Below are positions 1 to 64,000 of a stretch of 64,000 nt of DNA, piece after piece. The stretch spans positions 67,588-131,587 of the forward strand of contig CAKQSE010000002.1 of the NCBI GenBank assembly GCA_934272785.1, given 5' to 3'. Under the pieces are notes generated by a model that ran no database searches, was not told the origin of the DNA, and saw only the letters and a program-made list of their open reading frames with translations. Within the stretch, counting starts at the first letter, position 1; every line of letters begins with the position of its first letter. The DNA comes from an uncultured Alphaproteobacteria bacterium. Lineage in GTDB: Bacteria; Pseudomonadota; Alphaproteobacteria; Rs-D84. The translations under genes were made by a program, and so were the position numbers.

Positions 1-272
1 ACCCTGTCGGGGTCCCCGGCCAGTTTAATGTTTAAACAAACCTTTTCTGGGTGCAGTGGTCTGACCGGGCCATCGGCACGCAATCCAAATGGCACATATT
101 TGTATAATGTATTTTCCAGTGCAACCGCATCGCACGTTGGTTCGATGTATTACGGGGTCAAGAGCCTGTCTGACTATTCGTCCATCCCCAGCGCATGGAA
201 ATAGTGATATTTTCGTGTCATCCGGGCGGTTTTACTCGCCGGGGCGACACCGGCCCCGCCCAAGATTATTAT

Positions 273-299
273 AAATGCCCGCCTGAACGGCGGGCATTT
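273..299. terminator. GC-rich hairpin with AT-rich flanks (bidirectional intrinsic-terminator-like)
   Basis: aaatgcccgcc / tgaac / ggcgggcattt forms a perfect 11-bp stem. Confidence 0.45.
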
Positions 300-306
300 A
301 TAATAA

Positions 307-320
307 TGGGGCGGATAACC
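307..320 (-). repeat. 14-nt duplicate of the tRNA-His 3' end
   Basis: tggggcggataacc is identical to 491-504, the 3' acceptor/T-stem end of the minus-strand tRNA-His. Both copies directly follow an AT-rich tail of a terminator hairpin. Confidence 0.7.
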
Positions 321-456
321 TCAATTGCTTCGCGACCTTGCAAAATCCACCTTCGTTAAAACTACGGTGGGCCGGCGTGCTTCCGCCTTTTTGCGGCGGT
401 TCGAACGGCTTTACTCGCCGGTTCGAATCCGGTGAGATACGACCGGTTTAATAAAA

Positions 457-480
457 AACGCCAACCGTTTGGTTGACGTT
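457..480. terminator. Hairpin flanked by an A-run and a T-run (bidirectional terminator-like)
   Basis: aaaaaacgccaacc gttt ggttgacgtttttt. Confidence 0.45.
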
Positions 481-490
481 TTTTATTAAA

Positions 491-568
491 TGGGGCGGAT
501 AACCGGATTCGAACCGGCGACACCTGGTACCACAAACCAGTGCTCTAACCAACTGAGCTACATCCGCC
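491..568 (-). tRNA. tRNA-His (anticodon GTG) with encoded G-1 and CCA
   Basis: The reverse complement folds as G-GCGGATG/TA/GCTC-AGTTGGTTA-GAGC/A/CTGGT-TTGTGGT-ACCAG/GTGTC/GCCGG-TTCGAAT-CCGGT/TATCCGC-C-CCA. An extra 5' G sits opposite C73, which is typical of tRNA-His. Confidence 0.9.
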
Positions 569-572
569 ATAC

Positions 573-648
573 TGGTGGAGCTGATCGGACTCGAACCGAC
601 GACCCCTTGCATGCCATGCAAGTGCTCTACCAACTGAGCTACAACCCC
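573..648 (-). tRNA. tRNA-Ala (anticodon GGC)
   Basis: The reverse complement is GGGGTTGTAGCTCAGTTGGTAGAGCACTTGCATGGCATGCAAGGGGTCGTCGGTTCGAGTCCGATCAGCTCCACCA. It has the G3:U70 alanine identity pair, anticodon loop ATGGCAT and an encoded CCA. Confidence 0.9.
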
Positions 649-729
649 ATGCGAAGCCTTATTTTATATTTCTTCTTGCCAAATGTCAAATCAATTTGCT
701 AACCTTTTTACACAAGAAGGAGATTTAAT

Positions 730-1290
730 ATGGATTATCAAGCGTTAAAGGCAGAAGTTGAACAGAAAACCCAACAGACATTGGACGTGCTGTCGGGCGA
801 ATACGCGGGTTTGCGCACGGGCCGTGCGTCGGTGCACCTGTTGGATGGTGTGCGCGTGCCGGTATATGGTTCTGATATGCCACTGAACCAGGTGGCAACC
901 GTTGCAACCCCAGACAACCAGACGCTCAGCGTTACCGTGTGGGATATCAACAATGCGGGCGCGGTTGAAAAAGCAATTCGCGATTCGGGTTTGGGACTGA
1001 ATCCAAACACGGCGGGCGGCGTTATCCGTCTGAATTTGCCACCACTGACCGAAGAACGTCGTCGCGAATTGACCAAGGTCGCCGGCAAATACGCCGAAGA
1101 AGCCAAGATTTCTATGCGTAATATTCGCCAGGACGCGATGGGCAAAATCAAACGCGCCGTCACAGACAAGGAAATTTCCGAAGATGATCAGCACAAATTC
1201 GAAGATGATTTGCAAAAGGTGTTTGATATGCGTGCCGGCCAGGTTGACGCATTGGCCAAACAAAAGGAAGCGGACATTATGTCTGTCTAG
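730..1290 (+). CDS. frr: Ribosome recycling factor
   Basis: 186 aa. RRF-like sequence (YAGLRTGRASVHLLDGVRV, LNLPPLTEERRRELTK), in the conserved frr-uppS-cdsA order. Confidence 0.9.
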   Translation: MDYQALKAEVEQKTQQTLDVLSGEYAGLRTGRASVHLLDGVRVPVYGSDMPLNQVATVATPDNQTLSVTVWDINNAGAVEKAIRDSGLGLNPNTAGGVIRLNLPPLTEERRRELTKVAGKYAEEAKISMRNIRQDAMGKIKRAVTDKEISEDDQHKFEDDLQKVFDMRAGQVDALAKQKEADIMSV

Positions 1291-1365
1291 GTAACACATG
1301 ACGGGGGATCGTTATCACAACGCAAAGGTCTAAATCATTACAACAATAAAATATCGGATAGAAAA

Positions 1366-2124
1366 ATGTTTAAATTCCTGAAAAAGAAAACCGCACCAGT
1401 CACAGAAACCGTCAAAATTCCCCAACATATCGCATTTATTTGCGATGGCAATCGCCGTTGGGCCGAACAACGCGGATTGCCGCCATTGATGGGACACAAG
1501 GCCGGTATTTCAAATTTTGAAAACCTGGTTGATTGGTATATCGCGCGTGGCGTGTCAACTGTTACGTTCTTTCTGTTTTCAACCGAAAACTGGAACAGAA
1601 CCAAGGAAGAAGTCGATTTCTTGATGGATTTGTTCTATACCGAATTGCACAAAAATATGAAACATGCGTTGGAAAAGAACCTGCGCTATCGTGTGATTGG
1701 GTCGCGCGATCGCCTGCCGAAACGGTTGGCAAATATGTGCGATAAACTGGAACAGGCGTCGGCCGAAAACACCGGCGGAACGGTTGTGTTTGCACTGAAT
1801 TACGGTGGCCAGGACGAAATCGTTGCCGCGGTCAATGCTGCAATTGAAAACGGCGAACCGGTTACGCGCGAAACATTTGAAACGTTCCTGGACACGGGCG
1901 AATTGTTGCCGATTGATTTGATGGTCCGCACCAGCAATGAATTCAGAATTTCTAATTTCTTGTTATGGAAATTGGCATATGCCGAATTGATGTTCGTCCC
2001 AGAACACTGGCCTGATTTGGTCAAGGACGAAAAAATGTGGCAACGCACATTGGACGAATACACGCACCGCAACCGCAGATTTGGTGGCGGGAAAAAGGCG
2101 AACTATTCAGGCAAGAATAAATAA
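1366..2124 (+). CDS. uppS: Undecaprenyl diphosphate synthase
   Basis: 252 aa. Contains HIAFICDGNRRWA and FSTENWNR motifs, plus RISNFLLWKLAYAEL. Confidence 0.9.
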   Translation: MFKFLKKKTAPVTETVKIPQHIAFICDGNRRWAEQRGLPPLMGHKAGISNFENLVDWYIARGVSTVTFFLFSTENWNRTKEEVDFLMDLFYTELHKNMKHALEKNLRYRVIGSRDRLPKRLANMCDKLEQASAENTGGTVVFALNYGGQDEIVAAVNAAIENGEPVTRETFETFLDTGELLPIDLMVRTSNEFRISNFLLWKLAYAELMFVPEHWPDLVKDEKMWQRTLDEYTHRNRRFGGGKKANYSGKNK

Positions 2125-2154
2125 GTAACACAAAAAAAACTTAGGGATGCACGT

Positions 2155-2805
2155 ATGTCAAACACAACACAAAGAATCATTGTTGGTGGCGTAATGGCAT
2201 TGGTTGCCATTGCCGCCGCGGCTGGTGAATATTTCGGATTCCATACCGTTCGGTATTTGGCAATCTTGGTCGCATTGGGCATGATTGTTGAAATGATTTT
2301 GGCAACCATCCGCACCCCGCACGACCAGTTGATACAGAATAAAAACTGGCTGGTGTGTGGCGGATTTTTGGTATGGCTGTTCGTTGTGTTGGCGGCGGCC
2401 AGTTCGGTTGGCACACGCCCGTGGATTATGCTGTTATTGCTGCTGATTATCAGTGGGGCCGACATTGGTGCATGGTTCTTTGGCCGGTTATTCGGCGGGG
2501 ACAAAATGTGGGAACGCCTGTCTGAACACAAAACCTGGGCGGGCCAGATTGCCGGTATTTTATGTGGGACATTTATGTCGGTTATGTATGGTTTGCTGGG
2601 GACAGATATGTTTATGCCGCAACTGATGTGGATTGGTATCAGTGTTGCATTGCTCAGCCAATATGGTGACCTGACCGCCAGTTGGGTAAAACGTCGTCTG
2701 GGAATAAAAGATTTTGGTCATATCTTGCCAGGGCACGGCGGAATTCTGGACCGATTTGATGGATGGATTTATGCGCTGGTTTTGGTGTGGTTGGTTACAA
2801 TGTAA
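2155..2805 (+). CDS. cdsA: Phosphatidate cytidylyltransferase
   Basis: 216 aa polytopic membrane protein. C-terminal signature SWVKRRLGIKDFGHILPGHGGILDRFDG. Confidence 0.85.
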   Translation: MSNTTQRIIVGGVMALVAIAAAAGEYFGFHTVRYLAILVALGMIVEMILATIRTPHDQLIQNKNWLVCGGFLVWLFVVLAAASSVGTRPWIMLLLLLIISGADIGAWFFGRLFGGDKMWERLSEHKTWAGQIAGILCGTFMSVMYGLLGTDMFMPQLMWIGISVALLSQYGDLTASWVKRRLGIKDFGHILPGHGGILDRFDGWIYALVLVWLVTM

Positions 2806-2826
2806 GGGACACTGGGGGTCGTTGGT

Positions 2827-3885
2827 ATGCATATTATTTTAGCCGTTATTGCATTGTTGGTTGTGCTGGGCGTGGTGGTGTTTATCCACGAACTGGGGCA
2901 CTTTTTCGCGGCGCGCTGGGCGGGTGTTCGTGTGGATAAATTCTCAATCGGATTTGGTCCGGCAATTATCAAGTGGCACGATCGCCACGGGACCCAGTGG
3001 CAGATTGCATGCCTGCCCCTGGGGGGATATGTTTCCATCTATGGCCAGGATATGATGTTTAACCGCGGGGAATACGCGAAACTGGACGCCGAGAAAAAGC
3101 GCGGACATTACCTGTCGGCACCGGCGTGGAAACAGTTTATTATTGTTGCCGCGGGCGTTACGATGAATTTCATACTGGCGTGGTTGATTTATTCGGGTAT
3201 GTTTATGGCACGTCCGAAAAATGTTCAGTTACCCGTCGTTGGCCAGGTTATCCAAGAATCTGTTGCATTTGACGCCGGCGTTAAACCGGGCGATGTCATT
3301 ATGCGCATTGATGGCGAAAAAATCACCAACTGGGGCGAATTGATTATTGCCAAAGAATTGGCATCAAACCGCACGGCAAATGTCGTGATTTTGCGCGATA
3401 CGGAACTGGTGAACGTTGAATTGACGCCCGCCGAACGTTGGGGACTGGTTGCCGACGGCAGCAAGACCGAATTGCGCAAGAAAGGATTCTTTGGCGCAAT
3501 GTTGGCCGGGGCGCGTGAAACGTATTACCAATCAAAAACATTGCTGGTCGTGCTGAAACAGATTGTGACCGGTGAACGTTCATCGAAACAGTTGGGCTCG
3601 TTTATCACCATTGCCCAGGTATCTGGCCAGGCATTAGAGGCAGGAATCTTTGCCCTGTTGTCTATTATTGCCTTGCTGTCGGTGAATTTGGCTGTTATAA
3701 ACCTGTTACCGTTGCCGGTGTTGGACGGTGGTTACCTGATGATATTGATTATCGAAGGGATAACCCGTCGCAAATTGGGCGGGCGCGGGATGGAAATTGC
3801 AATCATTATCGGTTGGATTTTGATATTCGGTTTATTTGCGTTGACCATGTGGAATGATTTGGCACGCGTATTTGGGTTGAACTAG
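2827..3885 (+). CDS. rseP: RIP zinc metalloprotease (RseP family)
   Basis: 352 aa with an HELGH zinc motif in TM1, a PDZ-like middle part and LNLLPLPVLDGG near the C-terminus. Confidence 0.85.
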   Translation: MHIILAVIALLVVLGVVVFIHELGHFFAARWAGVRVDKFSIGFGPAIIKWHDRHGTQWQIACLPLGGYVSIYGQDMMFNRGEYAKLDAEKKRGHYLSAPAWKQFIIVAAGVTMNFILAWLIYSGMFMARPKNVQLPVVGQVIQESVAFDAGVKPGDVIMRIDGEKITNWGELIIAKELASNRTANVVILRDTELVNVELTPAERWGLVADGSKTELRKKGFFGAMLAGARETYYQSKTLLVVLKQIVTGERSSKQLGSFITIAQVSGQALEAGIFALLSIIALLSVNLAVINLLPLPVLDGGYLMILIIEGITRRKLGGRGMEIAIIIGWILIFGLFALTMWNDLARVFGLN

Positions 3886-3887
3886 GG

Positions 3888-6158
3888 ATGAGCAAGAAAA
3901 AACTTTTTATCGCAACAGTCTGTGCAATCGCCACCACTGGCGCGACCGCGGCAACGGTTTCGCGCATTGATGTTACCGGCGCGCGACGCATGGACAGTGA
4001 ATCTATCCGTATTCTGTCGGACGTGAAAATCGGCGACAACGTGGGCGAGGCACGCGCCAACGAAATCGCCAAGAAATTACAAGAAAGCGGATATTTTTCG
4101 CGTATCAACGTCCGCATGTCTGGGAACGTGTTAAAAATTGACGTGACCGAGGCACCGACCGTCAACATGGTCACGGTCGAAGGCAACGATGAAATTTCCA
4201 CCGACGATTTAAAGAAAGAAATCCGCCTGAAGGAACGCGCATCATACGATGAATCCGTCATCGGTGCCGATACGCAGCGGATGCTGACCATATACCAGCG
4301 CAAGGGTTTCTTTGGCACCAAGATTGAACCCAAGAAAATCGAACTGGACGACAACCGCGTAAATGTTGTCTATGAAATTACCGAAGGTCACCCGACATAC
4401 ATCACCGACATTGAATTTGCCGGAAACAAACATTTCCGTTCCAGCGTATTGCGCGGCGCAATTCTGTCGCGCGAACACGCGTGGTGGCGTTTTATGACGC
4501 AGTTTGATGTCTTTGACGAAGACCGTATCCAATATGACCAGCAATTATTGCGTCAGTATTACCTGCGCAATGGTTATGCCGATGTCCAGATAACCGACAC
4601 CACCGGCATATTCACACCTGACCGGCAATACTATTCTGTCAAATTCACGATTGACGAAGGGGAAAAATATAAATTCGGCAAACTGAGTGTGGACAATCCG
4701 TTCGACGATGTCCCAGACAGCGAACTGATGGACGCGATGAAAATGTCGCGTGGTGATACCTATAACGTGGACAAGGTAGAAGAAACGATTTCTGCCCTGC
4801 GCGGGGTTGTTGCCGATCGTGGATATGCGTTTATCAATGTTGAACCAATTCCGACCAAGGATGATGAAAATCGCACAATTGGTATGACGTTCAAGATTCA
4901 CAAAACCAATCGTGTTTATTTGAATTCTATCAATATCCTGGGCAATGTTCGCACGTTTGACACGGTGATTCAGCAACTGATTCCGATGCGTCCGGGCGAT
5001 CCTTTTTCCCTGCAAACAATTGAACAGGGTCGTCAGAATTTGATGCGCACCCGCTATTTCAAAGATGTCCAGATGGTTCCGACCCGCGTCGCGGATGCGA
5101 ATATGATGAATTTGGATATCAAGGTCGAAGAACAGCCGACCGGCGAATTATCCGGCGGTTTTGGGTGGTCAAACATCAACGGGTTTATGGTTGATGCCGG
5201 CATTACCGAGAGTAATTTTATGGGCCGTGGCCAAACGGTGCAATTGCGCGGTTCCATTGCGCAATACCAGAAACAGGCATTGTTCAGTTTTACCGAACCA
5301 TATCTGTTTGGGCGCGCGCTGTCTGGTGGATTTGATGTGTCATACACAATGTATAACTATTCATCACTGGGCGGGTTTGGATATGACCGCGATTCATTGA
5401 CACTGGCGACGCGTATGGGATGGCGTTTGACCGATAACTGGACCCAGAGTGTGCGCCTGTCCGCGTCATTTGACCAGAACTATGACCTGCAACTGGGCAG
5501 CAAGTGGCGTAATTCCAACCTGTACACATTGGGAACATATTTAAAGTATTATAACCTGGACACCAATTTCCAACAGAACACGCACACCGGCGTTGTGGCG
5601 AATTTAGGCCTGGCGTATACCGGGTTTGGTGGCACCGAAACATTTATGCGTTACAGTGCGGACATAACCGGTATGGTAAAATTCCTGAATGACCGGTGGC
5701 AGTTGCGTTCGTCGCTGGATTTCGGTTATATCCAGCCGCTGGATGGTGACTATGTGTCCCGTGTGTATCGTTATTTCTTGGGCGGGGAATCACTGCGTGG
5801 GTTTGATATTGCCGGCGTCGGCAGTCGTAACTGGTATTACCAATCATACTCATTGGGTGGCATGTGGAAATTGAACGGATCAACCCAGTTGAATTTCCCG
5901 GTATTTATCCCCGACGAATACCAGATAAAGGGATTTGTGTTCGCAGATTACGGTCTGTTGGGCAAGCCACCACGTGACGAATACACGTATCTGGGGCGCG
6001 ACAATTACATCGACAGTGACCTGCGTACATCGGTCGGTTTTGGTATTTATTGGAACACCCCAATGGGCCCGATGAATTTCAGCTGGGGCTGGCCGTTAAA
6101 ACTGAACAAATATGACCAAGAACAACGTTTCTTGCTATCATTTGAAACACAATTTTAG
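3888..6158 (+). CDS. bamA: Outer membrane protein assembly factor BamA
   Basis: 756 aa with a signal peptide, POTRA-like repeats, a C-terminal beta-barrel and a terminal F. It follows rseP, as is usual. Confidence 0.9.
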   Translation: MSKKKLFIATVCAIATTGATAATVSRIDVTGARRMDSESIRILSDVKIGDNVGEARANEIAKKLQESGYFSRINVRMSGNVLKIDVTEAPTVNMVTVEGNDEISTDDLKKEIRLKERASYDESVIGADTQRMLTIYQRKGFFGTKIEPKKIELDDNRVNVVYEITEGHPTYITDIEFAGNKHFRSSVLRGAILSREHAWWRFMTQFDVFDEDRIQYDQQLLRQYYLRNGYADVQITDTTGIFTPDRQYYSVKFTIDEGEKYKFGKLSVDNPFDDVPDSELMDAMKMSRGDTYNVDKVEETISALRGVVADRGYAFINVEPIPTKDDENRTIGMTFKIHKTNRVYLNSINILGNVRTFDTVIQQLIPMRPGDPFSLQTIEQGRQNLMRTRYFKDVQMVPTRVADANMMNLDIKVEEQPTGELSGGFGWSNINGFMVDAGITESNFMGRGQTVQLRGSIAQYQKQALFSFTEPYLFGRALSGGFDVSYTMYNYSSLGGFGYDRDSLTLATRMGWRLTDNWTQSVRLSASFDQNYDLQLGSKWRNSNLYTLGTYLKYYNLDTNFQQNTHTGVVANLGLAYTGFGGTETFMRYSADITGMVKFLNDRWQLRSSLDFGYIQPLDGDYVSRVYRYFLGGESLRGFDIAGVGSRNWYYQSYSLGGMWKLNGSTQLNFPVFIPDEYQIKGFVFADYGLLGKPPRDEYTYLGRDNYIDSDLRTSVGFGIYWNTPMGPMNFSWGWPLKLNKYDQEQRFLLSFETQF

Positions 6159-6161
6159 TAA

Positions 6162-6186
6162 ATGCCCCGTTTCGGGGCGTTTTTAT
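6162..6186 (+). terminator. Intrinsic terminator after bamA
   Basis: gccccg-tttc-ggggc followed by gttttta. Confidence 0.7.
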
Positions 6187-6194
6187 TTATCCGA

Positions 6195-6223
6195 TTGATT
6201 TTTTGTGCATTTTGTGATATAAT
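6195..6223 (+). promoter_or_regulatory. Near-consensus sigma70-type promoter
   Basis: TTGATT, 17 nt, TATAAT, with TG at the extended -10 position (tgTGaTATAAT). Confidence 0.6.
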
Positions 6224-6242
6224 ATGGTCAATTACCGATGCG

Positions 6243-6263
6243 GACCGCACCGGTCTTTTTTTT
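6243..6263 (+). terminator. Promoter-proximal intrinsic terminator in the leader of the tail-fibre-like gene
   Basis: GACCG-cac-CGGTC followed by T8. It lies about 20 nt downstream of the -10 and about 25 nt upstream of the ATG at 6288. Confidence 0.55.
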
Positions 6264-6287
6264 ACTTTTTTAATCAAAGGATAAAAT

Positions 6288-6800
6288 ATGTCACGACAAA
6301 TTCAGTTTCGGCGTGGGACCGCCGACCAGCATAAAAACTTTACCGGGGCCGATGGCGAGATTACCGTTGATACCACCAACAAAACCCTGCGCGTGCACGA
6401 CGGCGTGACCGCCGGCGGCACAATGCTGGCACGCGCAGATGCGTCCGTCGCCGCGGACTATATCACCGCATGGCAATCACCCACCGCAGACAACGGTTAT
6501 ACCTGGTATCGCAAATACAAAAGCGGCTGGGTTGAACAAGGGGGAATTCATAGTGTTGGGAAATTAAACGATGGCGCGGCGACATCTGGCACAATTGCGC
6601 CACACATACAGATGGCAGACAGCGCGTATTATGTCAACCTGATTCCAACCAGTCCAACCAATTATAATCGTCTGTTTGCAAACCTGGGACCACGTACCAA
6701 AAATGAATTTTATTTCGGTGTTCGTAATATTGGTGGCACCACATCAGATATTTCTGTATGTTGGCGTGTATCTGGATTTACTGCAACCCCAGGTTCATAG
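6288..6800 (+). CDS. Orphan phage tail-fibre / receptor-binding-like protein
   Basis: 170 aa. The N-terminus IQFRRGTADQHKNFTGADGEITVDTTNKTLRVHDGVTAGG matches the conserved tail-fibre/hyaluronidase N-terminal motif. The motif YTWYRKYKSGWVEQGG resembles tail-fibre tip domains. SD aaagga lies upstream. Confidence 0.6.
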   Translation: MSRQIQFRRGTADQHKNFTGADGEITVDTTNKTLRVHDGVTAGGTMLARADASVAADYITAWQSPTADNGYTWYRKYKSGWVEQGGIHSVGKLNDGAATSGTIAPHIQMADSAYYVNLIPTSPTNYNRLFANLGPRTKNEFYFGVRNIGGTTSDISVCWRVSGFTATPGS

Positions 6801-8220
6801 CAATAGCGGGATATTCATTGATTACATTGGCAATGGCGGTGTTATTTGGATTTGTTGTCGCGCTGTTTATCGTGTTCCATAAACCAACCGATTGAACCGC
6901 AGTGACCGTCCGTTCATGCAGGTTATATCCAAAACGTGTAACCGATATTTTTCGTTTATTTAACACGGCCATTGCCCAAAACCAAACATCATCTTGATTT
7001 GGACACAGTTTCATAAACTTTTGATTATTTAATACATCTGGATGTAATGATTTTGGCGGATAGAGAACTCCACCAACGCCACAGAAAAAGTTTTTATATC
7101 CATGCCGTCGCGGCATCAGGCGTTTTTCCGACAACTGCCACTCTGGATAGGGTGCGATTGAACTATCTTCTATTTTTATTGTTCTTATACGATTCGCACA
7201 TACATCTTTTGGGTGCCGCGCATGACAACGCAATAACTGCGACAGCATATTTTTCGGATACATAATATCGTCATCAACTGTGATGATATTCGCGTGTGAG
7301 AAATCTGCCAACGCATGAACTAATTTATTATATGATTTGAAATTTTCAGAAACAAACCTAATCTCAAATACAGAATTTTTTGTCAGGGCGTCCAACTGTG
7401 GTGGCACGATACGATTTGGGAATTCAACCAACGATAAATACAAAACTATTTTGTCTGGTTTAACCGACTGGTTCAATAATGAATTTATAACATTATGCAC
7501 CTGGTGAATTCGTGCCGGAAATGTTGTAAGCGATATAATATTTTGTTGTTTTGGGACAACATGCACGCAATGTTTAATTATCTTTGACATAGTTTTTATA
7601 TAATATTCTGGCGAAGTATTACTAACCTCTTTATATAAATTACAATTAGAAACCCATGTAACATCATCGGCAACGCGTTTGTATACTGGCGATGAATTTC
7701 GTGGCAAAGTATTATTATGCCCGTCAACAACCAACAGCGAGATATTTGCAGGAAATTTTTTGTTTAATTCCGCAACTTTATTTATTATTGTTTCCCTATC
7801 CCCACCCAGTGGAAACAGACTGCTTGAATAAACAAGCAAGATTTTCTTTTTCTGTTCTGACAAAACATCAAGAAATCGTTTTATACGACGATTATATTTT
7901 TCTGCGACCCATTCAAATTTCGCATCAAAATCATCCTGGTAGGCATCAAATTCATGACGAAATTGTAAATTAGTGCGCGTATTTACGTATAGATATTTTC
8001 CGTCTTCTGACATCTGAATAAAATCAGATTTACAAAAGAAATCCTTAAAATTGTTCAAAATCAAATTTATCCTGTCAACCAATCCACCACCAGCACCATG
8101 ATTTGATATGTCGCACCAGTCAAACGGCGATGAAAAATTACGTACCCCAAGATATATTAGTGATTGCGCAATAAAACATTTTTCACCAATTGAAATAATT
8201 TCATCGTATCTGCACTTCAT
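6778..8220 (-). CDS. Fusion protein: DUF1796-like N-terminal domain plus glycosyltransferase-like C-terminal domain
   Basis: 480 aa. The N-terminus (ISIGEKCFIAQSL...SSPFDWC) resembles DUF1796. The C-terminal half has SLTTFPARI...KPDKIVLYLS...ITVDDDIMYP, a DxD-type GT motif. The DNA is strongly AT-rich. Confidence 0.55.
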   Translation of the reverse strand: MKCRYDEIISIGEKCFIAQSLIYLGVRNFSSPFDWCDISNHGAGGGLVDRINLILNNFKDFFCKSDFIQMSEDGKYLYVNTRTNLQFRHEFDAYQDDFDAKFEWVAEKYNRRIKRFLDVLSEQKKKILLVYSSSLFPLGGDRETIINKVAELNKKFPANISLLVVDGHNNTLPRNSSPVYKRVADDVTWVSNCNLYKEVSNTSPEYYIKTMSKIIKHCVHVVPKQQNIISLTTFPARIHQVHNVINSLLNQSVKPDKIVLYLSLVEFPNRIVPPQLDALTKNSVFEIRFVSENFKSYNKLVHALADFSHANIITVDDDIMYPKNMLSQLLRCHARHPKDVCANRIRTIKIEDSSIAPYPEWQLSEKRLMPRRHGYKNFFCGVGGVLYPPKSLHPDVLNNQKFMKLCPNQDDVWFWAMAVLNKRKISVTRFGYNLHERTVTAVQSVGLWNTINSATTNPNNTAIANVINEYPAIAMNLGLQ

Positions 8221-8224
8221 TGCA

Positions 8225-9322
8225 CTAACCTCTTATTTTTAATAGCAAAACATAGTTAAATAAAAATAACTTGTTCGTTTTAGTCAATCTGGCCAATGGA
8301 ATAAAATCAAACAGTTTTACATCTGTGTAATTTTTCAATTTTCTAATCAAAACAACAGGTAAAAATCCAAATAGATAAAGGTGCTTTTTGCGCATAACTA
8401 TAAAGTTATCATAATCATTATTATGAATAAACTTATACCCATCATGACCAAATCTGGCCACCAGTTGTTTTCGCAAACCGTATCTGCGGTGAATATCAAC
8501 TACAAAATCAAAAAATTTTTTTCTGTCACCGTCTGATTCAAAATCTTTTCGTATCTCGTATGCAACATGCGATAAAACGTGTGCATCAACAAATTGTTCA
8601 AAATCTTTGCGCGTCAGCGATGCTTTTTCTATTAAATTCATATTTATGCAAAACGCATTGAATTTTGATTCCGCCTTGTAATGTTGCAAATATTGCGAAT
8701 CCAGCGAACCAGGACACTGATAAAAATAGTGATAATATGTATTGTAAACCAAATAGAACTGTTTAACAGCCAAACCTACCATTGTTAGGAATACACTATC
8801 TTGGGCCGTGCGGATATTCGCCGGGAACATTATGTTATTTTGTTCCAGGAATTTTTTACTGTATATCGCGGACCAAAACGAATTTGAAAACGCCGTCACA
8901 TGTTGAGATATAGCATTTTTTTGTGTATCACCATAGGTAACAGTGCCCAGATTATCTGTTACACACACGTTTCCTTTGACAACATCTGAACGGCTGGCAA
9001 TTCCCGCCGTATATAACCGCCCGTAAAAATCCAGATCTACATAATCATCGGGGTCAACAAAGCCAATATATTCGCCCTGTGCAATTTTCATACCATTATT
9101 TCGCGCCACCGCGACACCCATATTTACATCATGCGCAATCAGGCGCACACGCCCGTCACGGTTGGCATATTGCTTGATGATATCCAGTGTTCCATCCGTA
9201 GACTTATCATCAATGCATATAATTTCTATGTCCTGTAATGTCTGGGATATCAAACTGTCCAAACAACGCGTAACATATTTTTCAACATTATAGCACGGAA
9301 CAATAACTGATATTTTTGGCAC
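8225..9322 (-). CDS. Family 2 glycosyltransferase
   Basis: 365 aa with ISVIVPCYNVEKY...DDKSTDGT...FVDPDD. GTG start. AT-rich. Confidence 0.8.
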   Translation of the reverse strand: MPKISVIVPCYNVEKYVTRCLDSLISQTLQDIEIICIDDKSTDGTLDIIKQYANRDGRVRLIAHDVNMGVAVARNNGMKIAQGEYIGFVDPDDYVDLDFYGRLYTAGIASRSDVVKGNVCVTDNLGTVTYGDTQKNAISQHVTAFSNSFWSAIYSKKFLEQNNIMFPANIRTAQDSVFLTMVGLAVKQFYLVYNTYYHYFYQCPGSLDSQYLQHYKAESKFNAFCINMNLIEKASLTRKDFEQFVDAHVLSHVAYEIRKDFESDGDRKKFFDFVVDIHRRYGLRKQLVARFGHDGYKFIHNNDYDNFIVMRKKHLYLFGFLPVVLIRKLKNYTDVKLFDFIPLARLTKTNKLFLFNYVLLLKIRG

Positions 9323-9324
9323 TC

Positions 9325-10431
9325 TTATTCCTTTATTTTAAATACCGGCAATATCCCCAGCAGGCAGAACATGCGAGAATGACTGTCGTGATAAACTCTG
9401 AACAATAAAAAAACATCAAACAATTTAACATCTGTGTATAAACGATGGCAAGATACGCGTATCAACGGCAAAAATCCGAATATATAAATACGTTTCCTGC
9501 CCAAAGCACTTTTCGTATATCTGTTATAGGCTTGTTTATTAAATTTCCGCAAAATTCGCAACAATTGTTTGGCCGGGACAAAATCATTTGGTATATCATC
9601 ACATAACATGCTTGTAACTTCGCCCACTACATCACACAATTTCTTGGAAGCTTTTTTTGATAAACAGCCCGCAAAATCATTCGTATGTCTGGCAATATTT
9701 TTATATAAATCCCACATATCATTTTCACGTGCTAGACACATGCAGTCATGTATTCCACAGAAAGTATCTATCAAGACACGATCTGTATATTTTACGGATT
9801 TATAGTTTACACGATACACATATGTCGCACGTCTTAAGGCATAAAATTGTCCCGCCAGACACATCGCCTTCACAAAAAACACAGGATCTTCTTGGCGAAC
9901 ATAGGCGGGAAAAAGAATTTTATTATCAATTAGCCATTGTCTATCGTAGATAAATCTTGTAAAACCATAATCATATGGCCAGTCTTTATAAGACATTAGC
10001 CCATTTTTCATGAAACGAACGTTCTCTGCTGAATTTGATATAAAGTCTGTTGCATCCGAATTGCAAAACAGGATAGTTCCACCGCATATTTTCACTTTGT
10101 TCTTCTTAGCGGCAGTGTACATATCATACAATACATCATTATCTGGCAGGAAATCGTCACCATCAATAAAAGCAACGTAATCACCACTTGCACGCTCTAG
10201 TGCCAAATTACGTGCAACTGAAACCCCTCTATTCTCTTGCTGAGCAATTACACATATCCGTGCATCAAATGCTTGCAAATTATTTAAAATCCGTAAGGTG
10301 CCATCAGACGAATGATCATCAACGCAAATTATTTCAATATCTTGCAGTACTTGCTGGCGCACACTATCAATGCATCGTGCAATGTATTTTTCAACATTAT
10401 AGCACGGAACAATAACTGATATTTTCGGCAC
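9325..10431 (-). CDS. Family 2 glycosyltransferase (tandem paralog)
   Basis: 368 aa with ISVIVPCYNVEKY...DDHSSDGT...FIDGDD. GTG start. Its first 47 nt match the downstream paralog except at one position. Confidence 0.8.
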   Translation of the reverse strand: MPKISVIVPCYNVEKYIARCIDSVRQQVLQDIEIICVDDHSSDGTLRILNNLQAFDARICVIAQQENRGVSVARNLALERASGDYVAFIDGDDFLPDNDVLYDMYTAAKKNKVKICGGTILFCNSDATDFISNSAENVRFMKNGLMSYKDWPYDYGFTRFIYDRQWLIDNKILFPAYVRQEDPVFFVKAMCLAGQFYALRRATYVYRVNYKSVKYTDRVLIDTFCGIHDCMCLARENDMWDLYKNIARHTNDFAGCLSKKASKKLCDVVGEVTSMLCDDIPNDFVPAKQLLRILRKFNKQAYNRYTKSALGRKRIYIFGFLPLIRVSCHRLYTDVKLFDVFLLFRVYHDSHSRMFCLLGILPVFKIKE

Positions 10432-10845
10432 GGCGTTTCCTCTTTATTCTGGGGGCGGGGTTCAAACAACTGGGGAAATCCCAGCCCCGTGTGCCTTCGA
10501 TATATAACACACGCACCCGCCCATTCATGGGAATAAGGTCGAACATCGCGTGGTAAAAGAAAACCGCCAATTAAATTGAGCGGTCGGGAAGTTAGAAACG
10601 TCATAATAGGTTGATGACCCCATTGGCCTTTGGGTGACCCCTGTGGTATAGCCAGCGGCTTCCCGACCAAGATGTCGGGATATTACAGTGCGAAAGGCAC
10701 CTGTGTTTTTACGATGCTTTCGCACCGACCTATTGCTGGGAGTTTCTACGTCCCGAACTTCAATTACCGTTGAAATTCAGTTACGATTTTAAGGGCATTG
10801 CCCCAGATTGTAAAGGGAAAAAATTCACAGCCGGACAAATTATCC

Positions 10846-11634
10846 CTAGAACGCATATGGTTTTGCCATAAAATGCTCGCGCGCCTGTTGGACATTTTTG
10901 GCCGCGTCGGACGCATTGCGACCGTTATCCACCAAATCCAGCGATCCATAATACGCCGTCATCATCGGGTCATATGCGTTTGTTGTGGAAATCCATTTGT
11001 CGGTCCCGGAATTAGGCGCGCCGTATTTATCCAGAACATTTTGCCAAAACGCCAAGATTTTCTTTTGACGCTGGTTTTCAAATTTGTCCGCCGCCCCTTC
11101 CAGTTCGTTCACGTCATTATTATACACAACGCGCCACACGACGTTATCGGTTGCGTTACTGGTAAAATACACCGTGATTGTTTCGCCTGTATTTTCCCGC
11201 ACCAGATGCAATTCCGACGCATACATCAATCCACGATTACGCGCCAGACTGTTTATACACTTGGTCAATTCGGCGGGAATAACCGTGCCATTTTGACGGC
11301 ATTCATAATCCAGGTTGTATTTCCAATCCTGGGCAATGGAATAAATTATACTGTGTTCCTTGCGCGGGGCATACAGACCGCGTGTCTTGAAAAACAGCGT
11401 CTGGACATCATCAAATTGCATGCCCAGCATAATGCCTGCGATATCAAAATTTGACACCGCCGCCGGTGTTGCGCCGGTATTCAGCGCGACCGATGATACA
11501 TTGATATCATCGCCCCCAGAATCGGTAACAACAAAATTTTCAAAATCCATTGGATCGACATCGCCCGACACATCCGCGGCAAATGCCGGGGACGCCATGC
11601 ACAAAATCATAAAAAATCCAAAAATTCGTTTCAT
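10846..11634 (-). CDS. Secreted hypothetical protein
   Basis: An internal Met gives MKRIFGFFMILCMASPAFA, a signal peptide. This start avoids overlap with the upstream gene end at 11654. Confidence 0.55.
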   Translation of the reverse strand: MKRIFGFFMILCMASPAFAADVSGDVDPMDFENFVVTDSGGDDINVSSVALNTGATPAAVSNFDIAGIMLGMQFDDVQTLFFKTRGLYAPRKEHSIIYSIAQDWKYNLDYECRQNGTVIPAELTKCINSLARNRGLMYASELHLVRENTGETITVYFTSNATDNVVWRVVYNNDVNELEGAADKFENQRQKKILAFWQNVLDKYGAPNSGTDKWISTTNAYDPMMTAYYGSLDLVDNGRNASDAAKNVQQAREHFMAKPYAF

Positions 11635-11653
11635 CTGTCGCCCCAATGTATGG

Positions 11654-12295
11654 TTATTTAAGAACAACCTCTTGCACCATGAATTTAAAAAATCCCGCGG
11701 GGTCACCGCCCTCTTCCAAATAACGATGCAGACCGTATTCCTCAATACTGTCACGGATTCCTGGTTCATATCTAACCTTTAAGAAAACAGTTCCCGTGGT
11801 AACGACCGGCCCGGTTGCCAAATTGTTTGGTGTCTGCCACGTCCGCAATTCATAGTCGGCGCGCCAATAATCCCCATCGCCCGGACGTGTAATATCGCCC
11901 ACAACGGTTGCAGTGCGCATTATGCCCTTGGTCGCCATATTTTGAATTTCGGGTGCAACGTTTGCCTGCCAATCACGAAATACCGACTGTGATGATGTGC
12001 GGGCCAACATATTGTTTGATGTGCCACGTCCATCGGTATAATCACCACCAGGCAAAACGCCAAAATATTCGGCGACATATCGCGTAATCAGCATATCAAT
12101 CAAACGCGTATCGCCAATTTCAGACAACGTTTCCAATTCGCCGGGCCGCTCGGTTGACAGATTGTTCGGACGAAAGAAATACGTATCCACCGTGCGTTTT
12201 TCGCCGGCATCATATATCGCACCGGTCAAGAATATTGCGCCAAACACCAGCACAAGTAACAGCAATCCGGCAAAAAACATCAATATCTTTTTCAT
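11654..12295 (-). CDS. VirB8/DotI-like bitopic membrane protein (second copy)
   Basis: 213 aa with an N-terminal TM helix and a periplasmic domain carrying VirB8-like landmarks (LITRYVAEYF; C-terminal DPAGFFKF). Its start overlaps the upstream stop (TGATG). Confidence 0.4.
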   Translation of the reverse strand: MKKILMFFAGLLLLVLVFGAIFLTGAIYDAGEKRTVDTYFFRPNNLSTERPGELETLSEIGDTRLIDMLITRYVAEYFGVLPGGDYTDGRGTSNNMLARTSSQSVFRDWQANVAPEIQNMATKGIMRTATVVGDITRPGDGDYWRADYELRTWQTPNNLATGPVVTTGTVFLKVRYEPGIRDSIEEYGLHRYLEEGGDPAGFFKFMVQEVVLK

Positions 12296-12990
12296 CAGTT
12301 CAATCTGTATGCGTTAAAGTCCGTTATGTAATACCCCAACGTGCGCGGATACGATTTCGTGTCGCGTCCCACACGCATAAATGCGATTATCTGCATAGAT
12401 GGCGTCACGTTCCCAGAAATTGTTGCACGCACGCGCCACATACCGCCGTTATCACCAACCGCGCCGACGGGTTCAATCTGTAACGACGATGCGTCCAGAT
12501 TCAGGCGTCCCGACGCGGCGGCAATTTCCTGCCATGTGGGAACAACGTCATTTGTAAATCTGTTAAATACGGTGTCATTTGTCGCGCAATATATCGCGCA
12601 AACGCCATCGGCGCGCGCGGGCGCGTTTTCAGACATGCACACCTGGCCCCGGTCACACGTTTGCCACAGTGCCTGGTTTTCGGCATCATCGCCAACGGTG
12701 AACCAATCACGTGTGAAATTTGCGACAACCGATTCCTGCATCGTGCGTGATGCACTGTATTGCATTGTGCCGTGCGAATGCCCAACCACCGACCACGTGC
12801 CGGTCACACTGTCCACCGATATGATAAACGGGTCAACGGTCGCACTGCGCGATGTCCAAATCAACAGACCACACACGCATATGATTACAAAGAACAACGC
12901 CGACACCAAAATAGACACAGCGCGGGAAACGGCAATGCGCTTTCCCGCTGGGAATGCCGGTGTGTCAAAATTACTTGGATAGTCCAACAA
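12295..12990 (-). CDS. VirB8-like type IV secretion protein
   Basis: 231 aa with a TM helix followed by TVDPFIISVDSVTGTWSVV (compare VirB8 TVEPYVVRVDKSTGAV), ESVVANFTRDWF and a C-terminal TLGYYITDFNAYRL (compare NPLGFQVTQYR). Confidence 0.55.
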   Translation of the reverse strand: MLDYPSNFDTPAFPAGKRIAVSRAVSILVSALFFVIICVCGLLIWTSRSATVDPFIISVDSVTGTWSVVGHSHGTMQYSASRTMQESVVANFTRDWFTVGDDAENQALWQTCDRGQVCMSENAPARADGVCAIYCATNDTVFNRFTNDVVPTWQEIAAASGRLNLDASSLQIEPVGAVGDNGGMWRVRATISGNVTPSMQIIAFMRVGRDTKSYPRTLGYYITDFNAYRLN

Positions 12991-13020
12991 AATCCCCCCA
13001 CATGAATTTATTGGTGGATT

Positions 13021-13167
13021 TTACGCCTGGAACACCATGATACAGGCGCACGGACTCAGTTTCAATTCGTTGTTGTCATAACCGACACCGACCGGTTCGC
13101 GGTCATACACCTGGCCACAACCGGCCAATGCCAACGCAACAAAGAACGCCAGAAATACTTTCTTCAT
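13021..13167 (-). CDS. Small lipoprotein (VirB7-like by position and size)
   Basis: 48 aa, MKKVFLAFFVALALAGCGQVYDREPVGVGYDNNELKLSPCACIMVFQA, with lipobox LAGC and SD agagggga. It is absent from the ORF track because it is under 60 aa. Confidence 0.5.
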   Translation of the reverse strand: MKKVFLAFFVALALAGCGQVYDREPVGVGYDNNELKLSPCACIMVFQA

Positions 13168-13202
13168 GATTTTTCCCCTCTTTGCTTTCAATTCTTGGTC
13201 AA

Positions 13203-13232
13203 ATTATAAGAAAATTCACGCGTCCCGGTCAA
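13203..13232 (-). promoter_or_regulatory. Sigma70-type promoter for the lipoprotein/VirB8-like operon
   Basis: On the minus strand: TTGACC, 18 nt, TATAAT, about 35 nt upstream of the ATG at 13167. Confidence 0.5.
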
Positions 13233-13310
13233 GGATAAAAACACGACGCCTGCCCGCCCCCGCGCATGATTTTTATTTCTTGGCGTTTATTGAATTTGAT
13301 TGTTATAATA

Positions 13311-13658
13311 ATGGGTATGAATTCATATGAATCTGGGTTGTTTGCCGAATTTTGGGCGCGCATGTATTTGCGCATACATGGATACCGTATTCTGCGGTCG
13401 CGATATGTTACCGGACGCAATACGGGCCGCGCAGAAATTGATATTATTGCCCGGCGCGGCAAAACCATCGTTTTCATAGAGGTTAAACGTCGTCCGACCA
13501 TCGCCGCCGGTTGGGACGCAATTACGCACGCCCAGGCGGCACGCCTGCGTCGCAGTGCAGAAACATTTCTGGCGCGGGAATTTCCGGGATTTGACGCGCG
13601 TTTTGACGTGATAATTGTGTGCGGTCTGCGCATACATCACGCACGTGGCGCAATATAA
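13311..13658 (+). CDS. yraN: YraN-family (UPF0102) endonuclease-like protein
   Basis: GLFAEFWARMYLRIHGYRIL...EIDIIARRGKTIVFIEVKRR. The start was chosen at the internal ATG 13311. Confidence 0.75.
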   Translation: MGMNSYESGLFAEFWARMYLRIHGYRILRSRYVTGRNTGRAEIDIIARRGKTIVFIEVKRRPTIAAGWDAITHAQAARLRRSAETFLAREFPGFDARFDVIIVCGLRIHHARGAI

Positions 13659-13722
13659 ATACTTGCATTTGGGAATTTGGTCCTGTATAATTCGACCAGA
13701 CTTTTTGATAAAAGGAGAAAAC

Positions 13723-13866
13723 ATGAAAAAAGTTATGTTGGCATTGTTTGCCGTTATGACATTGGCTGCCTGCACGGGTTCTTACAAATCGGGTAACTGC
13801 GAATACGATTTCTTGCTGCACAAAGATATTTCTATCTCCAAATTGATTGGCAGCTGCGGCAAATAA
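13723..13866 (+). CDS. Small lipoprotein
   Basis: 47 aa, MKKVMLALFAVMTLAACTGS..., with SD aaaggag 6 nt upstream. Confidence 0.55.
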   Translation: MKKVMLALFAVMTLAACTGSYKSGNCEYDFLLHKDISISKLIGSCGK

Positions 13867-13881
13867 TCAAAATGATAAAAA

Positions 13882-13906
13882 ACGGGGCATCGCCCCGTTT
13901 TTTTTA
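13882..13906 (+). terminator. Intrinsic terminator
   Basis: acggggc-atc-gccccgt followed by T8. Confidence 0.7.
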
Positions 13907-13908
13907 TT

Positions 13909-14239
13909 AGAGAGCAGAGTGTAGAGTGCAGAGAGCAATGTCGCGCGCCATTGGCGCGCTTGTTTTTACCATCGCGGTCTAAGTTCCCCTCTGGCCAGAG
14001 GGGTGGCACGAAGTGCCGGGGTGTCGTTTTTCCAGAGAGCAGAGTGCAGAGAGCAATGTTTTTATTCCGTCACCCCGACGAAGGTCGGGGGCCATTGCCC
14101 CACGGGGACAACCAAAAGACCACCCCGTCCTGGCGGACACCCCGACCCGGGCCCCGCGGAATTGTTAAATTCCGTGGGTGGTTCCAGGAGGGGAACTTAG
14201 TCCGCAACGGACACACCCCCATTGCTCTCTACTCTCTAT
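13909..14239. mobile_element. MITE-like modular repeat element with inverted termini
   Basis: The left end is AGAGAGCAGAGTGTAGAGTGCAGAGAGCAATG (13909-13940). An internal copy lies at 14034-14058 and an inverted copy, CATTGCTCTCTACTCTCTAT, at 14220-14239. Internal palindromic modules are shared with 45829-46394. Confidence 0.6.
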
Positions 14240-14265
14240 TTTCTGGCGCGGCGCGCCAGAAAAAT

Positions 14266-14526
14266 TTACTTTATCACTGCGGTTTTTATCAGGGATACAT
14301 CATCGCGAATCGTGTCCAGTTTTATCTGTAATTGCCCGATGCCTGTTTCCAGTATCGTCGTGCGATTTTCCAGTGTTGTGATACGCGTGTCGGCGCGCTG
14401 GATATCCGCCAGGGACGAATCCTGGCGCGCAACCCAATATACCAGGCCACCAATAAACGCGATTAAAAACCAACTGTCGCGCAGGGTCGCAATCAGGCCA
14501 CCCAAGGCACTTGTTTCCTGTTTCAT
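14266..14526 (-). CDS. Phage-cluster small membrane/coiled-coil protein
   Basis: 86 aa with one TM helix (SWFLIAFIGGLVYWV) followed by heptad-like repeats. It overlaps the upstream gene by 4 nt. Confidence 0.5.
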   Translation of the reverse strand: MKQETSALGGLIATLRDSWFLIAFIGGLVYWVARQDSSLADIQRADTRITTLENRTTILETGIGQLQIKLDTIRDDVSLIKTAVIK

Positions 14527-14717
14527 TTTCGCCCCCGTGATACCATATTTTCAATCATGTGCACCAACGCGCGCTGGGATTCCAGGCCGCGCAATTCGGC
14601 ATCCGACGCATTTGGCCCCAGCACACGTTCAATCGTCATCCGGCGCAGGTGTTGCAGCACCGCCGCACCCGACGCGGTTGAAAATGTGCGGGCATAGTTC
14701 TGGTCAATTTCGTTCAT
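14523..14717 (-). CDS. Small phage-associated protein
   Basis: 64 aa, immediately downstream of the portal gene in the same operon. Confidence 0.45.
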   Translation of the reverse strand: MNEIDQNYARTFSTASGAAVLQHLRRMTIERVLGPNASDAELRGLESQRALVHMIENMVSRGRK

Positions 14718-14732
14718 AATTTTTCCCTATGG

Positions 14733-15956
14733 TTAAATCAGGTTTTCCGCCACCGCCATTTGGGCAATGGGCGCAATGTATTTCAATTCTGCGTCACTGT
14801 TCAGCACAATCGGCGCAATCACACCGCGGCGCGATAAAATCTGTAATCCGCGGTCGGTCAGTGGCCGGATAAATTCGTGCAACAGCCGCCCGTATGTCGC
14901 GCCCAAAATCCGCATCATATCGGAATTGCGCGCCATAATTTCGGTCGCGGTCATTTCTTTTTCAGACAGCAATCCCAACCGATCGGCCAGCAATGCGTGG
15001 CGAATCCGCTCGCGCAGGTCTTTTAATATTATTTGCGACACATCAAAATCCGCACCCGATGACAACGGCGTCAGACCAGATGACCCGACGGCCTTGGGTA
15101 TAATTGCCCCCGGCGTCAGGTTTATGTTATTCAGGTTTATAACGCCATCATCGTCGGCCTGCCATATTCCGGACACTGCAATCGTTGCGTTTTTCAGCAC
15201 CAGTTCAACAACCTTGTTCGCGGTTTTGATGTCGGGCAATGCGCGCAAGACGGGACCGCGGCCGTATTGTTCACCGCTTAGAACACTCCACCGGAAAATG
15301 ATGTATGGATTGGTTTCAAATGTGCCACGCGCAACGATATTGTTTTGAATATTGCCGCCAGCATCCAACCACGCGGTGAATTCTGTGCCAACCAAACTCT
15401 GGACCAGGCGCAGTGGCGTTGCCGGGTCGCGTTTTATCTGGTCCCGGATTTCTGCCGGTGGCGTCCAGGTTGGGTATTTTTCCATAACATCACGCGCGGG
15501 CATTGTTGCCGTGTGAAATACCGCCCCCGGCAAAATCGCAATATCGCGCATTGGCACCGCCGTGAACGAAAACGCCGACGACGCACCGATTGGTGTTTCC
15601 GCCATAAACAGGCACGCCGTTCCCAAAATCACCAAGTCCAAATAGCATTGATGAATTGTGGTATAGAAATTAGAATCGTTCAGATTTGCGCGCAATGCCG
15701 CCGTCGCGGCGTCTGCATCGGGGGACGCATCGCTTTCCGGGACCAGGGATATCCACAGCGATTCCGGTGGCGTCATCAGTGAATATATTGACGCGGCCAG
15801 GTTATCCACCGCATCGGCCGCGGTTGCATCAAACAGTGTTGCCGCATCTGTATCGGTCGTCGGCATTGTGTATCGCATTGCGGCGTCCCAGCGTGCGACC
15901 CACGGCGCACGCGCATCCAATGCACGCCGATACATTTGTTCCAAATCATTTTGCAT
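14733..15956 (-). CDS. Phage portal (head-to-tail connector) protein
   Basis: 407 aa. The N-terminus LEQMYRRALDARAPWVARWDAAMRYTMP is typical of podovirus connector proteins. It sits next to the terminase. Confidence 0.65.
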   Translation of the reverse strand: MQNDLEQMYRRALDARAPWVARWDAAMRYTMPTTDTDAATLFDATAADAVDNLAASIYSLMTPPESLWISLVPESDASPDADAATAALRANLNDSNFYTTIHQCYLDLVILGTACLFMAETPIGASSAFSFTAVPMRDIAILPGAVFHTATMPARDVMEKYPTWTPPAEIRDQIKRDPATPLRLVQSLVGTEFTAWLDAGGNIQNNIVARGTFETNPYIIFRWSVLSGEQYGRGPVLRALPDIKTANKVVELVLKNATIAVSGIWQADDDGVINLNNINLTPGAIIPKAVGSSGLTPLSSGADFDVSQIILKDLRERIRHALLADRLGLLSEKEMTATEIMARNSDMMRILGATYGRLLHEFIRPLTDRGLQILSRRGVIAPIVLNSDAELKYIAPIAQMAVAENLI

Positions 15957-15984
15957 ATTTTCTCCTTTGTTTTGTTGTTATGCA

Positions 15985-16833
15985 TTAAACCTTGAAATTC
16001 GTATTTGCGGAATATATGGGGGCATGGTGTCCCATGGGGCGAATTGGTGTTGGCGCGGCGCATATTGCGCCCGCCACCGCGTCCAGTCCGTCGTCATGCC
16101 CCGCCCCACCAATTGGCGACCATCCCAACATTTCGGCAATAAATGGTGTTTGTGAACACGCGCGGTGCGCATACAATCGCCCAGCGGCCAGTGCCGGTTC
16201 AATTGCGTCTAAAATTCGGTCAACCTTTGGCCGGGTGTTTGTAATCCGCGTGATTGTGATTGGGGTGCCGGCACGTGTTGCCGCGTCGCGCATTATTTCT
16301 GGCAACGCATTTCCGATGCCATTTGTTTCAATCGTTATGCGACGCATATTGTGCACGCGCATAAAATTCAGCACCGCATCACACTGGTGCGCCAATGGGT
16401 GTGCATCATCGTCAGATGCCGTCATATATAAAATATCGTGAATAAACACGCACCGCGTTGTGTCATCACGATACAGCATAACGCACACACTGCCATCGCG
16501 GCCGCGACGCCCGGTTGATGGGTCCCAATACACCGCCGCGCCTGTGATTTTATGTTCGCCAATTTGGGCGGTGCGGCCATCAAACGCGTCATCATATAAA
16601 TGCAATGCCCCGGGATCCAGGCGCATACGTTCGGGCGCGACCGGTTCCAACATCATTTGCGCCGCAAAGTGCCGGGGGCCGACCGCGGACCGCAATTCGG
16701 CAATGCGCGGCGCGGGGAATAATTCGGGCCATGCGGACGCGCCAGCGTCATCAACCACCGGAATTTTCAGTGTTTTATATCCGTGCAAAAAAGGCGTTGA
16801 AAACGTAAATTTTTTGGATACTATATTGGACAT
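15985..16833 (-). CDS. Terminase large subunit, C-terminal nuclease half (split gene)
   Basis: AAVYWDPSTGRRGRDGSVCVML, ITIETNGIG and GHDDGLDAVAGAI match RNase-H-like TerL nuclease motifs. The ATG at 16833 shares the palindrome CATG with the dnaB ATG at 16832. Confidence 0.75.
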   Translation of the reverse strand: MSNIVSKKFTFSTPFLHGYKTLKIPVVDDAGASAWPELFPAPRIAELRSAVGPRHFAAQMMLEPVAPERMRLDPGALHLYDDAFDGRTAQIGEHKITGAAVYWDPSTGRRGRDGSVCVMLYRDDTTRCVFIHDILYMTASDDDAHPLAHQCDAVLNFMRVHNMRRITIETNGIGNALPEIMRDAATRAGTPITITRITNTRPKVDRILDAIEPALAAGRLYAHRACSQTPFIAEMLGWSPIGGAGHDDGLDAVAGAICAAPTPIRPMGHHAPIYSANTNFKV

Positions 16834-18400
16834 GGACTTTACTCCCAAAACTTTACCAACGAACCTAGAGGCCGAACAGGCCGTCCTGGCCGCGGTGTTG
16901 ATGAATAACCGCGCGTTGGAACGCATTTCTGAATTTTTAAAACCGGAACATTTTTCGCATCCCGCACACCAGGAAATTTACAAGTTGGCGGAACGCCAAT
17001 TTGCCGCGGGTATTCCGTTTGATATTATCACCGCGAAAAATTACCTGGACCAACAGGGCGTGTTGGAATCGGTTGGTGGCGTTGATTACCTGACCCAATT
17101 GGCGGGTGCCGGTGCGACGGTTGTAAATGTTGAACAATATGCGCGTATCGTTTATGAAAACGCCCTGCGACGCCAACTGATTGATTTGGGACAATCAATT
17201 ACCGACAACGCATTTGTCGAAGATTTGGACAACCCTGTCACCACCCAGATAGAGGTTGCCGAACAAAAATTATTCAACCTGGCATCGGCGGGCGAAACCC
17301 GGCGCGAGGTTACACCAATCGCAACCGCATTACAGGGCGCATTAAAAGAGGCCGAAATCGCATACAAGGCCGACGGCAAATTGTCGGGTCTGACCACGGG
17401 GCTGAACGCGCTGGATAAATCCATCAGCGGCCTGCACCACAGTGATTTGATTATTATCGCGGGTCGTCCGGCGATGGGTAAAACAACGCTGGCGATGAAC
17501 ATCGCATTTAACGCCGCAAACGCAATTTTATCGGGGCGTGCCAATGATCAATACAAGGGCGCAGTCGTATTTTTCAGTCTGGAAATGTCCCAGGAACAGC
17601 TGGCGACGCGTGTGCTGTCGTCCCAGTCCAAGATTCCGGCATCTGCCATGCGCGAAGGGTCATTTTCTGATGAAGAATTTTTAAAAATGTCCCAATATTC
17701 CCAGGCAATCAGTCGCGTGCCGCTGTATATCGATGACACGCCCGGCATGTCGGTGCCAATGATGCGCACCCGCGCACGCCGTCTGGCGCGCAAATCCGGC
17801 GGGATTGCATTGATTGTAATCGACTATCTGCAACTGATGACGTCACCGGGCGGGCGTAAAAACGACAACCGCGTCCAGGAAATTTCTGAAATCACCCGTG
17901 GACTGAAAATGCTGGCCAAGGAACTGGATGTGCCGGTTATCGCCCTGTCCCAGTTATCGCGCAGTGTTGAAAACCGCGATGACAAACGCCCCCAGTTGGC
18001 GGACTTGCGTGAATCAGGTTCTATTGAACAGGACGCGGACATTGTTATGTTCACATACCGCGAAGAATACTATCTGGACAATCGCGACCCGTCCCAGCGT
18101 ATTTCGGGCAACACCAATGACAAGATTCAGGAATCATACCAGCGTCGTCTGGAACGCGCCCGGGGCAAGGCCGACATCATCATCGGCAAGAACCGTCATG
18201 GCCGTCCGGAAACCGTTCGCACGGCGTTCTTTGGCGATTACAGTTTATTCGACAATCTGGACGAGGCCGACGCCCGCGGCGAAAATGACTTTAACCCAAC
18301 GCCGTCCGCACCCGCAATCACATCTGACCCGGATATGGATAACGCGGCCGCGTTTGAACAGATTGACGCATCGGCAATACCCGACGATATGGAATTGTAA
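16832..18400 (+). CDS. dnaB: Replicative DNA helicase DnaB
   Basis: 522 aa from the internal ATG. It has PTNLEAEQAVLAAVLMNN, Walker A GRPAMGKTT, VIDYLQLM and SQLSRSVENR. The 124 codons upstream in the ORF track are antisense to the TerL-C ORF. Confidence 0.9.
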   Translation: MDFTPKTLPTNLEAEQAVLAAVLMNNRALERISEFLKPEHFSHPAHQEIYKLAERQFAAGIPFDIITAKNYLDQQGVLESVGGVDYLTQLAGAGATVVNVEQYARIVYENALRRQLIDLGQSITDNAFVEDLDNPVTTQIEVAEQKLFNLASAGETRREVTPIATALQGALKEAEIAYKADGKLSGLTTGLNALDKSISGLHHSDLIIIAGRPAMGKTTLAMNIAFNAANAILSGRANDQYKGAVVFFSLEMSQEQLATRVLSSQSKIPASAMREGSFSDEEFLKMSQYSQAISRVPLYIDDTPGMSVPMMRTRARRLARKSGGIALIVIDYLQLMTSPGGRKNDNRVQEISEITRGLKMLAKELDVPVIALSQLSRSVENRDDKRPQLADLRESGSIEQDADIVMFTYREEYYLDNRDPSQRISGNTNDKIQESYQRRLERARGKADIIIGKNRHGRPETVRTAFFGDYSLFDNLDEADARGENDFNPTPSAPAITSDPDMDNAAAFEQIDASAIPDDMEL

Positions 18401-18473
18401 TTATTTTACTTGCGGCGCGTGCAAAAATTGACTAATATTTTGTCAAGAAATACCCAAGTGCAGGAGTTTTGCA

Positions 18474-19481
18474 ATGGCCCAAGAAGAAATCATTTTTCCA
18501 AATAATATTCGTAACATCCGCCTGGCCGCGGGGATGAAAATGACCGAACTGGCGCGCCAGTCGCATTTGTCACTGTCCGCCGTGTCCAAGATTGAAAAGG
18601 GTGTTCGCCGTCTGAACCAGAAACAGTTGCTGAACATCTGTAACATTTTGGGTTGCAAATTATCTGACATATTTATCAAGGAAGACGACGCCGTTGCCGA
18701 CCAGTGGCAGAGCGAGATTAAACGTCGTCTGACCGATAACGAAGACAGCGGCCTGAAAATATTCGGTTCGGGTCTGCGCAAGATTCGCCAGCAAACCGGC
18801 AAAACGATTGCCCAGGCGGCACACGACGCCGGCATGACACTGTCCGTCTATCACAAGATAGAGGTTGGCCAACGTGAAATCTATCAAAACGAAATCGAAC
18901 CACTGGCCCGGTCATTCGCGATGAGTGCACAAAGCTTGTTTGATAAAATCGCCACACTGTATAAATCGGGCGAATTGAACAAACAAATCAGCAAGGTCAA
19001 AGAGCGCGTAAAATCCGTTCTGATTCCAGACAATCCCGCATCGGGCATTGATATGCATGGGGGCCTGTATGGTGCCAAGTTGTATGACAGTGCGCGTAAA
19101 AAACTGGTCCCGGTATTTGGCACACCTGCCGGCAAATCAATTGCGTTCAAGAAATCTGATGAAACGATGATTGTTGCCCCAATGACACTGGAAGGACGCA
19201 GTGGCATTTACGCCGTCGTGCCGAATTCTAAACGTCTGGGCGGATTTATCCCGGAACATTCGTATGTATTTGCCGACGCGACCCAGGCACCCGCCGTTGG
19301 TGATTTGGCCGTGTGTATCGACACTGATTTCGGCACATTGGCATCTGATACCGTTGCCACCGCCCAAATCGTCAGTGTGCGCCAGGATTCCCGTGGCAAG
19401 GTTTATGGTCAGATTTCATCGCCTGATGAAAAAATCATCGGCCAGACCATGCACAAGGTTATTATGATTGTTATGGAATAA
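18474..19481 (+). CDS. Transcriptional regulator: two XRE-type HTH domains plus an S24/LexA-CI-like C-terminal domain
   Basis: 335 aa. HTH 1 is about residues 10-67 (IRNIRLAAGMKMTELA...) and HTH 2 about 93-157 (LRKIRQQTGKTIAQAA...). The C-terminus has VPVFGTPAGKSIAF and a beta-rich region like the CI/LexA cleavage domain. Confidence 0.6.
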   Translation: MAQEEIIFPNNIRNIRLAAGMKMTELARQSHLSLSAVSKIEKGVRRLNQKQLLNICNILGCKLSDIFIKEDDAVADQWQSEIKRRLTDNEDSGLKIFGSGLRKIRQQTGKTIAQAAHDAGMTLSVYHKIEVGQREIYQNEIEPLARSFAMSAQSLFDKIATLYKSGELNKQISKVKERVKSVLIPDNPASGIDMHGGLYGAKLYDSARKKLVPVFGTPAGKSIAFKKSDETMIVAPMTLEGRSGIYAVVPNSKRLGGFIPEHSYVFADATQAPAVGDLAVCIDTDFGTLASDTVATAQIVSVRQDSRGKVYGQISSPDEKIIGQTMHKVIMIVME

Positions 19482-19511
19482 CATCACCCACAGAAAACGG
19501 AGAGAGAACCC

Positions 19512-20192
19512 ATGAAAGCCAGAGCCAGCGCAATCGCACAAAAATTGTTAAACCTGTATCGCCAGGAACACGTCATCATTGGCGGCTGGGCGGCGGTCAA
19601 TCCCGTCTTTGTGGCCGAGGCCGATGACGAAGTCATACGCGAGTTGCGCGCCCTGCCGACCGGGAAGATGTTGATTCAGCATATTGAAAACCTGCGCAGT
19701 GGAAAAACACAAATGGACACCATTGATCGCGAATTGTTACCGTATGGCGGTCAAATGGCCGAAACAATTGTGACAATCCCACTGACCGCGGACGAGTGGC
19801 GCGAACTGGAATCCGGTATCGCCGCGTTTACACCCGACGAAAGTGGCCTGGCCCAGATCCAGCAATTGGATGTTGTCCGCAAATTTGGCGACGAGTGGCC
19901 GGTTGCAATTCATTCCGCCCTGGCACAAAAACCAGAACTGTTATCAAAATGGACCGTCATTACCAAAACGTATCGTGCATACTTCTTGTGGCACGTTGCA
20001 ACAGATATGCTGAACGAGCCGCTGTCGGAACGTGCACGTGCGCAATTACAGGCCGATATGCCCGAATACGAAACGTATCTGCCGATGTTTGGTGACGCGG
20101 GTGACGAATTGTTGCGCAAACTGCGCACGTTTATCAGCACACGCGATCCAATTGATACCGACAATGCGCCCGACGCGCCGACATCAATTTAG
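19512..20192 (+). CDS. Hypothetical protein (third gene of the dnaB cassette)
   Basis: 226 aa with no recognisable motif. Its stop overlaps the stop of TerL-N on the opposite strand. Confidence 0.5.
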   Translation: MKARASAIAQKLLNLYRQEHVIIGGWAAVNPVFVAEADDEVIRELRALPTGKMLIQHIENLRSGKTQMDTIDRELLPYGGQMAETIVTIPLTADEWRELESGIAAFTPDESGLAQIQQLDVVRKFGDEWPVAIHSALAQKPELLSKWTVITKTYRAYFLWHVATDMLNEPLSERARAQLQADMPEYETYLPMFGDAGDELLRKLRTFISTRDPIDTDNAPDAPTSI

Positions 20193-20818
20193 TCGTCATC
20201 GCTGGTGCGATAAATCGTATCGACCGTATGTGGCGTGCCGATATAAATCATTGTGCCACCTGGGGACAAGATAAAATCCAATTCCCGTAATCGTTCACGT
20301 AACTTTTCACGCTTGTCGGGGGTGTTGCTGGTATTTGGAACCTCGACATCATCACAGATTATTAAATCTGCACGTGCGCCTGTTATGTTACCGGCAACAC
20401 CGGCACAGATGACCGATGGCTCGCGTATGCCAATTGGCCGATTTACTGTTATTCGATCACTGGCCCACGTTCGCCGTCCGGTTGGAATCATATCGCTGCA
20501 CCGTGGATGATTTTCCAATATGTTACGAATATGCCCAACCATACGTGACGACAGTGTGGTTTCTGCGGATAAAATCAGAATACGCGATTCTGGGCGCATG
20601 CACAGCACGCACGCTGCGAAAATCCCCACAACGGTTGATTTACCCGAATGCCGAAACGCCATCAACAATCCCCGATTTGGTGACGTTGTCCAAGTGTCCA
20701 CCAAGAATTCCATTATTCGCCGATGATGTGCGGGCGTTTTCATCCCCAACAGTGCGTTCCACTGGTCCATAAAATCACAGAACGCCATAGTCATCGCGGT
20801 TTTCATTTGGCGCGACAT
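20189..20818 (-). CDS. Terminase large subunit, N-terminal ATPase half (split gene)
   Basis: 209 aa with Walker A AFRHSGKST, Walker B LIICDDVE and coupling motif IGTPH. It ends 16 residues after GTPH. Confidence 0.8.
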   Translation of the reverse strand: MSRQMKTAMTMAFCDFMDQWNALLGMKTPAHHRRIMEFLVDTWTTSPNRGLLMAFRHSGKSTVVGIFAACVLCMRPESRILILSAETTLSSRMVGHIRNILENHPRCSDMIPTGRRTWASDRITVNRPIGIREPSVICAGVAGNITGARADLIICDDVEVPNTSNTPDKREKLRERLRELDFILSPGGTMIYIGTPHTVDTIYRTSDDD

Positions 20819-21329
20819 CGGTAATCATCCCATAATCATTGACCAGTTTTGGCAATGCCCCATCCAGCACCGACAGCAGATTTTGATACAGTCCCAAAAC
20901 CGCCCCGCCCGACAATTTGTCTTGAATCACCGCCAGATTGTAATTCAAGAAATTCATCACATTATCGTGGGTATTTTTCCACTGGGCCAGGTCAATATTC
21001 ACCCCATCCAGGTCACGAAACGCCGCCAGTAAAAAATTAAAGTCCGCGTTCAGTGATTCTGGGTCAATTTTCATCGTCGGCTGGTAATCAATCACACGGT
21101 TCAGCGCGATGCGCCGAAATATGTCAATCGTTGCGTCCGCCGTGGGTGGCACTTGAAATACAACGTTGCCGCCGGTGAAATCATCGTTTGGCACGACCGA
21201 ATATATTCCCGCGTCCGGCTCCGCGACCGCGTCATCAATTGCGACATGCACGTCGGCATTTTGAAAGAACGGAAATACAAATTGGTATTCGGTCGTAACG
21301 CCGTCGGCGACATATGATATTTTATACAT
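20775..21329 (-). CDS. Tail-fibre N-terminal (tail-attachment adaptor) domain protein
   Basis: 184 aa. YVADGVTTEYQFVFPFFQNADVHVAID matches the T7-type fibre N-terminal pattern. There is no distal receptor-binding part. Confidence 0.55.
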   Translation of the reverse strand: MYKISYVADGVTTEYQFVFPFFQNADVHVAIDDAVAEPDAGIYSVVPNDDFTGGNVVFQVPPTADATIDIFRRIALNRVIDYQPTMKIDPESLNADFNFLLAAFRDLDGVNIDLAQWKNTHDNVMNFLNYNLAVIQDKLSGGAVLGLYQNLLSVLDGALPKLVNDYGMITDVAPNENRDDYGVL

Positions 21330-21340
21330 ATCCGCCCCCT

Positions 21341-21688
21341 TTAAGCGACCAAATCATCAAATCGGTCCATCAATTTTTTCAACAGATTTGGTTTTGTCGT
21401 CTTGACCTGGCGCAGTTTTTCCAACGACGCGCGACGCTTTTCATCATATGGCGCGGCCGTTTCAGATTGCAGGCGTCGCAACACGGCATCTTCGGTCATG
21501 CCACGATTTGACATCCCCGATGCGCCGTATTTTGCACGCTGGGCCGCCAGGGCCTTTTTCACCAGGTTTGTTTTTGTCTTTTCATCGGCCGCCATATCCG
21601 CCAGTATTTTCTTGCGGGCGGTGCTGGCCTCGCTCTTGCTTTTTTTATAGTCCAAAACTTCTTGGACATCAGAAACCAATTGTCCCAT
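21341..21688 (-). CDS. Basic phage-cluster protein of unknown role
   Basis: 115 aa, Lys/Ala-rich and predicted helical, between tubular protein B and the fibre adaptor. Confidence 0.45.
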   Translation of the reverse strand: MGQLVSDVQEVLDYKKSKSEASTARKKILADMAADEKTKTNLVKKALAAQRAKYGASGMSNRGMTEDAVLRRLQSETAAPYDEKRRASLEKLRQVKTTKPNLLKKLMDRFDDLVA

Positions 21689-21711
21689 TTTTCACTCCCT
21701 TGGTTATTTTG

Positions 21712-23427
21712 TTAAACGGTGTAATATCCATACATTGTGACCGACAATACGGTGATTTTTTCTGCGTCACTTGACGAAATTCGCCACGGGGACGCGGTGC
21801 AATCCTGCATCCATCCCAACGCGCCAACCGACACATCACCCGTAAATCCCGAATGCGTCGCGGCATATATTTCATCGGGCAACACGCATCGCATATCATT
21901 TATCAGGATTGATTTTGTGTCACAAACACGCGCGGCGATTTTACGAATGCGCGCACGTGCGGCGTTATGCCCACTGCCCCGCAGGGGAACGCCCGCGGCC
22001 GCGATACTGAAATTATATGCCGGCGCATCACACAGTGCGTCGTGCGAAAAATATTCCAAGAAATATTTATCATCGCGCGCAACGACAACGAACGTTTTGC
22101 CCGCCGATACCGCAACTGATTTAAATTCGCCGTTTGTTTTATACTGGACCCACGCCGAAATTCCCAACGCCGTATTCTGGTTCAGCACCGCCATATCGCC
22201 CGACGCCATAACGACAAACAATCGCCGTTCGGCACTGTTATACGCAATGTCAACCGGCGTCTGCATCAGGTGTTTCGCATACGCGCACAGGTCGGTTGCA
22301 TTATAATTTTCACCCAATTCATCCAGTGACAGTTCCCGAATATCACGCATAGACGCGGCGACAAATACGGTTGCGCCCTCTATCTTTTGCGGGGGCATAT
22401 ATCGTGACGATGCGCTGCCGACCGATGTGTGCTGCTTTATATCAACCGATGACGGGGTCAGTGGTTTATTCGCAATTGCCCATTCGCCCACCGTCGTCAG
22501 GATTTGCAGATTATCCGCACTGACAACCGTGCAAATCTGTTGCCGCTGGGCCGACAGCAATGTGATAAATATCGCCTGGTCGTCCAAACCGGTGCCAACG
22601 TCAAAGTTATTGTGCCGCCCGACCTGGGACATCCATACGCCCGCCGGATAGTCACGCGCACCACCGAACACCAATCGGTCCTGGTGAAATGTGATGCTGA
22701 CCGGCCAACCACGACGCGTGCTGAATGCGGCCTGACGCCAATCGGTAACGGCGGCGGCGGGTAACGTAAATGTTCCGTTTGTATGCGCCGTGGCAACGGT
22801 TGGTCCCGTGACAGATGTGATTGTCCACTGGCGGTCCAGGACCATAAACCGACCGCCCACATCATCAGACGTCCAAAAATCGCGATTGGTCGTAAATGTG
22901 GCATAGTTATTGCCCGCGCTGTTTGCCGTGACGGTTATTTCAATGCCATCGGTATCGTCAAATCGCACAAATGGAATATTGACCGATAAATCAGAATCAT
23001 TGCGCGAAAAATCAAACAGCGACAGTGTAAATCCATCTGGCGTGCTCTGGAACACGCGCGGCTGAAAATCCGGATGAACAAAAATCATCGTGCCGAAACG
23101 CTGGGCGTATTGCAGTGATTTTATCGCGTCTGCCGGCCACGGCGCGGCGATGTCCTGGATTTGTTCGTCGTCCGAAAATACCAATATATGTCCATCGGTA
23201 ATGGCCAACATGTATTCCGCGTCCGCACCCACCGAAAACGGCACCAGGCGCGCCGCATTTGGCAATACGGCACCCGCACACAATCCTGCACGACGCGTTA
23301 TTCCGCCACCCGACATTACGTCCATATTTAACAATTGCGACAATCCATTTAAATTATCGTGCGTATAAAATTCGCGGGAAATTTCCCCATCTGCAAAAGA
23401 ATTCTGGGTATTTATAAAATTTGCCAT
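21712..23427 (-). CDS. Tail tubular protein B-like (nozzle)
   Basis: 571 aa. The N-terminus ANFINTQNSFADGEISREF...GGGITRRAGL and its position after the tubular protein A-like gene support the call. Confidence 0.5.
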   Translation of the reverse strand: MANFINTQNSFADGEISREFYTHDNLNGLSQLLNMDVMSGGGITRRAGLCAGAVLPNAARLVPFSVGADAEYMLAITDGHILVFSDDEQIQDIAAPWPADAIKSLQYAQRFGTMIFVHPDFQPRVFQSTPDGFTLSLFDFSRNDSDLSVNIPFVRFDDTDGIEITVTANSAGNNYATFTTNRDFWTSDDVGGRFMVLDRQWTITSVTGPTVATAHTNGTFTLPAAAVTDWRQAAFSTRRGWPVSITFHQDRLVFGGARDYPAGVWMSQVGRHNNFDVGTGLDDQAIFITLLSAQRQQICTVVSADNLQILTTVGEWAIANKPLTPSSVDIKQHTSVGSASSRYMPPQKIEGATVFVAASMRDIRELSLDELGENYNATDLCAYAKHLMQTPVDIAYNSAERRLFVVMASGDMAVLNQNTALGISAWVQYKTNGEFKSVAVSAGKTFVVVARDDKYFLEYFSHDALCDAPAYNFSIAAAGVPLRGSGHNAARARIRKIAARVCDTKSILINDMRCVLPDEIYAATHSGFTGDVSVGALGWMQDCTASPWRISSSDAEKITVLSVTMYGYYTV

Positions 23428-23445
23428 TATATCCCCCGTAATTCG

Positions 23446-23964
23446 TTAAAATCGTGAATTTATCAGTGAAAAGTTTTCGATATTTGATGGCGATGATGTT
23501 GTGCCATCAATGAATTTTGCCGTCTGTAATTCTGATTCATACAGCGCGGCCAGCATTCTGAATATCGTTTGATCCCCGGTCAGCGGGACGCAAAATTCCA
23601 TCGCCAGTTTTGTCGCCGCCACCGACACAAAGTATCCCGGAAATGCGTCCGGCGCAACACGCGCCAGGCCGATTACCGAAATCGTATCGGTCGGTGCAAT
23701 GATTTTATTGCCAACAATATTGCCGACGGATTTCACCACGCGCAGGCATTCGGCCGGCAACACAAAATCGCCATCGGTGTTCTTGGTCAAATCAAATCGA
23801 CGACATGCAAATCGCCACGGGTGCAGCGCAATCAATGCGTCCATCACCGGGTCAAATAATGTTCGGGCCAGTTGCGCCGCCGGCGTGTCATCTAACAACG
23901 ATTGTATCGGTTTTTCGCCCAGTTTCAGCAACGCCATTGAACATAAATCTATCTTGGTCAACAT
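23446..23964 (-). CDS. Tail tubular protein A-like (adaptor)
   Basis: 172 aa from the internal ATG. MLTKIDLCSMALLKLGEKPIQSLLDDTPAAQLARTLFDPVMDALIALHPWRFA fits the gp11-like pattern. Confidence 0.55.
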   Translation of the reverse strand: MLTKIDLCSMALLKLGEKPIQSLLDDTPAAQLARTLFDPVMDALIALHPWRFACRRFDLTKNTDGDFVLPAECLRVVKSVGNIVGNKIIAPTDTISVIGLARVAPDAFPGYFVSVAATKLAMEFCVPLTGDQTIFRMLAALYESELQTAKFIDGTTSSPSNIENFSLINSRF

Positions 23965-24048
23965 TTTCGTTTTCCCCCATTGGTTGATACAAAAAACCGG
24001 GGGCGGCACGCGCCACCCCCAAACAAAAATCAGTTATGATTTTATTTT

Positions 24049-24279
24049 TTATCCCAACGCCGCCGTTGTAACGGTCCCAGATGTAACAGTTATCGCCTTG
24101 ATTGACGTTTTATCTGACGCATTGATGATAACAATGTCGCCCGTGTTCATCAGTGTGTTCACGGCGTTAAAATAACCACTGGCGGTGATTGTTGCCAATG
24201 TAACATTTTCTGCATAGTGCCACAGTGTGAACCCGTTTGCATATGCAATCACAGACAAATTTTTATTCTGAAATGCCAT
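24049..24279 (-). CDS. Small phage-cluster protein
   Basis: 76 aa, directly downstream of the capsid gene. Confidence 0.45.
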   Translation of the reverse strand: MAFQNKNLSVIAYANGFTLWHYAENVTLATITASGYFNAVNTLMNTGDIVIINASDKTSIKAITVTSGTVTTAALG

Positions 24280-24301
24280 CTATTTTTCCTTTGGTTATTT
24301 T

Positions 24302-25135
24302 TTATTGTGCGTCGTTGTCTTTGCATTTGATACGAACGATACCGTCGCCATCAATCAGGACCGCGCCCTGGGACATGCTGTTGCTGATAAAGTGCGCGGC
24401 ACGTTCGCCATGCCATGAAATATCCGTTTTAACTTCCTGGCCGCATGCGTGACCAATGCTGGCCGCGTGATAGATAAAGCAATCACGTTTTGTTGTGTCT
24501 GACAACGGCAACGCGTTATACAGCACCCACGTAATGCCCAACCATTTCTTGGATGCGCCCCCAGAAATCAACGGCAAATCATTATTGCCAACGTAATCCG
24601 CCGAAACGAATTCTGTGATTTTCAGCAATTCGTTCCACTGGTGCACACCAACAACGGCAAAGCGGCGACCATCGTCTGGGATATCCTTGCTGTTCAGTGT
24701 TTCAACCGCTGACAAAATTAAATCCTTGCTCAGGCCCGCCGAATAATCACCAACCGACGCGGTTGCGCCCGACATGGCGTTCACAATCAGTTCATCGGTT
24801 TTGCGACCCAACGCATATGCGCCGGCACTGGCCACGACGCGACGTTCATCAATATTGGTCTTTAATTCGTCCAATGCGTCGACCCAATCGCCGGCATAGT
24901 AATCCTGTAACACGCATTCAACCGGTTCATGATTCAGGTTCATAACCGGCACAATGCCATGACGCGATTTTGTTGCGGCGGTGCCACGTCCAACCTTTTG
25001 AAATGTTGTTGATGCACCGACGACGCCTGATTTGCTGCGCACGGTTCCGCGCAGCTTTGTGCCCATTTGCTGGTATGCCAAATGAACATCTGCCTCGAAT
25101 TGTTTTACAAATACTTGGTCTATGGAAACAGACAT
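24302..25135 (-). CDS. Major capsid protein
   Basis: 277 aa from the internal ATG, with SD aaggga. FVKQFEADVHLAYQQMGTKLRGTVR...GRKTDELIVNAM is typical of HK97-fold podovirus coat proteins. It follows the scaffold gene. Confidence 0.65.
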   Translation of the reverse strand: MSVSIDQVFVKQFEADVHLAYQQMGTKLRGTVRSKSGVVGASTTFQKVGRGTAATKSRHGIVPVMNLNHEPVECVLQDYYAGDWVDALDELKTNIDERRVVASAGAYALGRKTDELIVNAMSGATASVGDYSAGLSKDLILSAVETLNSKDIPDDGRRFAVVGVHQWNELLKITEFVSADYVGNNDLPLISGGASKKWLGITWVLYNALPLSDTTKRDCFIYHAASIGHACGQEVKTDISWHGERAAHFISNSMSQGAVLIDGDGIVRIKCKDNDAQ

Positions 25136-25324
25136 ATTTTTTCCCTTGGTTAAATTATGTAAATTGTGACGCAATAAATTGCGCCAATAAAATTTCATCA
25201 CACGGTTATGCGCATATGCACGCCGCGACGAAACAAACACATCGGGTTCCAAACACAGATTCAGAATTATCCGTAAAAAAAATTTCAGTCGCACCGATAT
25301 GATACGACTGATACTTTCTTCAAG

Positions 25325-25348
25325 TAAAAACCCCACCGAACGGTGGGG
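25325..25348 (-). terminator. Intrinsic terminator after the Lys/Ala-rich gene
   Basis: On the minus strand: ccccac-cgttcg-gtgggg followed by ttttt. Confidence 0.6.
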
Positions 25349-25354
25349 AAAATA

Positions 25355-25726
25355 TTATTTTTTCTTGGCTGGTGCTTTTTTCGCAACTGGCTTTTTGGCC
25401 GGTGCTTTTTTCGCAACAACTTTTTTCGCTGCTGGTTTTTTAACCGCAACTTTTTTTGCAACAGGCTTTTTCGCAGCAACTTTTTTCGCCGCTGGTTTTG
25501 CTGCTACTTTCTTGGCAACTGGCTTTTTGGCCGGTGCTTTTTTCGCAACAACTTTCTTGGCTGCTGGTTTCGCTGCTGGCTTTTTAACCGCAACTTTTTT
25601 TGCCGCTGGTTTCGCAGCAACTTTCTTTGCAGCAGGTTTTGCCGCTACTTTTTTCACTGCTGGTTTCGCAGCCGGTTTTTTAGCAGCAACTTTCTTCGCC
25701 GCTGGTTTCAAGAATGTGAATGCCAT
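25355..25726 (-). CDS. Lys/Ala/Pro-rich histone-H1-like basic repeat protein
   Basis: 123 aa made almost entirely of (K)KPAAK/KKVAAK repeats. Strong SD aaggaga 7 nt upstream. It is on the same strand as its neighbours. The plus-strand ORFs here are Phe/Ala-rich mirror artefacts. Confidence 0.6.
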
Positions 25727-25831
25727 TCTTCTCTCCTTTCTATTTTTTTGGATAGAACAAATTTTTTTGTTCTTACTTTATATTTTATACGAAACATAAA
25801 ACATAGTAAAGAAGAAAGTGCATTTTTTTTG

Positions 25832-26488
25832 TTATGAATATAATTTTTTAAATCCATTTTCAATTTTTCGAACGTATTCACTGTCGTGATCACGCCAATA
25901 TTTTGGATCACGCATCATGCGTCGCAAATCATTATCAGATAAATTTACATCATCACCATCGGCGGTTTGAACGTGTGGTTCCATTGATTGCATCATCCTG
26001 TATATGCCTTGGATTCCCTGGGGTGTGGCGCATAACGCATCAAATGCATCGCGTGGTAAAAATTGCGTTCCAAATGCATTTATTTGTTTTATTGCATCGT
26101 TCATTTTTTCATCACTGCCAAAGAAATTTTTTAATTCAGAAATTGCCGCAGCCTGGGATTGTGTTGCAAACAAATCAGATATTACTGGTGATAAAAATTC
26201 TTGGGCGATGTTATAAATTTGCGAAACCTGTGATGACGTCAATCCAATTTCAAAAAATTTTGCGCGCAAATTTTCATCATCAAACAAATCATTTTTTGGA
26301 TAATTATCCGGTGCGTCTGGCACGCCAATCGCGCGTCTGAAACGATTACGCGTATCATCGTCGGCATCATCAGACGGCACCGATATCATCGTTCCGATTT
26401 TCTTTTCCAATGCCGCATATGATTTTATCAATGCATCTGTGTTTAATGTTCCGTCTTGGTTTTTAAATTTTTCAGGAATCTTTTCCAT
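25832..26488 (-). CDS. Capsid scaffolding protein
   Basis: 218 aa. The N-terminus IPEKFKNQDGTLNTDALIKSYAALEKKIG is typical of podovirus scaffolding proteins. It is acidic and helical. Confidence 0.6.
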   Translation of the reverse strand: MEKIPEKFKNQDGTLNTDALIKSYAALEKKIGTMISVPSDDADDDTRNRFRRAIGVPDAPDNYPKNDLFDDENLRAKFFEIGLTSSQVSQIYNIAQEFLSPVISDLFATQSQAAAISELKNFFGSDEKMNDAIKQINAFGTQFLPRDAFDALCATPQGIQGIYRMMQSMEPHVQTADGDDVNLSDNDLRRMMRDPKYWRDHDSEYVRKIENGFKKLYS

Positions 26489-26700
26489 TTTTTATTTCCT
26501 TTGTTTTGATTGTTTGATTTGCGAATAAAATAAATTCCACACAATGTGAACAGTGCCTGGCATAAAACAAAAATATCACTGTCACCGACCAAATACGCCG
26601 CCACCGCCGACAGCGCGCCAACGACCGACATAACGTGCGTGCGCCGGTCGGCCAACCATCCGCCACGAATAATTTTCTGGATACGCATTTTTATCACCAT
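26443..26700 (-). CDS. Holin-like membrane protein
   Basis: 85 aa with two hydrophobic segments and a highly basic C-terminal tail. Its start overlaps the endolysin stop (TAATG). Confidence 0.45.
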   Translation of the reverse strand: MVIKMRIQKIIRGGWLADRRTHVMSVVGALSAVAAYLVGDSDIFVLCQALFTLCGIYFIRKSNNQNKGNKKWKRFLKNLKTKTEH

Positions 26701-27110
26701 TATAAATAGAACAACATTCCATCAACGTCAGCGATATATCCGCGCGATGTTGACCAGGCGGGCATTTCATCAGCACGATGAAAACGCGTTGCACCAAACG
26801 ACACATCTGGTAAATTGCCGTGCAACATTCGCCGCACCACACGCAGGCACATTTGAAATCCGCGCACATCCGGCGCAACATTTAATAATTCGTGACGCGC
26901 ATCATTTTCGTTCAGCGATAAAAACACATCACAATCTGTTACAACAACGTCCGGCGTGACACCACGATAACGCGCCAGATTTGAAATCATTGATGTAAAT
27001 GCCTCGACCAGCAATAACGATGTTGCACCCGTTTCGGCATAAACCACGCGCGCAATTTTATACGCGACGCACTGTGACACATCTGGGTTTGTTATCAGTT
27101 CAAGTTGCAT
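26700..27110 (-). CDS. Endolysin, SleB-type cell wall hydrolase family
   Basis: 136 aa. ARVVYAETGATS...SFGATRFHRADEMPAW resembles the Hydrolase_2/SleB domain. It is the first gene of the cluster. Confidence 0.6.
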   Translation of the reverse strand: MQLELITNPDVSQCVAYKIARVVYAETGATSLLLVEAFTSMISNLARYRGVTPDVVVTDCDVFLSLNENDARHELLNVAPDVRGFQMCLRVVRRMLHGNLPDVSFGATRFHRADEMPAWSTSRGYIADVDGMLFYL

Positions 27111-27150
27111 GTGCGGTCCTCTCCTCTTTCCACTTTGTTTGTTTTGGCAA

Positions 27151-27178
27151 TAAAAAAGACCGCGTGATTTACGCGGTC
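27151..27178 (-). terminator. Intrinsic terminator 2 in the leader of the lysis/structural operon
   Basis: On the minus strand: GACCGCG-taaatca-CGCGGTC followed by tttttt. Confidence 0.65.
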
Positions 27179-27185
27179 AGAAAAT

Positions 27186-27209
27186 AAAAAAATCCGCACA
27201 ATACGCGGA
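27186..27209 (-). terminator. Intrinsic terminator 1 in the leader of the lysis/structural operon
   Basis: On the minus strand: TCCGC-gtattgt-GCGGA followed by ttttttt. Confidence 0.6.
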
Positions 27210-27235
27210 CAGAATCTTTACTGTTGATATTGTAT

Positions 27236-27264
27236 ATAGTATCACAAATTGCATAAAAAGTCAA
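27236..27264 (-). promoter_or_regulatory. Near-consensus sigma70-type promoter facing the phage-like operon
   Basis: On the minus strand: TTGACT, 17 nt, TACTAT. A -10-like TACAAT lies just downstream in the initial transcribed region. Confidence 0.55.
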
Positions 27265-27307
27265 GTGTGTATTTTTGCATTGCATGCGCGCCCCAGAAAT
27301 CCGGCAT

Positions 27308-27994
27308 TTATTTCATACTGATTTCGTCACCATATGCCAGCAAATATTGCGTTCCACGTCGCAAAACCAATGCACCTGATTCATTTATTCCAATCAATTC
27401 CACATTTTCACCGCGATAACGCACCACCTTGTTCAATGCGGCGGCCATTTCCATCCAACGCGCGCGCACATCGGCAAAATCCGCACGCATCCATTTATCC
27501 AAATTGCGCATCAGACGATTTAACAATTCTGTGCGTTCCACATCGGCATAGTTTTCCAGTTTTGTTGTCTTGTATTCGGGCACGGTTGGATTTGATTTTA
27601 TGTTTATCCCAATTCCAACAATCACAAACGCACCAGCGTATTCAATCAAGACACCGCACACCTTGGCCCCATCAATCAGGATATCATTTGGCCACTTTAT
27701 CGTCGGATGGATGCCAAACGAAATCAACGTTTCGGCGATTGCAACCGCAACGACATACGACAGGCGCGGATCGCGATTTTCAGATGCGAAAATAAAACTG
27801 GCATACAAATTACCATGATGCGAAACCCATGTCCGACGATACCGCCCGCGCCCGGCTGATTGTGCCAGTGCGACGACAACCGTGCGGCTTCGTGCCGCGC
27901 CACGCGCAATTAAATCCAGCGCATATGTTTGTGTGCTGGGGATTTTATCAAAAGAAATCAGTTTATATCCCGCCAATTTTATACACCCCATCAA
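27308..27994 (-). CDS. birA: Biotin--[acetyl-CoA-carboxylase] ligase
   Basis: 228 aa with QSAGRGRYRRTW and KWPNDILIDGAKVCGVL. There is no N-terminal HTH. Confidence 0.85.
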   Translation of the reverse strand: MMGCIKLAGYKLISFDKIPSTQTYALDLIARGAARSRTVVVALAQSAGRGRYRRTWVSHHGNLYASFIFASENRDPRLSYVVAVAIAETLISFGIHPTIKWPNDILIDGAKVCGVLIEYAGAFVIVGIGINIKSNPTVPEYKTTKLENYADVERTELLNRLMRNLDKWMRADFADVRARWMEMAAALNKVVRYRGENVELIGINESGALVLRRGTQYLLAYGDEISMK

Positions 27995-28382
27995 TGTTTT
28001 TGATTATGTCGCGTCCGTATGCTCGGCGCAGTTGATATATCGCCGTATCAACCGTATGCGTTGTCGCACGTGGCGAATACCCCAATGCCGCACGCAGTTG
28101 TGTGCCCGTCATACCGCCACTTTTATGCAACAAAACGATTATCTGACGCTGTAACGGGGCCAGTGCAACATTTCGTCCAAACACCGATTGAATAATATTT
28201 GTATTGTCCATTGCCCCCAGGATGGCCGCCTTTAATTCCAAAACTGTGCAATGCATGGGGATATTTAATTCATCAAAATTGACCGTCGCAATATCAGGCG
28301 CATCCACCACCACCGCATTCAAGTCGGCCAGCACCGAACGCCATACCGCGTCGCCAGAATAGATTCTGATTCCAGTCAGCAT
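27963..28382 (-). CDS. Winged-helix (OmpR/PhoB C-terminal type) DNA-binding protein
   Basis: The C-terminus LAPLQRQIIVLL...THTVDTAIYQLRRAYG...IDGVYKIG fits the Trans_reg_C pattern. The N-terminal part is short and not a clear receiver domain. Confidence 0.5.
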   Translation of the reverse strand: MLTGIRIYSGDAVWRSVLADLNAVVVDAPDIATVNFDELNIPMHCTVLELKAAILGAMDNTNIIQSVFGRNVALAPLQRQIIVLLHKSGGMTGTQLRAALGYSPRATTHTVDTAIYQLRRAYGRDIIKNIDGVYKIGGI

Positions 28383-28475
28383 ACCCCCAGGATAAACGAT
28401 GACACACCACATGTCCAGGGAAAAAGACCGCGCATGCGCGCGGTCTGGGCTGTGGTGGTGTTCACAATATGGCGA

Positions 28476-28721
28476 CTATTCCCTAGTTGGATTACGCGGG
28501 TCAATAAACTTGGTAAAATCGCCGATATTTGCGCCGGTTGACGACAAAATCTTGGAAATACTGTTTGTTGATGGCCAGCGGGGTTGCCCTTCGCGCGACC
28601 AACGTTTGCTGCGGTTAAATGTGGTTGGGTCCAAACCACTGCATTTTGCCAATCCAGAACACGACATGCCGTGCTCGTCAGCGAATCGTTCAATTGCGCG
28701 CCATACATCTTCGTGTGTCAT
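28476..28721 (-). CDS. HTH DNA-binding protein resembling the N-terminal domain of CI-type repressors
   Basis: 81 aa. VWRAIERFADEHGMSCSGLAKCSGLDPTTFNRSKR. No S24 domain. Confidence 0.55.
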   Translation of the reverse strand: MTHEDVWRAIERFADEHGMSCSGLAKCSGLDPTTFNRSKRWSREGQPRWPSTNSISKILSSTGANIGDFTKFIDPRNPTRE

Positions 28722-28892
28722 TATTATCTCCTCTGGTTATAATAGGTGTTATGCCTATACCGTGATTTTATTCCACGATGCGCAACCGGACAACAAGCAC
28801 GATTTCCTAGGATTATCAACAACTTAGGCAATAAATCCCCCAGGTATAAAAGCCCCATAAAAATTGCCGCAAAATTTTTTTGACAAATATTC

Positions 28893-28921
28893 TTGACAAA
28901 TAACAAATATTGTATTACATT
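28893..28921 (+). promoter_or_regulatory. Candidate sigma70-type promoter for a small RNA
   Basis: TTGACA, 17 nt, TACATT. A second TTGACA lies 13 nt upstream. Confidence 0.4.
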
Positions 28922-28927
28922 TCGATT

Positions 28928-29110
28928 CGTCAAAGGGGGCAACCCCAGTGACACGGGGTTCAGGGATTCAGACTCCCTCCTACATTCTCTCTCCTCTGGA
29001 CTCTGGGCCCCAACCCAATTTGACAGTTTAGAATGCCCATTTCTTTTTCTCCTTTCCTTCCTTTCAGGGCATTCGGAAACACCGCCGGGCAAAACCGGCG
29101 GCGTTTTTTT
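28928..29110 (+). ncRNA. Candidate sRNA of about 180 nt with CU-rich (anti-SD-like) loops
   Basis: A promoter lies upstream. The 8-bp stem GAATGCCC/GGGCATTC (29031-29074) encloses the loop AUUUCUUUUUCUCCUUUCCUUCCUUUCA. Further CUCCCUCCU and CUCUCUCCUCU tracts are present. Terminator cgccgg-gcaaaa-ccggcg plus T7 at 29082-29110. Confidence 0.35.
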
Positions 29111-29337
29111 CTTTGCTTGTATTCGCACAATGAACATTATATAATATGGTCGCAACGGCGGGTTGCCGTTGTGGGGTGTAAGAACCCCGGCAAGATTGTC
29201 CGCAGGGACATAAAAAACTCCAACCGATGGTTGGAGGGCTGTGAATATTGAATAAACAGCACTAACATCTTGCTTAGTTCTTAACCTCCAACCACCTGAA
29301 TTCATATGGTGGTTTTATTTTTACACATGGGGGAAAT

Positions 29338-29682
29338 ATGACCGCAATTACCAAAAGTATGGCCGAAAATGAATTCAACCGCCAGGCAGGATTATTTTTG
29401 CGCCGGGCGCGCATGATGCAGGGATTGACCCAGAAAGAACTTGCCACACGCACTGGCATCACATTTCAACAGGTGCAAAAATATGAATCAGGCGAAAGTC
29501 GCGTTTCACTGTGGCGAATATGCCAATTCGCGGACGCCCTGGAAATATCGGTAACACCATTTTTTGAAAATGGATTTCCAGACGCAAAATGTCGCGTTCT
29601 GGATCACGGGAAAATACAGTGCATGATTGATACAATCGCGCGCGACCTGGGCGAATTGCGTCACGAATTATTGAAACGATAA
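29338..29682 (+). CDS. XRE-family transcriptional regulator
   Basis: 114 aa. LRRARMMQGLTQKELATRTGITFQQVQKYESGESR. Confidence 0.75.
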   Translation: MTAITKSMAENEFNRQAGLFLRRARMMQGLTQKELATRTGITFQQVQKYESGESRVSLWRICQFADALEISVTPFFENGFPDAKCRVLDHGKIQCMIDTIARDLGELRHELLKR

Positions 29683-30608
29683 TTTATTTTTTCAAATACA
29701 GAAAACAGTTCCCAGTGTGCACTGCCTACAAACTGGTCAACGGGAACCAATTGGCGCATTTTATACCCGCCACGGGTCAACACCTGGGCATCACGGGTAA
29801 ATGTCGCGGGATTGCACGATACATAGATTACGCGCGAAACATCTGACTTTACAATTTCCTGGCACTGGGCCAATGCGCCGGCGCGTGGCGGATCCATCAC
29901 CACACAGTCATATGTGCGCAGCATTCCAACCGTCAACGGGTGCGTGAACAAATCGCGCTTTGCGCCCGTGCCAACAATATCAAATCCATCGGCATTTAAT
30001 GCAAATGTAAAATTCCCCAGTCCACAAAACAAATCAGCCGTGCGGTGCGCGTCCTGGGCCGCCGCCACAACCATATGACGCAGTGCATCCGCACTGGCCA
30101 CCGTTGGCTGTAAAAACGCACCTGTTGGATATTGGACCGCATAGCCATCAAAACTGACCATTGGGGTGTCGTGGCACGCAATCACGCGGTCGTTCCACGT
30201 AATACGAATCACGGGCAGTTTTTCTGCCGCGGCGCGAAATTCGGCCGAAAAATACGGAACATTTGACGTAATCGCAACGTCCAATCCATTATCGCACAAT
30301 GTCACCAGACACGCACCCGCACCATCCCACGGCAACGCCGCCAGCAATGGCACAATATGGTTTATTTCTGGGACCAAATTCGGGCACGACCGCACGGGGA
30401 CAATATCCTTGGTCCGTGCGGCAAAGAATCCAAATTTTTCCCCTGCAAATGCGAAATCGGCACGGCGACGCGTGGCCGCCGGCGTCCAAACCGCGGGTGC
30501 CGTTGGCGTAAAATTACGCAACAACGCCAATTTTTTATCATGATAATCGGGCGCGGTAAAATCAAACCGACACCCACCACACACGCCAAAGAACGGACAT
30601 GTTTTCAT
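29661..30608 (-). CDS. RumA/TrmA-family SAM-dependent RNA (uracil-5) methyltransferase
   Basis: The N-terminus CPFFGVCGGC is a 4Fe-4S motif. DLFCGLGNFT is the SAM motif. The C-terminus has YVSCNPAT. Confidence 0.7.
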   Translation of the reverse strand: MKTCPFFGVCGGCRFDFTAPDYHDKKLALLRNFTPTAPAVWTPAATRRRADFAFAGEKFGFFAARTKDIVPVRSCPNLVPEINHIVPLLAALPWDGAGACLVTLCDNGLDVAITSNVPYFSAEFRAAAEKLPVIRITWNDRVIACHDTPMVSFDGYAVQYPTGAFLQPTVASADALRHMVVAAAQDAHRTADLFCGLGNFTFALNADGFDIVGTGAKRDLFTHPLTVGMLRTYDCVVMDPPRAGALAQCQEIVKSDVSRVIYVSCNPATFTRDAQVLTRGGYKMRQLVPVDQFVGSAHWELFSVFEKINYRFNNS

Positions 30609-30622
30609 TGGTGGCCCCACGT

Positions 30623-31270
30623 CTAGAAATTCAGGCGCACACCGGCACGAAACTGGTGCGCGGTTGGCGCGAAATCAGGCGTCACATCAAATTCTGGTTT
30701 CAACATATACATGTAACGATACCCCAGGTCAACGGTGAAATATTCACCCAGTTCGAATCCAACACCCGCCAGTGCCGCAAACACACCGCTGATTTTTTTA
30801 TCCAGTCGCACATCATCCCCCGAATTCCAGGACAAACCCGCCCCTGCGCCAACATATGGCACAATACGCTGGGTATGGAACAGGCGATACATACTGTCGA
30901 TACGGGCATCAAATATTGCGTTGACCATGGCGGTGTTACCCGTCAATTTAAATGCGTTCCATTGGGCATCGGTGCGGATATAGTTCGCCTCGACCCGAAA
31001 TGTGTCCATTGGGCGAACGCCGGCGACAACCTCGAACGAAGATGTGTTTTTACCCGACACATGAACCATTTCATCTGACGTATAATTGCCCCACATTGAA
31101 AAATCATACATGCCGCCAACATAGAAACGATGACGACTGGCAAATGCCTGGTCATTATTGCCAGAAACCGCGGTTTCTGGAACGACAACCTGTTGCACAC
31201 GATACGGAATCGCCGCGTTCGCCGCAAATGGTAACATGCACATCACACTAAATAATAATTTCGATTTCAT
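30623..31270 (-). CDS. Outer-membrane beta-barrel protein (Omp25/OmpA-like barrel family)
   Basis: Signal peptide MKSKLLFSVMCMLPFAANA, alternating beta-strand pattern and a terminal F. Confidence 0.6.
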   Translation of the reverse strand: MKSKLLFSVMCMLPFAANAAIPYRVQQVVVPETAVSGNNDQAFASRHRFYVGGMYDFSMWGNYTSDEMVHVSGKNTSSFEVVAGVRPMDTFRVEANYIRTDAQWNAFKLTGNTAMVNAIFDARIDSMYRLFHTQRIVPYVGAGAGLSWNSGDDVRLDKKISGVFAALAGVGFELGEYFTVDLGYRYMYMLKPEFDVTPDFAPTAHQFRAGVRLNF

Positions 31271-31284
31271 CTTTGCCACCCACA

Positions 31285-32067
31285 TCAGAAATTCACACGA
31301 AATGACGCCATGATGTTGCTGACGCTGTTTGCGCCACCATGACGAACATCCCAACCAAATCCGTTACCAATCATCAACTGGTATTGATACATAACATCAA
31401 TCCCAATCAGGTCGGTCAACATTACGTTAAACCCGGCCGCCGCACGTGGGGCCGCAATCACGAATTCATCGGCACCACCGGGACCATCAAACTGATACTG
31501 GCCCATGCCGGCACCAACGCCGATAAACGGCACAAATGTCCGACGACGTGTTACGTCACCCGTCTGGACATAACGGCGCGCCAAATCAAAATATAACATC
31601 GTCCCAATCGTGCGATAGGTTGCCTGGACATCGTCCAGGTCGGAAAATTCAAACGTTGATTCCTGGAAATCAAATTCGCCACGCACAAACGACGACAGAT
31701 TCCATCCCAATCCGATTTGTGTGGACCAGCTGCCGCTGCTCTCGTAATCATGGTCGCCGAAACGCGCCCGGTCGGTCGCGAACCCCAGGTTTAATCCGCC
31801 ACCCGCACGCACATACATCGTCGTCGGGATAAACATACGAATATCAGAATTATCCACCGCACCAACCGTCTGGTACACATCTGCGCCCAGTTCGCCCGGC
31901 GCAACATCCGGCACAACGTCCACATTTTCGCGCGCACCAATCAGATCCAGACCCTCGGTCACCTCGGCCCGAAAGCCCTTGTCACTGTATCCGGCCATTG
32001 CCGCCGATGGCAATATGACCGCCAGAATTCCAAAATATGATATTTTTTTCATCAGCCTTGTATCCAT
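31285..32067 (-). CDS. Outer-membrane beta-barrel protein (paralogous family)
   Basis: Signal peptide ...ILPSAAMA. The C-terminus is FRVNF. The start may be the internal MKKISYF. Confidence 0.6.
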   Translation of the reverse strand: MDTRLMKKISYFGILAVILPSAAMAGYSDKGFRAEVTEGLDLIGARENVDVVPDVAPGELGADVYQTVGAVDNSDIRMFIPTTMYVRAGGGLNLGFATDRARFGDHDYESSGSWSTQIGLGWNLSSFVRGEFDFQESTFEFSDLDDVQATYRTIGTMLYFDLARRYVQTGDVTRRRTFVPFIGVGAGMGQYQFDGPGGADEFVIAAPRAAAGFNVMLTDLIGIDVMYQYQLMIGNGFGWDVRHGGANSVSNIMASFRVNF

Positions 32068-32140
32068 TACTGTATCTTTTTAAAATTCTATCATAAATTG
32101 CAACTTGATTCCAGCCCCTTTTGCGCGTATGATTTAACGT

Positions 32141-32962
32141 ATGAAGAAAAACACAGACAAAAAAATTGCCCTGGTGGCGGGGGCGTTGGCCCTGCCGTTT
32201 TTTACGCGTGACGCGTTGCGTCGTGCGGGGTGGGACGTGTATATTGTCGGGCTGAAAAATTTCGTTGATCCGAAATTAAACCCAGACATCACGGTTCGCC
32301 TGGGCGGCGCATGGCCGGCAATTCGCGAATTCCGCCGGCGCGGGATTCATAAATTGACATTTGTTGGCGCGCTGGGGCATCCAAATTTTGCCGATATCCG
32401 GCCTGATTGGTGGTCTATCGGTATGCTGATAAGTATTATGAAACATCAACGGGGATATGATTCTATGGGGGTTGCATTGAACAAGGCACTGGAAAAACGC
32501 GGATTTGAAATAATCGCCGCCCAGGACGCGGCACCGGAACTGGCGTTTGAAACCGCCGGGGTTAAAACCCGCACGCACCCGGGCAAATCGGACGCACGCG
32601 ACATTGAACGCGCCATCGAGGTTTCACACACAATCGGTGCGGCCGACATTGGCGCATCGGTCGTTGTTGATAAACAGGTCATCGCGGTCGAGGCCGCCGA
32701 AGGCACCGCAAAAATGCTGGATCGCGTGGTTGATATGCGCAAGAACAAACGTCGCGCCAGTGGTGTGTTTGCAAAAATGACCAAGCCGGGCCAGGACCTG
32801 CGCATTGATATTCCAGCAATTGGCGTTGACACGGTTCGCGCGGTCGCGGCGGCCCACCTGCGCGGGATTATCGTGAATGCAAAAACATGCTTTGTCGTGG
32901 ATAAAGAGGCAACAATTCGCGCCGCCAACGACGCAAAAATATTTATCGTCGCCGTGGAATAA
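32141..32962 (+). CDS. lpxI: UDP-2,3-diacylglucosamine diphosphatase LpxI (DUF1009)
   Basis: 273 aa. DIGASVVVDKQVIAVEAAEGTAKMLDRV...KPGQDLRIDIPAIGVDTV. Confidence 0.75.
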   Translation: MKKNTDKKIALVAGALALPFFTRDALRRAGWDVYIVGLKNFVDPKLNPDITVRLGGAWPAIREFRRRGIHKLTFVGALGHPNFADIRPDWWSIGMLISIMKHQRGYDSMGVALNKALEKRGFEIIAAQDAAPELAFETAGVKTRTHPGKSDARDIERAIEVSHTIGAADIGASVVVDKQVIAVEAAEGTAKMLDRVVDMRKNKRRASGVFAKMTKPGQDLRIDIPAIGVDTVRAVAAAHLRGIIVNAKTCFVVDKEATIRAANDAKIFIVAVE

Positions 32963-32987
32963 AAACGCCCCATCGGGGCGTTTTTTT
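32961..32987. terminator. Bidirectional intrinsic terminator
   Basis: aaaaacgcccc-atc-ggggcgttttttt, between convergent genes. Confidence 0.7.
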
Positions 32988-33318
32988 ATTTGATGATGTC
33001 TTGGACGGTGACCTTGAATACAACGGCCTGGCCCGCCAATTCTGGGTAATAGTTTTCTGGGAACGTGATGTTGATGTCACGGGTTTCACCACGCGCCATA
33101 CCGACAACCTGGTCTTCGAATCCGGGGACAAATTGACCACTGCCCAGTGTCAATTTATATCCTGTGGCCGTGCCGCCCTGGAACTGAACGCCATCTTTGT
33201 ATCCGGCAAAATCAATTACAACCGTATCACCATTTTTTGCAACATCGTTTGCATTGCTGTCGCATGCACCCAACAACATCGCGCCGGCAACCGCCGCCGC
33301 AGACATGATTTTCTTCAT
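32986..33318 (-). CDS. FKBP-type peptidyl-prolyl isomerase lipoprotein
   Basis: 110 aa with lipobox LLGAC. DFAGYKDGVQFQGGTATGYKLTLGSGQFVPGFEDQVVGM. Confidence 0.75.
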   Translation of the reverse strand: MKKIMSAAAVAGAMLLGACDSNANDVAKNGDTVVIDFAGYKDGVQFQGGTATGYKLTLGSGQFVPGFEDQVVGMARGETRDINITFPENYYPELAGQAVVFKVTVQDIIK

Positions 33319-33335
33319 CGCTGTTTCCTTTGGCT

Positions 33336-33905
33336 TTAATTATTATACACACATCTGAAACCGTATTCGCGCATGGTGACGCCTTCGGCCTCTATCCGAT
33401 AATCAAAGAACGGGGTCGGACGCATCACGTCAAACGATGGGCGGTCATAGACCATGACAATGCTGTCGGCATTACGACCACATACGCGTTTCATTTCATA
33501 GTCGGCAACGTGCCCCAATATTGTGCGGGCATCGCCATCAATATCCATACCGTCGGCATTTTGCACCAGGCGCAGACGCATTTCGCGCATATCGGTATTG
33601 CCCAGCAAAATCTGGACCCGAACCATTGCGCCCTTGTATTCCTGCCACCGGGTTTCCATGCGTGATGTTTTCCACTTGTTATCAGACTGTTCTTTTTCAG
33701 CCGCGGTTTTCGGCTTGTATGAATCAATATTAGAATACTGGTTATCAGATTGCATGAACGTGCTGGTCCGTTCGTTATACAGTGGCGCGTCCGCCCCGCC
33801 GTTTGCGAAATCTGTTTCATTGTATGGCGCATCGGCATCCGTGGCGCACCCGCCCAGAATCAACACACCGCAAATCATACACAGCAAGGATTTTTTCATA
33901 CTCAA
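33336..33905 (-). CDS. Hypothetical lipoprotein
   Basis: 189 aa with lipobox ILGGC. Confidence 0.5.
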   Translation of the reverse strand: MSMKKSLLCMICGVLILGGCATDADAPYNETDFANGGADAPLYNERTSTFMQSDNQYSNIDSYKPKTAAEKEQSDNKWKTSRMETRWQEYKGAMVRVQILLGNTDMREMRLRLVQNADGMDIDGDARTILGHVADYEMKRVCGRNADSIVMVYDRPSFDVMRPTPFFDYRIEAEGVTMREYGFRCVYNN

Positions 33906-33981
33906 TCTCTCTTGTTTTTTTTAATTTTATCAAATAATCCTTTTTGATTCAAGGGCGGATTTATGATAAAATATTCTTGTA

Positions 33982-34941
33982 ATGTCAAACATAGTTCTGG
34001 ATTCTTTGCTGAAACCATTGTCGGAATTTTATCGTCCGTCATTTGTCGAAGAAATCGCAATCAACCACGCGGGCCAGGTGTGGATGCGACTGCACGGCGC
34101 GCGTGTGCCGTGGGTGGCGTATGATGCCCCGGTGCTTAGCAAACAATATCTGGTTGATTTAATTCACACGGTGGCAAATATCTATGAACGGCCGTTTGAC
34201 CCGATTCACGGGATTCCGGTTGTGTATGCAACATTGCCGGGCAATCATCGATTTACCGCAATTGCGGGCCCAAATGTCCAGTATGACGAACGCGATGTCA
34301 CCGGCGGGGTTGCACTGAACATACGTGGCGGTGGCGTAACCGATACATCGTTTGCAAATTACCATCTGGAACGCGGGCACGAGTTGTTAAAGGTTAAACC
34401 ACGCGAAAACGTGCGACCAGACGATCCATACGACCGACTGATGTCTGCAATCAATGACGGCAGTCCGATTTTAATCAGTGGTGCAACCGCAACCGGTAAA
34501 ACCACGTTTTTGAACCACATGCTGACCCTGATTGACCAGAACAGCCGCGTAATCACGGTCGAAGACGCGCGGGAAATTCACGTTCCCCAGGCAAATCGTG
34601 TGCATTTTATCCTGTCCCGAACGGAACAGTCTAATAATTTTAACTATGCGCGATTGCTGGACCTGGTGGTGCGTATGACGCCGGACGTGATTATCGGTGG
34701 TGAAATTTCCACGGATAATGCGGCGGTGCTGTGGGAAATGCTGGGGACCGGGCACGACCATTTCTATACCACAATTCATGCCGAGAGTGCCGAGGCCGCC
34801 TATGCCGCATTTGCCGACCGCATTCTGCATACCCAGCCTGCGTATGACCGCAGTGACCTGATGGCGGAAATGAAAAAGAAAATCCGCGTTGTGCAATTAT
34901 CGCGTGATGGGGCCTTGCGCGCCGTCACAGAAGTTGTATAA
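33982..34941 (+). CDS. virB11: VirB11-family type IV secretion ATPase
   Basis: 319 aa with Walker A GATATGKTT, an Asp box VITVEDAREI, Walker B PDVIIGGEI and a His box HDHFYTTIHA. Confidence 0.75.
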   Translation: MSNIVLDSLLKPLSEFYRPSFVEEIAINHAGQVWMRLHGARVPWVAYDAPVLSKQYLVDLIHTVANIYERPFDPIHGIPVVYATLPGNHRFTAIAGPNVQYDERDVTGGVALNIRGGGVTDTSFANYHLERGHELLKVKPRENVRPDDPYDRLMSAINDGSPILISGATATGKTTFLNHMLTLIDQNSRVITVEDAREIHVPQANRVHFILSRTEQSNNFNYARLLDLVVRMTPDVIIGGEISTDNAAVLWEMLGTGHDHFYTTIHAESAEAAYAAFADRILHTQPAYDRSDLMAEMKKKIRVVQLSRDGALRAVTEVV

Positions 34942-34975
34942 TAAGCATAAACAATAAACACCAAGGAGACTAATA

Positions 34976-35218
34976 ATGATACTGGATGATGAAATTGTAA
35001 CATACCCGGATATGACAAAATCCGAAGAAGAAATTAAAAAGCAACTGGACGAAAATCGCGAGGCGAAATTGCGCCACGCCGCCCGCAAGGAACGCGAGGC
35101 AATTGAAAAAGTAACCTGGTTCGATCATTTCTTGGACGGAATTGAACGCGTAAAACGTCGTTTTGGCGCCAAGGAAAAAGCCAGCCAAATCAAAAAGGCG
35201 AACGACAAACAACGTTAA
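34976..35218 (+). CDS. Small charged hypothetical protein
   Basis: 80 aa, Lys/Glu-rich, with SD aaggag upstream. Confidence 0.45.
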   Translation: MILDDEIVTYPDMTKSEEEIKKQLDENREAKLRHAARKEREAIEKVTWFDHFLDGIERVKRRFGAKEKASQIKKANDKQR

Positions 35219-35244
35219 AAAACGCGCCATCGGCGCGTTTTTTA
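35217..35244. terminator. Bidirectional intrinsic terminator
   Basis: aaaaaacgcgcc-atc-ggcgcgtttttt. Confidence 0.7.
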
Positions 35245-35245
35245 T

Positions 35246-37453
35246 TTACATAAAGTTTTGCGGATTCACGTCAACCTTGACCCGCATGTTAGCGTGGGCA
35301 CGCACCGCCCGCAACCAGTGAGCCACAACCGGTTGCAGTAATGTTGTTGGACCACCCATGACCAAGAACCGCATACGATACCAATTTCTGATTTGATACA
35401 CACCCGCCGCAATCGGCCCCATAATTTTTACGCCCGCCGCAATCGGCACGGCCGCCGCCAATGCGGTGCAGTATTTTTTCAGCGCGTCTTCGCGTTGGCA
35501 TTCGACAATCACAGCAATCAATTGTCCAAACGGTGGCATTTTTGCTGAACGCCGTGACGCCATGTCGGACGCCATAAACGCATCGCGATCACCCGCACAT
35601 ATTGCGCGCAAAACCGGATGGTCTGGTTGATAGGTTTGCAGCAGCACCCGCCCCGGAAATTCACCACGTCCAGCACGACCGGCAACCTGGAACAACTGCT
35701 GGAACGTGTGTTCGGCGGCGCGGAAATCGGTCCCAAACAATCCCATATCCGCATCCACAACACCAACCAGCGTCAGGTTCGGGAAATGGTGCCCCTTGGC
35801 CAGAATCTGGGTTCCGATAACGATATCTATTTCGCCGTTTTCCATTTTCGTGACCAGGCGTTCCAGTGCCTGGCGCGATGAAATCGTATCACTGGACACC
35901 AATGCAACCCGCGCCGATGGGAAACGGGCGGATACCTCCTCTGCTATCTTTTCCAGGCCCGCGCCACGCATGGACACGTCGCCCCCACAATCGGGACATT
36001 TTGTTGGCATTGGCGCGGTGCGCCCACACATATGACACAGCAATTTGCCCACCGCGCGATGGTATGTCATGCCCACGCTGCAATCAGGGCAACCGGCAAC
36101 CCAACCGCACTTTTTACACTGAACAATCGGGGCAAAGCCACGCCGATTTATAAACAGCATTACCTGGCGATGTGCCGCGATGGTATCTGAAATCGCAGTG
36201 CACAATGGCGCGGATAAAAATCCGTTATGTGGCGCGGCGTCTGCGTCATCCGACGGCAACCGATATACGTCCGGTCGGTTTTCACGCAAATCAATCGTTT
36301 CAATTGTTGGCATTTGCGCCCCACCAAATCGCGACACCAGGCGCAGCGATTTGTATTTACCCGACTGGACATTTTGTAATGTTTCGGCGGCGGGCGTCGC
36401 ACTGGCCAGCACGACCGGGAATCCGGCGATTTTTGCGCGCAGGACCGCCATATCACGCGCATGATAGTTACCCATATCTTCCTGTTTATATGACGTATCG
36501 TGTTCTTCGTCCACGACAATCAGCCCCAGATTTTGCCACGGCAGGAACAGCGCACTGCGCGTGCCGACGACCATACGAATTTCGCCATTTAATACCCCAC
36601 GCCATATTTCACGCCGACGCGCCGCGGTTAAATTACTGTGCCATACAACGGGGGCGGCACCAAATCGTGCAGTAAATCGGTGCATAAATTGCGCAGTCAG
36701 TGCGATTTCCGGCATCATCAGCAACACCGACGCCCCACGCGAATACGCACGCCATGCAGCATCAAAATAAACCTGGGTTTTACCACTGCCCGTGATGCCA
36801 TCCAATAAAAATACCGAAAATCCACCCACATCAATCGCCGCACCAATCGTATCCGCCGCAGATTGCTGTTCTGGATTCAACACAACGTTTCCCATATCGC
36901 GATATTGGACTGAACTTTGCTCTCTGCTCTTTACTCTCTGCTCTCTCGGTATCAATAACCCCTGGCCTATCATTGTGTGGATCACAGATGCACTGACGTG
37001 CGCGATATTTTGGATATCTGACGCCGACATCGGGTCGCCATCGTTTGACGCAAACGCATCCGCCACCGCCAGGCGCGACGCGGTCATACGCACATTATCC
37101 GTGATATTCAGGCCATACAACTGTTCCATCTTGGGCGGGGAAAACGCGTCGGGGACATTTACAATCAGACGCAACACCGCACCCGGCGTCATCAGTGTCC
37201 AACCGGACATCTTGGCAATCCATTGCAAATCCGCCACCGCCAGGCGCGCATCATACACATCTGATACATTTTTGATTTTTTCCGCCGGCAACCCAGAATC
37301 ACCAATTCCCCACACGACGCCAATATATGGCCGGTTCATAACACGGCACGCCACAAATTGTCCTAAATCCGCCGGCGCGGTCAGCCGGTAATCATATCCG
37401 GCATTTACAACATTTGGTATTAAAACTTTGACGACATCGCCCGCGTTAAACAT
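35246..37453 (-). CDS. priA: Primosomal protein N' (PriA helicase)
   Basis: 735 aa from the internal ATG, with Walker A GITGSGKT, DEEHD and a Cys-rich zinc region CKKCGW...CPDC...CHMCG...CPDCGG. Confidence 0.9.
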   Translation of the reverse strand: MFNAGDVVKVLIPNVVNAGYDYRLTAPADLGQFVACRVMNRPYIGVVWGIGDSGLPAEKIKNVSDVYDARLAVADLQWIAKMSGWTLMTPGAVLRLIVNVPDAFSPPKMEQLYGLNITDNVRMTASRLAVADAFASNDGDPMSASDIQNIAHVSASVIHTMIGQGLLIPREQRVKSREQSSVQYRDMGNVVLNPEQQSAADTIGAAIDVGGFSVFLLDGITGSGKTQVYFDAAWRAYSRGASVLLMMPEIALTAQFMHRFTARFGAAPVVWHSNLTAARRREIWRGVLNGEIRMVVGTRSALFLPWQNLGLIVVDEEHDTSYKQEDMGNYHARDMAVLRAKIAGFPVVLASATPAAETLQNVQSGKYKSLRLVSRFGGAQMPTIETIDLRENRPDVYRLPSDDADAAPHNGFLSAPLCTAISDTIAAHRQVMLFINRRGFAPIVQCKKCGWVAGCPDCSVGMTYHRAVGKLLCHMCGRTAPMPTKCPDCGGDVSMRGAGLEKIAEEVSARFPSARVALVSSDTISSRQALERLVTKMENGEIDIVIGTQILAKGHHFPNLTLVGVVDADMGLFGTDFRAAEHTFQQLFQVAGRAGRGEFPGRVLLQTYQPDHPVLRAICAGDRDAFMASDMASRRSAKMPPFGQLIAVIVECQREDALKKYCTALAAAVPIAAGVKIMGPIAAGVYQIRNWYRMRFLVMGGPTTLLQPVVAHWLRAVRAHANMRVKVDVNPQNFM
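36915..36946. repeat. Copy of the AGAGAGCAGAG repeat family lying in frame inside priA
   Basis: The minus strand reads AGAGAGCAGAGAGTAAAGAGCAGAGAGCAAAG and is translated as REQRVKSREQS in the linker before the helicase core. Confidence 0.6.
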
Positions 37454-37525
37454 AATGACAAAATACTTGTTTTTTTCGTTTTTTTCAATACCATTTATTA
37501 TAATTTTTAACAATGCGGGGAACAC

Positions 37526-38272
37526 ATGTGGAAACAGTTTTACGAGATTTGTGATATTTTATGCAATCTGATACCAGATCCGCACGTCCGCCGCCGCATT
37601 CGTAAAAAGAAACTGTTTGACTGGCGCGCGAAATACAACGCCCTGCGCGCGGCATGCCCTGAATTAAAATTCAGACACGTCAAAATGATAAAGGGCGGAT
37701 GGAACATCGGTTTCATCGTTGACCACAAATACGTTTTTAAAACACGCAAGTTTTTTAATGCGACCGTTCCGGCCGAACGTATCATGCGGGAAAAGCGAAT
37801 TACAGACGCGTTTGAAACAATTTCGCCCCTGCGCATACCCAAGATTGAAATTATCAACGCGGGCAAATATACGTTCTATAAATACAATTTTATTCCGGGC
37901 AAGAATCTGAACACATGTTCGGCCCGAACAATTCGTCGCAATGCGTGGCGTTGGGGGGCCCAGTTGGCCGGATTTATAAACGCCGTGCACAATGCCAGAC
38001 CGGTCGAAATCCGCGACATGCAACGCGGTGATGGCGATGGGTGGAACCATAACGACATATGTAACAACATTATCATCAATCCAAAAACGATGGATATTGT
38101 TGGACTGATTGATTGGGAATATGCGGGCTGGGGCCGACTGGATACGGAATTTAACAACTGCACCGCGTTTTCAAAAAAGATGCGCGCGTCCGATATTCTG
38201 ATTGCGATACAGTCTGAATATCAATCAATGCAGCCAGAAAAAAATCCAACTGACGGCGAACAAAATTATTGA
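37526..38272 (+). CDS. APH/choline-kinase-family phosphotransferase-like protein
   Basis: 248 aa. WNHNDICNNIIINPKTMDIVGLIDWEYAGWG fits the HxDxxxxN...DWE pattern. Confidence 0.55.
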   Translation: MWKQFYEICDILCNLIPDPHVRRRIRKKKLFDWRAKYNALRAACPELKFRHVKMIKGGWNIGFIVDHKYVFKTRKFFNATVPAERIMREKRITDAFETISPLRIPKIEIINAGKYTFYKYNFIPGKNLNTCSARTIRRNAWRWGAQLAGFINAVHNARPVEIRDMQRGDGDGWNHNDICNNIIINPKTMDIVGLIDWEYAGWGRLDTEFNNCTAFSKKMRASDILIAIQSEYQSMQPEKNPTDGEQNY

Positions 38273-38331
38273 CAACAAATATTTTTGTCCTATATTACCC
38301 CTGTAATAAATAAACCAAGGGGACGTGTCGC

Positions 38332-38796
38332 ATGGAACACTTTAACAAAAAGCAATCCGCCAGCCAGGCAAAATTTGGCGAATTCACACGTAAAATCTCG
38401 GCCGAGGTTATCGAACGTTACGGTCCATCATATGCAACCCAGGACACTGTCCGCAACACATGGCGCGCAGAATTACCATATACCCAGGAAATTGCCGACC
38501 TGTTGGTGTTAAAGGCACGCGTGTTTGTCCGCATGCTGGACGAAGACTCATCTGATTCCAAGAATATGGGATTTCTGGACGCGTTGACCACATTGATGGC
38601 AGATTACCTGTCGGCATATACAATGCGCGCCCCCGGCGTGCCAAAGCGCAAAGTTGCCAAGGAAATCCTGAAACGCCAATTGTTCACCGAATTCCCATAT
38701 ATCATTAAATTAAAGGCCACCCAAGAATCTGCACGTAATGCGCGACGCCCCTTTGTCCGCGCGACATTTGGTGGCAAATCGGGTCATCAACGGTAA
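38332..38796 (+). CDS. Hypothetical protein
   Basis: 154 aa ORF with no motif recognised. Confidence 0.4.
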   Translation: MEHFNKKQSASQAKFGEFTRKISAEVIERYGPSYATQDTVRNTWRAELPYTQEIADLLVLKARVFVRMLDEDSSDSKNMGFLDALTTLMADYLSAYTMRAPGVPKRKVAKEILKRQLFTEFPYIIKLKATQESARNARRPFVRATFGGKSGHQR

Positions 38797-39665
38797 TCCG
38801 TAACCGGGACGTCTGAACGGTCCAAAATTAAATCGGCAGCGAACTGAGTGCGAAACCACGTTCGCTGCCGTTTTGCATATTGATTTGTTTTTGTAATCCA
38901 GTTCTGGATACACGCGTCCATATCAATTTCCCCGCGCAGGTATGCAACAATTTGCGCCGCACCAATTGCGCGCCGCGCGTCCCATTTTGCATCAATTACC
39001 GCGCGCCCTTCGTCAATTGCGCCACCAGTCAACATTTTTGGCACGCGCGCCGCAATGCGGTCCCGCAACACGTCCAGTGGCGGATTTATCAGGATTTTAA
39101 ACGCGTCAGGCGCAATCGCACCCATGCGCGGCATATTTTGGAACTCTGTGATGTGATGACCAGTTTGTAAAAAGACCTCTAACCCCCGGGCAACGCGTTG
39201 CGGGTCGGTTGCGGTAAATTCGGCGGGCAACATGCGACGCGCCGCGTCAATATCGTTTGCCACCAATTCACGCGCCCGGCGACGCACCGCATCATCAATA
39301 TCGGGCATTGGCGAAATACCGTTTATAATCGCATTTATATAATACCCCGTGCCACCAACAAATATCGGTGTGCGCCCCGCGCGCACTGCCGCATCGTATT
39401 CACGCCGCGCCAGGTCCAGGTAATCCGCCACACTGATTTGTTTGTCCAATGGCAAAATTGAAAACAGTTTATACGGCACGCCGTCGATTTCATCGGTTAT
39501 TTCGCGACCGGCGAACGGACTGGCCGAAATGTTTTCAATTCCGCGGTAAATTTGAACACTGTCGCAATTTATGATTGTGCCATTTGTTTCACGCGCCAGC
39601 CGATCGGCAAAGTCTGATTTGCCGGATGCAGTTGGGCCGGTAATAATGTATGCTGCATGTTTCAT
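38787..39665 (-). CDS. miaA: tRNA dimethylallyltransferase
   Basis: 292 aa with GPTASGKS, DSVQIYRG and VGGTGYY. Confidence 0.9.
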   Translation of the reverse strand: MKHAAYIITGPTASGKSDFADRLARETNGTIINCDSVQIYRGIENISASPFAGREITDEIDGVPYKLFSILPLDKQISVADYLDLARREYDAAVRAGRTPIFVGGTGYYINAIINGISPMPDIDDAVRRRARELVANDIDAARRMLPAEFTATDPQRVARGLEVFLQTGHHITEFQNMPRMGAIAPDAFKILINPPLDVLRDRIAARVPKMLTGGAIDEGRAVIDAKWDARRAIGAAQIVAYLRGEIDMDACIQNWITKTNQYAKRQRTWFRTQFAADLILDRSDVPVTDYR

Positions 39666-39756
39666 TTCGCCCTAAGTATAAAATTCCATTGTAATTTTGT
39701 CAACGGCGCGCTATGATACGCGCGTTACAGTAACACAAAACAAGAAAGGAAGAAAT

Positions 39757-40758
39757 ATGTCAAAAATCAGAGTTGCTATCAATGGATTCGGCCGCATTGG
39801 TCGCCTGGTATTGCGCGCGGCGTTGGAATCCAAACGTGATGATATTGAATTTGTGGCCGTGAATGACCTGGCCCCGGCGGAACAGAACGCATACCTGTTG
39901 CAATATGATTCTGTGCATGGGAAATTACCGATGGACGTTAAATTGGACGGCGAATATATCATTGTCGGCGACCAGAAAATCAAATGCATTGCCGAAAAAG
40001 ACCCAACAAAATTGCCATGGCGTGAATTGGGTATCGATATCGTTATGGAATGCACCGGTATCTTTACCGCCGCGGACAAGGCACGCGTTCACCTGGACGC
40101 GGGCGCAAAACGCGTTTTGGTTTCGGCCCCATCGGCGGGCGCAGATGCCACAATCGTATATGGGGTCAACCAAGATACATTGAAACCAACCGACCTGATT
40201 GTTTCAAATGCGTCATGCACAACAAACTGTCTGGCCCCGGTGGCCCAGGTTTTGGACAATACATTTGGTATTGAATCTGGCTGGATGACAACCGTGCACG
40301 CATATACCGGCGACCAGCAATTGCTGGATAAAAATCACAAGGATTTCCGTCGCGCACGTGCGGCAAACCTGTCCATGATTCCGACCAGCACCGGCGCGGC
40401 CAAGGCGATTGGCCTGGTTCTGCCGAATCTGGCGGGCAAATTGGACGGTATGGCAATCCGCGTGCCGACCCCAGACGTTTCGGTTGTTGAATTGGTTGTG
40501 AATTTAAAGCGGCCTGCGACAGTCGACGCGGTCAACGCCGCAATGCGCGCCGCCGAATCAAAAACATTTGGATACAATGACAAACCATTGGTTTCCATTG
40601 ATTTCACCCACGACGCACACAGTTCCATTTTTGACGCCGGCCAGACCAAGGTCCTGGGCGACAACCTGGTTCATGTGACCGCATGGTATGATAATGAATG
40701 GGGATTTTCAAATCGTATGGGCGACACCGCCGTTGCGATGGGGAAACTGATTAAATAA
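39757..40758 (+). CDS. gap: Glyceraldehyde-3-phosphate dehydrogenase
   Basis: INGFGRIGR, SNASCTTNCLAP and WYDNEWG. The start is at the internal ATG. Confidence 0.9.
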   Translation: MSKIRVAINGFGRIGRLVLRAALESKRDDIEFVAVNDLAPAEQNAYLLQYDSVHGKLPMDVKLDGEYIIVGDQKIKCIAEKDPTKLPWRELGIDIVMECTGIFTAADKARVHLDAGAKRVLVSAPSAGADATIVYGVNQDTLKPTDLIVSNASCTTNCLAPVAQVLDNTFGIESGWMTTVHAYTGDQQLLDKNHKDFRRARAANLSMIPTSTGAAKAIGLVLPNLAGKLDGMAIRVPTPDVSVVELVVNLKRPATVDAVNAAMRAAESKTFGYNDKPLVSIDFTHDAHSSIFDAGQTKVLGDNLVHVTAWYDNEWGFSNRMGDTAVAMGKLIK

Positions 40759-40859
40759 CAAACGGGGCAATGCCCCGTTTGTTATTTTCACCCTTGTAAA
40801 AACAAGGGCATATCATTACATATGTGGTGTCCCAGACAAAACCCAAGAAAGGAGACCGC

Positions 40860-41060
40860 ATGCAGAAAAACAAAGTCCTGACCCCGGAAATAATCGCATC
40901 GATTGACAACACAATCCGTTTGATGAAGGAATTGCACCTGGATAACGACCAGGATAAACGCCACATCGATGGACGAATTGCCGCACTGGAATGGATAAAA
41001 ACCGGTCAAGGTGGCAAAATTATCGTGAACGTCCCCAAGAATATGCCCGACGCAGAATAA
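40860..41060 (+). CDS. Small hypothetical protein
   Basis: 66 aa from the ATG preceded by SD aaaggag. Confidence 0.4.
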   Translation: MQKNKVLTPEIIASIDNTIRLMKELHLDNDQDKRHIDGRIAALEWIKTGQGGKIIVNVPKNMPDAE

Positions 41061-41092
41061 AAATCAAACGCCCCCACGGGCGTTTTTTATTT

Positions 41093-41117
41093 AGAGAGCA
41101 GAGAGCAAATTATTCTT
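41093..41117. repeat. Solo copy of the AGAGAGCAGAGAGCAA repeat terminus
   Basis: It directly follows a terminator hairpin, as at 13909 and 45829. Confidence 0.5.
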
Positions 41118-41208
41118 CCGCCGAAACGGCGGTAAATTCTGGTGCCCCGGGCCAATACTTCCGGGTTAAATAAAAAACACATCGTTTCCGATGTGTTTTT
41201 TATTTAAC

Positions 41209-41285
41209 TGGCGGGATTGAAGGGGCTCGAACCCTCGACCTTCTGCGTGACAGGCAGACGCTCTAACCAGCTGAGCTACAACCCC
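41209..41285 (-). tRNA. tRNA-Asp (anticodon GTC)
   Basis: The reverse complement is GGGGTTGTAGCTCAGCTGGTTAGAGCGTCTGCCTGTCACGCAGAAGGTCGAGGGTTCGAGCCCCTTCAATCCCGCCA, with anticodon loop CTGTCAC. Confidence 0.9.
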
Positions 41286-41471
41286 AGAGCAAGGCATATA
41301 TTATACTGTATGGAACATAAACGCAAGTATTTTTTTCATAAAATGAAAAATTTATTTGGGCCACAACATATATGCCACATATGGGAATAAAAACGCCTTG
41401 TTCATCGTTGCATTTATGTAAAATAATGGTATGGTAATAATCGTTTCAAAACAAACAAGGGAGAAAACATT

Positions 41472-41936
41472 ATGACATTCAAGGTATTCACACTGGGCGC
41501 GACACTGTTGGCACTGGCAGCATGTGGCGACAATGGCCAAAATCCGGCGAACTTGCGCGGGGCCAGCTTTGTTTCCGCGGGTGACGCGGCGAACATCACG
41601 CTGTCGTTTGATGAAAACGAAATGCGCTTCTATGGCCAGGTTGTGAATCTGTATAACGGTTCATACAGTGCCGCCGGCGATCGTATCAAATTTGACCAGG
41701 GCGCAACCACAATGATGATGGGACCGGCCGACGCAATGACCGCCGAACGCGATTATTTCCAATTCTTGACCAAGGTTGAAAAGTATAACCTGAACGACGG
41801 CACATTGACCCTGACCGCCGATGACGGCAAAACCATGACGTTCACCCAGGTCGAGGCCCCTGTCCCATCCGACGACAACACCGTTGTCACCGAAGAGGTC
41901 CAGGCAGTCGTCGTTGACACGCCGGTCGCAGAATAA
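41472..41936 (+). CDS. META-domain (HslJ-like) lipoprotein
   Basis: 154 aa with lipobox LAACG. DRIKFDQGATTMMMGPADAMTAERDYFQFL. Confidence 0.6.
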   Translation: MTFKVFTLGATLLALAACGDNGQNPANLRGASFVSAGDAANITLSFDENEMRFYGQVVNLYNGSYSAAGDRIKFDQGATTMMMGPADAMTAERDYFQFLTKVEKYNLNDGTLTLTADDGKTMTFTQVEAPVPSDDNTVVTEEVQAVVVDTPVAE

Positions 41937-41969
41937 TAAAAACCGACCAACAAAAAAACGGGTTGCGAT

Positions 41970-42491
41970 TTACGCAACCCGTTTTTTTGCCAGCCCCTCG
42001 TTATAATAATATTCTTTGATGCCGCGTCTATATACAGAATCTCTCACAGACGTCAGTTCAAAATCGTAACGATTTATCAATTTTTGCAACTGAGACAAGT
42101 TATTCTCGGCCACTGTCATCAACGGTTTATCCGTTCCCAGCATTTCAAATGAATTTTCTATTAAATGCGATGCGATACCCTGATACCTGTATTCTGGATC
42201 AACAAATAAACAACAAATCTTCTTTTCTTCATCAGTGTTTTTTAACAGTGCACAGCCAGCCAATTTATACATCTGAACCATATGGCCACTGCAAACATCG
42301 GTAAAGTTATTATTATCTATGGCAAAAGAATAACCCCTATTCCCGTCGCGTAAACCACCCAAAAACACATTACTCAACCACTCAAAGTGCCCAGGGTAAG
42401 AACTACCAATACTCTTGGTCAATACCGGCAACTGGTTGTAAAAGCCAATATCCCTTATGCAAAAACGCGACGAATTTTTGTAAGTTACCAT
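41970..42491 (-). CDS. GNAT-family N-acetyltransferase
   Basis: CLFVDPEYRYQGIASHLIENS is an acetyl-CoA-binding motif A. The start was chosen at the Met lying 1 nt after the ASCH stop. AT-rich. Confidence 0.6.
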   Translation of the reverse strand: MVTYKNSSRFCIRDIGFYNQLPVLTKSIGSSYPGHFEWLSNVFLGGLRDGNRGYSFAIDNNNFTDVCSGHMVQMYKLAGCALLKNTDEEKKICCLFVDPEYRYQGIASHLIENSFEMLGTDKPLMTVAENNLSQLQKLINRYDFELTSVRDSVYRRGIKEYYYNEGLAKKRVA

Positions 42492-42492
42492 C

Positions 42493-42837
42493 TCAAATTC
42501 TCTTGTTCTTGACCACAATACCAACAACGCCGAATTTATTTTGGGCATCCTGGTCATAGAATTGTTCCATTATACTGATTGCTTTTTCTCTTTCTTCCAA
42601 TCCCGTTTTTTTCACATCAATAATATCAAACAGGGACGCAAAACTTCTTGCACGCACCAGTCCCACGACCACAACAGTGTTGCTCTTATCTCCATTTTGG
42701 AAAATGATTTCGTCACCTGGGGCTATTTGTTGTCTTTTTGTATCATACAACCTCAATTCTATTGTTTTTTTACCATTTTTTATCAAATCAAAATATGGTT
42801 GTTTTAATGTCATATTGTGCGTTTTCATATTTTCCAC
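42493..42837 (-). CDS. ASCH-domain protein
   Basis: 114 aa. LKQPYFDLIKNGKKTIELRLYD...PGDEIIF is typical of the ASCH/PUA-like fold. AT-rich. Confidence 0.6.
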   Translation of the reverse strand: MENMKTHNMTLKQPYFDLIKNGKKTIELRLYDTKRQQIAPGDEIIFQNGDKSNTVVVVGLVRARSFASLFDIIDVKKTGLEEREKAISIMEQFYDQDAQNKFGVVGIVVKNKRI

Positions 42838-42969
42838 CCATTGTCTCTATGCCCGCAAGGGTAACATGACGTTTAAATATTTCAAGGCGTTTTTATTACG
42901 CATTTCCGCTTGACAAAATGGTGCGCACCAGTTATAATCTGGCGGCAATAAAGTTGCGAACATAGTTTT

Positions 42970-43044
42970 GGCCCCATCGTCTAATGGTTAGGACACCGCC
43001 CTTTCAAGGCGAGAATCCCGGTTCGAATCCGAGTGGGGCTGCCA
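42970..43044 (+). tRNA. tRNA-Glu (anticodon TTC)
   Basis: GGCCCCATCGTCTAATGGTTAGGACACCGCCCTTTCAAGGCGAGAATCCCGGTTCGAATCCGAGTGGGGCTGCCA. It closely parallels the E. coli tRNA-Glu core. There is one C-A mismatch in the anticodon stem and one in the T stem. Confidence 0.8.
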
Positions 43045-43197
43045 AAATAAAACGACCACCATTTGGTGGTCTTTTTATTTTGTGAAGTCCCCGGATGAGA
43101 ACCGCAGGTTCGACATGATAGTTGGCAAGAACAAGCACGCATGTGCGCCGTTCGCGCCTTACGTATGGTGAGCGGTGGCGATACGCCACCAAGCGAA

Positions 43198-43214
43198 CAA
43201 TCCGAGTGGGGGCT
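43198..43214 (+). repeat. Partial duplicate of the tRNA-Glu 3' end (copy 1)
   Basis: caatccgagtgggggct versus tRNA 43025-43040 gaatccgagtggggct. It is followed by the same ttttattttgt tail. Confidence 0.6.
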
Positions 43215-43364
43215 TTTTATTTTGTCCAAAAGCCCCACGAAGGATGCGCCAGAGTACCAACGGTACGCATGGCGAATACGCAGACAAACAATTAGCAAAC
43301 CCGCAAAAACGGATATTTTATATTAGAGTTTTTGCATGGTGTTTGATTATTGTTTGACAAGGTG

Positions 43365-43380
43365 GCGAGTGGGGCTGCCA
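43365..43380 (+). repeat. Duplicate of the tRNA-Glu 3' end (copy 2)
   Basis: gcgagtggggctgcca. 15 of 16 nt are identical to tRNA positions 43029-43044, including CCA. Confidence 0.65.
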
Positions 43381-43415
43381 GAAAAAAACGCCCCCGTGGG
43401 GGCGTTATCTATGCT

Positions 43416-45188
43416 CTATATCAATCCTTCTTGGTGCATCAGTTCGGCGATATACGTGCCCTGGACACGTTTCAGACCGGCAGAACTGAGCATTTTCATA
43501 AACCACGGCATTTCTATGTCCGCCAGTTTCTTTTTATCGTTCAGGTAATACACACTGCGCATCAGAACGCGCACGTCAAAACAAGAATCGAATACTTCGG
43601 GCACGCCACGGTCAACATTTAACAGGGTATATACTGCCTCCATCGCGGTACGGACCGAGTATTCGGTTGTGAACACCGTGTCGCGTTCTGTTTCGGCATA
43701 ATTTCCGATAAACGCGAAATTGACCGCCCCCTTGGGCACGACCAGTGGCCGGTCGCCCAATGCACGTGGCATAAAGTATGTCGAGATAAATGGCATATGG
43801 CACGGGATTGTATGCGACGCGTTTTGCGCGATGTCGTCAATTTCGGCCATTGGGACGCCAATGTGATACAGCCATTCTGCGCACAGTTCCGCACCTGTGC
43901 AATCGGCGATTTTCTTTTTCACATAGTTTCCCGGTTTATCCGACAGCAATCCATACGTCCACACCACGATTTCGTTTTTCTTTTGCGCGCGAAAATGCGG
44001 CTGGCGCGAGATAGAAAATCCATACAACCAATTTGAATCACGAATTGTGACCGGGCCACTGGACACGATGGACCCGCTGTATGGGTCTTTTTTACAAATG
44101 CGTTTGATGTATGGCACAACGCGATCGTTGGTCAATGTGATTGTTGCCGACATAACCCAGTTTGCCGCCGGTATATTTTCACAGAATTTTTCTGGTCGTC
44201 CAAATTCGGCATTTTGCGCGGCGATGTTTTTCCACAAATCCCAACTGGGGCCAACGCCGACGGGCTTTGGTGCGGGGGTATTGTTGTCACCATATGTGCT
44301 GTTTTCGGTGATAGAACCGTTTGTGATAAACACCAAATCATCTGGCGACAGGTTGATTGTCTTCTTGCGACCGGCGTGCACCATTTCGATGGATTTGGCA
44401 ACCTTGTGCGTGGCACCGGAATCAATCACAACATTTGTCACACGTGTGTCATAGTGGAACACAACCCCACGTGCCGTCAGCCAGCGCACCAGTGGCGTTA
44501 TCAATGATTCATACTGATTATATTTTGTAAATTTCAGTGCGGACATATCGGCCAAACTGCCCACATGGTGGATAAAGCGCAATATGTAACGACGCATTTC
44601 CATCGCACTGGACCAGCGTTCAAACGCAAACATCGTTGCCCAATACATCCAGAAATTTGACGCAAAGAATTCTTCGCTGAACACCTGGTCAATTTGGACG
44701 TCTTGCAATTTATCTTCGGGCGTCATGGCCAGGTCAACCAATTCACGAATCGCGCGCGGCGTCAGGGTCAATTTGCCATCGTCTGGGATTTGCTGGCCGC
44801 GATTTTCAATTATACGCGTGTGTGAAAAACTGGGGTCGTCTTTGTTCAGCCAATAAAATTCATCCAGCACCGATACATTTTCATCTTCCAGTGATGGGAT
44901 TGAACGGAACAAATCCCACAGGGTTTCAAAATGCGCCTCCATTTCACGGCCGCCACGAATGATATAGCCCAATTTTGGATTTTTTATACCGTCCATACTG
45001 CCGCCTGGGACGGACAGTTCTTCGAAAATCTGAATCTTTTTGCCAGACATTTTTGCATCGCGAATCATGAATACCGCGGCCGCCAACCCGGCCAGCCCCC
45101 CACCGACAATGTATGCCGATTTTTTATCTGCGCCGGCTGGTTTGCGTGCGTCGGCAAATGCCTCGTAATTGCCACTGCTGTGATACAT
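43416..45188 (-). CDS. ohyA: Oleate hydratase (MCRA family, FAD-dependent)
   Basis: 590 aa from the internal ATG, with SD aaggag. YIVGGGLAGLAAAVFMIRD...VPGGSMDG. Confidence 0.8.
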   Translation of the reverse strand: MYHSSGNYEAFADARKPAGADKKSAYIVGGGLAGLAAAVFMIRDAKMSGKKIQIFEELSVPGGSMDGIKNPKLGYIIRGGREMEAHFETLWDLFRSIPSLEDENVSVLDEFYWLNKDDPSFSHTRIIENRGQQIPDDGKLTLTPRAIRELVDLAMTPEDKLQDVQIDQVFSEEFFASNFWMYWATMFAFERWSSAMEMRRYILRFIHHVGSLADMSALKFTKYNQYESLITPLVRWLTARGVVFHYDTRVTNVVIDSGATHKVAKSIEMVHAGRKKTINLSPDDLVFITNGSITENSTYGDNNTPAPKPVGVGPSWDLWKNIAAQNAEFGRPEKFCENIPAANWVMSATITLTNDRVVPYIKRICKKDPYSGSIVSSGPVTIRDSNWLYGFSISRQPHFRAQKKNEIVVWTYGLLSDKPGNYVKKKIADCTGAELCAEWLYHIGVPMAEIDDIAQNASHTIPCHMPFISTYFMPRALGDRPLVVPKGAVNFAFIGNYAETERDTVFTTEYSVRTAMEAVYTLLNVDRGVPEVFDSCFDVRVLMRSVYYLNDKKKLADIEMPWFMKMLSSAGLKRVQGTYIAELMHQEGLI

Positions 45189-45313
45189 AGTATTTCTCCT
45201 TTGCTGTATGTGTGTGATTATTTTACGACATATGCCACACGCATAACACAGGACAGAATACCGCACCATGACAAACATTTGACTATTTACCGCACGCGGG
45301 ATATAATGCGGGC

Positions 45314-45433
45314 ATGAAAAAAGTATTTATTGGATTTTTGCTGGTTGCAACAATGGCGGTCGCCGCGTGTGGCGTGAAATCAGATTTGGATAAACCCGAT
45401 CCATCATACCCCCGCAACTATCCAGTATATTAA
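45314..45433 (+). CDS. Small lipoprotein (LptM/YifL-like)
   Basis: 39 aa, MKKVFIGFLLVATMAVAACGVKSDLDKPDPSYPRNYPVY. Under 60 aa, so not in the ORF track. Confidence 0.45.
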   Translation: MKKVFIGFLLVATMAVAACGVKSDLDKPDPSYPRNYPVY

Positions 45434-45448
45434 AAATTCCTGAATTGT

Positions 45449-45533
45449 GCGGGCGTGGCGAAACTGGTAGACGCGCTGGATTTAGGTTCCTGTGGGGTAA
45501 CCCGTAAGAGTTCGATTCTCTTCGCCCGCACCA
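45449..45533 (+). tRNA. tRNA-Leu (anticodon TAG), long variable arm
   Basis: GCGGGCGTGGCGAAACTGGTAGACGCGCTGGATTTAGGTTCCTGTGGGGTAACCCGTAAGAGTTCGATTCTCTTCGCCCGCACCA. There is one U-U mismatch in the anticodon stem. Confidence 0.85.
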
Positions 45534-45606
45534 ATAATAAAAAAGACTTGCTTTCTGGTAATTTTTAACATAAAATCGGCATCAGAATAATAAAAAGGTA
45601 ACAAAC

Positions 45607-45786
45607 ATGGCATCTAAAAAAGGCAGCAAGGAAGTTGTAAAGCTGGAAAACAAGGAAACCGGCTATTTCTATACAACGACAAAAAACACCAAGTCTGAAA
45701 ATACGGCTGGTAAAATGAAATTCCGTAAATATGACCCGAAATTGCGCAAGCACGTGGTCATGACCGAAGGCAAAATGCCTCACTAA
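45607..45786 (+). CDS. rpmG: 50S ribosomal protein L33
   Basis: 59 aa, MASKKGSKEVVKLENKETGYFYTTTKNTKSENTAGKMKFRKYDPKLRKHVVMTEGKMPH. Under 60 aa, so not in the ORF track. Confidence 0.8.
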   Translation: MASKKGSKEVVKLENKETGYFYTTTKNTKSENTAGKMKFRKYDPKLRKHVVMTEGKMPH

Positions 45787-45828
45787 TAAAAACCACCCCG
45801 TTCGGGGTGTTTTTTTATAGAGAGCAAT

Positions 45829-46394
45829 GTTTGTGCTCGCGCCGCTCGCAATGACAAGTGTCTAGTTCTATCAATGCGGTGTGAAAATCCCCTTCGCCAG
45901 AAAACCACCCACGGAATTTAACAATTCCACGGGGCCCGACGGGGTAGTGGCATTATAAGTCCCTGCGGGGCAATGGATACCGACCTTCGTCGGTATGACG
46001 AGTATTTTGTAATTGGAACCTTGTTTCTACGAATATTGTTCAAATTTAGGTGTGGTATTATTTTTTAGTCGTCATACCGGCGAAGGCCGGTATCCATTGA
46101 GTTCCCTTGGTTGGTCGTGATTAGTCCCCAATAATAAAATCTGCGATTACTCGGGCATGGCTCGCGTTCGCTCGCACTGCATAGTCCCTATTCCTGCCTT
46201 TGCCCACCCACAAAATCTTGCGATTTTGCGGGGCCCGGACAAGCCCCAGAATGAATCCAAGTGAAGCGCAGGATGCGGCAAGGACACAGTCCGCAGACGA
46301 CACGCTGTGTTAAGTTTTCTATTCTTAAACTATATCACTTTATCACTCTATCACTTACTCACTCTTTCATTGCTCTCTACACTCTGCTCTCTAT
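45829..46394. mobile_element. MITE-like modular repeat element with inverted termini (larger copy)
   Basis: AGAGAGCAATG lies at 45829-45839 and the inverted CATTGCTCTCTACACTCTGCTCTCTAT at 46368-46394. Internal palindromes (ccacggaatttaacaattccacgg; ataccgaccttcgtcggtat / ataccggcgaaggccggtat) are shared with 13909-14239. Confidence 0.6.
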
Positions 46395-46419
46395 GAAAAA
46401 ATGCCCCGGTGGGGCATTT

Positions 46420-48651
46420 TTATTTTGTAAATTTTCCGGTTCGTGGGAATCCCAACGGCACGGTGCGTCCCTGGGATGCGCGACGGCCTGTCCATGGCGC
46501 CCAATCATCCAGTTTGGTCGTGCCACGACCCGTTGTCCAGCCGAACCCATCCGCCGCGTTAAAGAACATAACGTCCAGAACATACGTGCGGTCGGCGTTG
46601 TATTTCTGTAAAATCACGCCCTTGCCCCGGGTCATTTCTGGGATTTCTTCGGTCTTGAATATCAGCAATTTGTCATTTGACCCCGACATCGCAATCGTAT
46701 CACCGGTGACCGGCACGCACATAATTGCCGGATTGGCCGCGTCGGTATTCATAACCTGTTTGCCGTTTTTCGTCTGGGCCAGGCAATTTTCACCCGACAC
46801 AATAAATCCTGTGCCATGACGCCCCACCACCAGGTACTTCGCCCCAGCATTCAGCACGAACGCACGCACGATATTTTCGTCCGCCCCGATGTCCGCCATT
46901 AAACGCACAGATTCCCCGAATCCACGTGCCGACGGCAATTCGTTTGCCGCCAGTGTGAACATTTTGCCGCCCGACGTGAACAGATTGATTTTGTCGGTCG
47001 ACATCGCATGGAACGCGAATTGCAGTTCGTCGCCCTCTTTGAATTTCAGGTCCAAATTGTTCAAATCCAACGTGCCCTTGGCCGCACGAATCCAGCCCAT
47101 CGTGGACAAGATGATGGTCAGTGGTTCTTTTTCAATAAATTCATCGGCATTTACGACGATTTCTTCGGTCTGTTCCGCCCATGTGGTGCGACGACGACCC
47201 AGCGCGGTCTTTTTATCATACCGCTTTTTAATGTCACTGAACCATGCCTTTAACTGGTCACGCTGCATCTGGTCAGACGCCAGCAATTCCTGTAACTGTT
47301 TCTGTTCCGCCAACAGCGCGGCATCCTCGCGACGGATTTCCATTTCTTCCAATTTACGCAGACTGCGCAGGCGGGTGTTTAAAATCGCCTCTACCTGAAC
47401 CTCGGTCAATTTGAATTCCGACATCAGGACGGATTTTGCGTCATCTTCGGTTCTGATGATTTCAATAACGCGGTCCAGATTCAGATACACAATCAGCAAT
47501 CCGCCCAAGATTTCCAAACGGCGTTCAATATTGCCCAAACGCCAGTTTGTCCGACGGACCAGGACATTTTTCTGGTGCGCGATAAATTCACGCAGCACGT
47601 CCCCAATTCCCATCACACGCGGCGCGCCATTTGAATCAATGACGTTAAAGTTCATATTAAACCGATATTCCAAATCGGTCATCGCGAACAGGTGCGCCAT
47701 CATCTTGTCCAATGGGACATTACGACTTTTTGGTGTAATTACAATGCGAACGTCGGTCGTTGATTCATCAACAATATCATCAACCAGTGGCAATTTGCGC
47801 GCATCAATCAGACCGGCGATTTGTTCCACCAGTTTAGATTTCAGCAATCCATACGGGATTTCGGTGATAACCACCTGCTCGGCCCCGCGGTCCAGTTTTT
47901 CAATTTCCCACTTTGCACGAATACGAAATGCCCCGCGACCCGTTTCATAGTTTTTAACAATTGTATCAAAACTGTCAATTAAAACGCCACCGGTTGGGAA
48001 ATCAGGCCCAATCATCTTTTTCATAATCTGGGCCGTGGTTGCGTCTGGTTTATCCACCACCAGGTTCAGGGCATCACAAACCTCGGCCACGTTGTGGGTT
48101 GGGATATTTGTCGCCATACCAACCGCAATACCCATACCGCCATTGGCCAGCAAATTCGGAAATGCGCCCGGCATAACAACCGGTTCGGTCGTGGTGCCGT
48201 CAAAATTCGGCATCATATCAACACTGTTTTCGTCAATGCCGTCCATAATCAGCATGGCCGCATCGGTCATCTTGGATTCTGTGTAACGGTATGCCGCCTG
48301 GGGGTCGCCATCGATATTACCAAAGTTACCCTGGCCATCAATCAGTGGATAACGGACCGAAAAATCCTGGGCCAGGCGGACCATCGCGTCATAGACCGAG
48401 CTGTCCCCATGTGGGTGATAGTGCCCCAGCACGTCGCCAACCACCGTTGCACATTTGCGAAACGCCGCCGCAGGCGACAATTTCTGGCGCAACATGGAAT
48501 ACAAAATACGGCGATGCACCGGTTTTAACCCGTCGCGAACATCCGGCAGTGCGCGCGATACAATCGTGCTGACCGCGTATGACAAATACCGCTGTGACAA
48601 TGCATCAGACAGTTGTTGTGATTCAATATTTTCAATAATTTCCTTGCTCAT
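46420..48651 (-). CDS. parC: DNA topoisomerase IV subunit A
   Basis: 743 aa. [21 protein letters not shown] with the catalytic region. The length and lack of a long GyrA-type tail favour ParC over GyrA. Confidence 0.75.
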
Positions 48652-49006
48652 TTCCCCGAAAATTTAGAACATTTGAAAAAAAATAACAACAGAAAAAATC
48701 CTTTATTTTCACACAGCGGAAAAAATTCATTAAAATTTTTAACATTTTTTTAATTTTTTACTTGAAATTTATTTCGCACATAACTATTATATGTATATAC
48801 AAACTTTGGTTCCCTTTTTGGGCGGGCTGCCGATAACGCAAAAAAATGGCAAGTCGGGGCGATTTGGTTATGCCAGATTGTCTGAATGTACATCGCGAAC
48901 TGATTTTTTATCGCGGTGAACCAATCAAAAGAACACGTAACACAAGATGACATATAACGACATATTTCGGTCGGAAATGTCTGTTTGATTGCAAAGAGGT
49001 AAAGAA

Positions 49007-50152
49007 ATGAAGATAAAGACAGTTATTCCATATTTGCTGGCAATGTCTGCATTTTCAATCCCGGCATCACCACGTGCGCAAACCGATGTTACCCGCGATG
49101 ATGGTAATATGACACGCACACGCTTGGAAATCCCGGCAGAATTGAAAAACAAGATGGCCATGAACACCAATACAGCCAACCTGTTTATCCCTGCGATGGA
49201 TATGAAATATGACATGCAGGTTATGGATAATAAATACCTGGATGACAAGGCTGATGAACTGGTTGACGCGTATATGAGCAATATGCTGGATGCGCAACAG
49301 CGTTTGGGCCCAATGTTGGGCAAGCGGGGTTATCGTGCGGCGGTGCTGCGCGAATTGCCGGGCGCACCGGTTGGCCACCACTGCGTATTTGGTCAATACA
49401 CACAATTGGCCCGCGCATTACAGGAAATGGGCGACACACTGACCATCGTTCCACACGATGCCAGCCGCGCATGCACATCGTTCAAGGCACTGATGAAAAA
49501 GAAATACTCGGGGCCAGAATTTGCGGGCGCGATTCACCAGGGCCGTATGTATGAAACCGATGCAGAATACAATGCGGCATTGAACCGTTATCTGGCGGCG
49601 CAAAAAATTACGCCGAAAACAAACGCATCTGTCCGCATCAAGGCGGAACAAGAATTCGCGCGCAGCAATTTTTCGGCCGATGAATTGTCACCAGGCTCGA
49701 TGATGCTGGTCCGTAACGGCGGTCACCTGATTATGTATTTGGGCCGTGGTCGCGTCGTCAATGGTCGCTTTGTCGCGGATAAAAATGGTCGTCATATGTA
49801 TGTTGGCCACAACCGCGAACGTATGGGCGATTTGATTGAAACCTGGGGAACGCGTAACATTTTCGCGTCTGACACACGCAAGATTGCACGCGTCTTGTAT
49901 TCCCAGGAATGGCGCAAGATTGAAACGCTGAGTGATTCAGATTTACTGAAATACGTTGCCCCCAGACCAGAGACACGCGGCAAACTAATGACCGCATCAC
50001 GCGCAGAATTGTTGCGCCTGGCACGCGAACGCTATTTCCACCAGGCAATGCCAACCCAGCCACAAAACCAGGGTCGCGGCGCACTGGCCATGAACGAAGT
50101 GCCCCAGGATAACACGATGACTATCCTGCAAATGTCCCAGCGGACAATATAA
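49007..50152 (+). CDS. Secreted hypothetical protein (possible Cys/His peptidase-like fold)
   Basis: Signal peptide MKIKTVIPYLLAMSAFSIPASP. It has a conserved-looking GHHCVFGQYT ... GGHLIMYLG pair. The function is not established. Confidence 0.4.
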   Translation: MKIKTVIPYLLAMSAFSIPASPRAQTDVTRDDGNMTRTRLEIPAELKNKMAMNTNTANLFIPAMDMKYDMQVMDNKYLDDKADELVDAYMSNMLDAQQRLGPMLGKRGYRAAVLRELPGAPVGHHCVFGQYTQLARALQEMGDTLTIVPHDASRACTSFKALMKKKYSGPEFAGAIHQGRMYETDAEYNAALNRYLAAQKITPKTNASVRIKAEQEFARSNFSADELSPGSMMLVRNGGHLIMYLGRGRVVNGRFVADKNGRHMYVGHNRERMGDLIETWGTRNIFASDTRKIARVLYSQEWRKIETLSDSDLLKYVAPRPETRGKLMTASRAELLRLARERYFHQAMPTQPQNQGRGALAMNEVPQDNTMTILQMSQRTI

Positions 50153-50194
50153 AAATGCGCCAATGGCGCGTTTTTATTTTTTGTTTTTTTAATT

Positions 50195-50473
50195 TTACTG
50201 TGCGATTTTATGTTTTATTTCACGAATCCGGGCCAGGATTTCACGCAGATCTGCATCCGTTGCGGCGGGCGCGGGGCGATTGTGCACCTCGTCTGCCAGG
50301 ACAATGCACAGGGTTGCCAACAGTGCACTTTCGGGCAATGGCCCGATTTTATCCAAAATTTCACGGGCACGGGCGTCAACCATCTTGCCCAGCTCAATCA
50401 GGCGCGCCTCTTGCCCATCTTCGCACCCCATTGGATAGTTTTTATTTACAATTGGTATTGAAACAACACTCAT
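50195..50473 (-). CDS. zapA: Cell division protein ZapA
   Basis: 92 aa. SIPIVNKNYPMGCEDGQEARLIELGKMVD fits the ZapA pattern. Confidence 0.6.
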   Translation of the reverse strand: MSVVSIPIVNKNYPMGCEDGQEARLIELGKMVDARAREILDKIGPLPESALLATLCIVLADEVHNRPAPAATDADLREILARIREIKHKIAQ

Positions 50474-50679
50474 TTTAACTTCTTTAATATTGAAATTGAT
50501 TTATCAATCATTTCGGTTGCACGGGCGTTTTTATCGCGCAGCGTGCGCACCTGTTCGGTTAAAATCGCCACCTCTAAATCCGTTTGTTTACCGGCCGCAA
50601 CCGCCGTCCCGCGCAGGCGGGCCGCCGCCTCTTCCAGCGCGTTTAATTCTGAAAAAATCTGCTGTTTTATATCTGCCAT
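50470..50679 (-). CDS. Coiled-coil protein upstream of zapA (DUF4164/ZapB-like)
   Basis: 69 aa, fully helical heptad pattern, with a 4-nt overlap with zapA. Confidence 0.5.
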   Translation of the reverse strand: MADIKQQIFSELNALEEAAARLRGTAVAAGKQTDLEVAILTEQVRTLRDKNARATEMIDKSISILKKLK

Positions 50680-50755
50680 ACCCCCAGTTTAAGATATTTT
50701 TTATATGCGTTCAACACCAAAATGTGATATAATATCCCTGTTAAATTCATGGGGC

Positions 50756-51859
50756 ATGCGTATGAAAACAAAAATTATCTATATCTCGGGCAGTGAAGTT
50801 TTTGAAATGGCGGATATCCGCGCCGCTTTTGACGAGGTGCGAAGCGCGCTGGACCTGGGGGCGGACACGGTATTGTTCGGCGTTCCGGTGGATAATGATG
50901 ACGCATTGGCACACGCCCCGGTGGCGGACGCAACCCCAGATCAAACACCGACCACAATCACAGACGACGTGGTTATCCCGGCGGCAGCCCCCGTGCTGAC
51001 ACCGGACCCGGTAATTTCCGACGTGCCGACCGATGCACCCGTCGTCACAGATGAAGCTTCGGCCCCGGCACCCGCGCCAAAGAAAAAATCACGCGGTCGC
51101 CCGGCCAAGGCAACCAAGGTTGCCCCAGATACAAATACCGACGATGTCGTGACGCCGGTTGTGGCGGATGCCCCGGCGGATGTCCAGGACGCCCCCGTTG
51201 TGCCAGTTGCATCGATATTGTCCGTTCTGAAATCAAAACCGGCCGATGACACGGTGGCCCCTGCCCCAGAATCAGATGACGTCACCCCGGTGGACGCAAC
51301 CCCAGAAATTGTTGACATTGCGCCCGCGGCGGATATGGTTGCCGAAACAGTTACCGTTACCACGGCCACCGTCACAGATGACGCGGCCCCGACAGATGAC
51401 ACACCAATTGCCGATGTGACCGACGACACAATCGCCGATATGATTACCGATGACGCGCCGGACGCACCAATTGAAAAAACACTGGAACAGTTATTGGAAA
51501 GCATGACCCCCCTGCGCGAGGATCATAATGAGGTTGCACCCGACGCCGCCCCAGATTCCCCAGATGACGAAATCGTAATGTCCGACGACATTGCACCGGC
51601 GACGACAGATGGTGATACGGACGCGACACTGGAACAATTGGCAACCGAATTTGCCGAAAACCAGGACAAAATTCCCGCCACCCCCAAGAACGAAGGTCGC
51701 GGAAAAATCGGCAAACTGAAAAACATTTTGCCATTTAAAAAGGCCCGTCGCGACGACCCGGGTTTGATGGGTGACCTGTTTGGGTGGGCGGGCATTGCCG
51801 CAAACGATGACGATTTTTCAATGCCAGGATTCTTTACTGGTGTCGCGTCAAAAAAATAA
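50756..51859 (+). CDS. Highly acidic low-complexity protein
   Basis: About 367 aa. A structured N-terminus of about 50 aa is followed by a long D/T/P/A/V-rich region and a short basic C-terminal patch (GRGKIGKLKNILPFKKARR). Confidence 0.5.
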   Translation: MRMKTKIIYISGSEVFEMADIRAAFDEVRSALDLGADTVLFGVPVDNDDALAHAPVADATPDQTPTTITDDVVIPAAAPVLTPDPVISDVPTDAPVVTDEASAPAPAPKKKSRGRPAKATKVAPDTNTDDVVTPVVADAPADVQDAPVVPVASILSVLKSKPADDTVAPAPESDDVTPVDATPEIVDIAPAADMVAETVTVTTATVTDDAAPTDDTPIADVTDDTIADMITDDAPDAPIEKTLEQLLESMTPLREDHNEVAPDAAPDSPDDEIVMSDDIAPATTDGDTDATLEQLATEFAENQDKIPATPKNEGRGKIGKLKNILPFKKARRDDPGLMGDLFGWAGIAANDDDFSMPGFFTGVASKK

Positions 51860-51873
51860 AATGATATGCACGT

Positions 51874-52446
51874 ATGGAAATTGAAACAATTTTTAGACTG
51901 CTGAAAAATTCCGGATTTAATGTTCTGGGCACTGATGGCACGAACGTTTATCTGGAAGATCCGTCGTGCATTCTGCGCAGTTTCCAGACATTTGTTGAAT
52001 ATGCATGGACAATTATTTTCATCCTGACGGCATTGCTGTTGTTTGGGTGGGCAATATCCATGATTCGCGGATCAAAGCACGATATTTTCACCAAGCTGCG
52101 TAATTTAATACTGATTTTTGGTGTGCTGTCGGCGGCGGGTCCGATAATCAATCTGATTTATGGTGACGATTTATTTGCACGCGGGTGCCGCACCATCACG
52201 GTCAGCACCGCCGAATTAAACCGCCTGTTGGATGCGCGCAAGGCGACATTACAACCAGACCAAACCGATTTATACGAAGATATGCAGATTTCTGATACCG
52301 GCGCAATCCAGGCCGAAACACCATATTCCGACGTGCCATTGCCATCCGCGGGCGACGCCGAAGAAGTCACCGTCACCGTGTCGGACGACACAAATGTCGC
52401 GATCAATCCACGCCCGTCCAATACCAGTGGTGACGCGGCCAAATAG
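51874..52446 (+). CDS. Membrane protein, unknown function
   Basis: 190 aa with two TM helices and an acidic C-terminus. It lies 14 nt downstream of the acidic protein gene. Confidence 0.45.
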   Translation: MEIETIFRLLKNSGFNVLGTDGTNVYLEDPSCILRSFQTFVEYAWTIIFILTALLLFGWAISMIRGSKHDIFTKLRNLILIFGVLSAAGPIINLIYGDDLFARGCRTITVSTAELNRLLDARKATLQPDQTDLYEDMQISDTGAIQAETPYSDVPLPSAGDAEEVTVTVSDDTNVAINPRPSNTSGDAAK

Positions 52447-52467
52447 CCTATATTTGATGTTTCTGAT

Positions 52468-53148
52468 TTATTTCAACAATAACAGGTCACGCGCCGAATA
52501 AACAATCGTGCCCGACACGACCAGATGGTCATACAATTCAATACCAACCGCGTTCAGTAATTCTTGGACATAGGTCGTGATTTCAATATCATCCTGGGAA
52601 AACGAATGTCCCGCGGTTGGGTGATTGTGCACCATAACAACACTGCGCGCATTCAGAACCAGCGCACGCTTTAAAATCTCGCGCGGATAGACCGATGATT
52701 CATCACGCGTGCCACGGGTGTGCACCTCGTCCGACAATAATCGATAATCCACGTCCAGATACAGGGCGTGCACCTCTTCCACGGTTTTGCCAGATAATTG
52801 CGCCTTGCAATAATTTGCCAATGTGCGGCGGTCGTGAAATATCGACTGGGCCTTCATATCATCGCGATAGCCAATAATCATCAATTGATTTATCGATTTG
52901 ATAAAAACCGCGGTGTTTTGCCCCATACCGGGAACCTCGGTCAATTTATCAATTGGTGCGGCCAATACCGCGCCAACACCACCAAACTTTGCAATCAACG
53001 TGCGCGCCAGCGGTCGCACATCGCGACGCGGAATCGCATAACCCAACAATAATTCCAGCAATTCATAATCCGCCAATCGCCCGTCCAAGAATTTCTGACG
53101 CAGGCGTTCGCGATGCCCCGTATGAAAAGATGTATCCGCCCCAGCCAT
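52468..53148 (-). CDS. radC: RadC-family JAB-domain protein
   Basis: 226 aa. HRERLRQKF...VHNHPTAGHSFSQDD. Confidence 0.85.
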   Translation of the reverse strand: MAGADTSFHTGHRERLRQKFLDGRLADYELLELLLGYAIPRRDVRPLARTLIAKFGGVGAVLAAPIDKLTEVPGMGQNTAVFIKSINQLMIIGYRDDMKAQSIFHDRRTLANYCKAQLSGKTVEEVHALYLDVDYRLLSDEVHTRGTRDESSVYPREILKRALVLNARSVVMVHNHPTAGHSFSQDDIEITTYVQELLNAVGIELYDHLVVSGTIVYSARDLLLLK

Positions 53149-53155
53149 GGCCCCA

Positions 53156-53917
53156 TTAAATCATGCGTTCTGTGAATATGGTAACCCCATCTTCGGTAAT
53201 CCCCAGGGTGTGTTCCCACTGGGCCGACAGGCCACCATCAACCGTGCGTGCGGTCCAACCATCGGCGTCAATTTTGCATTCGGCGCGGCCTGTATTTATC
53301 ATCGGTTCAATCGTGAACACCAGGCCGGGGACCATTTTCACCTTGTCCCAGATTGGATCATAAAAGTGATAGATTTGCGGGTCATCGTGCATAACCTTGC
53401 CAATGCCGTGGCCAACGAAATCGCGCGATATTGAAAAACCATGTGGTTTAACAACGGCCTCTATCGTTTTGCCAATTTCTGATAATGGCACACCGGGCGC
53501 GCAAACCGCAATTGCCGCATTCAGTGCGTCCTGGCACGTTTGGACCAATTCACGCGCGCGCGGCGTAACGTTACCAATCATAAACATACGCGACATATCG
53601 CCATGGAAACCCTTGTACTCGGCCGTCAGGTCAACGTTCACAATATCGCCATCTTTTAATATACAATCATCACTGGGGATACCGTGGACAATAACATCGT
53701 TGACCGATGTGCAGATGCTTTTTGGATACCCCTCGTACCCCAGGTCCGACGAACGTGCGCCATTTGCGTGCAACCACGACGCAACCATACGGTCGATTTC
53801 ACCGGTTGAAATTCCCGCCTGGATATACGGTGTAATGTAATCGAAACAGCGCGCAACCAAATCACCCGACGCACGCAAACGTTTAAAATCTTTTGGGGCA
53901 TATACAGACGCCAGCAT
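53156..53917 (-). CDS. map: Type I methionine aminopeptidase
   Basis: 253 aa with VCHGIP-like VIVHGIP, DIVNVD, GHGIG and EPM motifs. Confidence 0.9.
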   Translation of the reverse strand: MLASVYAPKDFKRLRASGDLVARCFDYITPYIQAGISTGEIDRMVASWLHANGARSSDLGYEGYPKSICTSVNDVIVHGIPSDDCILKDGDIVNVDLTAEYKGFHGDMSRMFMIGNVTPRARELVQTCQDALNAAIAVCAPGVPLSEIGKTIEAVVKPHGFSISRDFVGHGIGKVMHDDPQIYHFYDPIWDKVKMVPGLVFTIEPMINTGRAECKIDADGWTARTVDGGLSAQWEHTLGITEDGVTIFTERMI

Positions 53918-53922
53918 TTTAT

Positions 53923-54915
53923 TTAACTCCTCCGCTTGTTTATGGACAACTTGAATGCGCGCATTGATAATTTCAGTGCGAAATCACGCAATAAAACCTC
54001 GCCCGGCATACCGGTTGTTCGTAATTGCTTTTCCAATTCGTTCAGTCGAATTAAAACCGCCGTAATTTCAGATTCCGGCCATATCTTGATTGCCTGGTTG
54101 AATTTTTCGGCCACTTTCCAGAACAGACGCGGCAACTGGCCATCAACAACGGCGGTTTGTAATTTCTTGAAATGCGAATCCAAAACGCGCACCAGCATAT
54201 TTGGTTCTGTGCCGACATACAGCAACCGGTCCAATGCCTGCATTGTTTGGGCGATATATCCCGCGGTCAACGAATATACAAAATCATCCATATCGGCCGC
54301 CGCCGTATCCGGCAAACATTTTTCAACATCGTCCAGTTCGACAATTTTCTTGTCATCAACGTATAACGCAATCTTGGCCAGGAAACCGCGCGTAATCCCG
54401 CGGTCACCGCCCAGGTGCGATGTCATATACGCCATGGCGTCGGGGGTAATCTGTTGAATACCGGCATCGGCGGACAATTCACGCCGTATCAGTGCCGCCA
54501 GTGCCCGCGCATCATCGGTATAGCACGGCAATGCCGCGATGTTGTCGCCGCCTTCGAATAAACTGCGCAGACCGCCACCCGCACGCAGGTCACCCGCACA
54601 AACGATAACCGTTGCGCACAATCCCGGACACAAAACCAATTCAGAAATTGATTTTGCCATGCCATCGGTTGCCCCAGAAATTATGACCAATTTACGGCCA
54701 CCGAACATAGACGGACTGCAACTCTCGGCAAACAGGGCGTCCTGTTTTTCGCGCAATTCGTCCGCGTCCAGTGCGAACAAATTATCCTTGTCTATTTCCA
54801 GTTTTTCGGTTGCGCGGTCACAATATTCATCCACCTGACCGGCATCGGGGCCATATATCAACACGGCACGAATTGTGCCAATGCCATTGTTAAAATCAGA
54901 TTCCTTCCATTTCAT
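53923..54915 (-). CDS. holA: DNA polymerase III delta subunit
   Basis: 330 aa. AVLIYGPDAGQVDE at the N-terminus, and its position after lptE. Confidence 0.7.
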   Translation of the reverse strand: MKWKESDFNNGIGTIRAVLIYGPDAGQVDEYCDRATEKLEIDKDNLFALDADELREKQDALFAESCSPSMFGGRKLVIISGATDGMAKSISELVLCPGLCATVIVCAGDLRAGGGLRSLFEGGDNIAALPCYTDDARALAALIRRELSADAGIQQITPDAMAYMTSHLGGDRGITRGFLAKIALYVDDKKIVELDDVEKCLPDTAAADMDDFVYSLTAGYIAQTMQALDRLLYVGTEPNMLVRVLDSHFKKLQTAVVDGQLPRLFWKVAEKFNQAIKIWPESEITAVLIRLNELEKQLRTTGMPGEVLLRDFALKLSMRAFKLSINKRRS

Positions 54916-55391
54916 TATTTCACATCAGACGTTTCATCACGGGCGGTTTCGGCAATTGCGCGCGTTCCGATTTTTTCGGCCAACACCGTAATTGTGTTCT
55001 TGACCGCATTATTATATGACGCGTTTGCCGCCACCAGATAGCGCACAAACGTGTATGATTCCGACGCACTTTCCGTGCCGCGCGCAATTTCAACATCGCC
55101 CCGCGTCAGTGTGTAATCTGCGCGCACGATGATTTCTTGCCATGTGGCGTCACCGGTTTGTTCCAGTGCCTTGTATTTCGTGTATGGTTCGGCCAGTGTG
55201 ACGGTCAGTGTGTATTTTGCATTACTGTCGTGCACGCCACCAAATTTTGCGTTCAACGCATTGCGCAATTCAATACCGTTTATCCCGCTGATGGGGGTGA
55301 CGTGAATATCAGTGTCCGCCCCAGAAAACATTGGCCGGAATCCGCACCCCGCACACAGCAACACACATACAACTGCCAGAATTTTTTTCAT
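54915..55391 (-). CDS. lptE: LPS-assembly lipoprotein LptE
   Basis: 158 aa with lipobox CAGCGFRP, in the lptE-holA order. Confidence 0.65.
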   Translation of the reverse strand: MKKILAVVCVLLCAGCGFRPMFSGADTDIHVTPISGINGIELRNALNAKFGGVHDSNAKYTLTVTLAEPYTKYKALEQTGDATWQEIIVRADYTLTRGDVEIARGTESASESYTFVRYLVAANASYNNAVKNTITVLAEKIGTRAIAETARDETSDVK

Positions 55392-55482
55392 AATTTTCGC
55401 GCCTTTTTTTGAATACCAGATGCGATTTCCTATTGCATTTTATCCTTATATTACCTAGACTTTTAATAAATCGCAAGAGGGA

Positions 55483-56712
55483 ATGATGAATATTTTTATA
55501 ATGATTCTGGTGGCAATATTCATGCTGGGCTATTATATCATAGACAGCCCCAGCCAGCGCGTTCCTGAAACAGAAACCGAATACGCGGTCACACACGCCG
55601 ATTTGCACGCGATTGCCCAGTGCGCCGCCGCCGCGCATAATGCGAAAATTCGTGGCACAGAATTTAATGACGTATGCGTCAGTCAAAATGAAATTACCAG
55701 TCAACTGTATTGCTTGAACAACAACGGCCGCGAAACAAAATGCGAAATTATCCGTAATAAAAAGCCCGCATACAGTTACATAATCACAACAACCGCGCCA
55801 CTGCCGGCATCTGATTTTAATGAAATGATGAACGTTCTGGAAGAATACTATGCCGACGCCGGAACATTTGGAATTTTACAGGATGGGAAAATCACGTCTG
55901 GGGGCACGGGGACAAAACGCGCGGTGCCGAAAACCATATTGTCTGAATTGAAATTGTCTGACGGGCAATTGGTATATATGACCCAGTATGAAATCCCGGA
56001 TGCAACAAATGAAATCACAACCGCGGATGCGACCGACATATTATGCCCGACCGGCACGGTTAAAACGTATCGATTTGGTCGCTGGCAATGTATCGGATAT
56101 AATACAAAATCGAACTGTGCCGGGGATATGATTTGGGATTCTGATTTGTCTGAATGCGTGCCAGATGAATCACGCAAACCACTGTGCGCATCGCAACAGA
56201 CCGCCGTCATCGTGGACAGTGTGTGGGAATGCATTGACCCATTTGCGGCCAAGACATGCCCCGATAAAATGGTTGCGCGCCTGAATTACAATACACTGGA
56301 ATGGGAATGTGTCGAGGATCCAAATAACACCACCACAAAATCAAAGTGCGACAAATTCGTCAGCCGCGACGTCCAGGGCGCGATTGGCGCAACCCTGCGC
56401 ACGGCGCGGACATCGTGCACCGATTGCGAAAAAATGATTATTGACGAGGATACCTGCACATCATATTGCGTTCCAGATACGACCAAGGTAGATGATGCAT
56501 CTTGCTATGCCGGTAACCCGCGCGAATGCACCGGCCCCAGCCGCGCGTTCTATTTCGGATTTCCAAATTATTCATATGCGGCAAATGTTGATGCGGTTAC
56601 AAAATATGTAATCCAGACCGGCGGCAATCGGCGTTTTAACTGTCGCGATTGTGGTGATGGGGTGATTGACACTGAAAAATCCGCACCACCATATATTGCG
56701 GTGTGCAAATAA
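55483..56712 (+). CDS. Membrane-anchored Cys-rich repeat protein
   Basis: 409 aa with an N-terminal TM helix. The C-terminal half has at least 5 repeats ending in [WS]-x-C-[IV] (RWQCI, LSECV, VWECI, EWECV, TSYCV). Confidence 0.5.
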   Translation: MMNIFIMILVAIFMLGYYIIDSPSQRVPETETEYAVTHADLHAIAQCAAAAHNAKIRGTEFNDVCVSQNEITSQLYCLNNNGRETKCEIIRNKKPAYSYIITTTAPLPASDFNEMMNVLEEYYADAGTFGILQDGKITSGGTGTKRAVPKTILSELKLSDGQLVYMTQYEIPDATNEITTADATDILCPTGTVKTYRFGRWQCIGYNTKSNCAGDMIWDSDLSECVPDESRKPLCASQQTAVIVDSVWECIDPFAAKTCPDKMVARLNYNTLEWECVEDPNNTTTKSKCDKFVSRDVQGAIGATLRTARTSCTDCEKMIIDEDTCTSYCVPDTTKVDDASCYAGNPRECTGPSRAFYFGFPNYSYAANVDAVTKYVIQTGGNRRFNCRDCGDGVIDTEKSAPPYIAVCK

Positions 56713-56745
56713 AAAAAACGGACGCCCCTGCGGGCGTCTGTTTTT

Positions 56746-57609
56746 TTATTTCTGGCGCGCGGTGGTCCGCACCAAGATATCTTTCAGGTCATGCACGGCC
56801 TGGTCATATAAATCCAGGCTGACATTATCACGATTATCAATTGTTATTTGCAGGCTGTCCATCTGGTCATCCATGCGTTCCTGGGCAATCAAATCCGCAA
56901 CATCATCCGACATTTCTGCCACAGGCGTGGCGGGGCCCTGCGCAAACAAATCACCATTGTATGGCACGGCGACATTTAATGGTTCCAGTGCATCAGAACG
57001 CAATCCATGCGGATGACGCGCGGCGACAACCGATGCAATTGCCGCACGGTATGACCCGCGACGCTTTGAAAAATCTGTTACATTTTGGCGGGTGACAATT
57101 TTAATACTGTTGCGCACGTGCGCCAGGATTTTATACACATTATCCGAGTGCCCATTTACCATCGCAATTGTGGCGTTGCCATGCTTGTCCGTCTGGACCG
57201 CGTCGCGCCATTGACCATTTGGCGCAGCGTTCAGCGTCATATACGCCACCAATTCATAGCGCACATGTTCCAGCGCATCGTGACCCGCCGCCGGCGTCCA
57301 TGTTGGCGCGCCCTGGCTGCAAAAATGAAAGATGTTATTTTTGCCGTTATGCATAAATGGCGACTGGTTTCCAAATCGCACGGGGTTATACGACATTTCA
57401 TGCCACAGCGCATTGCAAATCACATTACCATCAACCAGCCCAACTGGAACGTCAGCCTTTCTCAGCGGGTCGTCCCATTTTTCGCTGGCCTTTAACCGGG
57501 CATATGCCGTGGCCAGGCGGTCCGCCGTCAATTTACCAAAATACGGACGCATGGTGTTGTATTCCAGTATCATCTTGATGGTCTTGTCATCCAGATTATG
57601 CATTTGCAA
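56746..57609 (-). CDS. Hypothetical protein
   Basis: 287 aa ORF with no recognisable motif. Confidence 0.45.
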   Translation of the reverse strand: MQMHNLDDKTIKMILEYNTMRPYFGKLTADRLATAYARLKASEKWDDPLRKADVPVGLVDGNVICNALWHEMSYNPVRFGNQSPFMHNGKNNIFHFCSQGAPTWTPAAGHDALEHVRYELVAYMTLNAAPNGQWRDAVQTDKHGNATIAMVNGHSDNVYKILAHVRNSIKIVTRQNVTDFSKRRGSYRAAIASVVAARHPHGLRSDALEPLNVAVPYNGDLFAQGPATPVAEMSDDVADLIAQERMDDQMDSLQITIDNRDNVSLDLYDQAVHDLKDILVRTTARQK

Positions 57610-57710
57610 CCCCTATGTTTATTACACACTTAAATATAGCGTAAATTTGTTTTTTGTCAAGTTTTGTATAACAAGAAACGCCGCCCAAATGGGCGACGTT
57701 ACATGGCAGT

Positions 57711-59294
57711 TTATTCTGCGCGGGTAAATGCCCCGTTATCCAACATTTCGCGCACGGCAAAATGTTTTATCTTTTTCGCAGATGTTTGTGGCAATTCCTC
57801 TTCGGTAATTGCAAAGTGTTTAACCCACTTATACGGTGCGATTTTCAGGTTTGATGCCTTTAACAACATCGCAGTGCGCGCAACGGTTGTGCCGGGCTTT
57901 ACCTGGAACACGGCGAACGGAACGATTTTCCCGTTCAGAACGTATTCAAACACCGCCGCCGCCAAGATTTCATCATTTTGCAGATATAAATCTTCCAGTT
58001 CATCGGGATAGACGTTTTTACCACTGTCCAAAACGATGACCTGTTTCTGGCGGCCCTTGACAATCAGGCGACCGTATTTATCCAGTTTGCCCAAATCGCC
58101 CGTTTTAAACCAACCGTTTTCAAACGCTGCGGCATTTGCGTCGTCGTTATCAATGTATCCCGGCATGACCATATTGCCACGCATCCATATTTCACCGACG
58201 CCATCACGGTCGGGATTGTGAATCTGGATTTCATTGCCCGGCAGTGGCCCCGCATAATACATAGAGCCATCATCACGTCTGAACGCAAAGTTAAAGTTTG
58301 CCGGTCCCGTCGTTTCAGTCAGACCATAACAATCGCCAACAACGAAATCCAAATTTTCAAAGAATTTACGAATTGTTGGTTTCAATGTTGCGCCCGCCGA
58401 TACCAGAACCTTGGTATTACCACCAAATATTTCATGAACCGGTTTTGTAACCTTGTCAACGATGCAGCCCAACCCAATTGCACGCAACACGCGACGCGAT
58501 GACATAACCATACGCATCACCGTGTACATATGCTTTTCACGGGCGGCATCAACAATCTTTTTATAGAACCCTTCCCAAACGCGGGGAACGGCCGGAATAA
58601 CATCGGGACGATATTGTTTAAAATCTTTCAGAAATTCGCGCGGATTCAACACCGGTTGCAACAATAATTTGCCCCGCAATATAATCGGCGCAATAATATT
58701 GATAACAACACCATATATATGATACAGCGGCAAGAACCCATAGAACGTATATCCCGGATGAATCACGGGCGTGTAAAACAGTGCCCCATCGGCTAATGAC
58801 AACAGGTTATCATGCGTCAGACCAACAACCTTTGGATTGCCGGTTGATCCCGACGTAAATGACAACATTGCAATATCATTACGATCAACATCGGCGGCGA
58901 CGAATTCGTTTTCATCGGTATCATCAATTGATTCGATATCAAACATTTCTGGTCCGCCATCAACAAAGTGCGATTTTTGCGCCAATGCCAATTTGCAATT
59001 TGTGCGTTGCATCATGTTCAGGTGTTCAGACGCCGACAGACCGGTATCCAACATCAATGCACGTGCACCTTGGGACAAAATTGCAAAATACGATTTGATA
59101 AATTCTGGGGTATTGCCCGACAGAATTGCAACCGTATCGCCCTTTTTAATGCCAAAGCGTTTGGCCAGCAGCACCGCGCGCTGCTTTACTTTTTTTAACA
59201 AATCTGCGTATGTTTCGTTTTGTCTGACAAAGAAAATACTGTCTTTGTTCTGGGAACATACATCACGCAGCATTTCATAAACATTTTTCATCAT
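57711..59294 (-). CDS. Long-chain fatty acid--CoA ligase (AMP-binding family)
   Basis: 527 aa with FTSGSTGNPKVV, YGLTET and GWFKTGD. Confidence 0.8.
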   Translation of the reverse strand: MMKNVYEMLRDVCSQNKDSIFFVRQNETYADLLKKVKQRAVLLAKRFGIKKGDTVAILSGNTPEFIKSYFAILSQGARALMLDTGLSASEHLNMMQRTNCKLALAQKSHFVDGGPEMFDIESIDDTDENEFVAADVDRNDIAMLSFTSGSTGNPKVVGLTHDNLLSLADGALFYTPVIHPGYTFYGFLPLYHIYGVVINIIAPIILRGKLLLQPVLNPREFLKDFKQYRPDVIPAVPRVWEGFYKKIVDAAREKHMYTVMRMVMSSRRVLRAIGLGCIVDKVTKPVHEIFGGNTKVLVSAGATLKPTIRKFFENLDFVVGDCYGLTETTGPANFNFAFRRDDGSMYYAGPLPGNEIQIHNPDRDGVGEIWMRGNMVMPGYIDNDDANAAAFENGWFKTGDLGKLDKYGRLIVKGRQKQVIVLDSGKNVYPDELEDLYLQNDEILAAAVFEYVLNGKIVPFAVFQVKPGTTVARTAMLLKASNLKIAPYKWVKHFAITEEELPQTSAKKIKHFAVREMLDNGAFTRAE

Positions 59295-59678
59295 GATAAT
59301 TATGCTCTTATTTTATGTTTTTGTTAAAAGCCCAGGTAACCACTACCCGCGCCTGGTGTCAGTATACTGTTTTTACCCCAGGAAACACAACCTATTTTAA
59401 CCGATTGACACAATATGCGGATTTTTTGTGCGATTTTATTCCTTATTTTGTCAAGATATAGATATATTTTTGCAAAAACACGTCTATATTTTGTGTTTTT
59501 TGATAAAAAACGAATCAGTCGTTTATACATAATCCGGATTTTTACGATACAAAAACACGTTTAGTATGACGATTCGTCCCACGCCAAAACGACGCAGTGC
59601 CCAGAAAAGTCGCCTTTTTAAAAGTAAAGCAAAAAATGAAAAAAATTTTACTTTTTCTGTATTGATAGAATGCCTAAG

Positions 59679-59694
59679 AATCTATATATTGATA
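59679..59694. promoter_or_regulatory. NrdR-box-like palindrome 1
   Basis: aatCTATATATTGata versus consensus acaCwAtATaTwGtgt. It starts 33 bp upstream of box 2. Confidence 0.4.
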
Positions 59695-59711
59695 TCAAAT
59701 AAGAAAAACAA

Positions 59712-59727
59712 CCACTATATATTGTAT
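59712..59727. promoter_or_regulatory. NrdR-box-like palindrome 2
   Basis: ccaCTATATATTGTat, about 25 nt upstream of the nrdD ATG. Confidence 0.45.
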
Positions 59728-59750
59728 TTTTTAATAATAGGGGCAACACG

Positions 59751-61784
59751 ATGTCTGGGACACAGAACGAAACAAAAATAGAGATTATTCCAACACTTAC
59801 ATCCAACCTGGTTGCGGTCCAGAAACGCAGTGGCGAAACTGTTCCGTTTGATGCCAAGAAGATATATGATGCGATTAAAAAGGCGGTTGCCGTCACGCAC
59901 GAGGTATCGGACGATGATGTTATTCGCATTACCCAGGCGGCCCTGGACACATTGGGTGAAAAGTTTGCTTCTAAGACCCCAAAGGTTGAAGAGATTCAGG
60001 AAATTGTTATTCAAGCATTGATGGACGCCCGTGCCTATAAGACGGCCGAGGCGTATATTATTTATCGCCAGAAACGCAGTGAAATCCGCGATTCATACGT
60101 TGACGCAGTCGAGGTTATCGAGGGTTACGTTGGTGGTTCCAACTGGCGTATCAAGGAAAATGCAAACGTTGGATATTCGATTGGCGGGTTGATTCTGCGC
60201 ACCAGTGAACGCGTTACGGCGGAATATTGGTTGAACCTGTATCCGCGCGAAATTGCCGAGGCGCACAAGACCGCCGCAATTCATATTCACGACCTGGGAT
60301 GGTTGACCGGATATTGCGCGGGTTGGTCACTGCGCGAATTGTTATACGAGGGATTTAACGGTGTTCCGGGTTACCTGCAATGCGAACCGGCGCGTCATAT
60401 GGCGACCGCGATTTCACACATGGTGAACTTCTTGGGCACGTTACAGAACGAATTTGCTGGGGCCCAGGCGTTCTCGTCTGTGGATACGTATTTGGCACCA
60501 TATGTCCGGGTTGACAACCTGTCATATGCCGACGTTAAAAATGCAATGCAGACATTGATATTTAACTGTGCTGTGCCGTGCCGTTGGGGCACCCAGACGC
60601 CGTTTATCAATTTCACGTTCGACTGGACCTGTCCAAAGGATTTACGTAACCAGCGTCCGTTTATCGGCAAAAAACAGGTTGATTTTACCTATGGCGACCT
60701 GCAAGCGGAAATGGACACCATCAACAAGGCGTTTTTAGAGGTTATGACCGAAGGCGACGCATTGGGCCGTCCGTTCACGTTCCCAATTCCGACATACAAC
60801 ATCACTGACGATTTCCCATGGAATCACCCAAATGTAAAACCGTTGTTTGATTTGGCAGCGAAATACGGTATTCCGAATTTCCAGAATTTCTTGAACTCGG
60901 ACCTGAATCCGACCGACGTGCGTTCTATGTGTTGCCGTCTGCGTTTGGACGTGCGCGAATTGTTAAAGCGCGGCGGTGGTCTGTTTGGTTCGGCGGAAAA
61001 GACCGGCTCTATCGGCGTTGTGACAATCAATTTGGCGCGTTTGGGCTATGTTCACCGCGGCGATCGCGATGGCCTGTTTGCCGAATTAAAACGCCTGTTG
61101 GATTTGGGACGTGATTCGCTGGAAATCAAGCGCAAGATTATCACCAAGAATATGGAACGCGGGCTGTATCCGTTCACCCGTCGTTACCTTGGTGATTGGT
61201 CGCACCACTTTTCAACAATTGGTGTGAACGGCGCAAATGAAATGGTTCGTAACTTTACCGGCGACCGTGAAAATATTGCAACCCCAATGGGCAAGAAATT
61301 GGTTCTGGACGTGATGGATTTCATCCGTGAAAACCTGGCCAATTTCCAAGAACAAACCGGAAATCTGTATAATCTGGAAGCCACCCCGGCCGAGGGTTGT
61401 TCATATCGCTTTGCCAAAACCGATGTGAAAAATTATCCAGACATCATCACGGCAGGCACACACGATGCACCATATTATACCAATTCAACCCAGTTGCCAG
61501 TGAACTTTACCGACGATCCGTTCGTCGCACTGGAACACCAGGAAGAATTACAGCGTAAATATACCGGCGGCACAATGTTGCACCTGTATATGGGCGAACC
61601 AGTATCCAGTGGCGAGGCCGCCCAGAAAATCGTGCGGACAATCTTTGAAAACTACAAGATTCCGTATATGACGCTGACCCCGACATTTTCAATATGTCCG
61701 AAACACGGATATCTGCCGGGACGCCATGAATTCTGTCCGAAATGCGACGCGGAAATCGCCGCAAATCAGAACAGTGAACAATAA
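59751..61784 (+). CDS. nrdD: Anaerobic ribonucleoside-triphosphate reductase, large piece (ATP cone to zinc ribbon; lacks the glycyl-radical loop)
   Basis: 677 aa. The N-terminal ATP cone is VQKRSGETVPFDAKKIYDAI. The C-terminus is CPKHG...CPKCDAEI. There is no RxxG[YF] glycyl-radical motif before the stop. Confidence 0.85.
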   Translation: MSGTQNETKIEIIPTLTSNLVAVQKRSGETVPFDAKKIYDAIKKAVAVTHEVSDDDVIRITQAALDTLGEKFASKTPKVEEIQEIVIQALMDARAYKTAEAYIIYRQKRSEIRDSYVDAVEVIEGYVGGSNWRIKENANVGYSIGGLILRTSERVTAEYWLNLYPREIAEAHKTAAIHIHDLGWLTGYCAGWSLRELLYEGFNGVPGYLQCEPARHMATAISHMVNFLGTLQNEFAGAQAFSSVDTYLAPYVRVDNLSYADVKNAMQTLIFNCAVPCRWGTQTPFINFTFDWTCPKDLRNQRPFIGKKQVDFTYGDLQAEMDTINKAFLEVMTEGDALGRPFTFPIPTYNITDDFPWNHPNVKPLFDLAAKYGIPNFQNFLNSDLNPTDVRSMCCRLRLDVRELLKRGGGLFGSAEKTGSIGVVTINLARLGYVHRGDRDGLFAELKRLLDLGRDSLEIKRKIITKNMERGLYPFTRRYLGDWSHHFSTIGVNGANEMVRNFTGDRENIATPMGKKLVLDVMDFIRENLANFQEQTGNLYNLEATPAEGCSYRFAKTDVKNYPDIITAGTHDAPYYTNSTQLPVNFTDDPFVALEHQEELQRKYTGGTMLHLYMGEPVSSGEAAQKIVRTIFENYKIPYMTLTPTFSICPKHGYLPGRHEFCPKCDAEIAANQNSEQ

Positions 61785-61831
61785 ACAACAACGCTAACCA
61801 CGCATTGCACAAAAAATAAGGGAGGAAAACT

Positions 61832-62017
61832 ATGCAGGCAGCAAATATTCAGAGAACACAATGTGAAGTCTTTTCGCGCTCTATGGGATTTATCAGACCG
61901 GTTTCGAACTTTAACATTGGCAAGTATTCTGAATTCTGTGAAAGAAAAACATTTACAGAGGCAAACAGCCTGACCACCGGTGCACGTCACAGCGAACTGT
62001 TGAAAAAGGCGGCATAA
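61832..62017 (+). CDS. Stand-alone glycyl-radical domain of class III RNR
   Basis: 61 aa. FSRSMGFIRPVSNFNIGKYSEFCERK aligns with the NrdD C-terminus RRVCGYLGSPDARPFNAGKQEEVKRR. It has its own SD aagggagg 7 nt upstream. Confidence 0.7.
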   Translation: MQAANIQRTQCEVFSRSMGFIRPVSNFNIGKYSEFCERKTFTEANSLTTGARHSELLKKAA

Positions 62018-62021
62018 TAAA

Positions 62022-62723
62022 ATGCGTGAAATTCAGATTGGTGGGTTGGTTTCGTTCACAACGATTGACTATCCGGGCAAATTGGCGGCGGTGCTGTTTT
62101 TGCGCGGATGTCCGTTGCGGTGCGCGTATTGTTCCAACCCACATCTGTTAAATGTCGGCGACGGCGAATACGACCCAGCCAAGGTTTTGGATTGGCTGCG
62201 CGACCGTGTCGGCAAACTGGAGGCGGTCGTCTTTTCCGGGGGCGAAGCATTGATGCAAGGCGACGTCGCAATTGACTATATGCGTCGTGTGCGCGATTTA
62301 GGATTTAAAATCGGATTGCACACAAACGGTTTTTATCCTGAAAATCTGAAACGTGCCGCCGATGTGGTTGATTGGATTGGACTGGATTACAAAACAACAC
62401 GCGAAAAGTATGGCAGTCTGGTTGGTCAAAATATCGCCCATGATCATATGATTCACAGCCTGGACATATGGCAGGCAACCGGCAAAGATTACGAGGTGCG
62501 CATTACATGCGACCCGCGATTTGTCACAAAACTGGATTTAATGGAAATTACGCGCGATTTGCACGACCGTAGCGTGACGCACATCGCGATCCAAAAGTAT
62601 ATTCCACATTTCGAAGATAACGAACACGGCACCACAGCTGACGCCCGCAATCAATTCTTTACCGATGCGAATTTGCGCCATGCGATTGCTGAAATGTTCA
62701 CGTCTGTTATTTGGCGGGAATAA
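62022..62723 (+). CDS. nrdG: Anaerobic RNR activating radical-SAM protein
   Basis: 233 aa with the CPLRCAYCSNP cluster motif. Confidence 0.85.
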   Translation: MREIQIGGLVSFTTIDYPGKLAAVLFLRGCPLRCAYCSNPHLLNVGDGEYDPAKVLDWLRDRVGKLEAVVFSGGEALMQGDVAIDYMRRVRDLGFKIGLHTNGFYPENLKRAADVVDWIGLDYKTTREKYGSLVGQNIAHDHMIHSLDIWQATGKDYEVRITCDPRFVTKLDLMEITRDLHDRSVTHIAIQKYIPHFEDNEHGTTADARNQFFTDANLRHAIAEMFTSVIWRE

Positions 62724-63189
62724 TCCCCTGCTCTATCCCCAATAATATTTCTTTGGCACGCAATCCACCCGCATAGCCGGTAAGGTTACCATTTGCGCCC
62801 ACCACACGATGACACGGGACAATTATTGAAATTGGGTTGCGACCAATTGCGACGCCCACCGCGCGTGGCGCGCCACACCCAACGCGGCGTGCAATATCGC
62901 CATATGTTACGGTTTTACCGTATGGAATCTGGCCCAGTGCGTGCCACACCCGTTGTTGGAACGCGGTGCCAGGGGCAGCCAATTTAAAATCAATTTTGGG
63001 GCGGTCGCCTGCGAAATATTCATCCAGCCAACGCGTAACGCGGCGCATAACGTCATTATCCCCAGCGGGAATTGCGGCCGTGTGGCCGTGATATTTCTGG
63101 CCATGCAGCCACAATCCCACCAGCGCATCATCTGACGCCCCAATCGTCAACACGCCAACGGGCGACAAATATTCAGACTTTATGTTCAT
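62707..63189 (-). CDS. ogt: Methylated-DNA--protein-cysteine methyltransferase
   Basis: 160 aa with the active site IIVPCHRVVG. Confidence 0.85.
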   Translation of the reverse strand: MNIKSEYLSPVGVLTIGASDDALVGLWLHGQKYHGHTAAIPAGDNDVMRRVTRWLDEYFAGDRPKIDFKLAAPGTAFQQRVWHALGQIPYGKTVTYGDIARRVGCGAPRAVGVAIGRNPISIIVPCHRVVGANGNLTGYAGGLRAKEILLGIEQGIIPAK

Positions 63190-63192
63190 TAT

Positions 63193-64000
63193 TTAACACA
63201 CCCGCTCAATCGGGATATTGTGTCGCCGACAAAAATCATCCATGAATCTGATAAACGCCCTGACCTTTGGCGAATCAATCAGTTTCGGACTGCACGCGGC
63301 AACCATCCGATGTTCATATTCAAAATTTATGTTCGGCACCCGCACCAGTTTTGGTGGCTGCTGCGCGGTCCACGCCGGCAATAATCCGATGCCATCGCCG
63401 TCGCGTATCAGACGGAATATCAGTCCGACCGAATCCGTGGTCGTGTTTAACTTGCGCGCCCGCTTTGCGATAAATGAACACTCGGGCAAATTCAAATACG
63501 ACTGATACATACACAGGTCAAAGTTTTCCAGCATATCGTCCATATTCTGGGGCACGCCATGCCGGTCCAAATATTCCTGGGTTGTGAAAAAATGTGCCTT
63601 GGCCCGCAGGCGGAACAATGTGCGACCCGGAATTTGATAATTAGATTTGGCGTCAACAATCGCAACCTCGATACTCGACAAGTTTTGCTGGCGATTGGTC
63701 AACAAATCCAGGCGGATTTTCGGATACATCGCATAGAACCGCGACAGGTCACGTAAAATATAACTGCCGACCAGGCCTTCGGCCACCAGGACGGATATAT
63801 AGCCGGTCAAATCATCTTCGGGTGATGCGTTGTCGATTATACTGTCCAGCGCATTGCATATCGTTTCAATGTTGGAATAAATTTCCGGGGTTGCATTTGT
63901 TGGCAAACTGCCCGTTGGGGTGCGCTGTAACAGCGTTGCGTTTAAACGCATTTCCAAATCAGAAATCAATTTGGACATATTGGAATGTTTTATGCCGTTT
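63193..64000 (-). CDS. LysR-family transcriptional regulator (5' end beyond the window)
   Basis: The reading frame stays open upstream of Met 63978 to the window edge (NGIKHSN-MSKLISDLEMRLNATLLQRT is the tail of a LysR HTH). A substrate-binding domain follows. Confidence 0.7.
   Translation of the reverse strand, partial: NGIKHSNMSKLISDLEMRLNATLLQRTPTGSLPTNATPEIYSNIETICNALDSIIDNASPEDDLTGYISVLVAEGLVGSYILRDLSRFYAMYPKIRLDLLTNRQQNLSSIEVAIVDAKSNYQIPGRTLFRLRAKAHFFTTQEYLDRHGVPQNMDDMLENFDLCMYQSYLNLPECSFIAKRARKLNTTTDSVGLIFRLIRDGDGIGLLPAWTAQQPPKLVRVPNINFEYEHRMVAACSPKLIDSPKVRAFIRFMDDFCRRHNIPIERVC

Follow-up and report, generated by a model that had tools for sequence, protein, structure and literature searches.

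Is the podovirus-like gene cluster in this alphaproteobacterial chromosome a phage, the remains of one, or a device that its host has made its own? The question was raised by a first-pass annotation made from the sequence alone, which saw a possible domesticated particle locus at positions 14266-27264 of the window, that is, of the whole 64-kb (64,000 nucleotides) stretch analysed here. The host belongs to the order Rs-D84 (Candidatus Enterousia and relatives), with genomes of about 0.9 Mb. Enterousia genomes measure only 0.75-1.0 Mb (PMC12306168), and in genomes of that size a stretch of about 13 kb without a use should not last.

Gene content and genomic setting

Positions 14266-27264 hold a T7/BPP-1-like podovirus module for head, tail, packaging and lysis, and the profile matches bear out the podovirus-like structural and lysis cluster of the first-pass annotation. 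Its minus-strand genes run from 27110 to 14266 in the order given there, with the endolysin-like gene first and two small proteins at the end, the last being an 86-aa protein. The housekeeping flanks are also as described (yraN, 13266-13658; birA, 27308-27994). The annotation had placed all genes on one strand, which is wrong: three plus-strand genes (16832-20192) lie inside the cluster. They encode DnaB, a double-HTH regulator of 335 aa and a protein of 226 aa with unknown function, and they occupy precisely the gap that separates the ATPase and nuclease halves of the large terminase (TerL). The claim that replication genes are missing fails literally, with dnaB inside the cluster, and stands in so far as this DnaB scores as a cellular equivalog and not as the phage type.

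Moreover, no integrase or recombinase, DNA polymerase, RNA polymerase or small terminase was recognised in the whole 64-kb window, in agreement with the first reading, nor were att-like direct repeats found flanking the cluster, where that reading had seen no repeats either. Phage-type replication genes were not found in the window, and the single-subunit RNA polymerase that is a hallmark of Autographiviridae is absent from the cluster and from the rest of the window. None of the marks of an intact temperate prophage (integrase, att sites, replication module, small terminase, one-piece TerL) was found.

The cluster genes described below are on the minus strand. Start codons of the mechanically called ORFs were revised from orthologue stop codons and alignment for the capsid protein, tail tubular protein A and the nuclease half of TerL. 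The first gene encodes a 136-aa endolysin-like protein (26700..27110; phrog_938 endolysin), which is intact in 17 species and 30% identical to the Hydrolase_2 lysin of an Acetobacteraceae cluster. Beside the lysin is a small holin-like protein (26443..26700) with a conserved part of about 63-68 aa, a weak phrog_4092 match and a dN/dS of 0.13 over its first 63 codons; its probable role is that of the holin.

The head genes follow with a T7-type scaffolding protein (25832..26488; PF05396, E = 6.7e-11) and a 123-aa basic protein of Ala/Lys/Pro repeats, histone H1-like, which matches PF07382 HC2 (25355..25726). A homologous basic repeat protein is found between scaffold and capsid in every species checked, L025 included. 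The major capsid protein has 277 aa (24302..25135, start revised to 25135; PF19821, E = 7.9e-71) and a dN/dS of 0.048, and its orthologues have stop codons upstream of Met67. A 76-aa head-module protein (24049..24279; phrog_18004) is kept in all lineages, including L089.

The tail is represented by tubular protein A, the adaptor (23446..23964, start revised to 23964; phrog_394, E = 1.2e-31; PF17212 weak), and the 571-aa tubular protein B, the nozzle (21712..23427; phrog_376, E = 1.8e-79). Next is a 115-aa basic coiled protein (21341..21688), whose homologues follow tubular B in L025, L089 and Acetobacteraceae. As for ejection proteins of the gp14/gp15/gp16 type, there is no large ORF and no family match, tubular B being followed only by the 115-aa protein. 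The 184-aa tail-fibre adaptor (20775..21329; phrog_1640) is of the T7 gp17 N-terminal type; its L025 orthologue matches PF03906, it aligns with the N-terminus of the 787-aa Acetobacteraceae fibre, and it is absent from about half of the species. At the far end of the cluster are the 407-aa T7-type portal, or head-to-tail connector (14733..15956; PF12236, E = 1.3e-83; dN/dS 0.05), a Bbp19-like small protein (14523..14717; PF25181, E = 3.9e-12) and the 86-aa protein p86 (14266..14526), the final cluster gene in this genome, kept in 16 species with a dN/dS of 0.05. A T7-like structural module is thus recognised by its portal (PF12236), scaffold (PF05396), phrog_394 and phrog_376 proteins and, through the L025 orthologue, by PF03906.

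A large terminase encoded by two genes

The TerL halves are two genes 3.4 kb apart. TerL_N (20189..20818, minus strand; PF03237) is the ATPase with Walker A, Walker B and motif III, and it ends in ...GTPHTVDTIYRTSDDD. Its catalytic motifs are invariant, its C-terminal end point does not change from species to species, and its dN/dS is 0.03. TerL_C (15985..16833, minus strand; 282 aa; PF17289, PF22530) contains the remainder of the ATPase domain and an RNase H-like nuclease. Its start was revised to 16833, where its ATG overlaps that of dnaB (CATG); the nuclease motifs WDPS, ETNG and DDGLD are invariant, and dN/dS is 0.16. When joined, the halves align as a single HSP (residues 4-490) to an intact T7-like TerL, and the break sits in a linker of 5-8 residues.

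The same break residue is found in two deeper lineages, L025 and L089. The gap between the halves holds ftsZ, a tRNA and the portal gene in L025, and a 215-nt spacer only in L089. The split is old, its break point being shared by these lineages. Distant relatives (Acetobacteraceae and others) have an intact TerL plus a small upstream gene. This gene, phrog_31793, was found in at least 52 relatives with intact TerL and in none of about 85 split-TerL loci, so that the split-TerL clade as a whole has lost the gene at the small-terminase position.

An intron interrupting TerL was considered and rejected, as no Rfam intron is present in L089, L025 or the window. An intein was also rejected: one half stops and the other begins only a few residues from the linker, which leaves no room for one. 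Besides, the genes between the halves in the window are on the opposite strand. No described precedent for a two-polypeptide TerL was found in the literature. Judging from its conservation, the two-part TerL would be active as an enzyme.

Genes embedded on the plus strand

The replicative helicase DnaB (16832..18400, plus strand) is the cellular alphaproteobacterial equivalog, scoring 613 bits with NF006606 against a cut-off of 540, whereas the phage type (Phage_DnaB TIGR03600) scores under its cut-off. Its dN/dS is 0.06, and no dip in synonymous variation, the mark of an embedded element, was found in the 5' part of the gene. The XRE-family regulator (18474..19481, plus strand; 335 aa) has two HTH domains (PF01381 twice) and a beta-rich C-terminal domain; it matches phrog_3, phrog_4 and other repressor families, and it is 52-97% identical across species. 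The third gene encodes the 226-aa all-alpha protein unk226 (19512..20192, plus strand), and its stop codon overlaps that of TerL_N (TTAG). This family has only 371 members, all in this lineage, and the unk226 model (pLDDT 82) has no PDB fold match.

Promoters and terminators

The cluster is preceded by a sigma70-type promoter (27236..27264, minus strand), detected by a consensus scan, with a -35 TTGACT, a 17-nt spacer with an extended-10 TG and a -10 TACTAT. It is kept in 17 of the 17 species aligned, as well as in L025 and L089. Between this promoter and the lysin start codon, the 5' leader contains two tandem intrinsic terminators (27158..27210, minus strand; 27192-27210 and 27158-27178), and it folds at -24.7 kcal/mol (z = -4.4). 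The terminators are present in the 17 species, L025 and L089, where the stem sequences vary (covarying) and the position and U-runs are kept. An internal intrinsic terminator (23997..24022, minus strand; -21.7 kcal/mol, z = -3.2) marks the junction between head and tail genes, and 18 of 24 species have a hairpin with a U-run at this junction, the stems being unrelated in sequence.

Sigma70-type promoter, tandem terminators and lysis genes are all present at the locus, and a constitutive-type promoter followed by terminators ahead of lysis and morphogenesis genes is the architecture of a lambdoid late operon. No promoter was found for the half with TerL_C and portal. Regarding a Q-like antiterminator, there was no family match among the nearby proteins: unk226 resembles no fold in the PDB, and for p149 the sole match is a weak one to Trans_reg_C (wHTH).

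A fibre-tip gene beside bamA

The separate fibre-tip gene reported beside bamA is indeed present. This receptor-binding candidate (6288..6800, plus strand) carries an Mtd_N domain (PF18454, E = 1.2e-15) and adjoins bamA (3888-6158). In L015, L023 and L035 its homologues come straight after the 86-aa gene; in L003, L009 and L032 they are close to it. Upstream of it there is a second promoter of the cluster type (6195-6223), followed by a hairpin with a U8 run at 6234-6263 (6195..6263 together, plus strand). A degenerate 29-nt consensus written from both promoters matches just these two sites in the window, with 0 expected by chance. The fibre-tip gene is a relocated member of the cluster, and the idea of a dispersed accessory gene has held up, both by the position of the homologues after the last cluster gene elsewhere and by this near-copy of the cluster promoter. 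The leader hairpin of the fibre-tip gene is weak (-9.2 kcal/mol, z = -1.5).

Distribution and selection

The locus, including the TerL split, is syntenic in 24 GTDB species-level genomes of order Rs-D84 (Candidatus Enterousia and relatives), recovered from the guts of humans, goats, deer and termites, and also in 56 IMG/VR contigs and the environmental MAG L111. Tubular B is 56-94% identical across the 24 species. Most of the species-level genomes in which the fetched locus extends far enough on that side have birA beside the cluster; in 16 it comes immediately upstream of the lysin, and in one it is inverted. Furthermore, portal proteins 95-100% identical were found on more than 100 assemblies, on contigs of up to 1.24 Mb. 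Many of the IMG/VR contigs begin inside the capsid gene and end after Bbp19, and these ends look like software trimming at hallmark genes.

The first-pass annotation had described all ORFs as intact and had proposed conservation, synteny and dN/dS across related genomes as checks of domestication. No structural gene has an internal stop codon in any of the 24 fetched species genomes, and the ORFs are intact in the window. The place beside birA is kept as given above, and dN/dS of the cluster (0.03-0.2) equals that of its housekeeping neighbours birA (0.05) and dnaB (0.06). Cluster genes also co-diverge with dnaB and birA (Mantel r 0.6-0.9, p = 0.001). Two observations had been named as fatal to the idea, namely a near-identical free phage, and frameshifts or relaxed selection in sister genomes. 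Among 50,697 phage records there was no near-identical free phage, the closest free-phage portal being 48% identical on a 5-kb fragment. Frameshifts were not found, and L112 is the sole genome with a deletion, a 6-kb segment from TerL_N to the capsid gene being lost.

Interpretation of the locus

Domestication of the cluster is strongly supported, because the tests of conservation, synteny and dN/dS all came out for it. The reading that we prefer, with a probability of roughly 0.6, is a vertically inherited domesticated podovirus of Rs-D84 gut Alphaproteobacteria, most likely used as a device similar to a gene transfer agent (GTA). The ancestral podovirus would have shed its integration and replication functions together with the gene at the small-terminase position, and the locus would encode a complete T7/BPP-1-like particle with procapsid, portal, short tail, fibre, packaging motor and lysis genes. 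Transcription would begin at the constitutive-type sigma70 promoter and halt at the tandem terminators unless an antitermination factor or condition intervened. Read-through would give the lysis and head genes and then, past the internal terminator, the tail genes and TerL_N, and it would probably go on antisense through unk226, the XRE gene and dnaB to TerL_C, the portal, Bbp19 and p86. TerL_N (ATPase) and TerL_C (lid and nuclease) could assemble non-covalently into a working terminase, which without a small terminase would package host DNA with no sequence preference. Particles would be freed by lysis of a producing subpopulation and could bind recipients through the fibre adaptor and the Mtd_N tip. 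Several features were counted against the GTA reading: no small terminase, gp14-16-type ejection proteins or antiterminator were found, nor a precedent for the two-polypeptide TerL; neither a promoter for the half with TerL_C and portal nor a dip in dnaB synonymous variation was seen; L112 has its deletion; and the fibre adaptor is missing in about half of the species. Moreover, a classical criterion for GTAs is a head capacity below the size of the particle-encoding locus; a T=7 head, if formed, could hold this entire locus and would therefore break that criterion.

A fuller version, rather doubtful when taken as a whole, is an order-wide podovirus-derived GTA with a two-subunit terminase, essential dnaB or ftsZ locked in the operon and an antisense commitment switch. 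If this were true, antiterminated transcription would run antisense through dnaB and the XRE gene, so that making particles would go hand in hand with silencing replication and the repressor, which would be a built-in commitment switch. The embedded essential genes (dnaB in Enterousia, ftsZ in the sister lineage) would in turn shield the locus from deletion in a shrinking genome.

A domesticated cluster could also serve its host in another way, such as competitor killing, phage decoy, programmed lysis or delivery of cargo such as the basic protein, with the terminase vestigial or repurposed. Purifying selection shows the use of the genes and not their purpose, small terminase and ejection proteins were not found, the fibre adaptor is dispensable in many species, and the head module conserves a polycationic protein. 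We nevertheless consider such a use unlikely, since few parts of the cluster evolve as slowly as the portal, the two TerL halves and all the ATPase and nuclease motifs, so that selection acts on DNA packaging itself; the lysis genes also lead the operon, as in phage late operons. Quite improbable is a grounded, self-serving prophage whose infectious particles carry the whole 13-kb locus and spread it by homologous recombination into the birA-yraN neighbourhood. The T7-type scaffold and the 277-aa capsid protein could build a T=7 head, with a capacity that would be far above 13 kb. It also suits the grounded prophage that IMG/VR and virome catalogues label the region viral and that related clusters with intact TerL sit at different chromosomal sites in other Alphaproteobacteria. 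However, divergence of the cluster follows that of dnaB and birA, with portal and capsid evolving at a rate as slow as DnaB's; the cluster encloses essential host genes and has no packaging-recognition gene; and the IMG/VR boundaries resemble trimming by software.

The interrupted TerL, the 6-kb deletion in one genome and the absent integrase could suggest a cryptic prophage in decay, without function, whose TerL was destroyed by the insertion of host genes. This is very improbable and already contradicted by genes intact in all 24 species, with proteins differing by up to about 45%, by a dN/dS of 0.03-0.2, by a break point and TerL halves kept in three lineages with different inserts, and by the strong reduction of the host genomes (PMC12306168). 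Hardest of all to credit is an active temperate phage or helper-dependent satellite integrated between yraN and birA; the full structural and lysis set, the XRE-type regulator and DnaB would fit it, but the same locus is occupied in dozens of species, integrase and att repeats are absent, DnaB is the cellular equivalog, and no free phage is similar (top portal identity 48%, on the 5-kb fragment).

Comparison with known systems

Like RcGTA (Rhodogtaviriformidae), the locus is a chromosomal phage-derived cluster of head, tail and packaging genes with vertical inheritance, purifying selection, a host-type promoter and accessory genes elsewhere (here the fibre tip), and both are without integrase and replication genes. 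They have no sequence relationship. RcGTA is siphovirus-like with an HK97-type T=3 head, whereas the locus, with its tubular tail proteins, is T7/BPP-1-like; a small terminase and a TerL in one gene are retained in RcGTA, whereas the locus has a split TerL and no recognised small terminase; and here, unlike in RcGTA, the lysis genes come first in the operon.

BaGTA of Bartonella (bgtA-K plus the ROR locus) can be likened to the locus by description, as a domesticated cluster conserved across a host-associated alphaproteobacterial lineage and as one whose capsid operon opens with a lysis cassette. Its expression is gated by terminators and the processive antiterminator BrrG (bioRxiv 10.1101/2024.11.20.624540), and essential host genes are interspersed in its region (PMC5496983). 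Essential host genes within the region are a feature that the locus shares, and gating by terminators is one that it probably shares. On the other hand, BaGTA packaging is tied to a phage-derived run-off replication origin, and nothing comparable was seen at the locus. To our knowledge, a split TerL has not been reported for BaGTA. The proposed control by antitermination matches lambda PR'-tR' and BaGTA BrrG in scheme, and the model for Caulobacter GafYZ, reportedly one of antitermination, is also similar to it.

With the lambdoid late operon (PR'-tR'-S-R-Rz-head genes, Q-controlled) the locus shares a strong constitutive-type promoter, a short leader ending in one or more terminators, and lysis genes placed before the morphogenesis genes. 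The likeness is architectural only: the locus has two tandem terminators, and neither a Q-like protein nor a qut-like site was identified there.

FpGTA of the gut commensal Faecalibacterium prausnitzii, a Firmicute, is GTA-like, likely podovirus-like and encoded at more than one locus; its packaging was shown experimentally by nanopore sequencing, and it was presented as the first GTA of podovirus-like type and also as the first from the human gut (PMC12946183). By description, it resembles the locus in its gut host, podovirus-like nature and multi-locus organisation. Read as a GTA, the locus would be a second, independent podovirus-like case in a different phylum.

Free relatives are T7-like/HTVC019P-type podoviruses (pelagiphages, Methylophilales phage MEP301, Alcaligenes phage Piluca), with homologous portal (27-35% identity), scaffold, capsid, tubular A and B, fibre N-terminal domain and TerL (about 27% identity). 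In contrast to the locus, these phages have 34-40 kb with RNA and DNA polymerases, internal virion proteins, a small terminase and a one-piece TerL. Also related are clusters of 12-20 kb in IMG/VR from Acetobacteraceae (Roseomonas, Belnapia, Teichococcus and others) and other hosts, which have the same families in similar order; TerL_N is about 50% and the capsid 55-60% identical to theirs. No integrase or replication genes were found in the 10 kb downstream of them. Unlike the locus, they have an intact TerL of about 480 aa with phrog_31793 upstream and a full-length fibre of about 780 aa, and their chromosomal site varies by genus.

Gene content of the cluster

Family searches identified a compact podovirus module for morphogenesis and lysis, encoded on the minus strand between positions 27110 and 14266. 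The lysis genes, for an endolysin-like protein (phrog_938) and a small holin-like one, come first. They are followed, in this order, by the genes for a scaffold of T7 type (PF05396), an Ala/Lys/Pro repeat protein (123 aa), the capsid (PF19821, E = 8e-71), a protein of 76 aa, tubular proteins A and B (phrog_394 and phrog_376, respectively), a protein of 115 aa, a fibre adaptor of 184 aa (phrog_1640) and the ATPase and nuclease halves of the large terminase (TerL_N and TerL_C). A portal of T7 type (PF12236, E = 1e-83), a Bbp19-like protein and, last, a protein of 86 aa complete the module. The cluster is flanked by yraN and birA. Module, order and flanks are those described in the first-pass annotation, which was largely correct, except that it placed all the genes on one strand and missed three plus-strand genes lying between the TerL halves: dnaB (16832-18400), the gene of a double-HTH regulator of 335 aa (18474-19481) and that of a 226-aa protein, unk226 (19512-20192).

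This insert fits at both ends with nucleotide exactness. The stop codon of unk226 overlaps that of TerL_N (TTAG, 20189-20192), and the ATG of dnaB overlaps that of TerL_C (CATG, 16831-16834). The DnaB protein passes the NCBIfam equivalog model of the cellular alphaproteobacterial helicase (613 bits; cut-off 540) and fails the phage_DnaB model. Regarding unk226, sequence searches of Pfam, NCBIfam, PHROG and PDB were without match, and Foldseek comparison of its AlphaFold2 model (pLDDT 82) with PDB gave no match below E = 0.9. The single-sequence fold of the XRE regulator was unusable (pLDDT 37).

Host lineage, conservation and selection

A recent prophage, a decaying prophage and a mobile element were weighed against long-term inheritance of the locus. 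Megablast of the locus against 50,697 phage records found no near-identical DNA, and the best phage portal matches reached 27-48% identity. The exact-protein look-up of the portal returned no record, and more than 100 metagenome assemblies carry a portal 95-100% identical to it, on contigs of up to 1.24 Mb. For L138, a related locus, megablast against phages and plasmids gave no match, and tblastn of its TerL against plasmids gave distant matches only. In a scan of one genome per GTDB species, the tubular B gene was present in 25 genomes, all from uncultured gut Alphaproteobacteria of humans, goats, deer and termites, labelled as Candidatus Enterousia, 'Rickettsiales' or 'Alphaproteobacteria'. 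Enterousia belongs to the order Rs-D84, with genomes of 0.75-1.0 Mb that lack the TCA cycle and respiration (PMC12306168).

Mapping of the window proteins showed the whole cluster in 24 species, with its order kept and with the opposite-strand block of dnaB, regulator and unknown gene between the TerL halves; in most of them birA adjoins the lysin gene. The same arrangement recurs in 56 IMG/VR contigs and also in L111, an environmental MAG whose wider neighbourhood is collinear with the window (bamA, virB8-like gene, yraN, cluster, birA, tRNA methyltransferase and outer-membrane protein). Stop codons were confined to spurious N-terminal extensions of mechanical ORFs, and with corrected starts there were none in any structural gene of any species. 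Pairwise dN/dS (Nei-Gojobori, only pairs with dS of 0.05-1) was 0.03 for TerL_N, 0.05 for portal and capsid, 0.09 for tubular B, 0.16 for TerL_C and 0.2 for the lysin, alongside 0.05 and 0.06 for the host genes birA and dnaB. Portal and capsid evolve as slowly as DnaB. Moreover, for every cluster gene, protein distances were correlated with the distances for dnaB and for birA (Mantel r = 0.6-0.9, p = 0.001). As had been reported from the sequence, no att-like repeats were found at the locus. The rest of the window yielded neither an integrase nor any other phage gene. Taken together, synteny, selection, the Mantel correlations and the lack of att sites and integrase rule out a recent prophage, a decaying prophage or a mobile element, and show long-term vertical inheritance under selection. 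The tests of conservation, synteny and dN/dS that had been proposed along with the interpretation as a domesticated particle locus support it.

In L112, another MAG (GCA_016927735.1), the segment from residue 147 of TerL_N to the capsid gene is deleted at 10672-11344, while the neighbourhood, portal, TerL_C, scaffold and lysin are retained; therefore, loss can happen.

The fibre-adaptor gene is absent in about half of the species (L005, L024, L036, L039, L042 and others), where the 115-aa gene directly abuts TerL_N. Extra ORFs are found at gene junctions within the cluster in termite-gut and other lineages (L021, L022, L034 and L043), several of them with lipoprotein-type signal sequences.

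A terminase split into two genes

TerL_N (209 aa) has invariant Walker A, Walker B and motif III, and in every species it ends in GTPH-x-DTIY and a short acidic tail. TerL_C (282 aa) starts with a short variable tail, followed by a conserved FSTPFLxGYxxLKIP, and its nuclease motifs WDPS, ETNG and DDGLD are invariant. When joined in silico, the two halves matched intact T7-like terminases in one HSP covering residues 4-490. Relative to the intact TerL of Acetobacteraceae, the break lies within a linker 5-8 residues long, and no part of the protein is lost.

The identical break point is present in two deeper, low-GC lineages, L025 and L089, in which the contents of the gap differ. In L089 the halves are adjacent, 215 nt apart, and the gap consists of a perfect sigma70 promoter and a hairpin-terminator unit. 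The gap of L025 holds promoter/hairpin-terminator units, a tRNA, the portal gene and, between TerL_N and the portal, a full-length FtsZ of 560 aa with Tubulin and FtsZ_C domains (15357-17039), which parallels dnaB in the window. A metagenome scan for further loci of the L025 type gave four short contigs only. Since the break point is common to the window lineage, L025 and L089, the split is ancestral to the clade. Furthermore, both halves are under selection in these three different arrangements, which would be best explained by a terminase working as two polypeptides. No description of a split terminase enzyme was found in the literature. As a natural experiment, a two-gene terminase with one conserved break point across lineages bears on the cooperation of ATPase and nuclease modules in a viral packaging motor.

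As causes of the split, an intron was rejected because no Rfam intron family matches, and an intein because the sequence leaves no room for it.

The perfect sigma70 promoters of L025 (13700-15300) and L089 (8790-9040) are followed by CU-rich (CCUCC-like) hairpin-terminator units. In L025 these occur several times, beside the tRNA. The units match nothing in Rfam and may represent a small-RNA family not described before.

Relatives with an intact terminase

IMG/VR contains related clusters from Acetobacteraceae (Belnapia, Roseomonas, Roseicella and Teichococcus), with an inter-genus TerL identity of 71-94%, and others from hosts with a GC content of 0.34 to 0.72. In all of them TerL is in one piece, in a single frame and free of stops. 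Directly upstream of the intact TerL, in the position of the small terminase, there is a gene of about 100 aa (phrog_31793), which was found in at least 52 intact-TerL loci versus none of about 85 split-TerL loci. Comparison with these relatives shows that the Rs-D84 clade has altered its packaging machinery twice, by splitting TerL and by losing the upstream gene.

In two complete Acetobacteraceae genomes the cluster spans about 12.5 kb, in the order portal, scaffold, capsid, tubular A, tubular B, 146-aa protein, 780-aa fibre, small gene, TerL and lysin, and ordinary metabolic genes lie downstream of both. No paper describing the Acetobacteraceae clusters was found. The cultured Acetobacteraceae that carry intact-TerL clusters could serve as an experimental model. 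The wide family of loci of 12-20 kb with structural and lysis genes only comprises L084-L107, L108 (Roseomonas sp. OT10, CP087719), the two Teichococcus loci L109 and L110, and L117-L157.

Promoter, terminators and regulation

Alignment of the birA-lysin spacer across 17 species revealed three elements: a conserved sigma70-type promoter (TTGACT, a 17-nt spacer that includes an extended-10 TG, and TAnnAT), some 20 nt of conserved leader, and two tandem hairpins, each followed by a U-run, whose stem sequence varies by species while their position is kept. The window leader folds at -24.7 kcal/mol (z = -4.4). L025 and L089 show the same design of promoter and tandem hairpins. In addition, a hairpin and U-run lie at the junction of head and tail genes in 18 of the 24 species.

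This layout is that of the lambda late operon: a strong promoter and a short leader ending in terminators, then the lysis genes and, after them, the morphogenesis genes. In BaGTA, read-through of terminators by a dedicated antiterminator has been demonstrated (bioRxiv 10.1101/2024.11.20.624540). On both grounds, we infer that the cluster may be under antitermination control by a putative factor. If so, the promoter with its double-terminator leader would mark the third independent antitermination-gated domesticated phage, the first two being the agents of Caulobacter and Bartonella.

There is no space for a promoter dedicated to TerL_C, portal, Bbp19 and the 86-aa gene, and the 5' part of dnaB shows no dip in synonymous variation, and so no conserved embedded element for TerL_C. 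The simplest route to these distal genes would be continued transcription, antisense through unk226, the regulator and dnaB. By such read-through, particle production would be tied to interference with both helicase and regulator.

A 149-aa ORF (27963-28412) overlaps the start of birA and is kept with it in nearly all species. It has a weak, sub-threshold match to Trans_reg_C, an OmpR-type winged helix (E = 0.016), and this protein could regulate birA or the adjoining cluster.

The dispersed fibre-tip gene

The ORF beside bamA (6288-6800) carries an Mtd_N domain. It had been regarded as a dispersed accessory gene, which agrees with the position of its homologues: in L015, L023 and L035 they come right behind the 86-aa gene, and in L003, L009 and L032 they are near it. 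Because its homologues adjoin that gene elsewhere, the fibre-tip gene is a true cluster member. In the window, type IV secretion-like genes and a low-GC glycosyltransferase island separate it from the cluster. The fibre-tip promoter and the cluster promoter fit a degenerate 29-nt consensus, which was written from these two sites and matches no further place in the window (chance expectation 0). Downstream of the fibre-tip promoter come a weak hairpin and a U8 run. The Mtd_N gene was also checked as a target of a diversity-generating retroelement, but the window yielded neither a template or variable repeat nor a reverse transcriptase.

The low-GC island (6778-10431; 35-41% versus about 49% elsewhere) contains three glycosyltransferase-type ORFs, two of which have an 89-nt repeat in common at their 5' ends. 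L111 and L112 lack it in their collinear regions. The scattered type IV secretion-like genes, namely a VirB8-like ORF and its two unknown neighbours (10846-12990) and a VirB11/T2SSE-like ATPase (33982-34941), are syntenic in both MAGs. Between yraN and the cluster (13659-14265) there is a 600-nt non-coding stretch with a 27-nt direct repeat at 13915 and 14033, and a 42-nt GC-rich element of which an inverted copy lies 32 kb away (45959-46000). L111 and L112 have a small DUF4223 gene in place of this stretch.

Comparison with gene transfer agents

The locus resembles gene transfer agents in its evolution and, presumably, in its function. It is unrelated to RcGTA in morphotype and sequence, whereas its regulatory layout and the essential genes inside the region recall BaGTA (PMC5496983). 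A working DNA-transfer device is the best-supported mechanism, to which we assign a probability of roughly 0.6. FpGTA of Faecalibacterium has been published as the first podovirus-like GTA and the first in the human gut (PMC12946183), and it was the only podovirus-like candidate found in the literature. Searches with Enterousia, Rs-D84, podovirus GTA and split terminase found no paper describing the Rs-D84 locus. What is new in it is the split terminase with embedded essential genes, together with the conserved double-terminator leader. If the particles move DNA, Alphaproteobacteria would have their first gene transfer agent of T7-like type, and uncultured gut bacteria whose genomes measure about 0.9 Mb, and which otherwise face irreversible gene loss, would possess a built-in route of recombination.

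Finally, this chromosomal locus, with the host dnaB inside, is catalogued as viral contigs in IMG/VR (L028-L083) and TPA records, which inflates counts of gut 'phages' and can mislead host assignment. Many of the IMG/VR contigs begin within the capsid gene and end after Bbp19, boundaries that look like software trimming.

Follow-up and report, generated by a model that had tools for sequence, protein, structure and literature searches.

A large terminase gene divided between two open reading frames, with genes of the opposite strand lodged between them, could be the wreck of a prophage or a two-part enzyme still in use, and the locus described here raises the question of which. It lies in the window (the whole 64,000-nucleotide stretch that we analysed), which is part of the chromosome of Candidatus Enterousia (Alphaproteobacteria, order Rs-D84), gut bacteria with tiny genomes of less than 1 Mb (PMC12306168). 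The chromosomal, phage-derived block that contains the locus spans ~12.8 kb (14266-27110) with no step in GC content across it. Between the two terminase pieces, TerL-N and TerL-C, 3.36 kb of the plus strand hold dnaB, a two-HTH regulator and a 226-aa ORF (u226), in that order:

15985-16833, minus: TerL-C, 282 aa; last strand and lid subdomain of the ATPase, then RNase H-like nuclease
16797-16824, plus: dnaB promoter-like site, TTGAAA-16-TACTAT, sigma-70-like, from a consensus scan
16832-18400, plus: DnaB replicative helicase, 522 aa, cellular (alphaproteobacterial) type
18474-19481, plus: two-HTH regulator, 335 aa; two XRE-type HTH domains and an unassigned C-terminal domain
19512-20192, plus: u226, 226 aa, predicted all-alpha; its stop overlaps the TerL-N stop
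20189-20818, minus: TerL-N, 209 aa; ATPase Rossmann core with Walker A, Walker B and motif III, and a short acidic tail at its end

An earlier note on this DNA had placed the two terminase halves at these coordinates and on this strand, and both the ORFs and T7-type terminase profiles bear this out. The tight junctions that it described can be read directly from the sequence: CATG at 16831-16834 holds the ATG codons of dnaB (16832-16834) and TerL-C (16833-16831, minus), and TTAG at 20189-20192 holds the TAG of u226 and the TAA of TerL-N.

Terminase halves and the position of the break

TerL-N scored 228 bits against the NCBIfam model NF033889 termin_lrg_T7 (cut-off 150) over model positions 2-191, and the best stretch of TerL-C on termin_lrg_T7 covered positions 331-500, with further domain matches of TerL-C to Terminase_6C and T7 RNaseH-like. 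On the 760 positions of PHROG phrog_38 the halves occupy 275-459 and 468-708; they belong to the same family and lie adjacent without overlap. When concatenated (491 aa), they aligned to intact phage TerLs as a single tblastn piece (residues 4-490) and to intact alphaproteobacterial TerLs of 480-515 aa over 93-100% of the length at 40-47% identity; identity to known phage TerLs is ~24-31%. The summed length of the halves is that of the intact relatives, and alignment to these revealed no conserved residue lost at the junction, in keeping with the earlier estimate of ~490 aa with little or nothing missing. On these alignments, TerL-N and TerL-C are collinear halves of one T7-type large terminase.

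The split had been assigned to the boundary between the ATPase and nuclease domains. We found it instead inside the ATPase domain, ~12 residues past motif III (IGTPH), so that the last ATPase strand and the lid helices go with the nuclease half. The termini at the break fall in a loop of variable length among intact relatives, and the TerL-C N-terminus maps to loop ~204-217 of the intact relative P0010. The AlphaFold2 model of P0010 (pLDDT 89) has the canonical TerL fold, with PhiV-1, T7, T4 gp17 and Sf6 as top Foldseek matches, and places the break loop in a coil (196-222) that connects the motif-III strand to the one after it. In related loci TerL-N always ends in GTPHxxDTIYRT followed by a D/E-rich tail. 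The break comes directly after the motif by which ATP hydrolysis is coupled to movement; for a motor this is an awkward spot, and it is a point against reading the pair as a working terminase.

The dnaB operon between the halves

DnaB scores above the cut-offs of two cellular equivalog models, NF006606 (613 against 540 bits) and TIGR00665 (514 against 385 bits), and below that of the phage_DnaB model TIGR03600 (413 against 499 bits). It also matches phrog_19, the phage DnaB-like helicases, strongly; the best phage DnaB match, on an unannotated 17-kb fecal contig, is 50% identical and the rest are at most 43% identical. By these profile scores DnaB is of host type.

The regulator had been described as a dual-HTH/S24-like protein. 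Its two HTH domains stand, with HTH_3 matched in two stretches and HTH_19 at residues 100-158; the S24-like part does not, as the C-terminal 146 aa matched no Pfam family even at E<=10. Its dN/dS is 0.07, and dN/dS values are rough throughout, with dS near saturation for most pairs. For u226 we found no match in Pfam, PHROG, NCBIfam or PADLOC, its AlphaFold2 model (pLDDT 80, all helices) had no fold match in the PDB, and homologues amount to just 64 representative clusters among 1.84 billion. The HTH-u226 pair is present in outgroup genomes that lack both dnaB and terminase at the site, and by this distribution it is an old host gene pair.

The promoter-like motif of dnaB sits in TerL-C codons ~4-13 and ends 7 nt upstream of the dnaB start codon. 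Across 72 species the block AAAAAAGGCGTTGAAAA...ATACTAT hardly varies, even at synonymous sites, and normalised synonymous-codon entropy drops to 0.13-0.22 at the motif against a TerL-C gene mean of 0.73. This agrees with the earlier proposal that dnaB transcription would start within terminase coding sequence. The same entropy measure gave no extra nucleotide constraint at the dnaB 5' end, and no promoter of their own is evident for TerL-C and portal.

Conservation and loss

The same layout was found in 116 of 116 loci, a count restricted to loci with all five genes on one contig and non-redundant at species level, and chance could not plausibly account for a recurrence this complete. Of 72 loci, 70 keep the start-start overlap at CATG, and 41 of 71 keep the 4-nt stop overlap. 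The terminase is split too in the deep lineage L185, whose DnaB is 61% identical and whose gap between the halves holds two more genes. Its retention in more than 100 species gives the layout the look of a functioning arrangement, not of a remnant. The identity of the organism, the age of the split and its fixation, like the GTA-like (gene-transfer-agent-like) nature of the whole cluster discussed below, go beyond the earlier note.

Estimates of dN/dS, rough as above, were 0.074 for TerL-N, 0.126 for TerL-C, 0.050 for DnaB and 0.056 for portal. In TerL-N 80 of 209 positions are invariant among 79 sequences, the TerL-C motifs WDPS, ETNG and HDDGLDA are conserved in 69 sequences, and in 69-79 species there is little or no variation in Walker A, Walker B, motif III or the acidic motifs of the nuclease. 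These figures argue strongly for purifying selection on both halves as strong as in essential genes. Pairwise distances of TerL-N and TerL-C are moderately correlated (rho 0.47).

The L139/L149 lineage, which branches within the DnaB+HTH tree, has lost every phage gene and retains dnaB-HTH-u226, the H1-like gene and birA. That the phage genes are absent together points to one functional unit, and an essential-type, cellular dnaB that outlasts the phage genes fits the earlier view of such a gene embedded in a phage-derived locus. Where the phage genes have been lost, dnaB has an ordinary promoter and a Shine-Dalgarno sequence, which indicates that its overlap does not force the retention of TerL. 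The cluster is dispensable in at least one lineage, an observation that speaks against a GTA-like role.

A disabled or decaying prophage, whose TerL relics were kept only for their overlap with dnaB control signals, would account for the nucleotide-level constraint that the dnaB promoter motif places on the first ~25 TerL-C codons. We nevertheless regard it as very improbable, since constraint spans the full length of both halves and not just the dnaB overlap, both ORFs persist in the same layout in all 116 loci, and the overlap is not binding, as the lineage without phage genes demonstrates. The prophage permanently disabled by its cassette, one of two possibilities raised in the note, is therefore not the reading we retain: on the comparative evidence the cluster is a conserved element that is inherited vertically and consists of structural genes only, rather than a prophage in decay.

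The phage-derived block

The remaining features of the block are listed below. The underlying ORF list is mechanical, and the likely starts of gp11 (MLTKIDL at 23964; mechanical ORF to 24009; tblastn coverage beginning at residues 12-16) and capsid (MSVSID at 25135; mechanical ORF to 25336) were placed downstream of the mechanical ORF starts.

14239-14263: hairpin, terminator-like, after the 86-aa gene
14266-14526, minus: 86-aa small protein, last gene of the block
14523-14717, minus: Bbp19-like small phage protein (PF25181 Phage_Bbp19, E 3.9e-12)
14733-15956, minus: portal (head-to-tail connector), T7 type (PF12236, E 1.3e-83)
20775-21329, minus: tail-fibre N-terminal (tail-attachment) domain alone, 184 aa; shares 44 nt with the start of TerL-N
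21341-21688, minus: Lys-rich protein, 115 aa; homologue of the protein after gp12 in intact relatives
21712-23427, minus: gp12-like tail tubular protein B (nozzle) (phrog_376, E 1.8e-79; dN/dS 0.10)
23446-23964, minus: gp11-like tail tubular protein A (adaptor) (phrog_394, E 1.2e-31; PF17212 Tube)
23997-24022, minus: hairpin, strong terminator-like, separating gp11 from the capsid gene; stem of 11 pairs (8 G-C) with a T run after it
24302-25135, minus: major capsid protein (PF19821, E 7.9e-71; phrog_3437, E 3.5e-73)
25355-25726, minus: histone H1-like K/A-repeat protein (PF07382 HC2, E 1.3e-13), between the scaffold and capsid genes
25832-26488, minus: T7-type scaffolding (capsid assembly) protein (PF05396, E 6.7e-11), kept in 61 loci
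26700-27110, minus: cell-wall hydrolase-like protein (endolysin-derived), 136 aa, upstream end of the block

Apart from nested host genes, the block holds structural and packaging genes only. Portal identity across loci is 72-99%, and Bbp19 follows portal in intact relatives likewise. The 86-aa gene adjoins Bbp19 in 65 of 80 loci (median identity 71%; dN/dS 0.13) and its protein has weak PHROG matches only. The 184-aa fibre protein, with PHROG tail and tail-fibre N-terminal matches, corresponds to the N-terminus of 409-675 aa fibres in intact relatives; cut to its attachment domain and missing from ~40% of related loci, it makes delivery to recipient cells doubtful. The 115-aa protein, kept in 76 of 80 loci, matches the product of 6879-7430 in the intact relative L087 (phmmer E 9.5e-7), and the 136-aa protein matches both the Hydrolase_2 protein downstream of intact TerL in L087 (phmmer E 4e-9) and the endolysin family phrog_938 (E 2.9e-5; dN/dS 0.34). 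No small-terminase (TerS) homologue was found in the block. We take the hairpin at 23997-24022 to be reminiscent in position of T7 T-phi after gene 10.

An active temperate Enterousia phage that integrates at one site and carries dnaB as its replication gene would fit the strong phrog_19 match of DnaB and the listing of cluster fragments as viral in IMG/VR; we consider it extremely improbable. Those fragments are just 6-12 kb, and an integrase and modules for replication and lysogeny are all absent from the block. Interleaved with the phage genes are birA and the H1-like gene (the latter probably a host gene), and the host neighbours birA, o149, o110 and o193 recur across loci. Phage-gene pairwise distances track DnaB distances (Spearman rho 0.56-0.74, 101 loci), as in a cluster that co-diverges with host genes. 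The cellular profile scores of DnaB and the host origin of HTH-u226 likewise argue against such a phage. With host genomes below 1 Mb, in which useless DNA is purged, we take the cluster to be domesticated.

Comparison with known systems

GTAs such as RcGTA of Alphaproteobacteria and FpGTA of Faecalibacterium resemble the block in being chromosomal, vertically inherited clusters of head, tail and packaging genes under purifying selection, without replication and integration genes and with an endolysin-like gene adjoining. FpGTA, from Firmicutes, was reported in January 2026 to be the first GTA from the gut and the first of podovirus-like type (PMC12946183). The Enterousia cluster differs in descending from a T7/BPP-1-like podovirus rather than an HK97-like siphovirus, and in having no detected TerS, a vestigial fibre, nested host genes and a two-piece TerL.

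Divided terminases have other precedents. Herpesvirus UL15 has two exons, and the intron that separates them contains UL16/UL17 in the opposite orientation, an arrangement conserved across the lineage (PMC3079670). There, as here, a terminase ATPase/nuclease occupies two same-strand blocks with several kb of opposite-strand genes between them; the herpesvirus exons, however, are joined by spliceosomal splicing into one protein, whereas the Enterousia blocks each have their own stop or start, no intron is detectable and the enclosed genes are cellular housekeeping genes. Genomic fragments of terL also occur in Jug jumbo phages, through an intron or intein (PMC12880540), and in phiPDS1, as two adjacent CDS (PMC10773633). 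Those fragments are spliced at the RNA or protein level, or are of uncertain status and adjacent on one strand, whereas the Enterousia pieces lie 3.36 kb apart with no splicing element. Re-joining of terL by an intron, a trans-splicing intein or programmed excision or inversion of the cassette would follow the examples of group I intron splicing in jumbo gut phages (PMC12880540) and of UL15, restored across opposite-strand genes (PMC3079670). For Enterousia it is highly doubtful: positions 15800-21000 matched no Rfam family at E<=1, the junctions have neither direct nor inverted repeats, no recombinase or endonuclease is present, the stop and start codons are conserved, and the halves, summing to the length of intact relatives, leave no spare residues for an intein. 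Moreover, an essential-type gene lies in the insert, whose content is not the same in L185.

T7 gp19 and PhiV-1 TerL (PDB 4BIJ, 8DGC) share with the Enterousia pieces the NF033889 family, Walker A/B, motif III and the RNase H-like nuclease, and TerL-N residues 49-210 align to T7 gp19 53-217, but the Enterousia terminase would be two polypeptides, not one. Phage enzymes encoded by genes in pieces include Aeh1 nrdA, split by mobE, and the product of T4 genes 39/60, in which, as proposed here, a single-chain enzyme is present as two ORFs with no residues lost and reassembly expected. The genes-in-pieces reading of the note accords with halves that are intact, collinear, complete and under purifying selection, with catalytic motifs kept in 69-79 species. 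Its analogy to a mobE-like mobile insertion does not extend to the insert, which lacks endonuclease, repeats and intron and includes the old host pair HTH-u226: no homing endonuclease or other mobile element accompanies the split, the insert is a 3.36-kb opposite-strand host operon, and the split is fixed in more than 100 host species, not in one phage.

A probable two-chain terminase in a domesticated cluster

We think it probable that the block is a GTA-like podovirus cluster that has been domesticated, and that its terminase, which encloses the host dnaB operon, naturally consists of two chains. A T7/BPP-1-like podovirus would have left its morphogenesis and packaging genes (endolysin-like, scaffold, capsid, gp11, gp12, fibre stub, terminase, portal and Bbp19) in host maintenance. 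A single break in its terL, within a variable surface loop, would date from the clade's common ancestor. Each piece, with its own stop or start codon, would yield a separate polypeptide, and a working terminase would need non-covalent re-association of TerL-N and TerL-C. The host operon dnaB-HTH-u226 sits between the pieces, and dnaB would be transcribed from a promoter in the first ~13 TerL-C codons. On this reading the halves would bind each other, and particles would be made that package host DNA.

The TerL pieces, and perhaps capsid and portal, could instead have been co-opted for non-packaging host functions in which the halves need not interact: TerL-C might serve as a cellular nuclease, TerL-N as an ATPase and the capsid as a compartment. 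The lack of a detected TerS, the truncated or lost fibre, the break just past the coupling motif and the moderate distance correlation between the halves all lean this way. Such co-option is nonetheless unlikely, given that the ATPase and nuclease catalytic motifs are both fully kept, that portal, scaffold, capsid, gp11 and gp12 are constrained to a comparable or greater degree, that the genes disappear jointly in L139/L149, as expected of one machine, and that the TerL-C lid subdomain would be purposeless without the TerL-N Rossmann core.

The two-chain terminase reading can be extended, tentatively and with rather low probability, to a regulatory interlock: TerL-C, portal, Bbp19 and the 86-aa gene would have no promoter of their own and be expressed only by read-through from the gp11-to-TerL-N operon, antisense across u226-HTH-dnaB. 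TerL-N and u226 converge with overlapping stops and without a terminator between them, the shared CATG of the divergent starts leaves no intergenic room, and the dnaB 5' end lacks the nucleotide constraint that would mark an antisense promoter. The TerL-C frame, moreover, stays open beyond its ATG (up to 16926 in our ORF scan) and for 40-75 codons upstream of the start in all loci, but open antisense frames over conserved genes are common by chance. The proposal is purely inferential; weak antisense promoter-like matches are present, at chance level, and the two extra genes in the L185 gap lengthen the read-through needed. If the interlock were true, there would be a mechanical link, in both directions, between making particles and shutting off the helicase operon.

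Results

Anatomy of the two terminase pieces

The large terminase gene of the phage-derived block (14266-27110) lies in two minus-strand pieces, TerL-N and TerL-C, between which a cassette of three genes is encoded on the plus strand. Read directly, the sequence at one junction is a CATG (16831-16834) that holds both the dnaB ATG and the opposite-strand TerL-C ATG, and at the other a TTAG (20189-20192) that holds both the TAG of u226, a 226-aa ORF, and the TerL-N TAA.

Genes of the block and of the cassette, minus-strand genes in order of transcription (TerL-N, TerL-C and DnaB from the ORF map)
26700-27110, minus: endolysin-like gene, first in transcription order
25832-26488, minus: T7-type scaffold, second phage gene
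24302-25135, minus: major capsid, after the scaffold
23997-24022, minus: strong terminator-like hairpin between the capsid and gp11-like genes
after the hairpin, minus: gp11-like and gp12-like tail tube proteins, then a 115-aa protein (p115)
20775-21329, minus: tail-fibre N-terminal stub, 184 aa, preceding TerL-N
20189-20818, minus: TerL-N, 209 aa
19512-20192, plus: u226, 226-aa ORF, all-alpha protein
18474-19481, plus: regulator, 335 aa, two XRE-type HTH domains
16832-18400, plus: DnaB
15985-16833, minus: TerL-C, 282 aa
14733-15956, minus: portal, after TerL-C
after the portal, minus: Bbp19-like protein, then an 86-aa protein

Pfam and PHROGs assigned TerL-N to the ATPase part and TerL-C to the nuclease part of the same terminase family, the two falling on adjacent stretches of phrog_38 (275-459 and 468-708 of 760 positions). 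Against NF033889 (termin_lrg_T7), TerL-N scored 228.5 bits over model positions 2-191, above the 150-bit cut-off, and TerL-C alone scored 106 bits, with its best stretch at 331-500 and under that cut-off, giving a two-piece sum of ~334 bits. When the halves were joined, the 491-aa concatenate aligned to intact phage terminases as one tblastn segment (residues 4-490, 27% identity) and, over 93-100% of its length and at 40-47% identity, to intact TerLs (480-515 aa) from other Alphaproteobacteria. A 65-sequence alignment revealed no missing conserved residue at the breakpoint. These results uphold the proposal, first made from the sequence by eye, that the halves derive from one TerL family with nothing lost. 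The two domains are nonetheless not carried by a single polypeptide, as a stop codon follows TerL-N residue 209 and the separate TerL-C ATG lies 3.36 kb away.

In the same alignment, the end of TerL-N and the start of TerL-C fall in a loop that varies in length among the intact proteins and is flanked by '...IGTPHTxxTIY' and 'PFLxGYxxLxIP...'. An AlphaFold2 model of an intact relative, P0010 (mean pLDDT 89), presents this loop as a coil (residues 196-222) between the motif III-ending strand and the next strand, with the nuclease starting from about residue 300. Foldseek recognized a canonical TerL fold in the model, with PhiV-1, T7, T4 gp17 and Sf6 as top matches, and ATPase-only constructs of P74-26 (~250 residues) aligned across some 270-280 columns. 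The break therefore lies within the ATPase domain and not at the ATPase/nuclease boundary where the earlier note had placed it, and the last strand of the ATPase and its lid helices are encoded together with the nuclease on TerL-C.

Two longer versions of TerL-C were rejected. A 313-aa ORF from 16926 gains an extension that covers the conserved N-terminus of dnaB in antisense and shows no TerL homology, and database gene calls are 279-284 aa; the 402-aa 'TerL-C' P0003 (locus L089, 8228-9436) contains an exact internal duplication of ~120 residues and is probably an assembly artefact, the L089 locus otherwise having the usual split layout.

Conservation of the split and selection on both halves

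A scan of one genome per species with TerL-N returned 583 relatives, of which the best 80 were all from uncultured gut Alphaproteobacteria, many named Candidatus Enterousia, a lineage of the order Rs-D84 with genomes below 1 Mb (PMC12306168). Among these best 80, loci with enough flank share the order gp11, gp12, p115, the fibre stub where present, and TerL-N, followed by u226, the HTH regulator and DnaB on the opposite strand, and then TerL-C and portal. A second scan, with u226, recovered 267 genomes and led to the same picture, and both the two-ORF state and the canonical arrangement were found in 116/116 non-redundant loci with the five genes on one contig, at identities to the window as low as 50% for TerL-C, 69% for TerL-N and 66% for DnaB. 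The CATG start-start overlap occurs in 70/72 loci with TerL-C in frame, 30 of which carry 5-6 extra TerL-C codons, and the u226 and TerL-N stops overlap in 41/71 loci; in the others the two ends overlap by as much as 84 nt or lie up to 10 nt apart. The terminase is split too in L185, a locus from a deeper lineage (DnaB 61% and u226 45% identical). The split is therefore a single old event. An unsplit ancestor was not located within Rs-D84, the closest intact TerLs being at most 47% identical, and a 5.8-billion-protein collection held no closer intact TerL within the limits of its word filter.

L185 (GCA_031263295.1, JAISGC010000015.1, 1-5529) also carries an NfeD/S49-like 302-aa gene and a 55-aa ORF between u226 and TerL-N, on the minus, terminase strand, and a phage-lysozyme gene in place of the fibre stub. 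Two Enterousia-type contigs, L134 (CAVGNU010000006.1) and L151 (CAZJGX010000005.1), sit in bins named Bacteroides fragilis and Muribaculaceae, names that probably reflect mis-binning.

Pairwise Nei-Gojobori estimates (pairs with dS 0.05-1.2, rough values) gave dN/dS of 0.074 for TerL-N, 0.126 for TerL-C, 0.050 for DnaB, 0.056 for portal and 0.098 for gp12, within a range of 0.05-0.34 for the block. Across 69-79 sequences, the ATPase motifs Walker A (FRHSGKST), Walker B with its catalytic Glu (ICDDVEVPN) and motif III (IGTPH) and the nuclease motifs WDPS, ETNG and HDDGLDA either do not vary or reach at least 90% conservation, and the least conserved parts of both halves are their junction-proximal tails. 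As read from the sequences, this pattern of conservation and dN/dS is unlike that of pseudogenes. The low dN/dS and the ATPase and nuclease motifs kept in the two halves thus argue for the suggestion that the terminase is a functional gene in pieces, and the two chains probably associate. TerL-N always ends right after GTPHxxDTIYRT and a short acidic tail; this tail (20189-20230 in the window) is variable yet acidic across 70 related loci, with 140 D/E and 12 K/R in 381 tail residues, and in several lineages it extends 25-84 nt into u226 antisense.

The dnaB cassette

DnaB passed the cut-offs of the cellular equivalogs NF006606 (613 bits, cut-off 540) and TIGR00665 (514 bits, cut-off 385) and failed that of the phage_DnaB model TIGR03600 (413 bits versus 499). 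The best phage DnaB, from an unannotated 17-kb fecal contig, is 50% identical and others are at most 43% identical. By these equivalog models the DnaB is of cellular type, in keeping with the earlier idea of a host helicase embedded in the terL locus. The neighbouring regulator had been described as S24-like, but its C-terminal 146 aa have no Pfam match at E ≤ 10 and a PDB sequence search matched the HTH region only, so that this description is unsupported. Searches of Pfam, PHROG, NCBIfam, PADLOC and PDB sequences with u226 returned nothing; its AlphaFold2 model (pLDDT 80) is all-alpha and has no Foldseek match (best E 2.2), and a profile search of 1.84 billion representatives yielded only 64 clusters, with a Pfam domain in 0/10 of those tested. 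A role of the cassette as a defence system was considered and rejected, PADLOC giving generic HTH matches only.

The insert had been viewed as a cassette that moved into terL, a reading that the junctions and the outgroups contradict. No endonuclease domain was found in the insert by Pfam, NCBIfam or PADLOC, and there are no terminal or junction repeats and no recombinase. In the more distant loci L178, L180, L182/L183 and L184, the HTH-u226 pair stands in purely cellular contexts with no upstream dnaB and no terminase nearby, and is therefore an old host gene pair rather than a mobile cassette. Restoration of terL by an intron, an intein or recombination was likewise rejected, as an Rfam scan of 15800-21000 was empty (E ≤ 1) and junction repeats are absent; at the sequence level, the conserved stop and start codons at the junctions and the lack of an intron family also speak against re-joining by RNA splicing.

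A promoter-like motif within terminase codons

Synonymous diversity is strikingly low over the ~25 codons that open TerL-C, with a normalised codon entropy of 0.13 (codons 2-13) and 0.22 (codons 8-19) against a TerL-C gene mean of 0.73 and a value of 0.70 at the dnaB 5' end. In codons 2-10 the low entropy partly reflects sequence relatedness, because amino acids vary there, and the clean evidence of synonymous constraint comes from the invariant FSTPFL codons (TTT TCA ACG CCT TTT TTG). A nucleotide alignment of 72 junctions contains the nearly invariant AAAAAAGGCGTTGAAAA...TTTTTT..ATACTAT, and a consensus scan identified TTGAAA-16-TACTAT at 16797-16824 on the plus strand, its last base 7 nt ahead of the dnaB ATG. 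This promoter-like motif, lying in TerL-C codons of low synonymous diversity, is consistent with the earlier expectation that dnaB transcription would start inside terL. Given the 7-nt spacing, the dnaB mRNA of the window's group would be leaderless or nearly so; in 30/72 loci the 5-6 extra TerL-C codons supply an AAGGA Shine-Dalgarno sequence for dnaB. Neither the entropy profile nor the consensus scan produced a comparable promoter signal for TerL-C and portal, for which a promoter of unrecognised type inside dnaB and read-through from TerL-N across the cassette antisense are the candidates. Cumulative GC skew declines steadily along the window (1-64000), where the minus strand carries the majority of genes and the phage-derived block; dnaB-HTH-u226, being among the few plus-strand units, may therefore be transcribed head-on to replication.

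The block and its surroundings

Genes of phage origin are limited to the scaffold, capsid, gp11, gp12, fibre stub, TerL, portal, Bbp19 and endolysin-like genes, and the block lacks an integrase, a replication module, a lysogeny module and any homologue of a small terminase. As a candidate small terminase p115 was rejected, since its match in intact relatives is the post-gp12 protein and not the protein of 104-117 aa that precedes their intact TerL. The fibre gene (20775-21329) is cut down to its 184-aa attachment domain and overlaps the TerL-N start by 44 nt; the stub is missing entirely from ~40% of related loci.

There is no GC step across the block, and the remaining window has the content of an ordinary chromosome (BamA, PriA, topoisomerase IV/gyrase subunit A, NrdD, LpxI, tRNAs). 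At 6778-10431 a low-GC island (0.34-0.38 versus ~0.50 elsewhere) encodes family-2 glycosyltransferases together with a DUF1796 protein; this surface-polysaccharide cluster was probably gained by horizontal transfer. A VirB8-like protein beside small lipoprotein genes (10846-13191) and a T2SSE/VirB11-type ATPase (33982-34941) may belong to a type IV secretion or competence apparatus close to the block; on this side, gene order differs from locus to locus.

The alternative reading of the earlier note, a prophage permanently disabled by the cassette, does not hold: both terminase halves are under purifying selection and the block co-diverges with the host. Across 101 non-redundant loci, distances co-vary with those of DnaB (Spearman rho) at 0.69 for portal, 0.74 for TerL-C, 0.60 for TerL-N and 0.56 for gp12, at least as well as the host regulator (0.52). 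One flank (birA, o149, o110, o193) recurs from locus to locus, host genes sit among the phage genes, for example an H1-like K/A-repeat gene between scaffold and capsid, and IMG/VR contains the cluster as 6-12 kb fragments only. Several lines thus point to a vertically inherited element that appears, from its sequence, to be host-maintained. The interleaved gene (25355-25726, minus) encodes a 123-aa histone H1-like protein (Hc2-type, PF07382), and its repeats were misread as hairpins (25386-25676) by a simple terminator scan; its slot holds an opposite-strand PilZ gene in the intact relatives L087 and L187.

In two loci, L139 (JAZLJO010000014.1) and L149 (horse-faeces MAG300), whose concatenated DnaB+HTH proteins share 98% identity, all of the phage genes are gone, but dnaB-HTH-u226, the H1-like gene and birA-o149-o110-o193 remain in unchanged order. 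Their dnaB is preceded by an ordinary AT-rich region that contains TTGACT, a -10 element and the Shine-Dalgarno sequence AAGGAG. A neighbour-joining tree of DnaB+HTH nests them within cluster-bearing genomes on a long branch (0.105), their distances to the others being 0.18-0.31 and those among the others reaching 0.34. Secondary loss of the phage genes is the parsimonious explanation suggested by this placement, and the phage genes act as a single functional unit that can be dispensed with, the cassette as the part that cannot. This retention of the cassette, in genomes below 1 Mb (PMC12306168), lends indirect support to the idea that it may carry the only dnaB of the genome.

The relatives with intact TerL (L087, L186, L187) carry portal, Bbp19, scaffold, capsid, gp11, gp12, a 143-183 aa protein and fibre. 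In L087 and L187 these are followed by a 104-109 aa protein, TerL, a 106-aa protein and endolysin, and in L186 by TerL and then host genes directly. Relative to this order, the Enterousia block has the portal module after TerL and the endolysin-like gene ahead of the scaffold, retains only the fibre N-terminus and lacks a homologue of the small protein that precedes TerL. The intact TerLs of L087 and L187 are 59% identical, and both loci have the same T7-like cluster beside YggT, FolD and a Na+/H+ antiporter with a nested PilZ gene, L187 also giving a weak GTA_holin_3TM match; these sequences hint that unsplit versions may also be vertically inherited and GTA-like in other Alphaproteobacteria, and their shared host neighbours that domestication may have come before the split.

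Discussion

The model that the evidence favours is a domesticated, GTA-like podovirus cluster in which a natural terminase of two chains encloses the host dnaB operon. We place high confidence in its anatomical and evolutionary part. The block has the sequence-testable hallmarks of a GTA or viriform: a structural cluster vertically inherited under purifying selection, and no autonomous replication, integration or lysogeny-control genes, the dnaB being of cellular type. To our knowledge, alphaproteobacterial GTAs are siphovirus-derived. The first podovirus-like GTA was reported in 2026, in Faecalibacterium (PMC12946183). Literature searches returned no description of the present cluster in Enterousia or Rs-D84.

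The Aeromonas phage Aeh1 nrdA/mobE gene in pieces, which was created by a homing endonuclease, had been offered as the analogue. The likeness holds for the outcome, two ORFs with no core residues lost, and fails for the cause, since the Enterousia insert is dnaB, HTH and u226, with no homing endonuclease, mobile element or repeats. Split terL genes restored by group I introns (PMC12880540) and a two-CDS terL of uncertain status (PMC10773633) are known. By analogy of layout the closest architectural parallel is herpesvirus UL15, whose two exons have UL16 and UL17 between them on the opposite strand (PMC3079670); UL15 is re-joined by splicing, whereas the Enterousia terL has no detectable intron.

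Whether particle-mediated DNA packaging actually occurs is evenly balanced. A fuller scenario, which we consider improbable, is that Enterousia and relatives make podovirus-type gene-transfer particles with a two-chain motor, the TerL-C chain and portal being expressed via late-operon read-through only, antisense to the dnaB operon. If true, no terminase before this one would have been known to operate with its ATPase domain severed past the coupling motif, and commitment to particle production would be physically coupled to shut-off of the replicative helicase.

Motif III is thought to couple ATP hydrolysis to movement. The locus is a natural experiment on viral packaging motors, in which the break falls a few residues past this ATP-coupling motif, parts the Rossmann core from the lid and nuclease, and leaves both chains preserved over a deep radiation. 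A presumably essential cellular dnaB operon lies head-to-head within a phage-derived gene, its putative promoter written in terminase codons, so that the locus would combine dual coding and regulatory constraint in a bacterial UL15-like layout without splicing. Such loci are prone to mis-annotation as broken prophages or viral contigs, and IMG/VR already files fragments as viral. Because these genomes are below 1 Mb, the keeping of ~9 kb of phage genes demands explanation, and the finding points to an undescribed podovirus-derived GTA-like element that has become fixed in a clade of abundant, uncultured Alphaproteobacteria of the gut.
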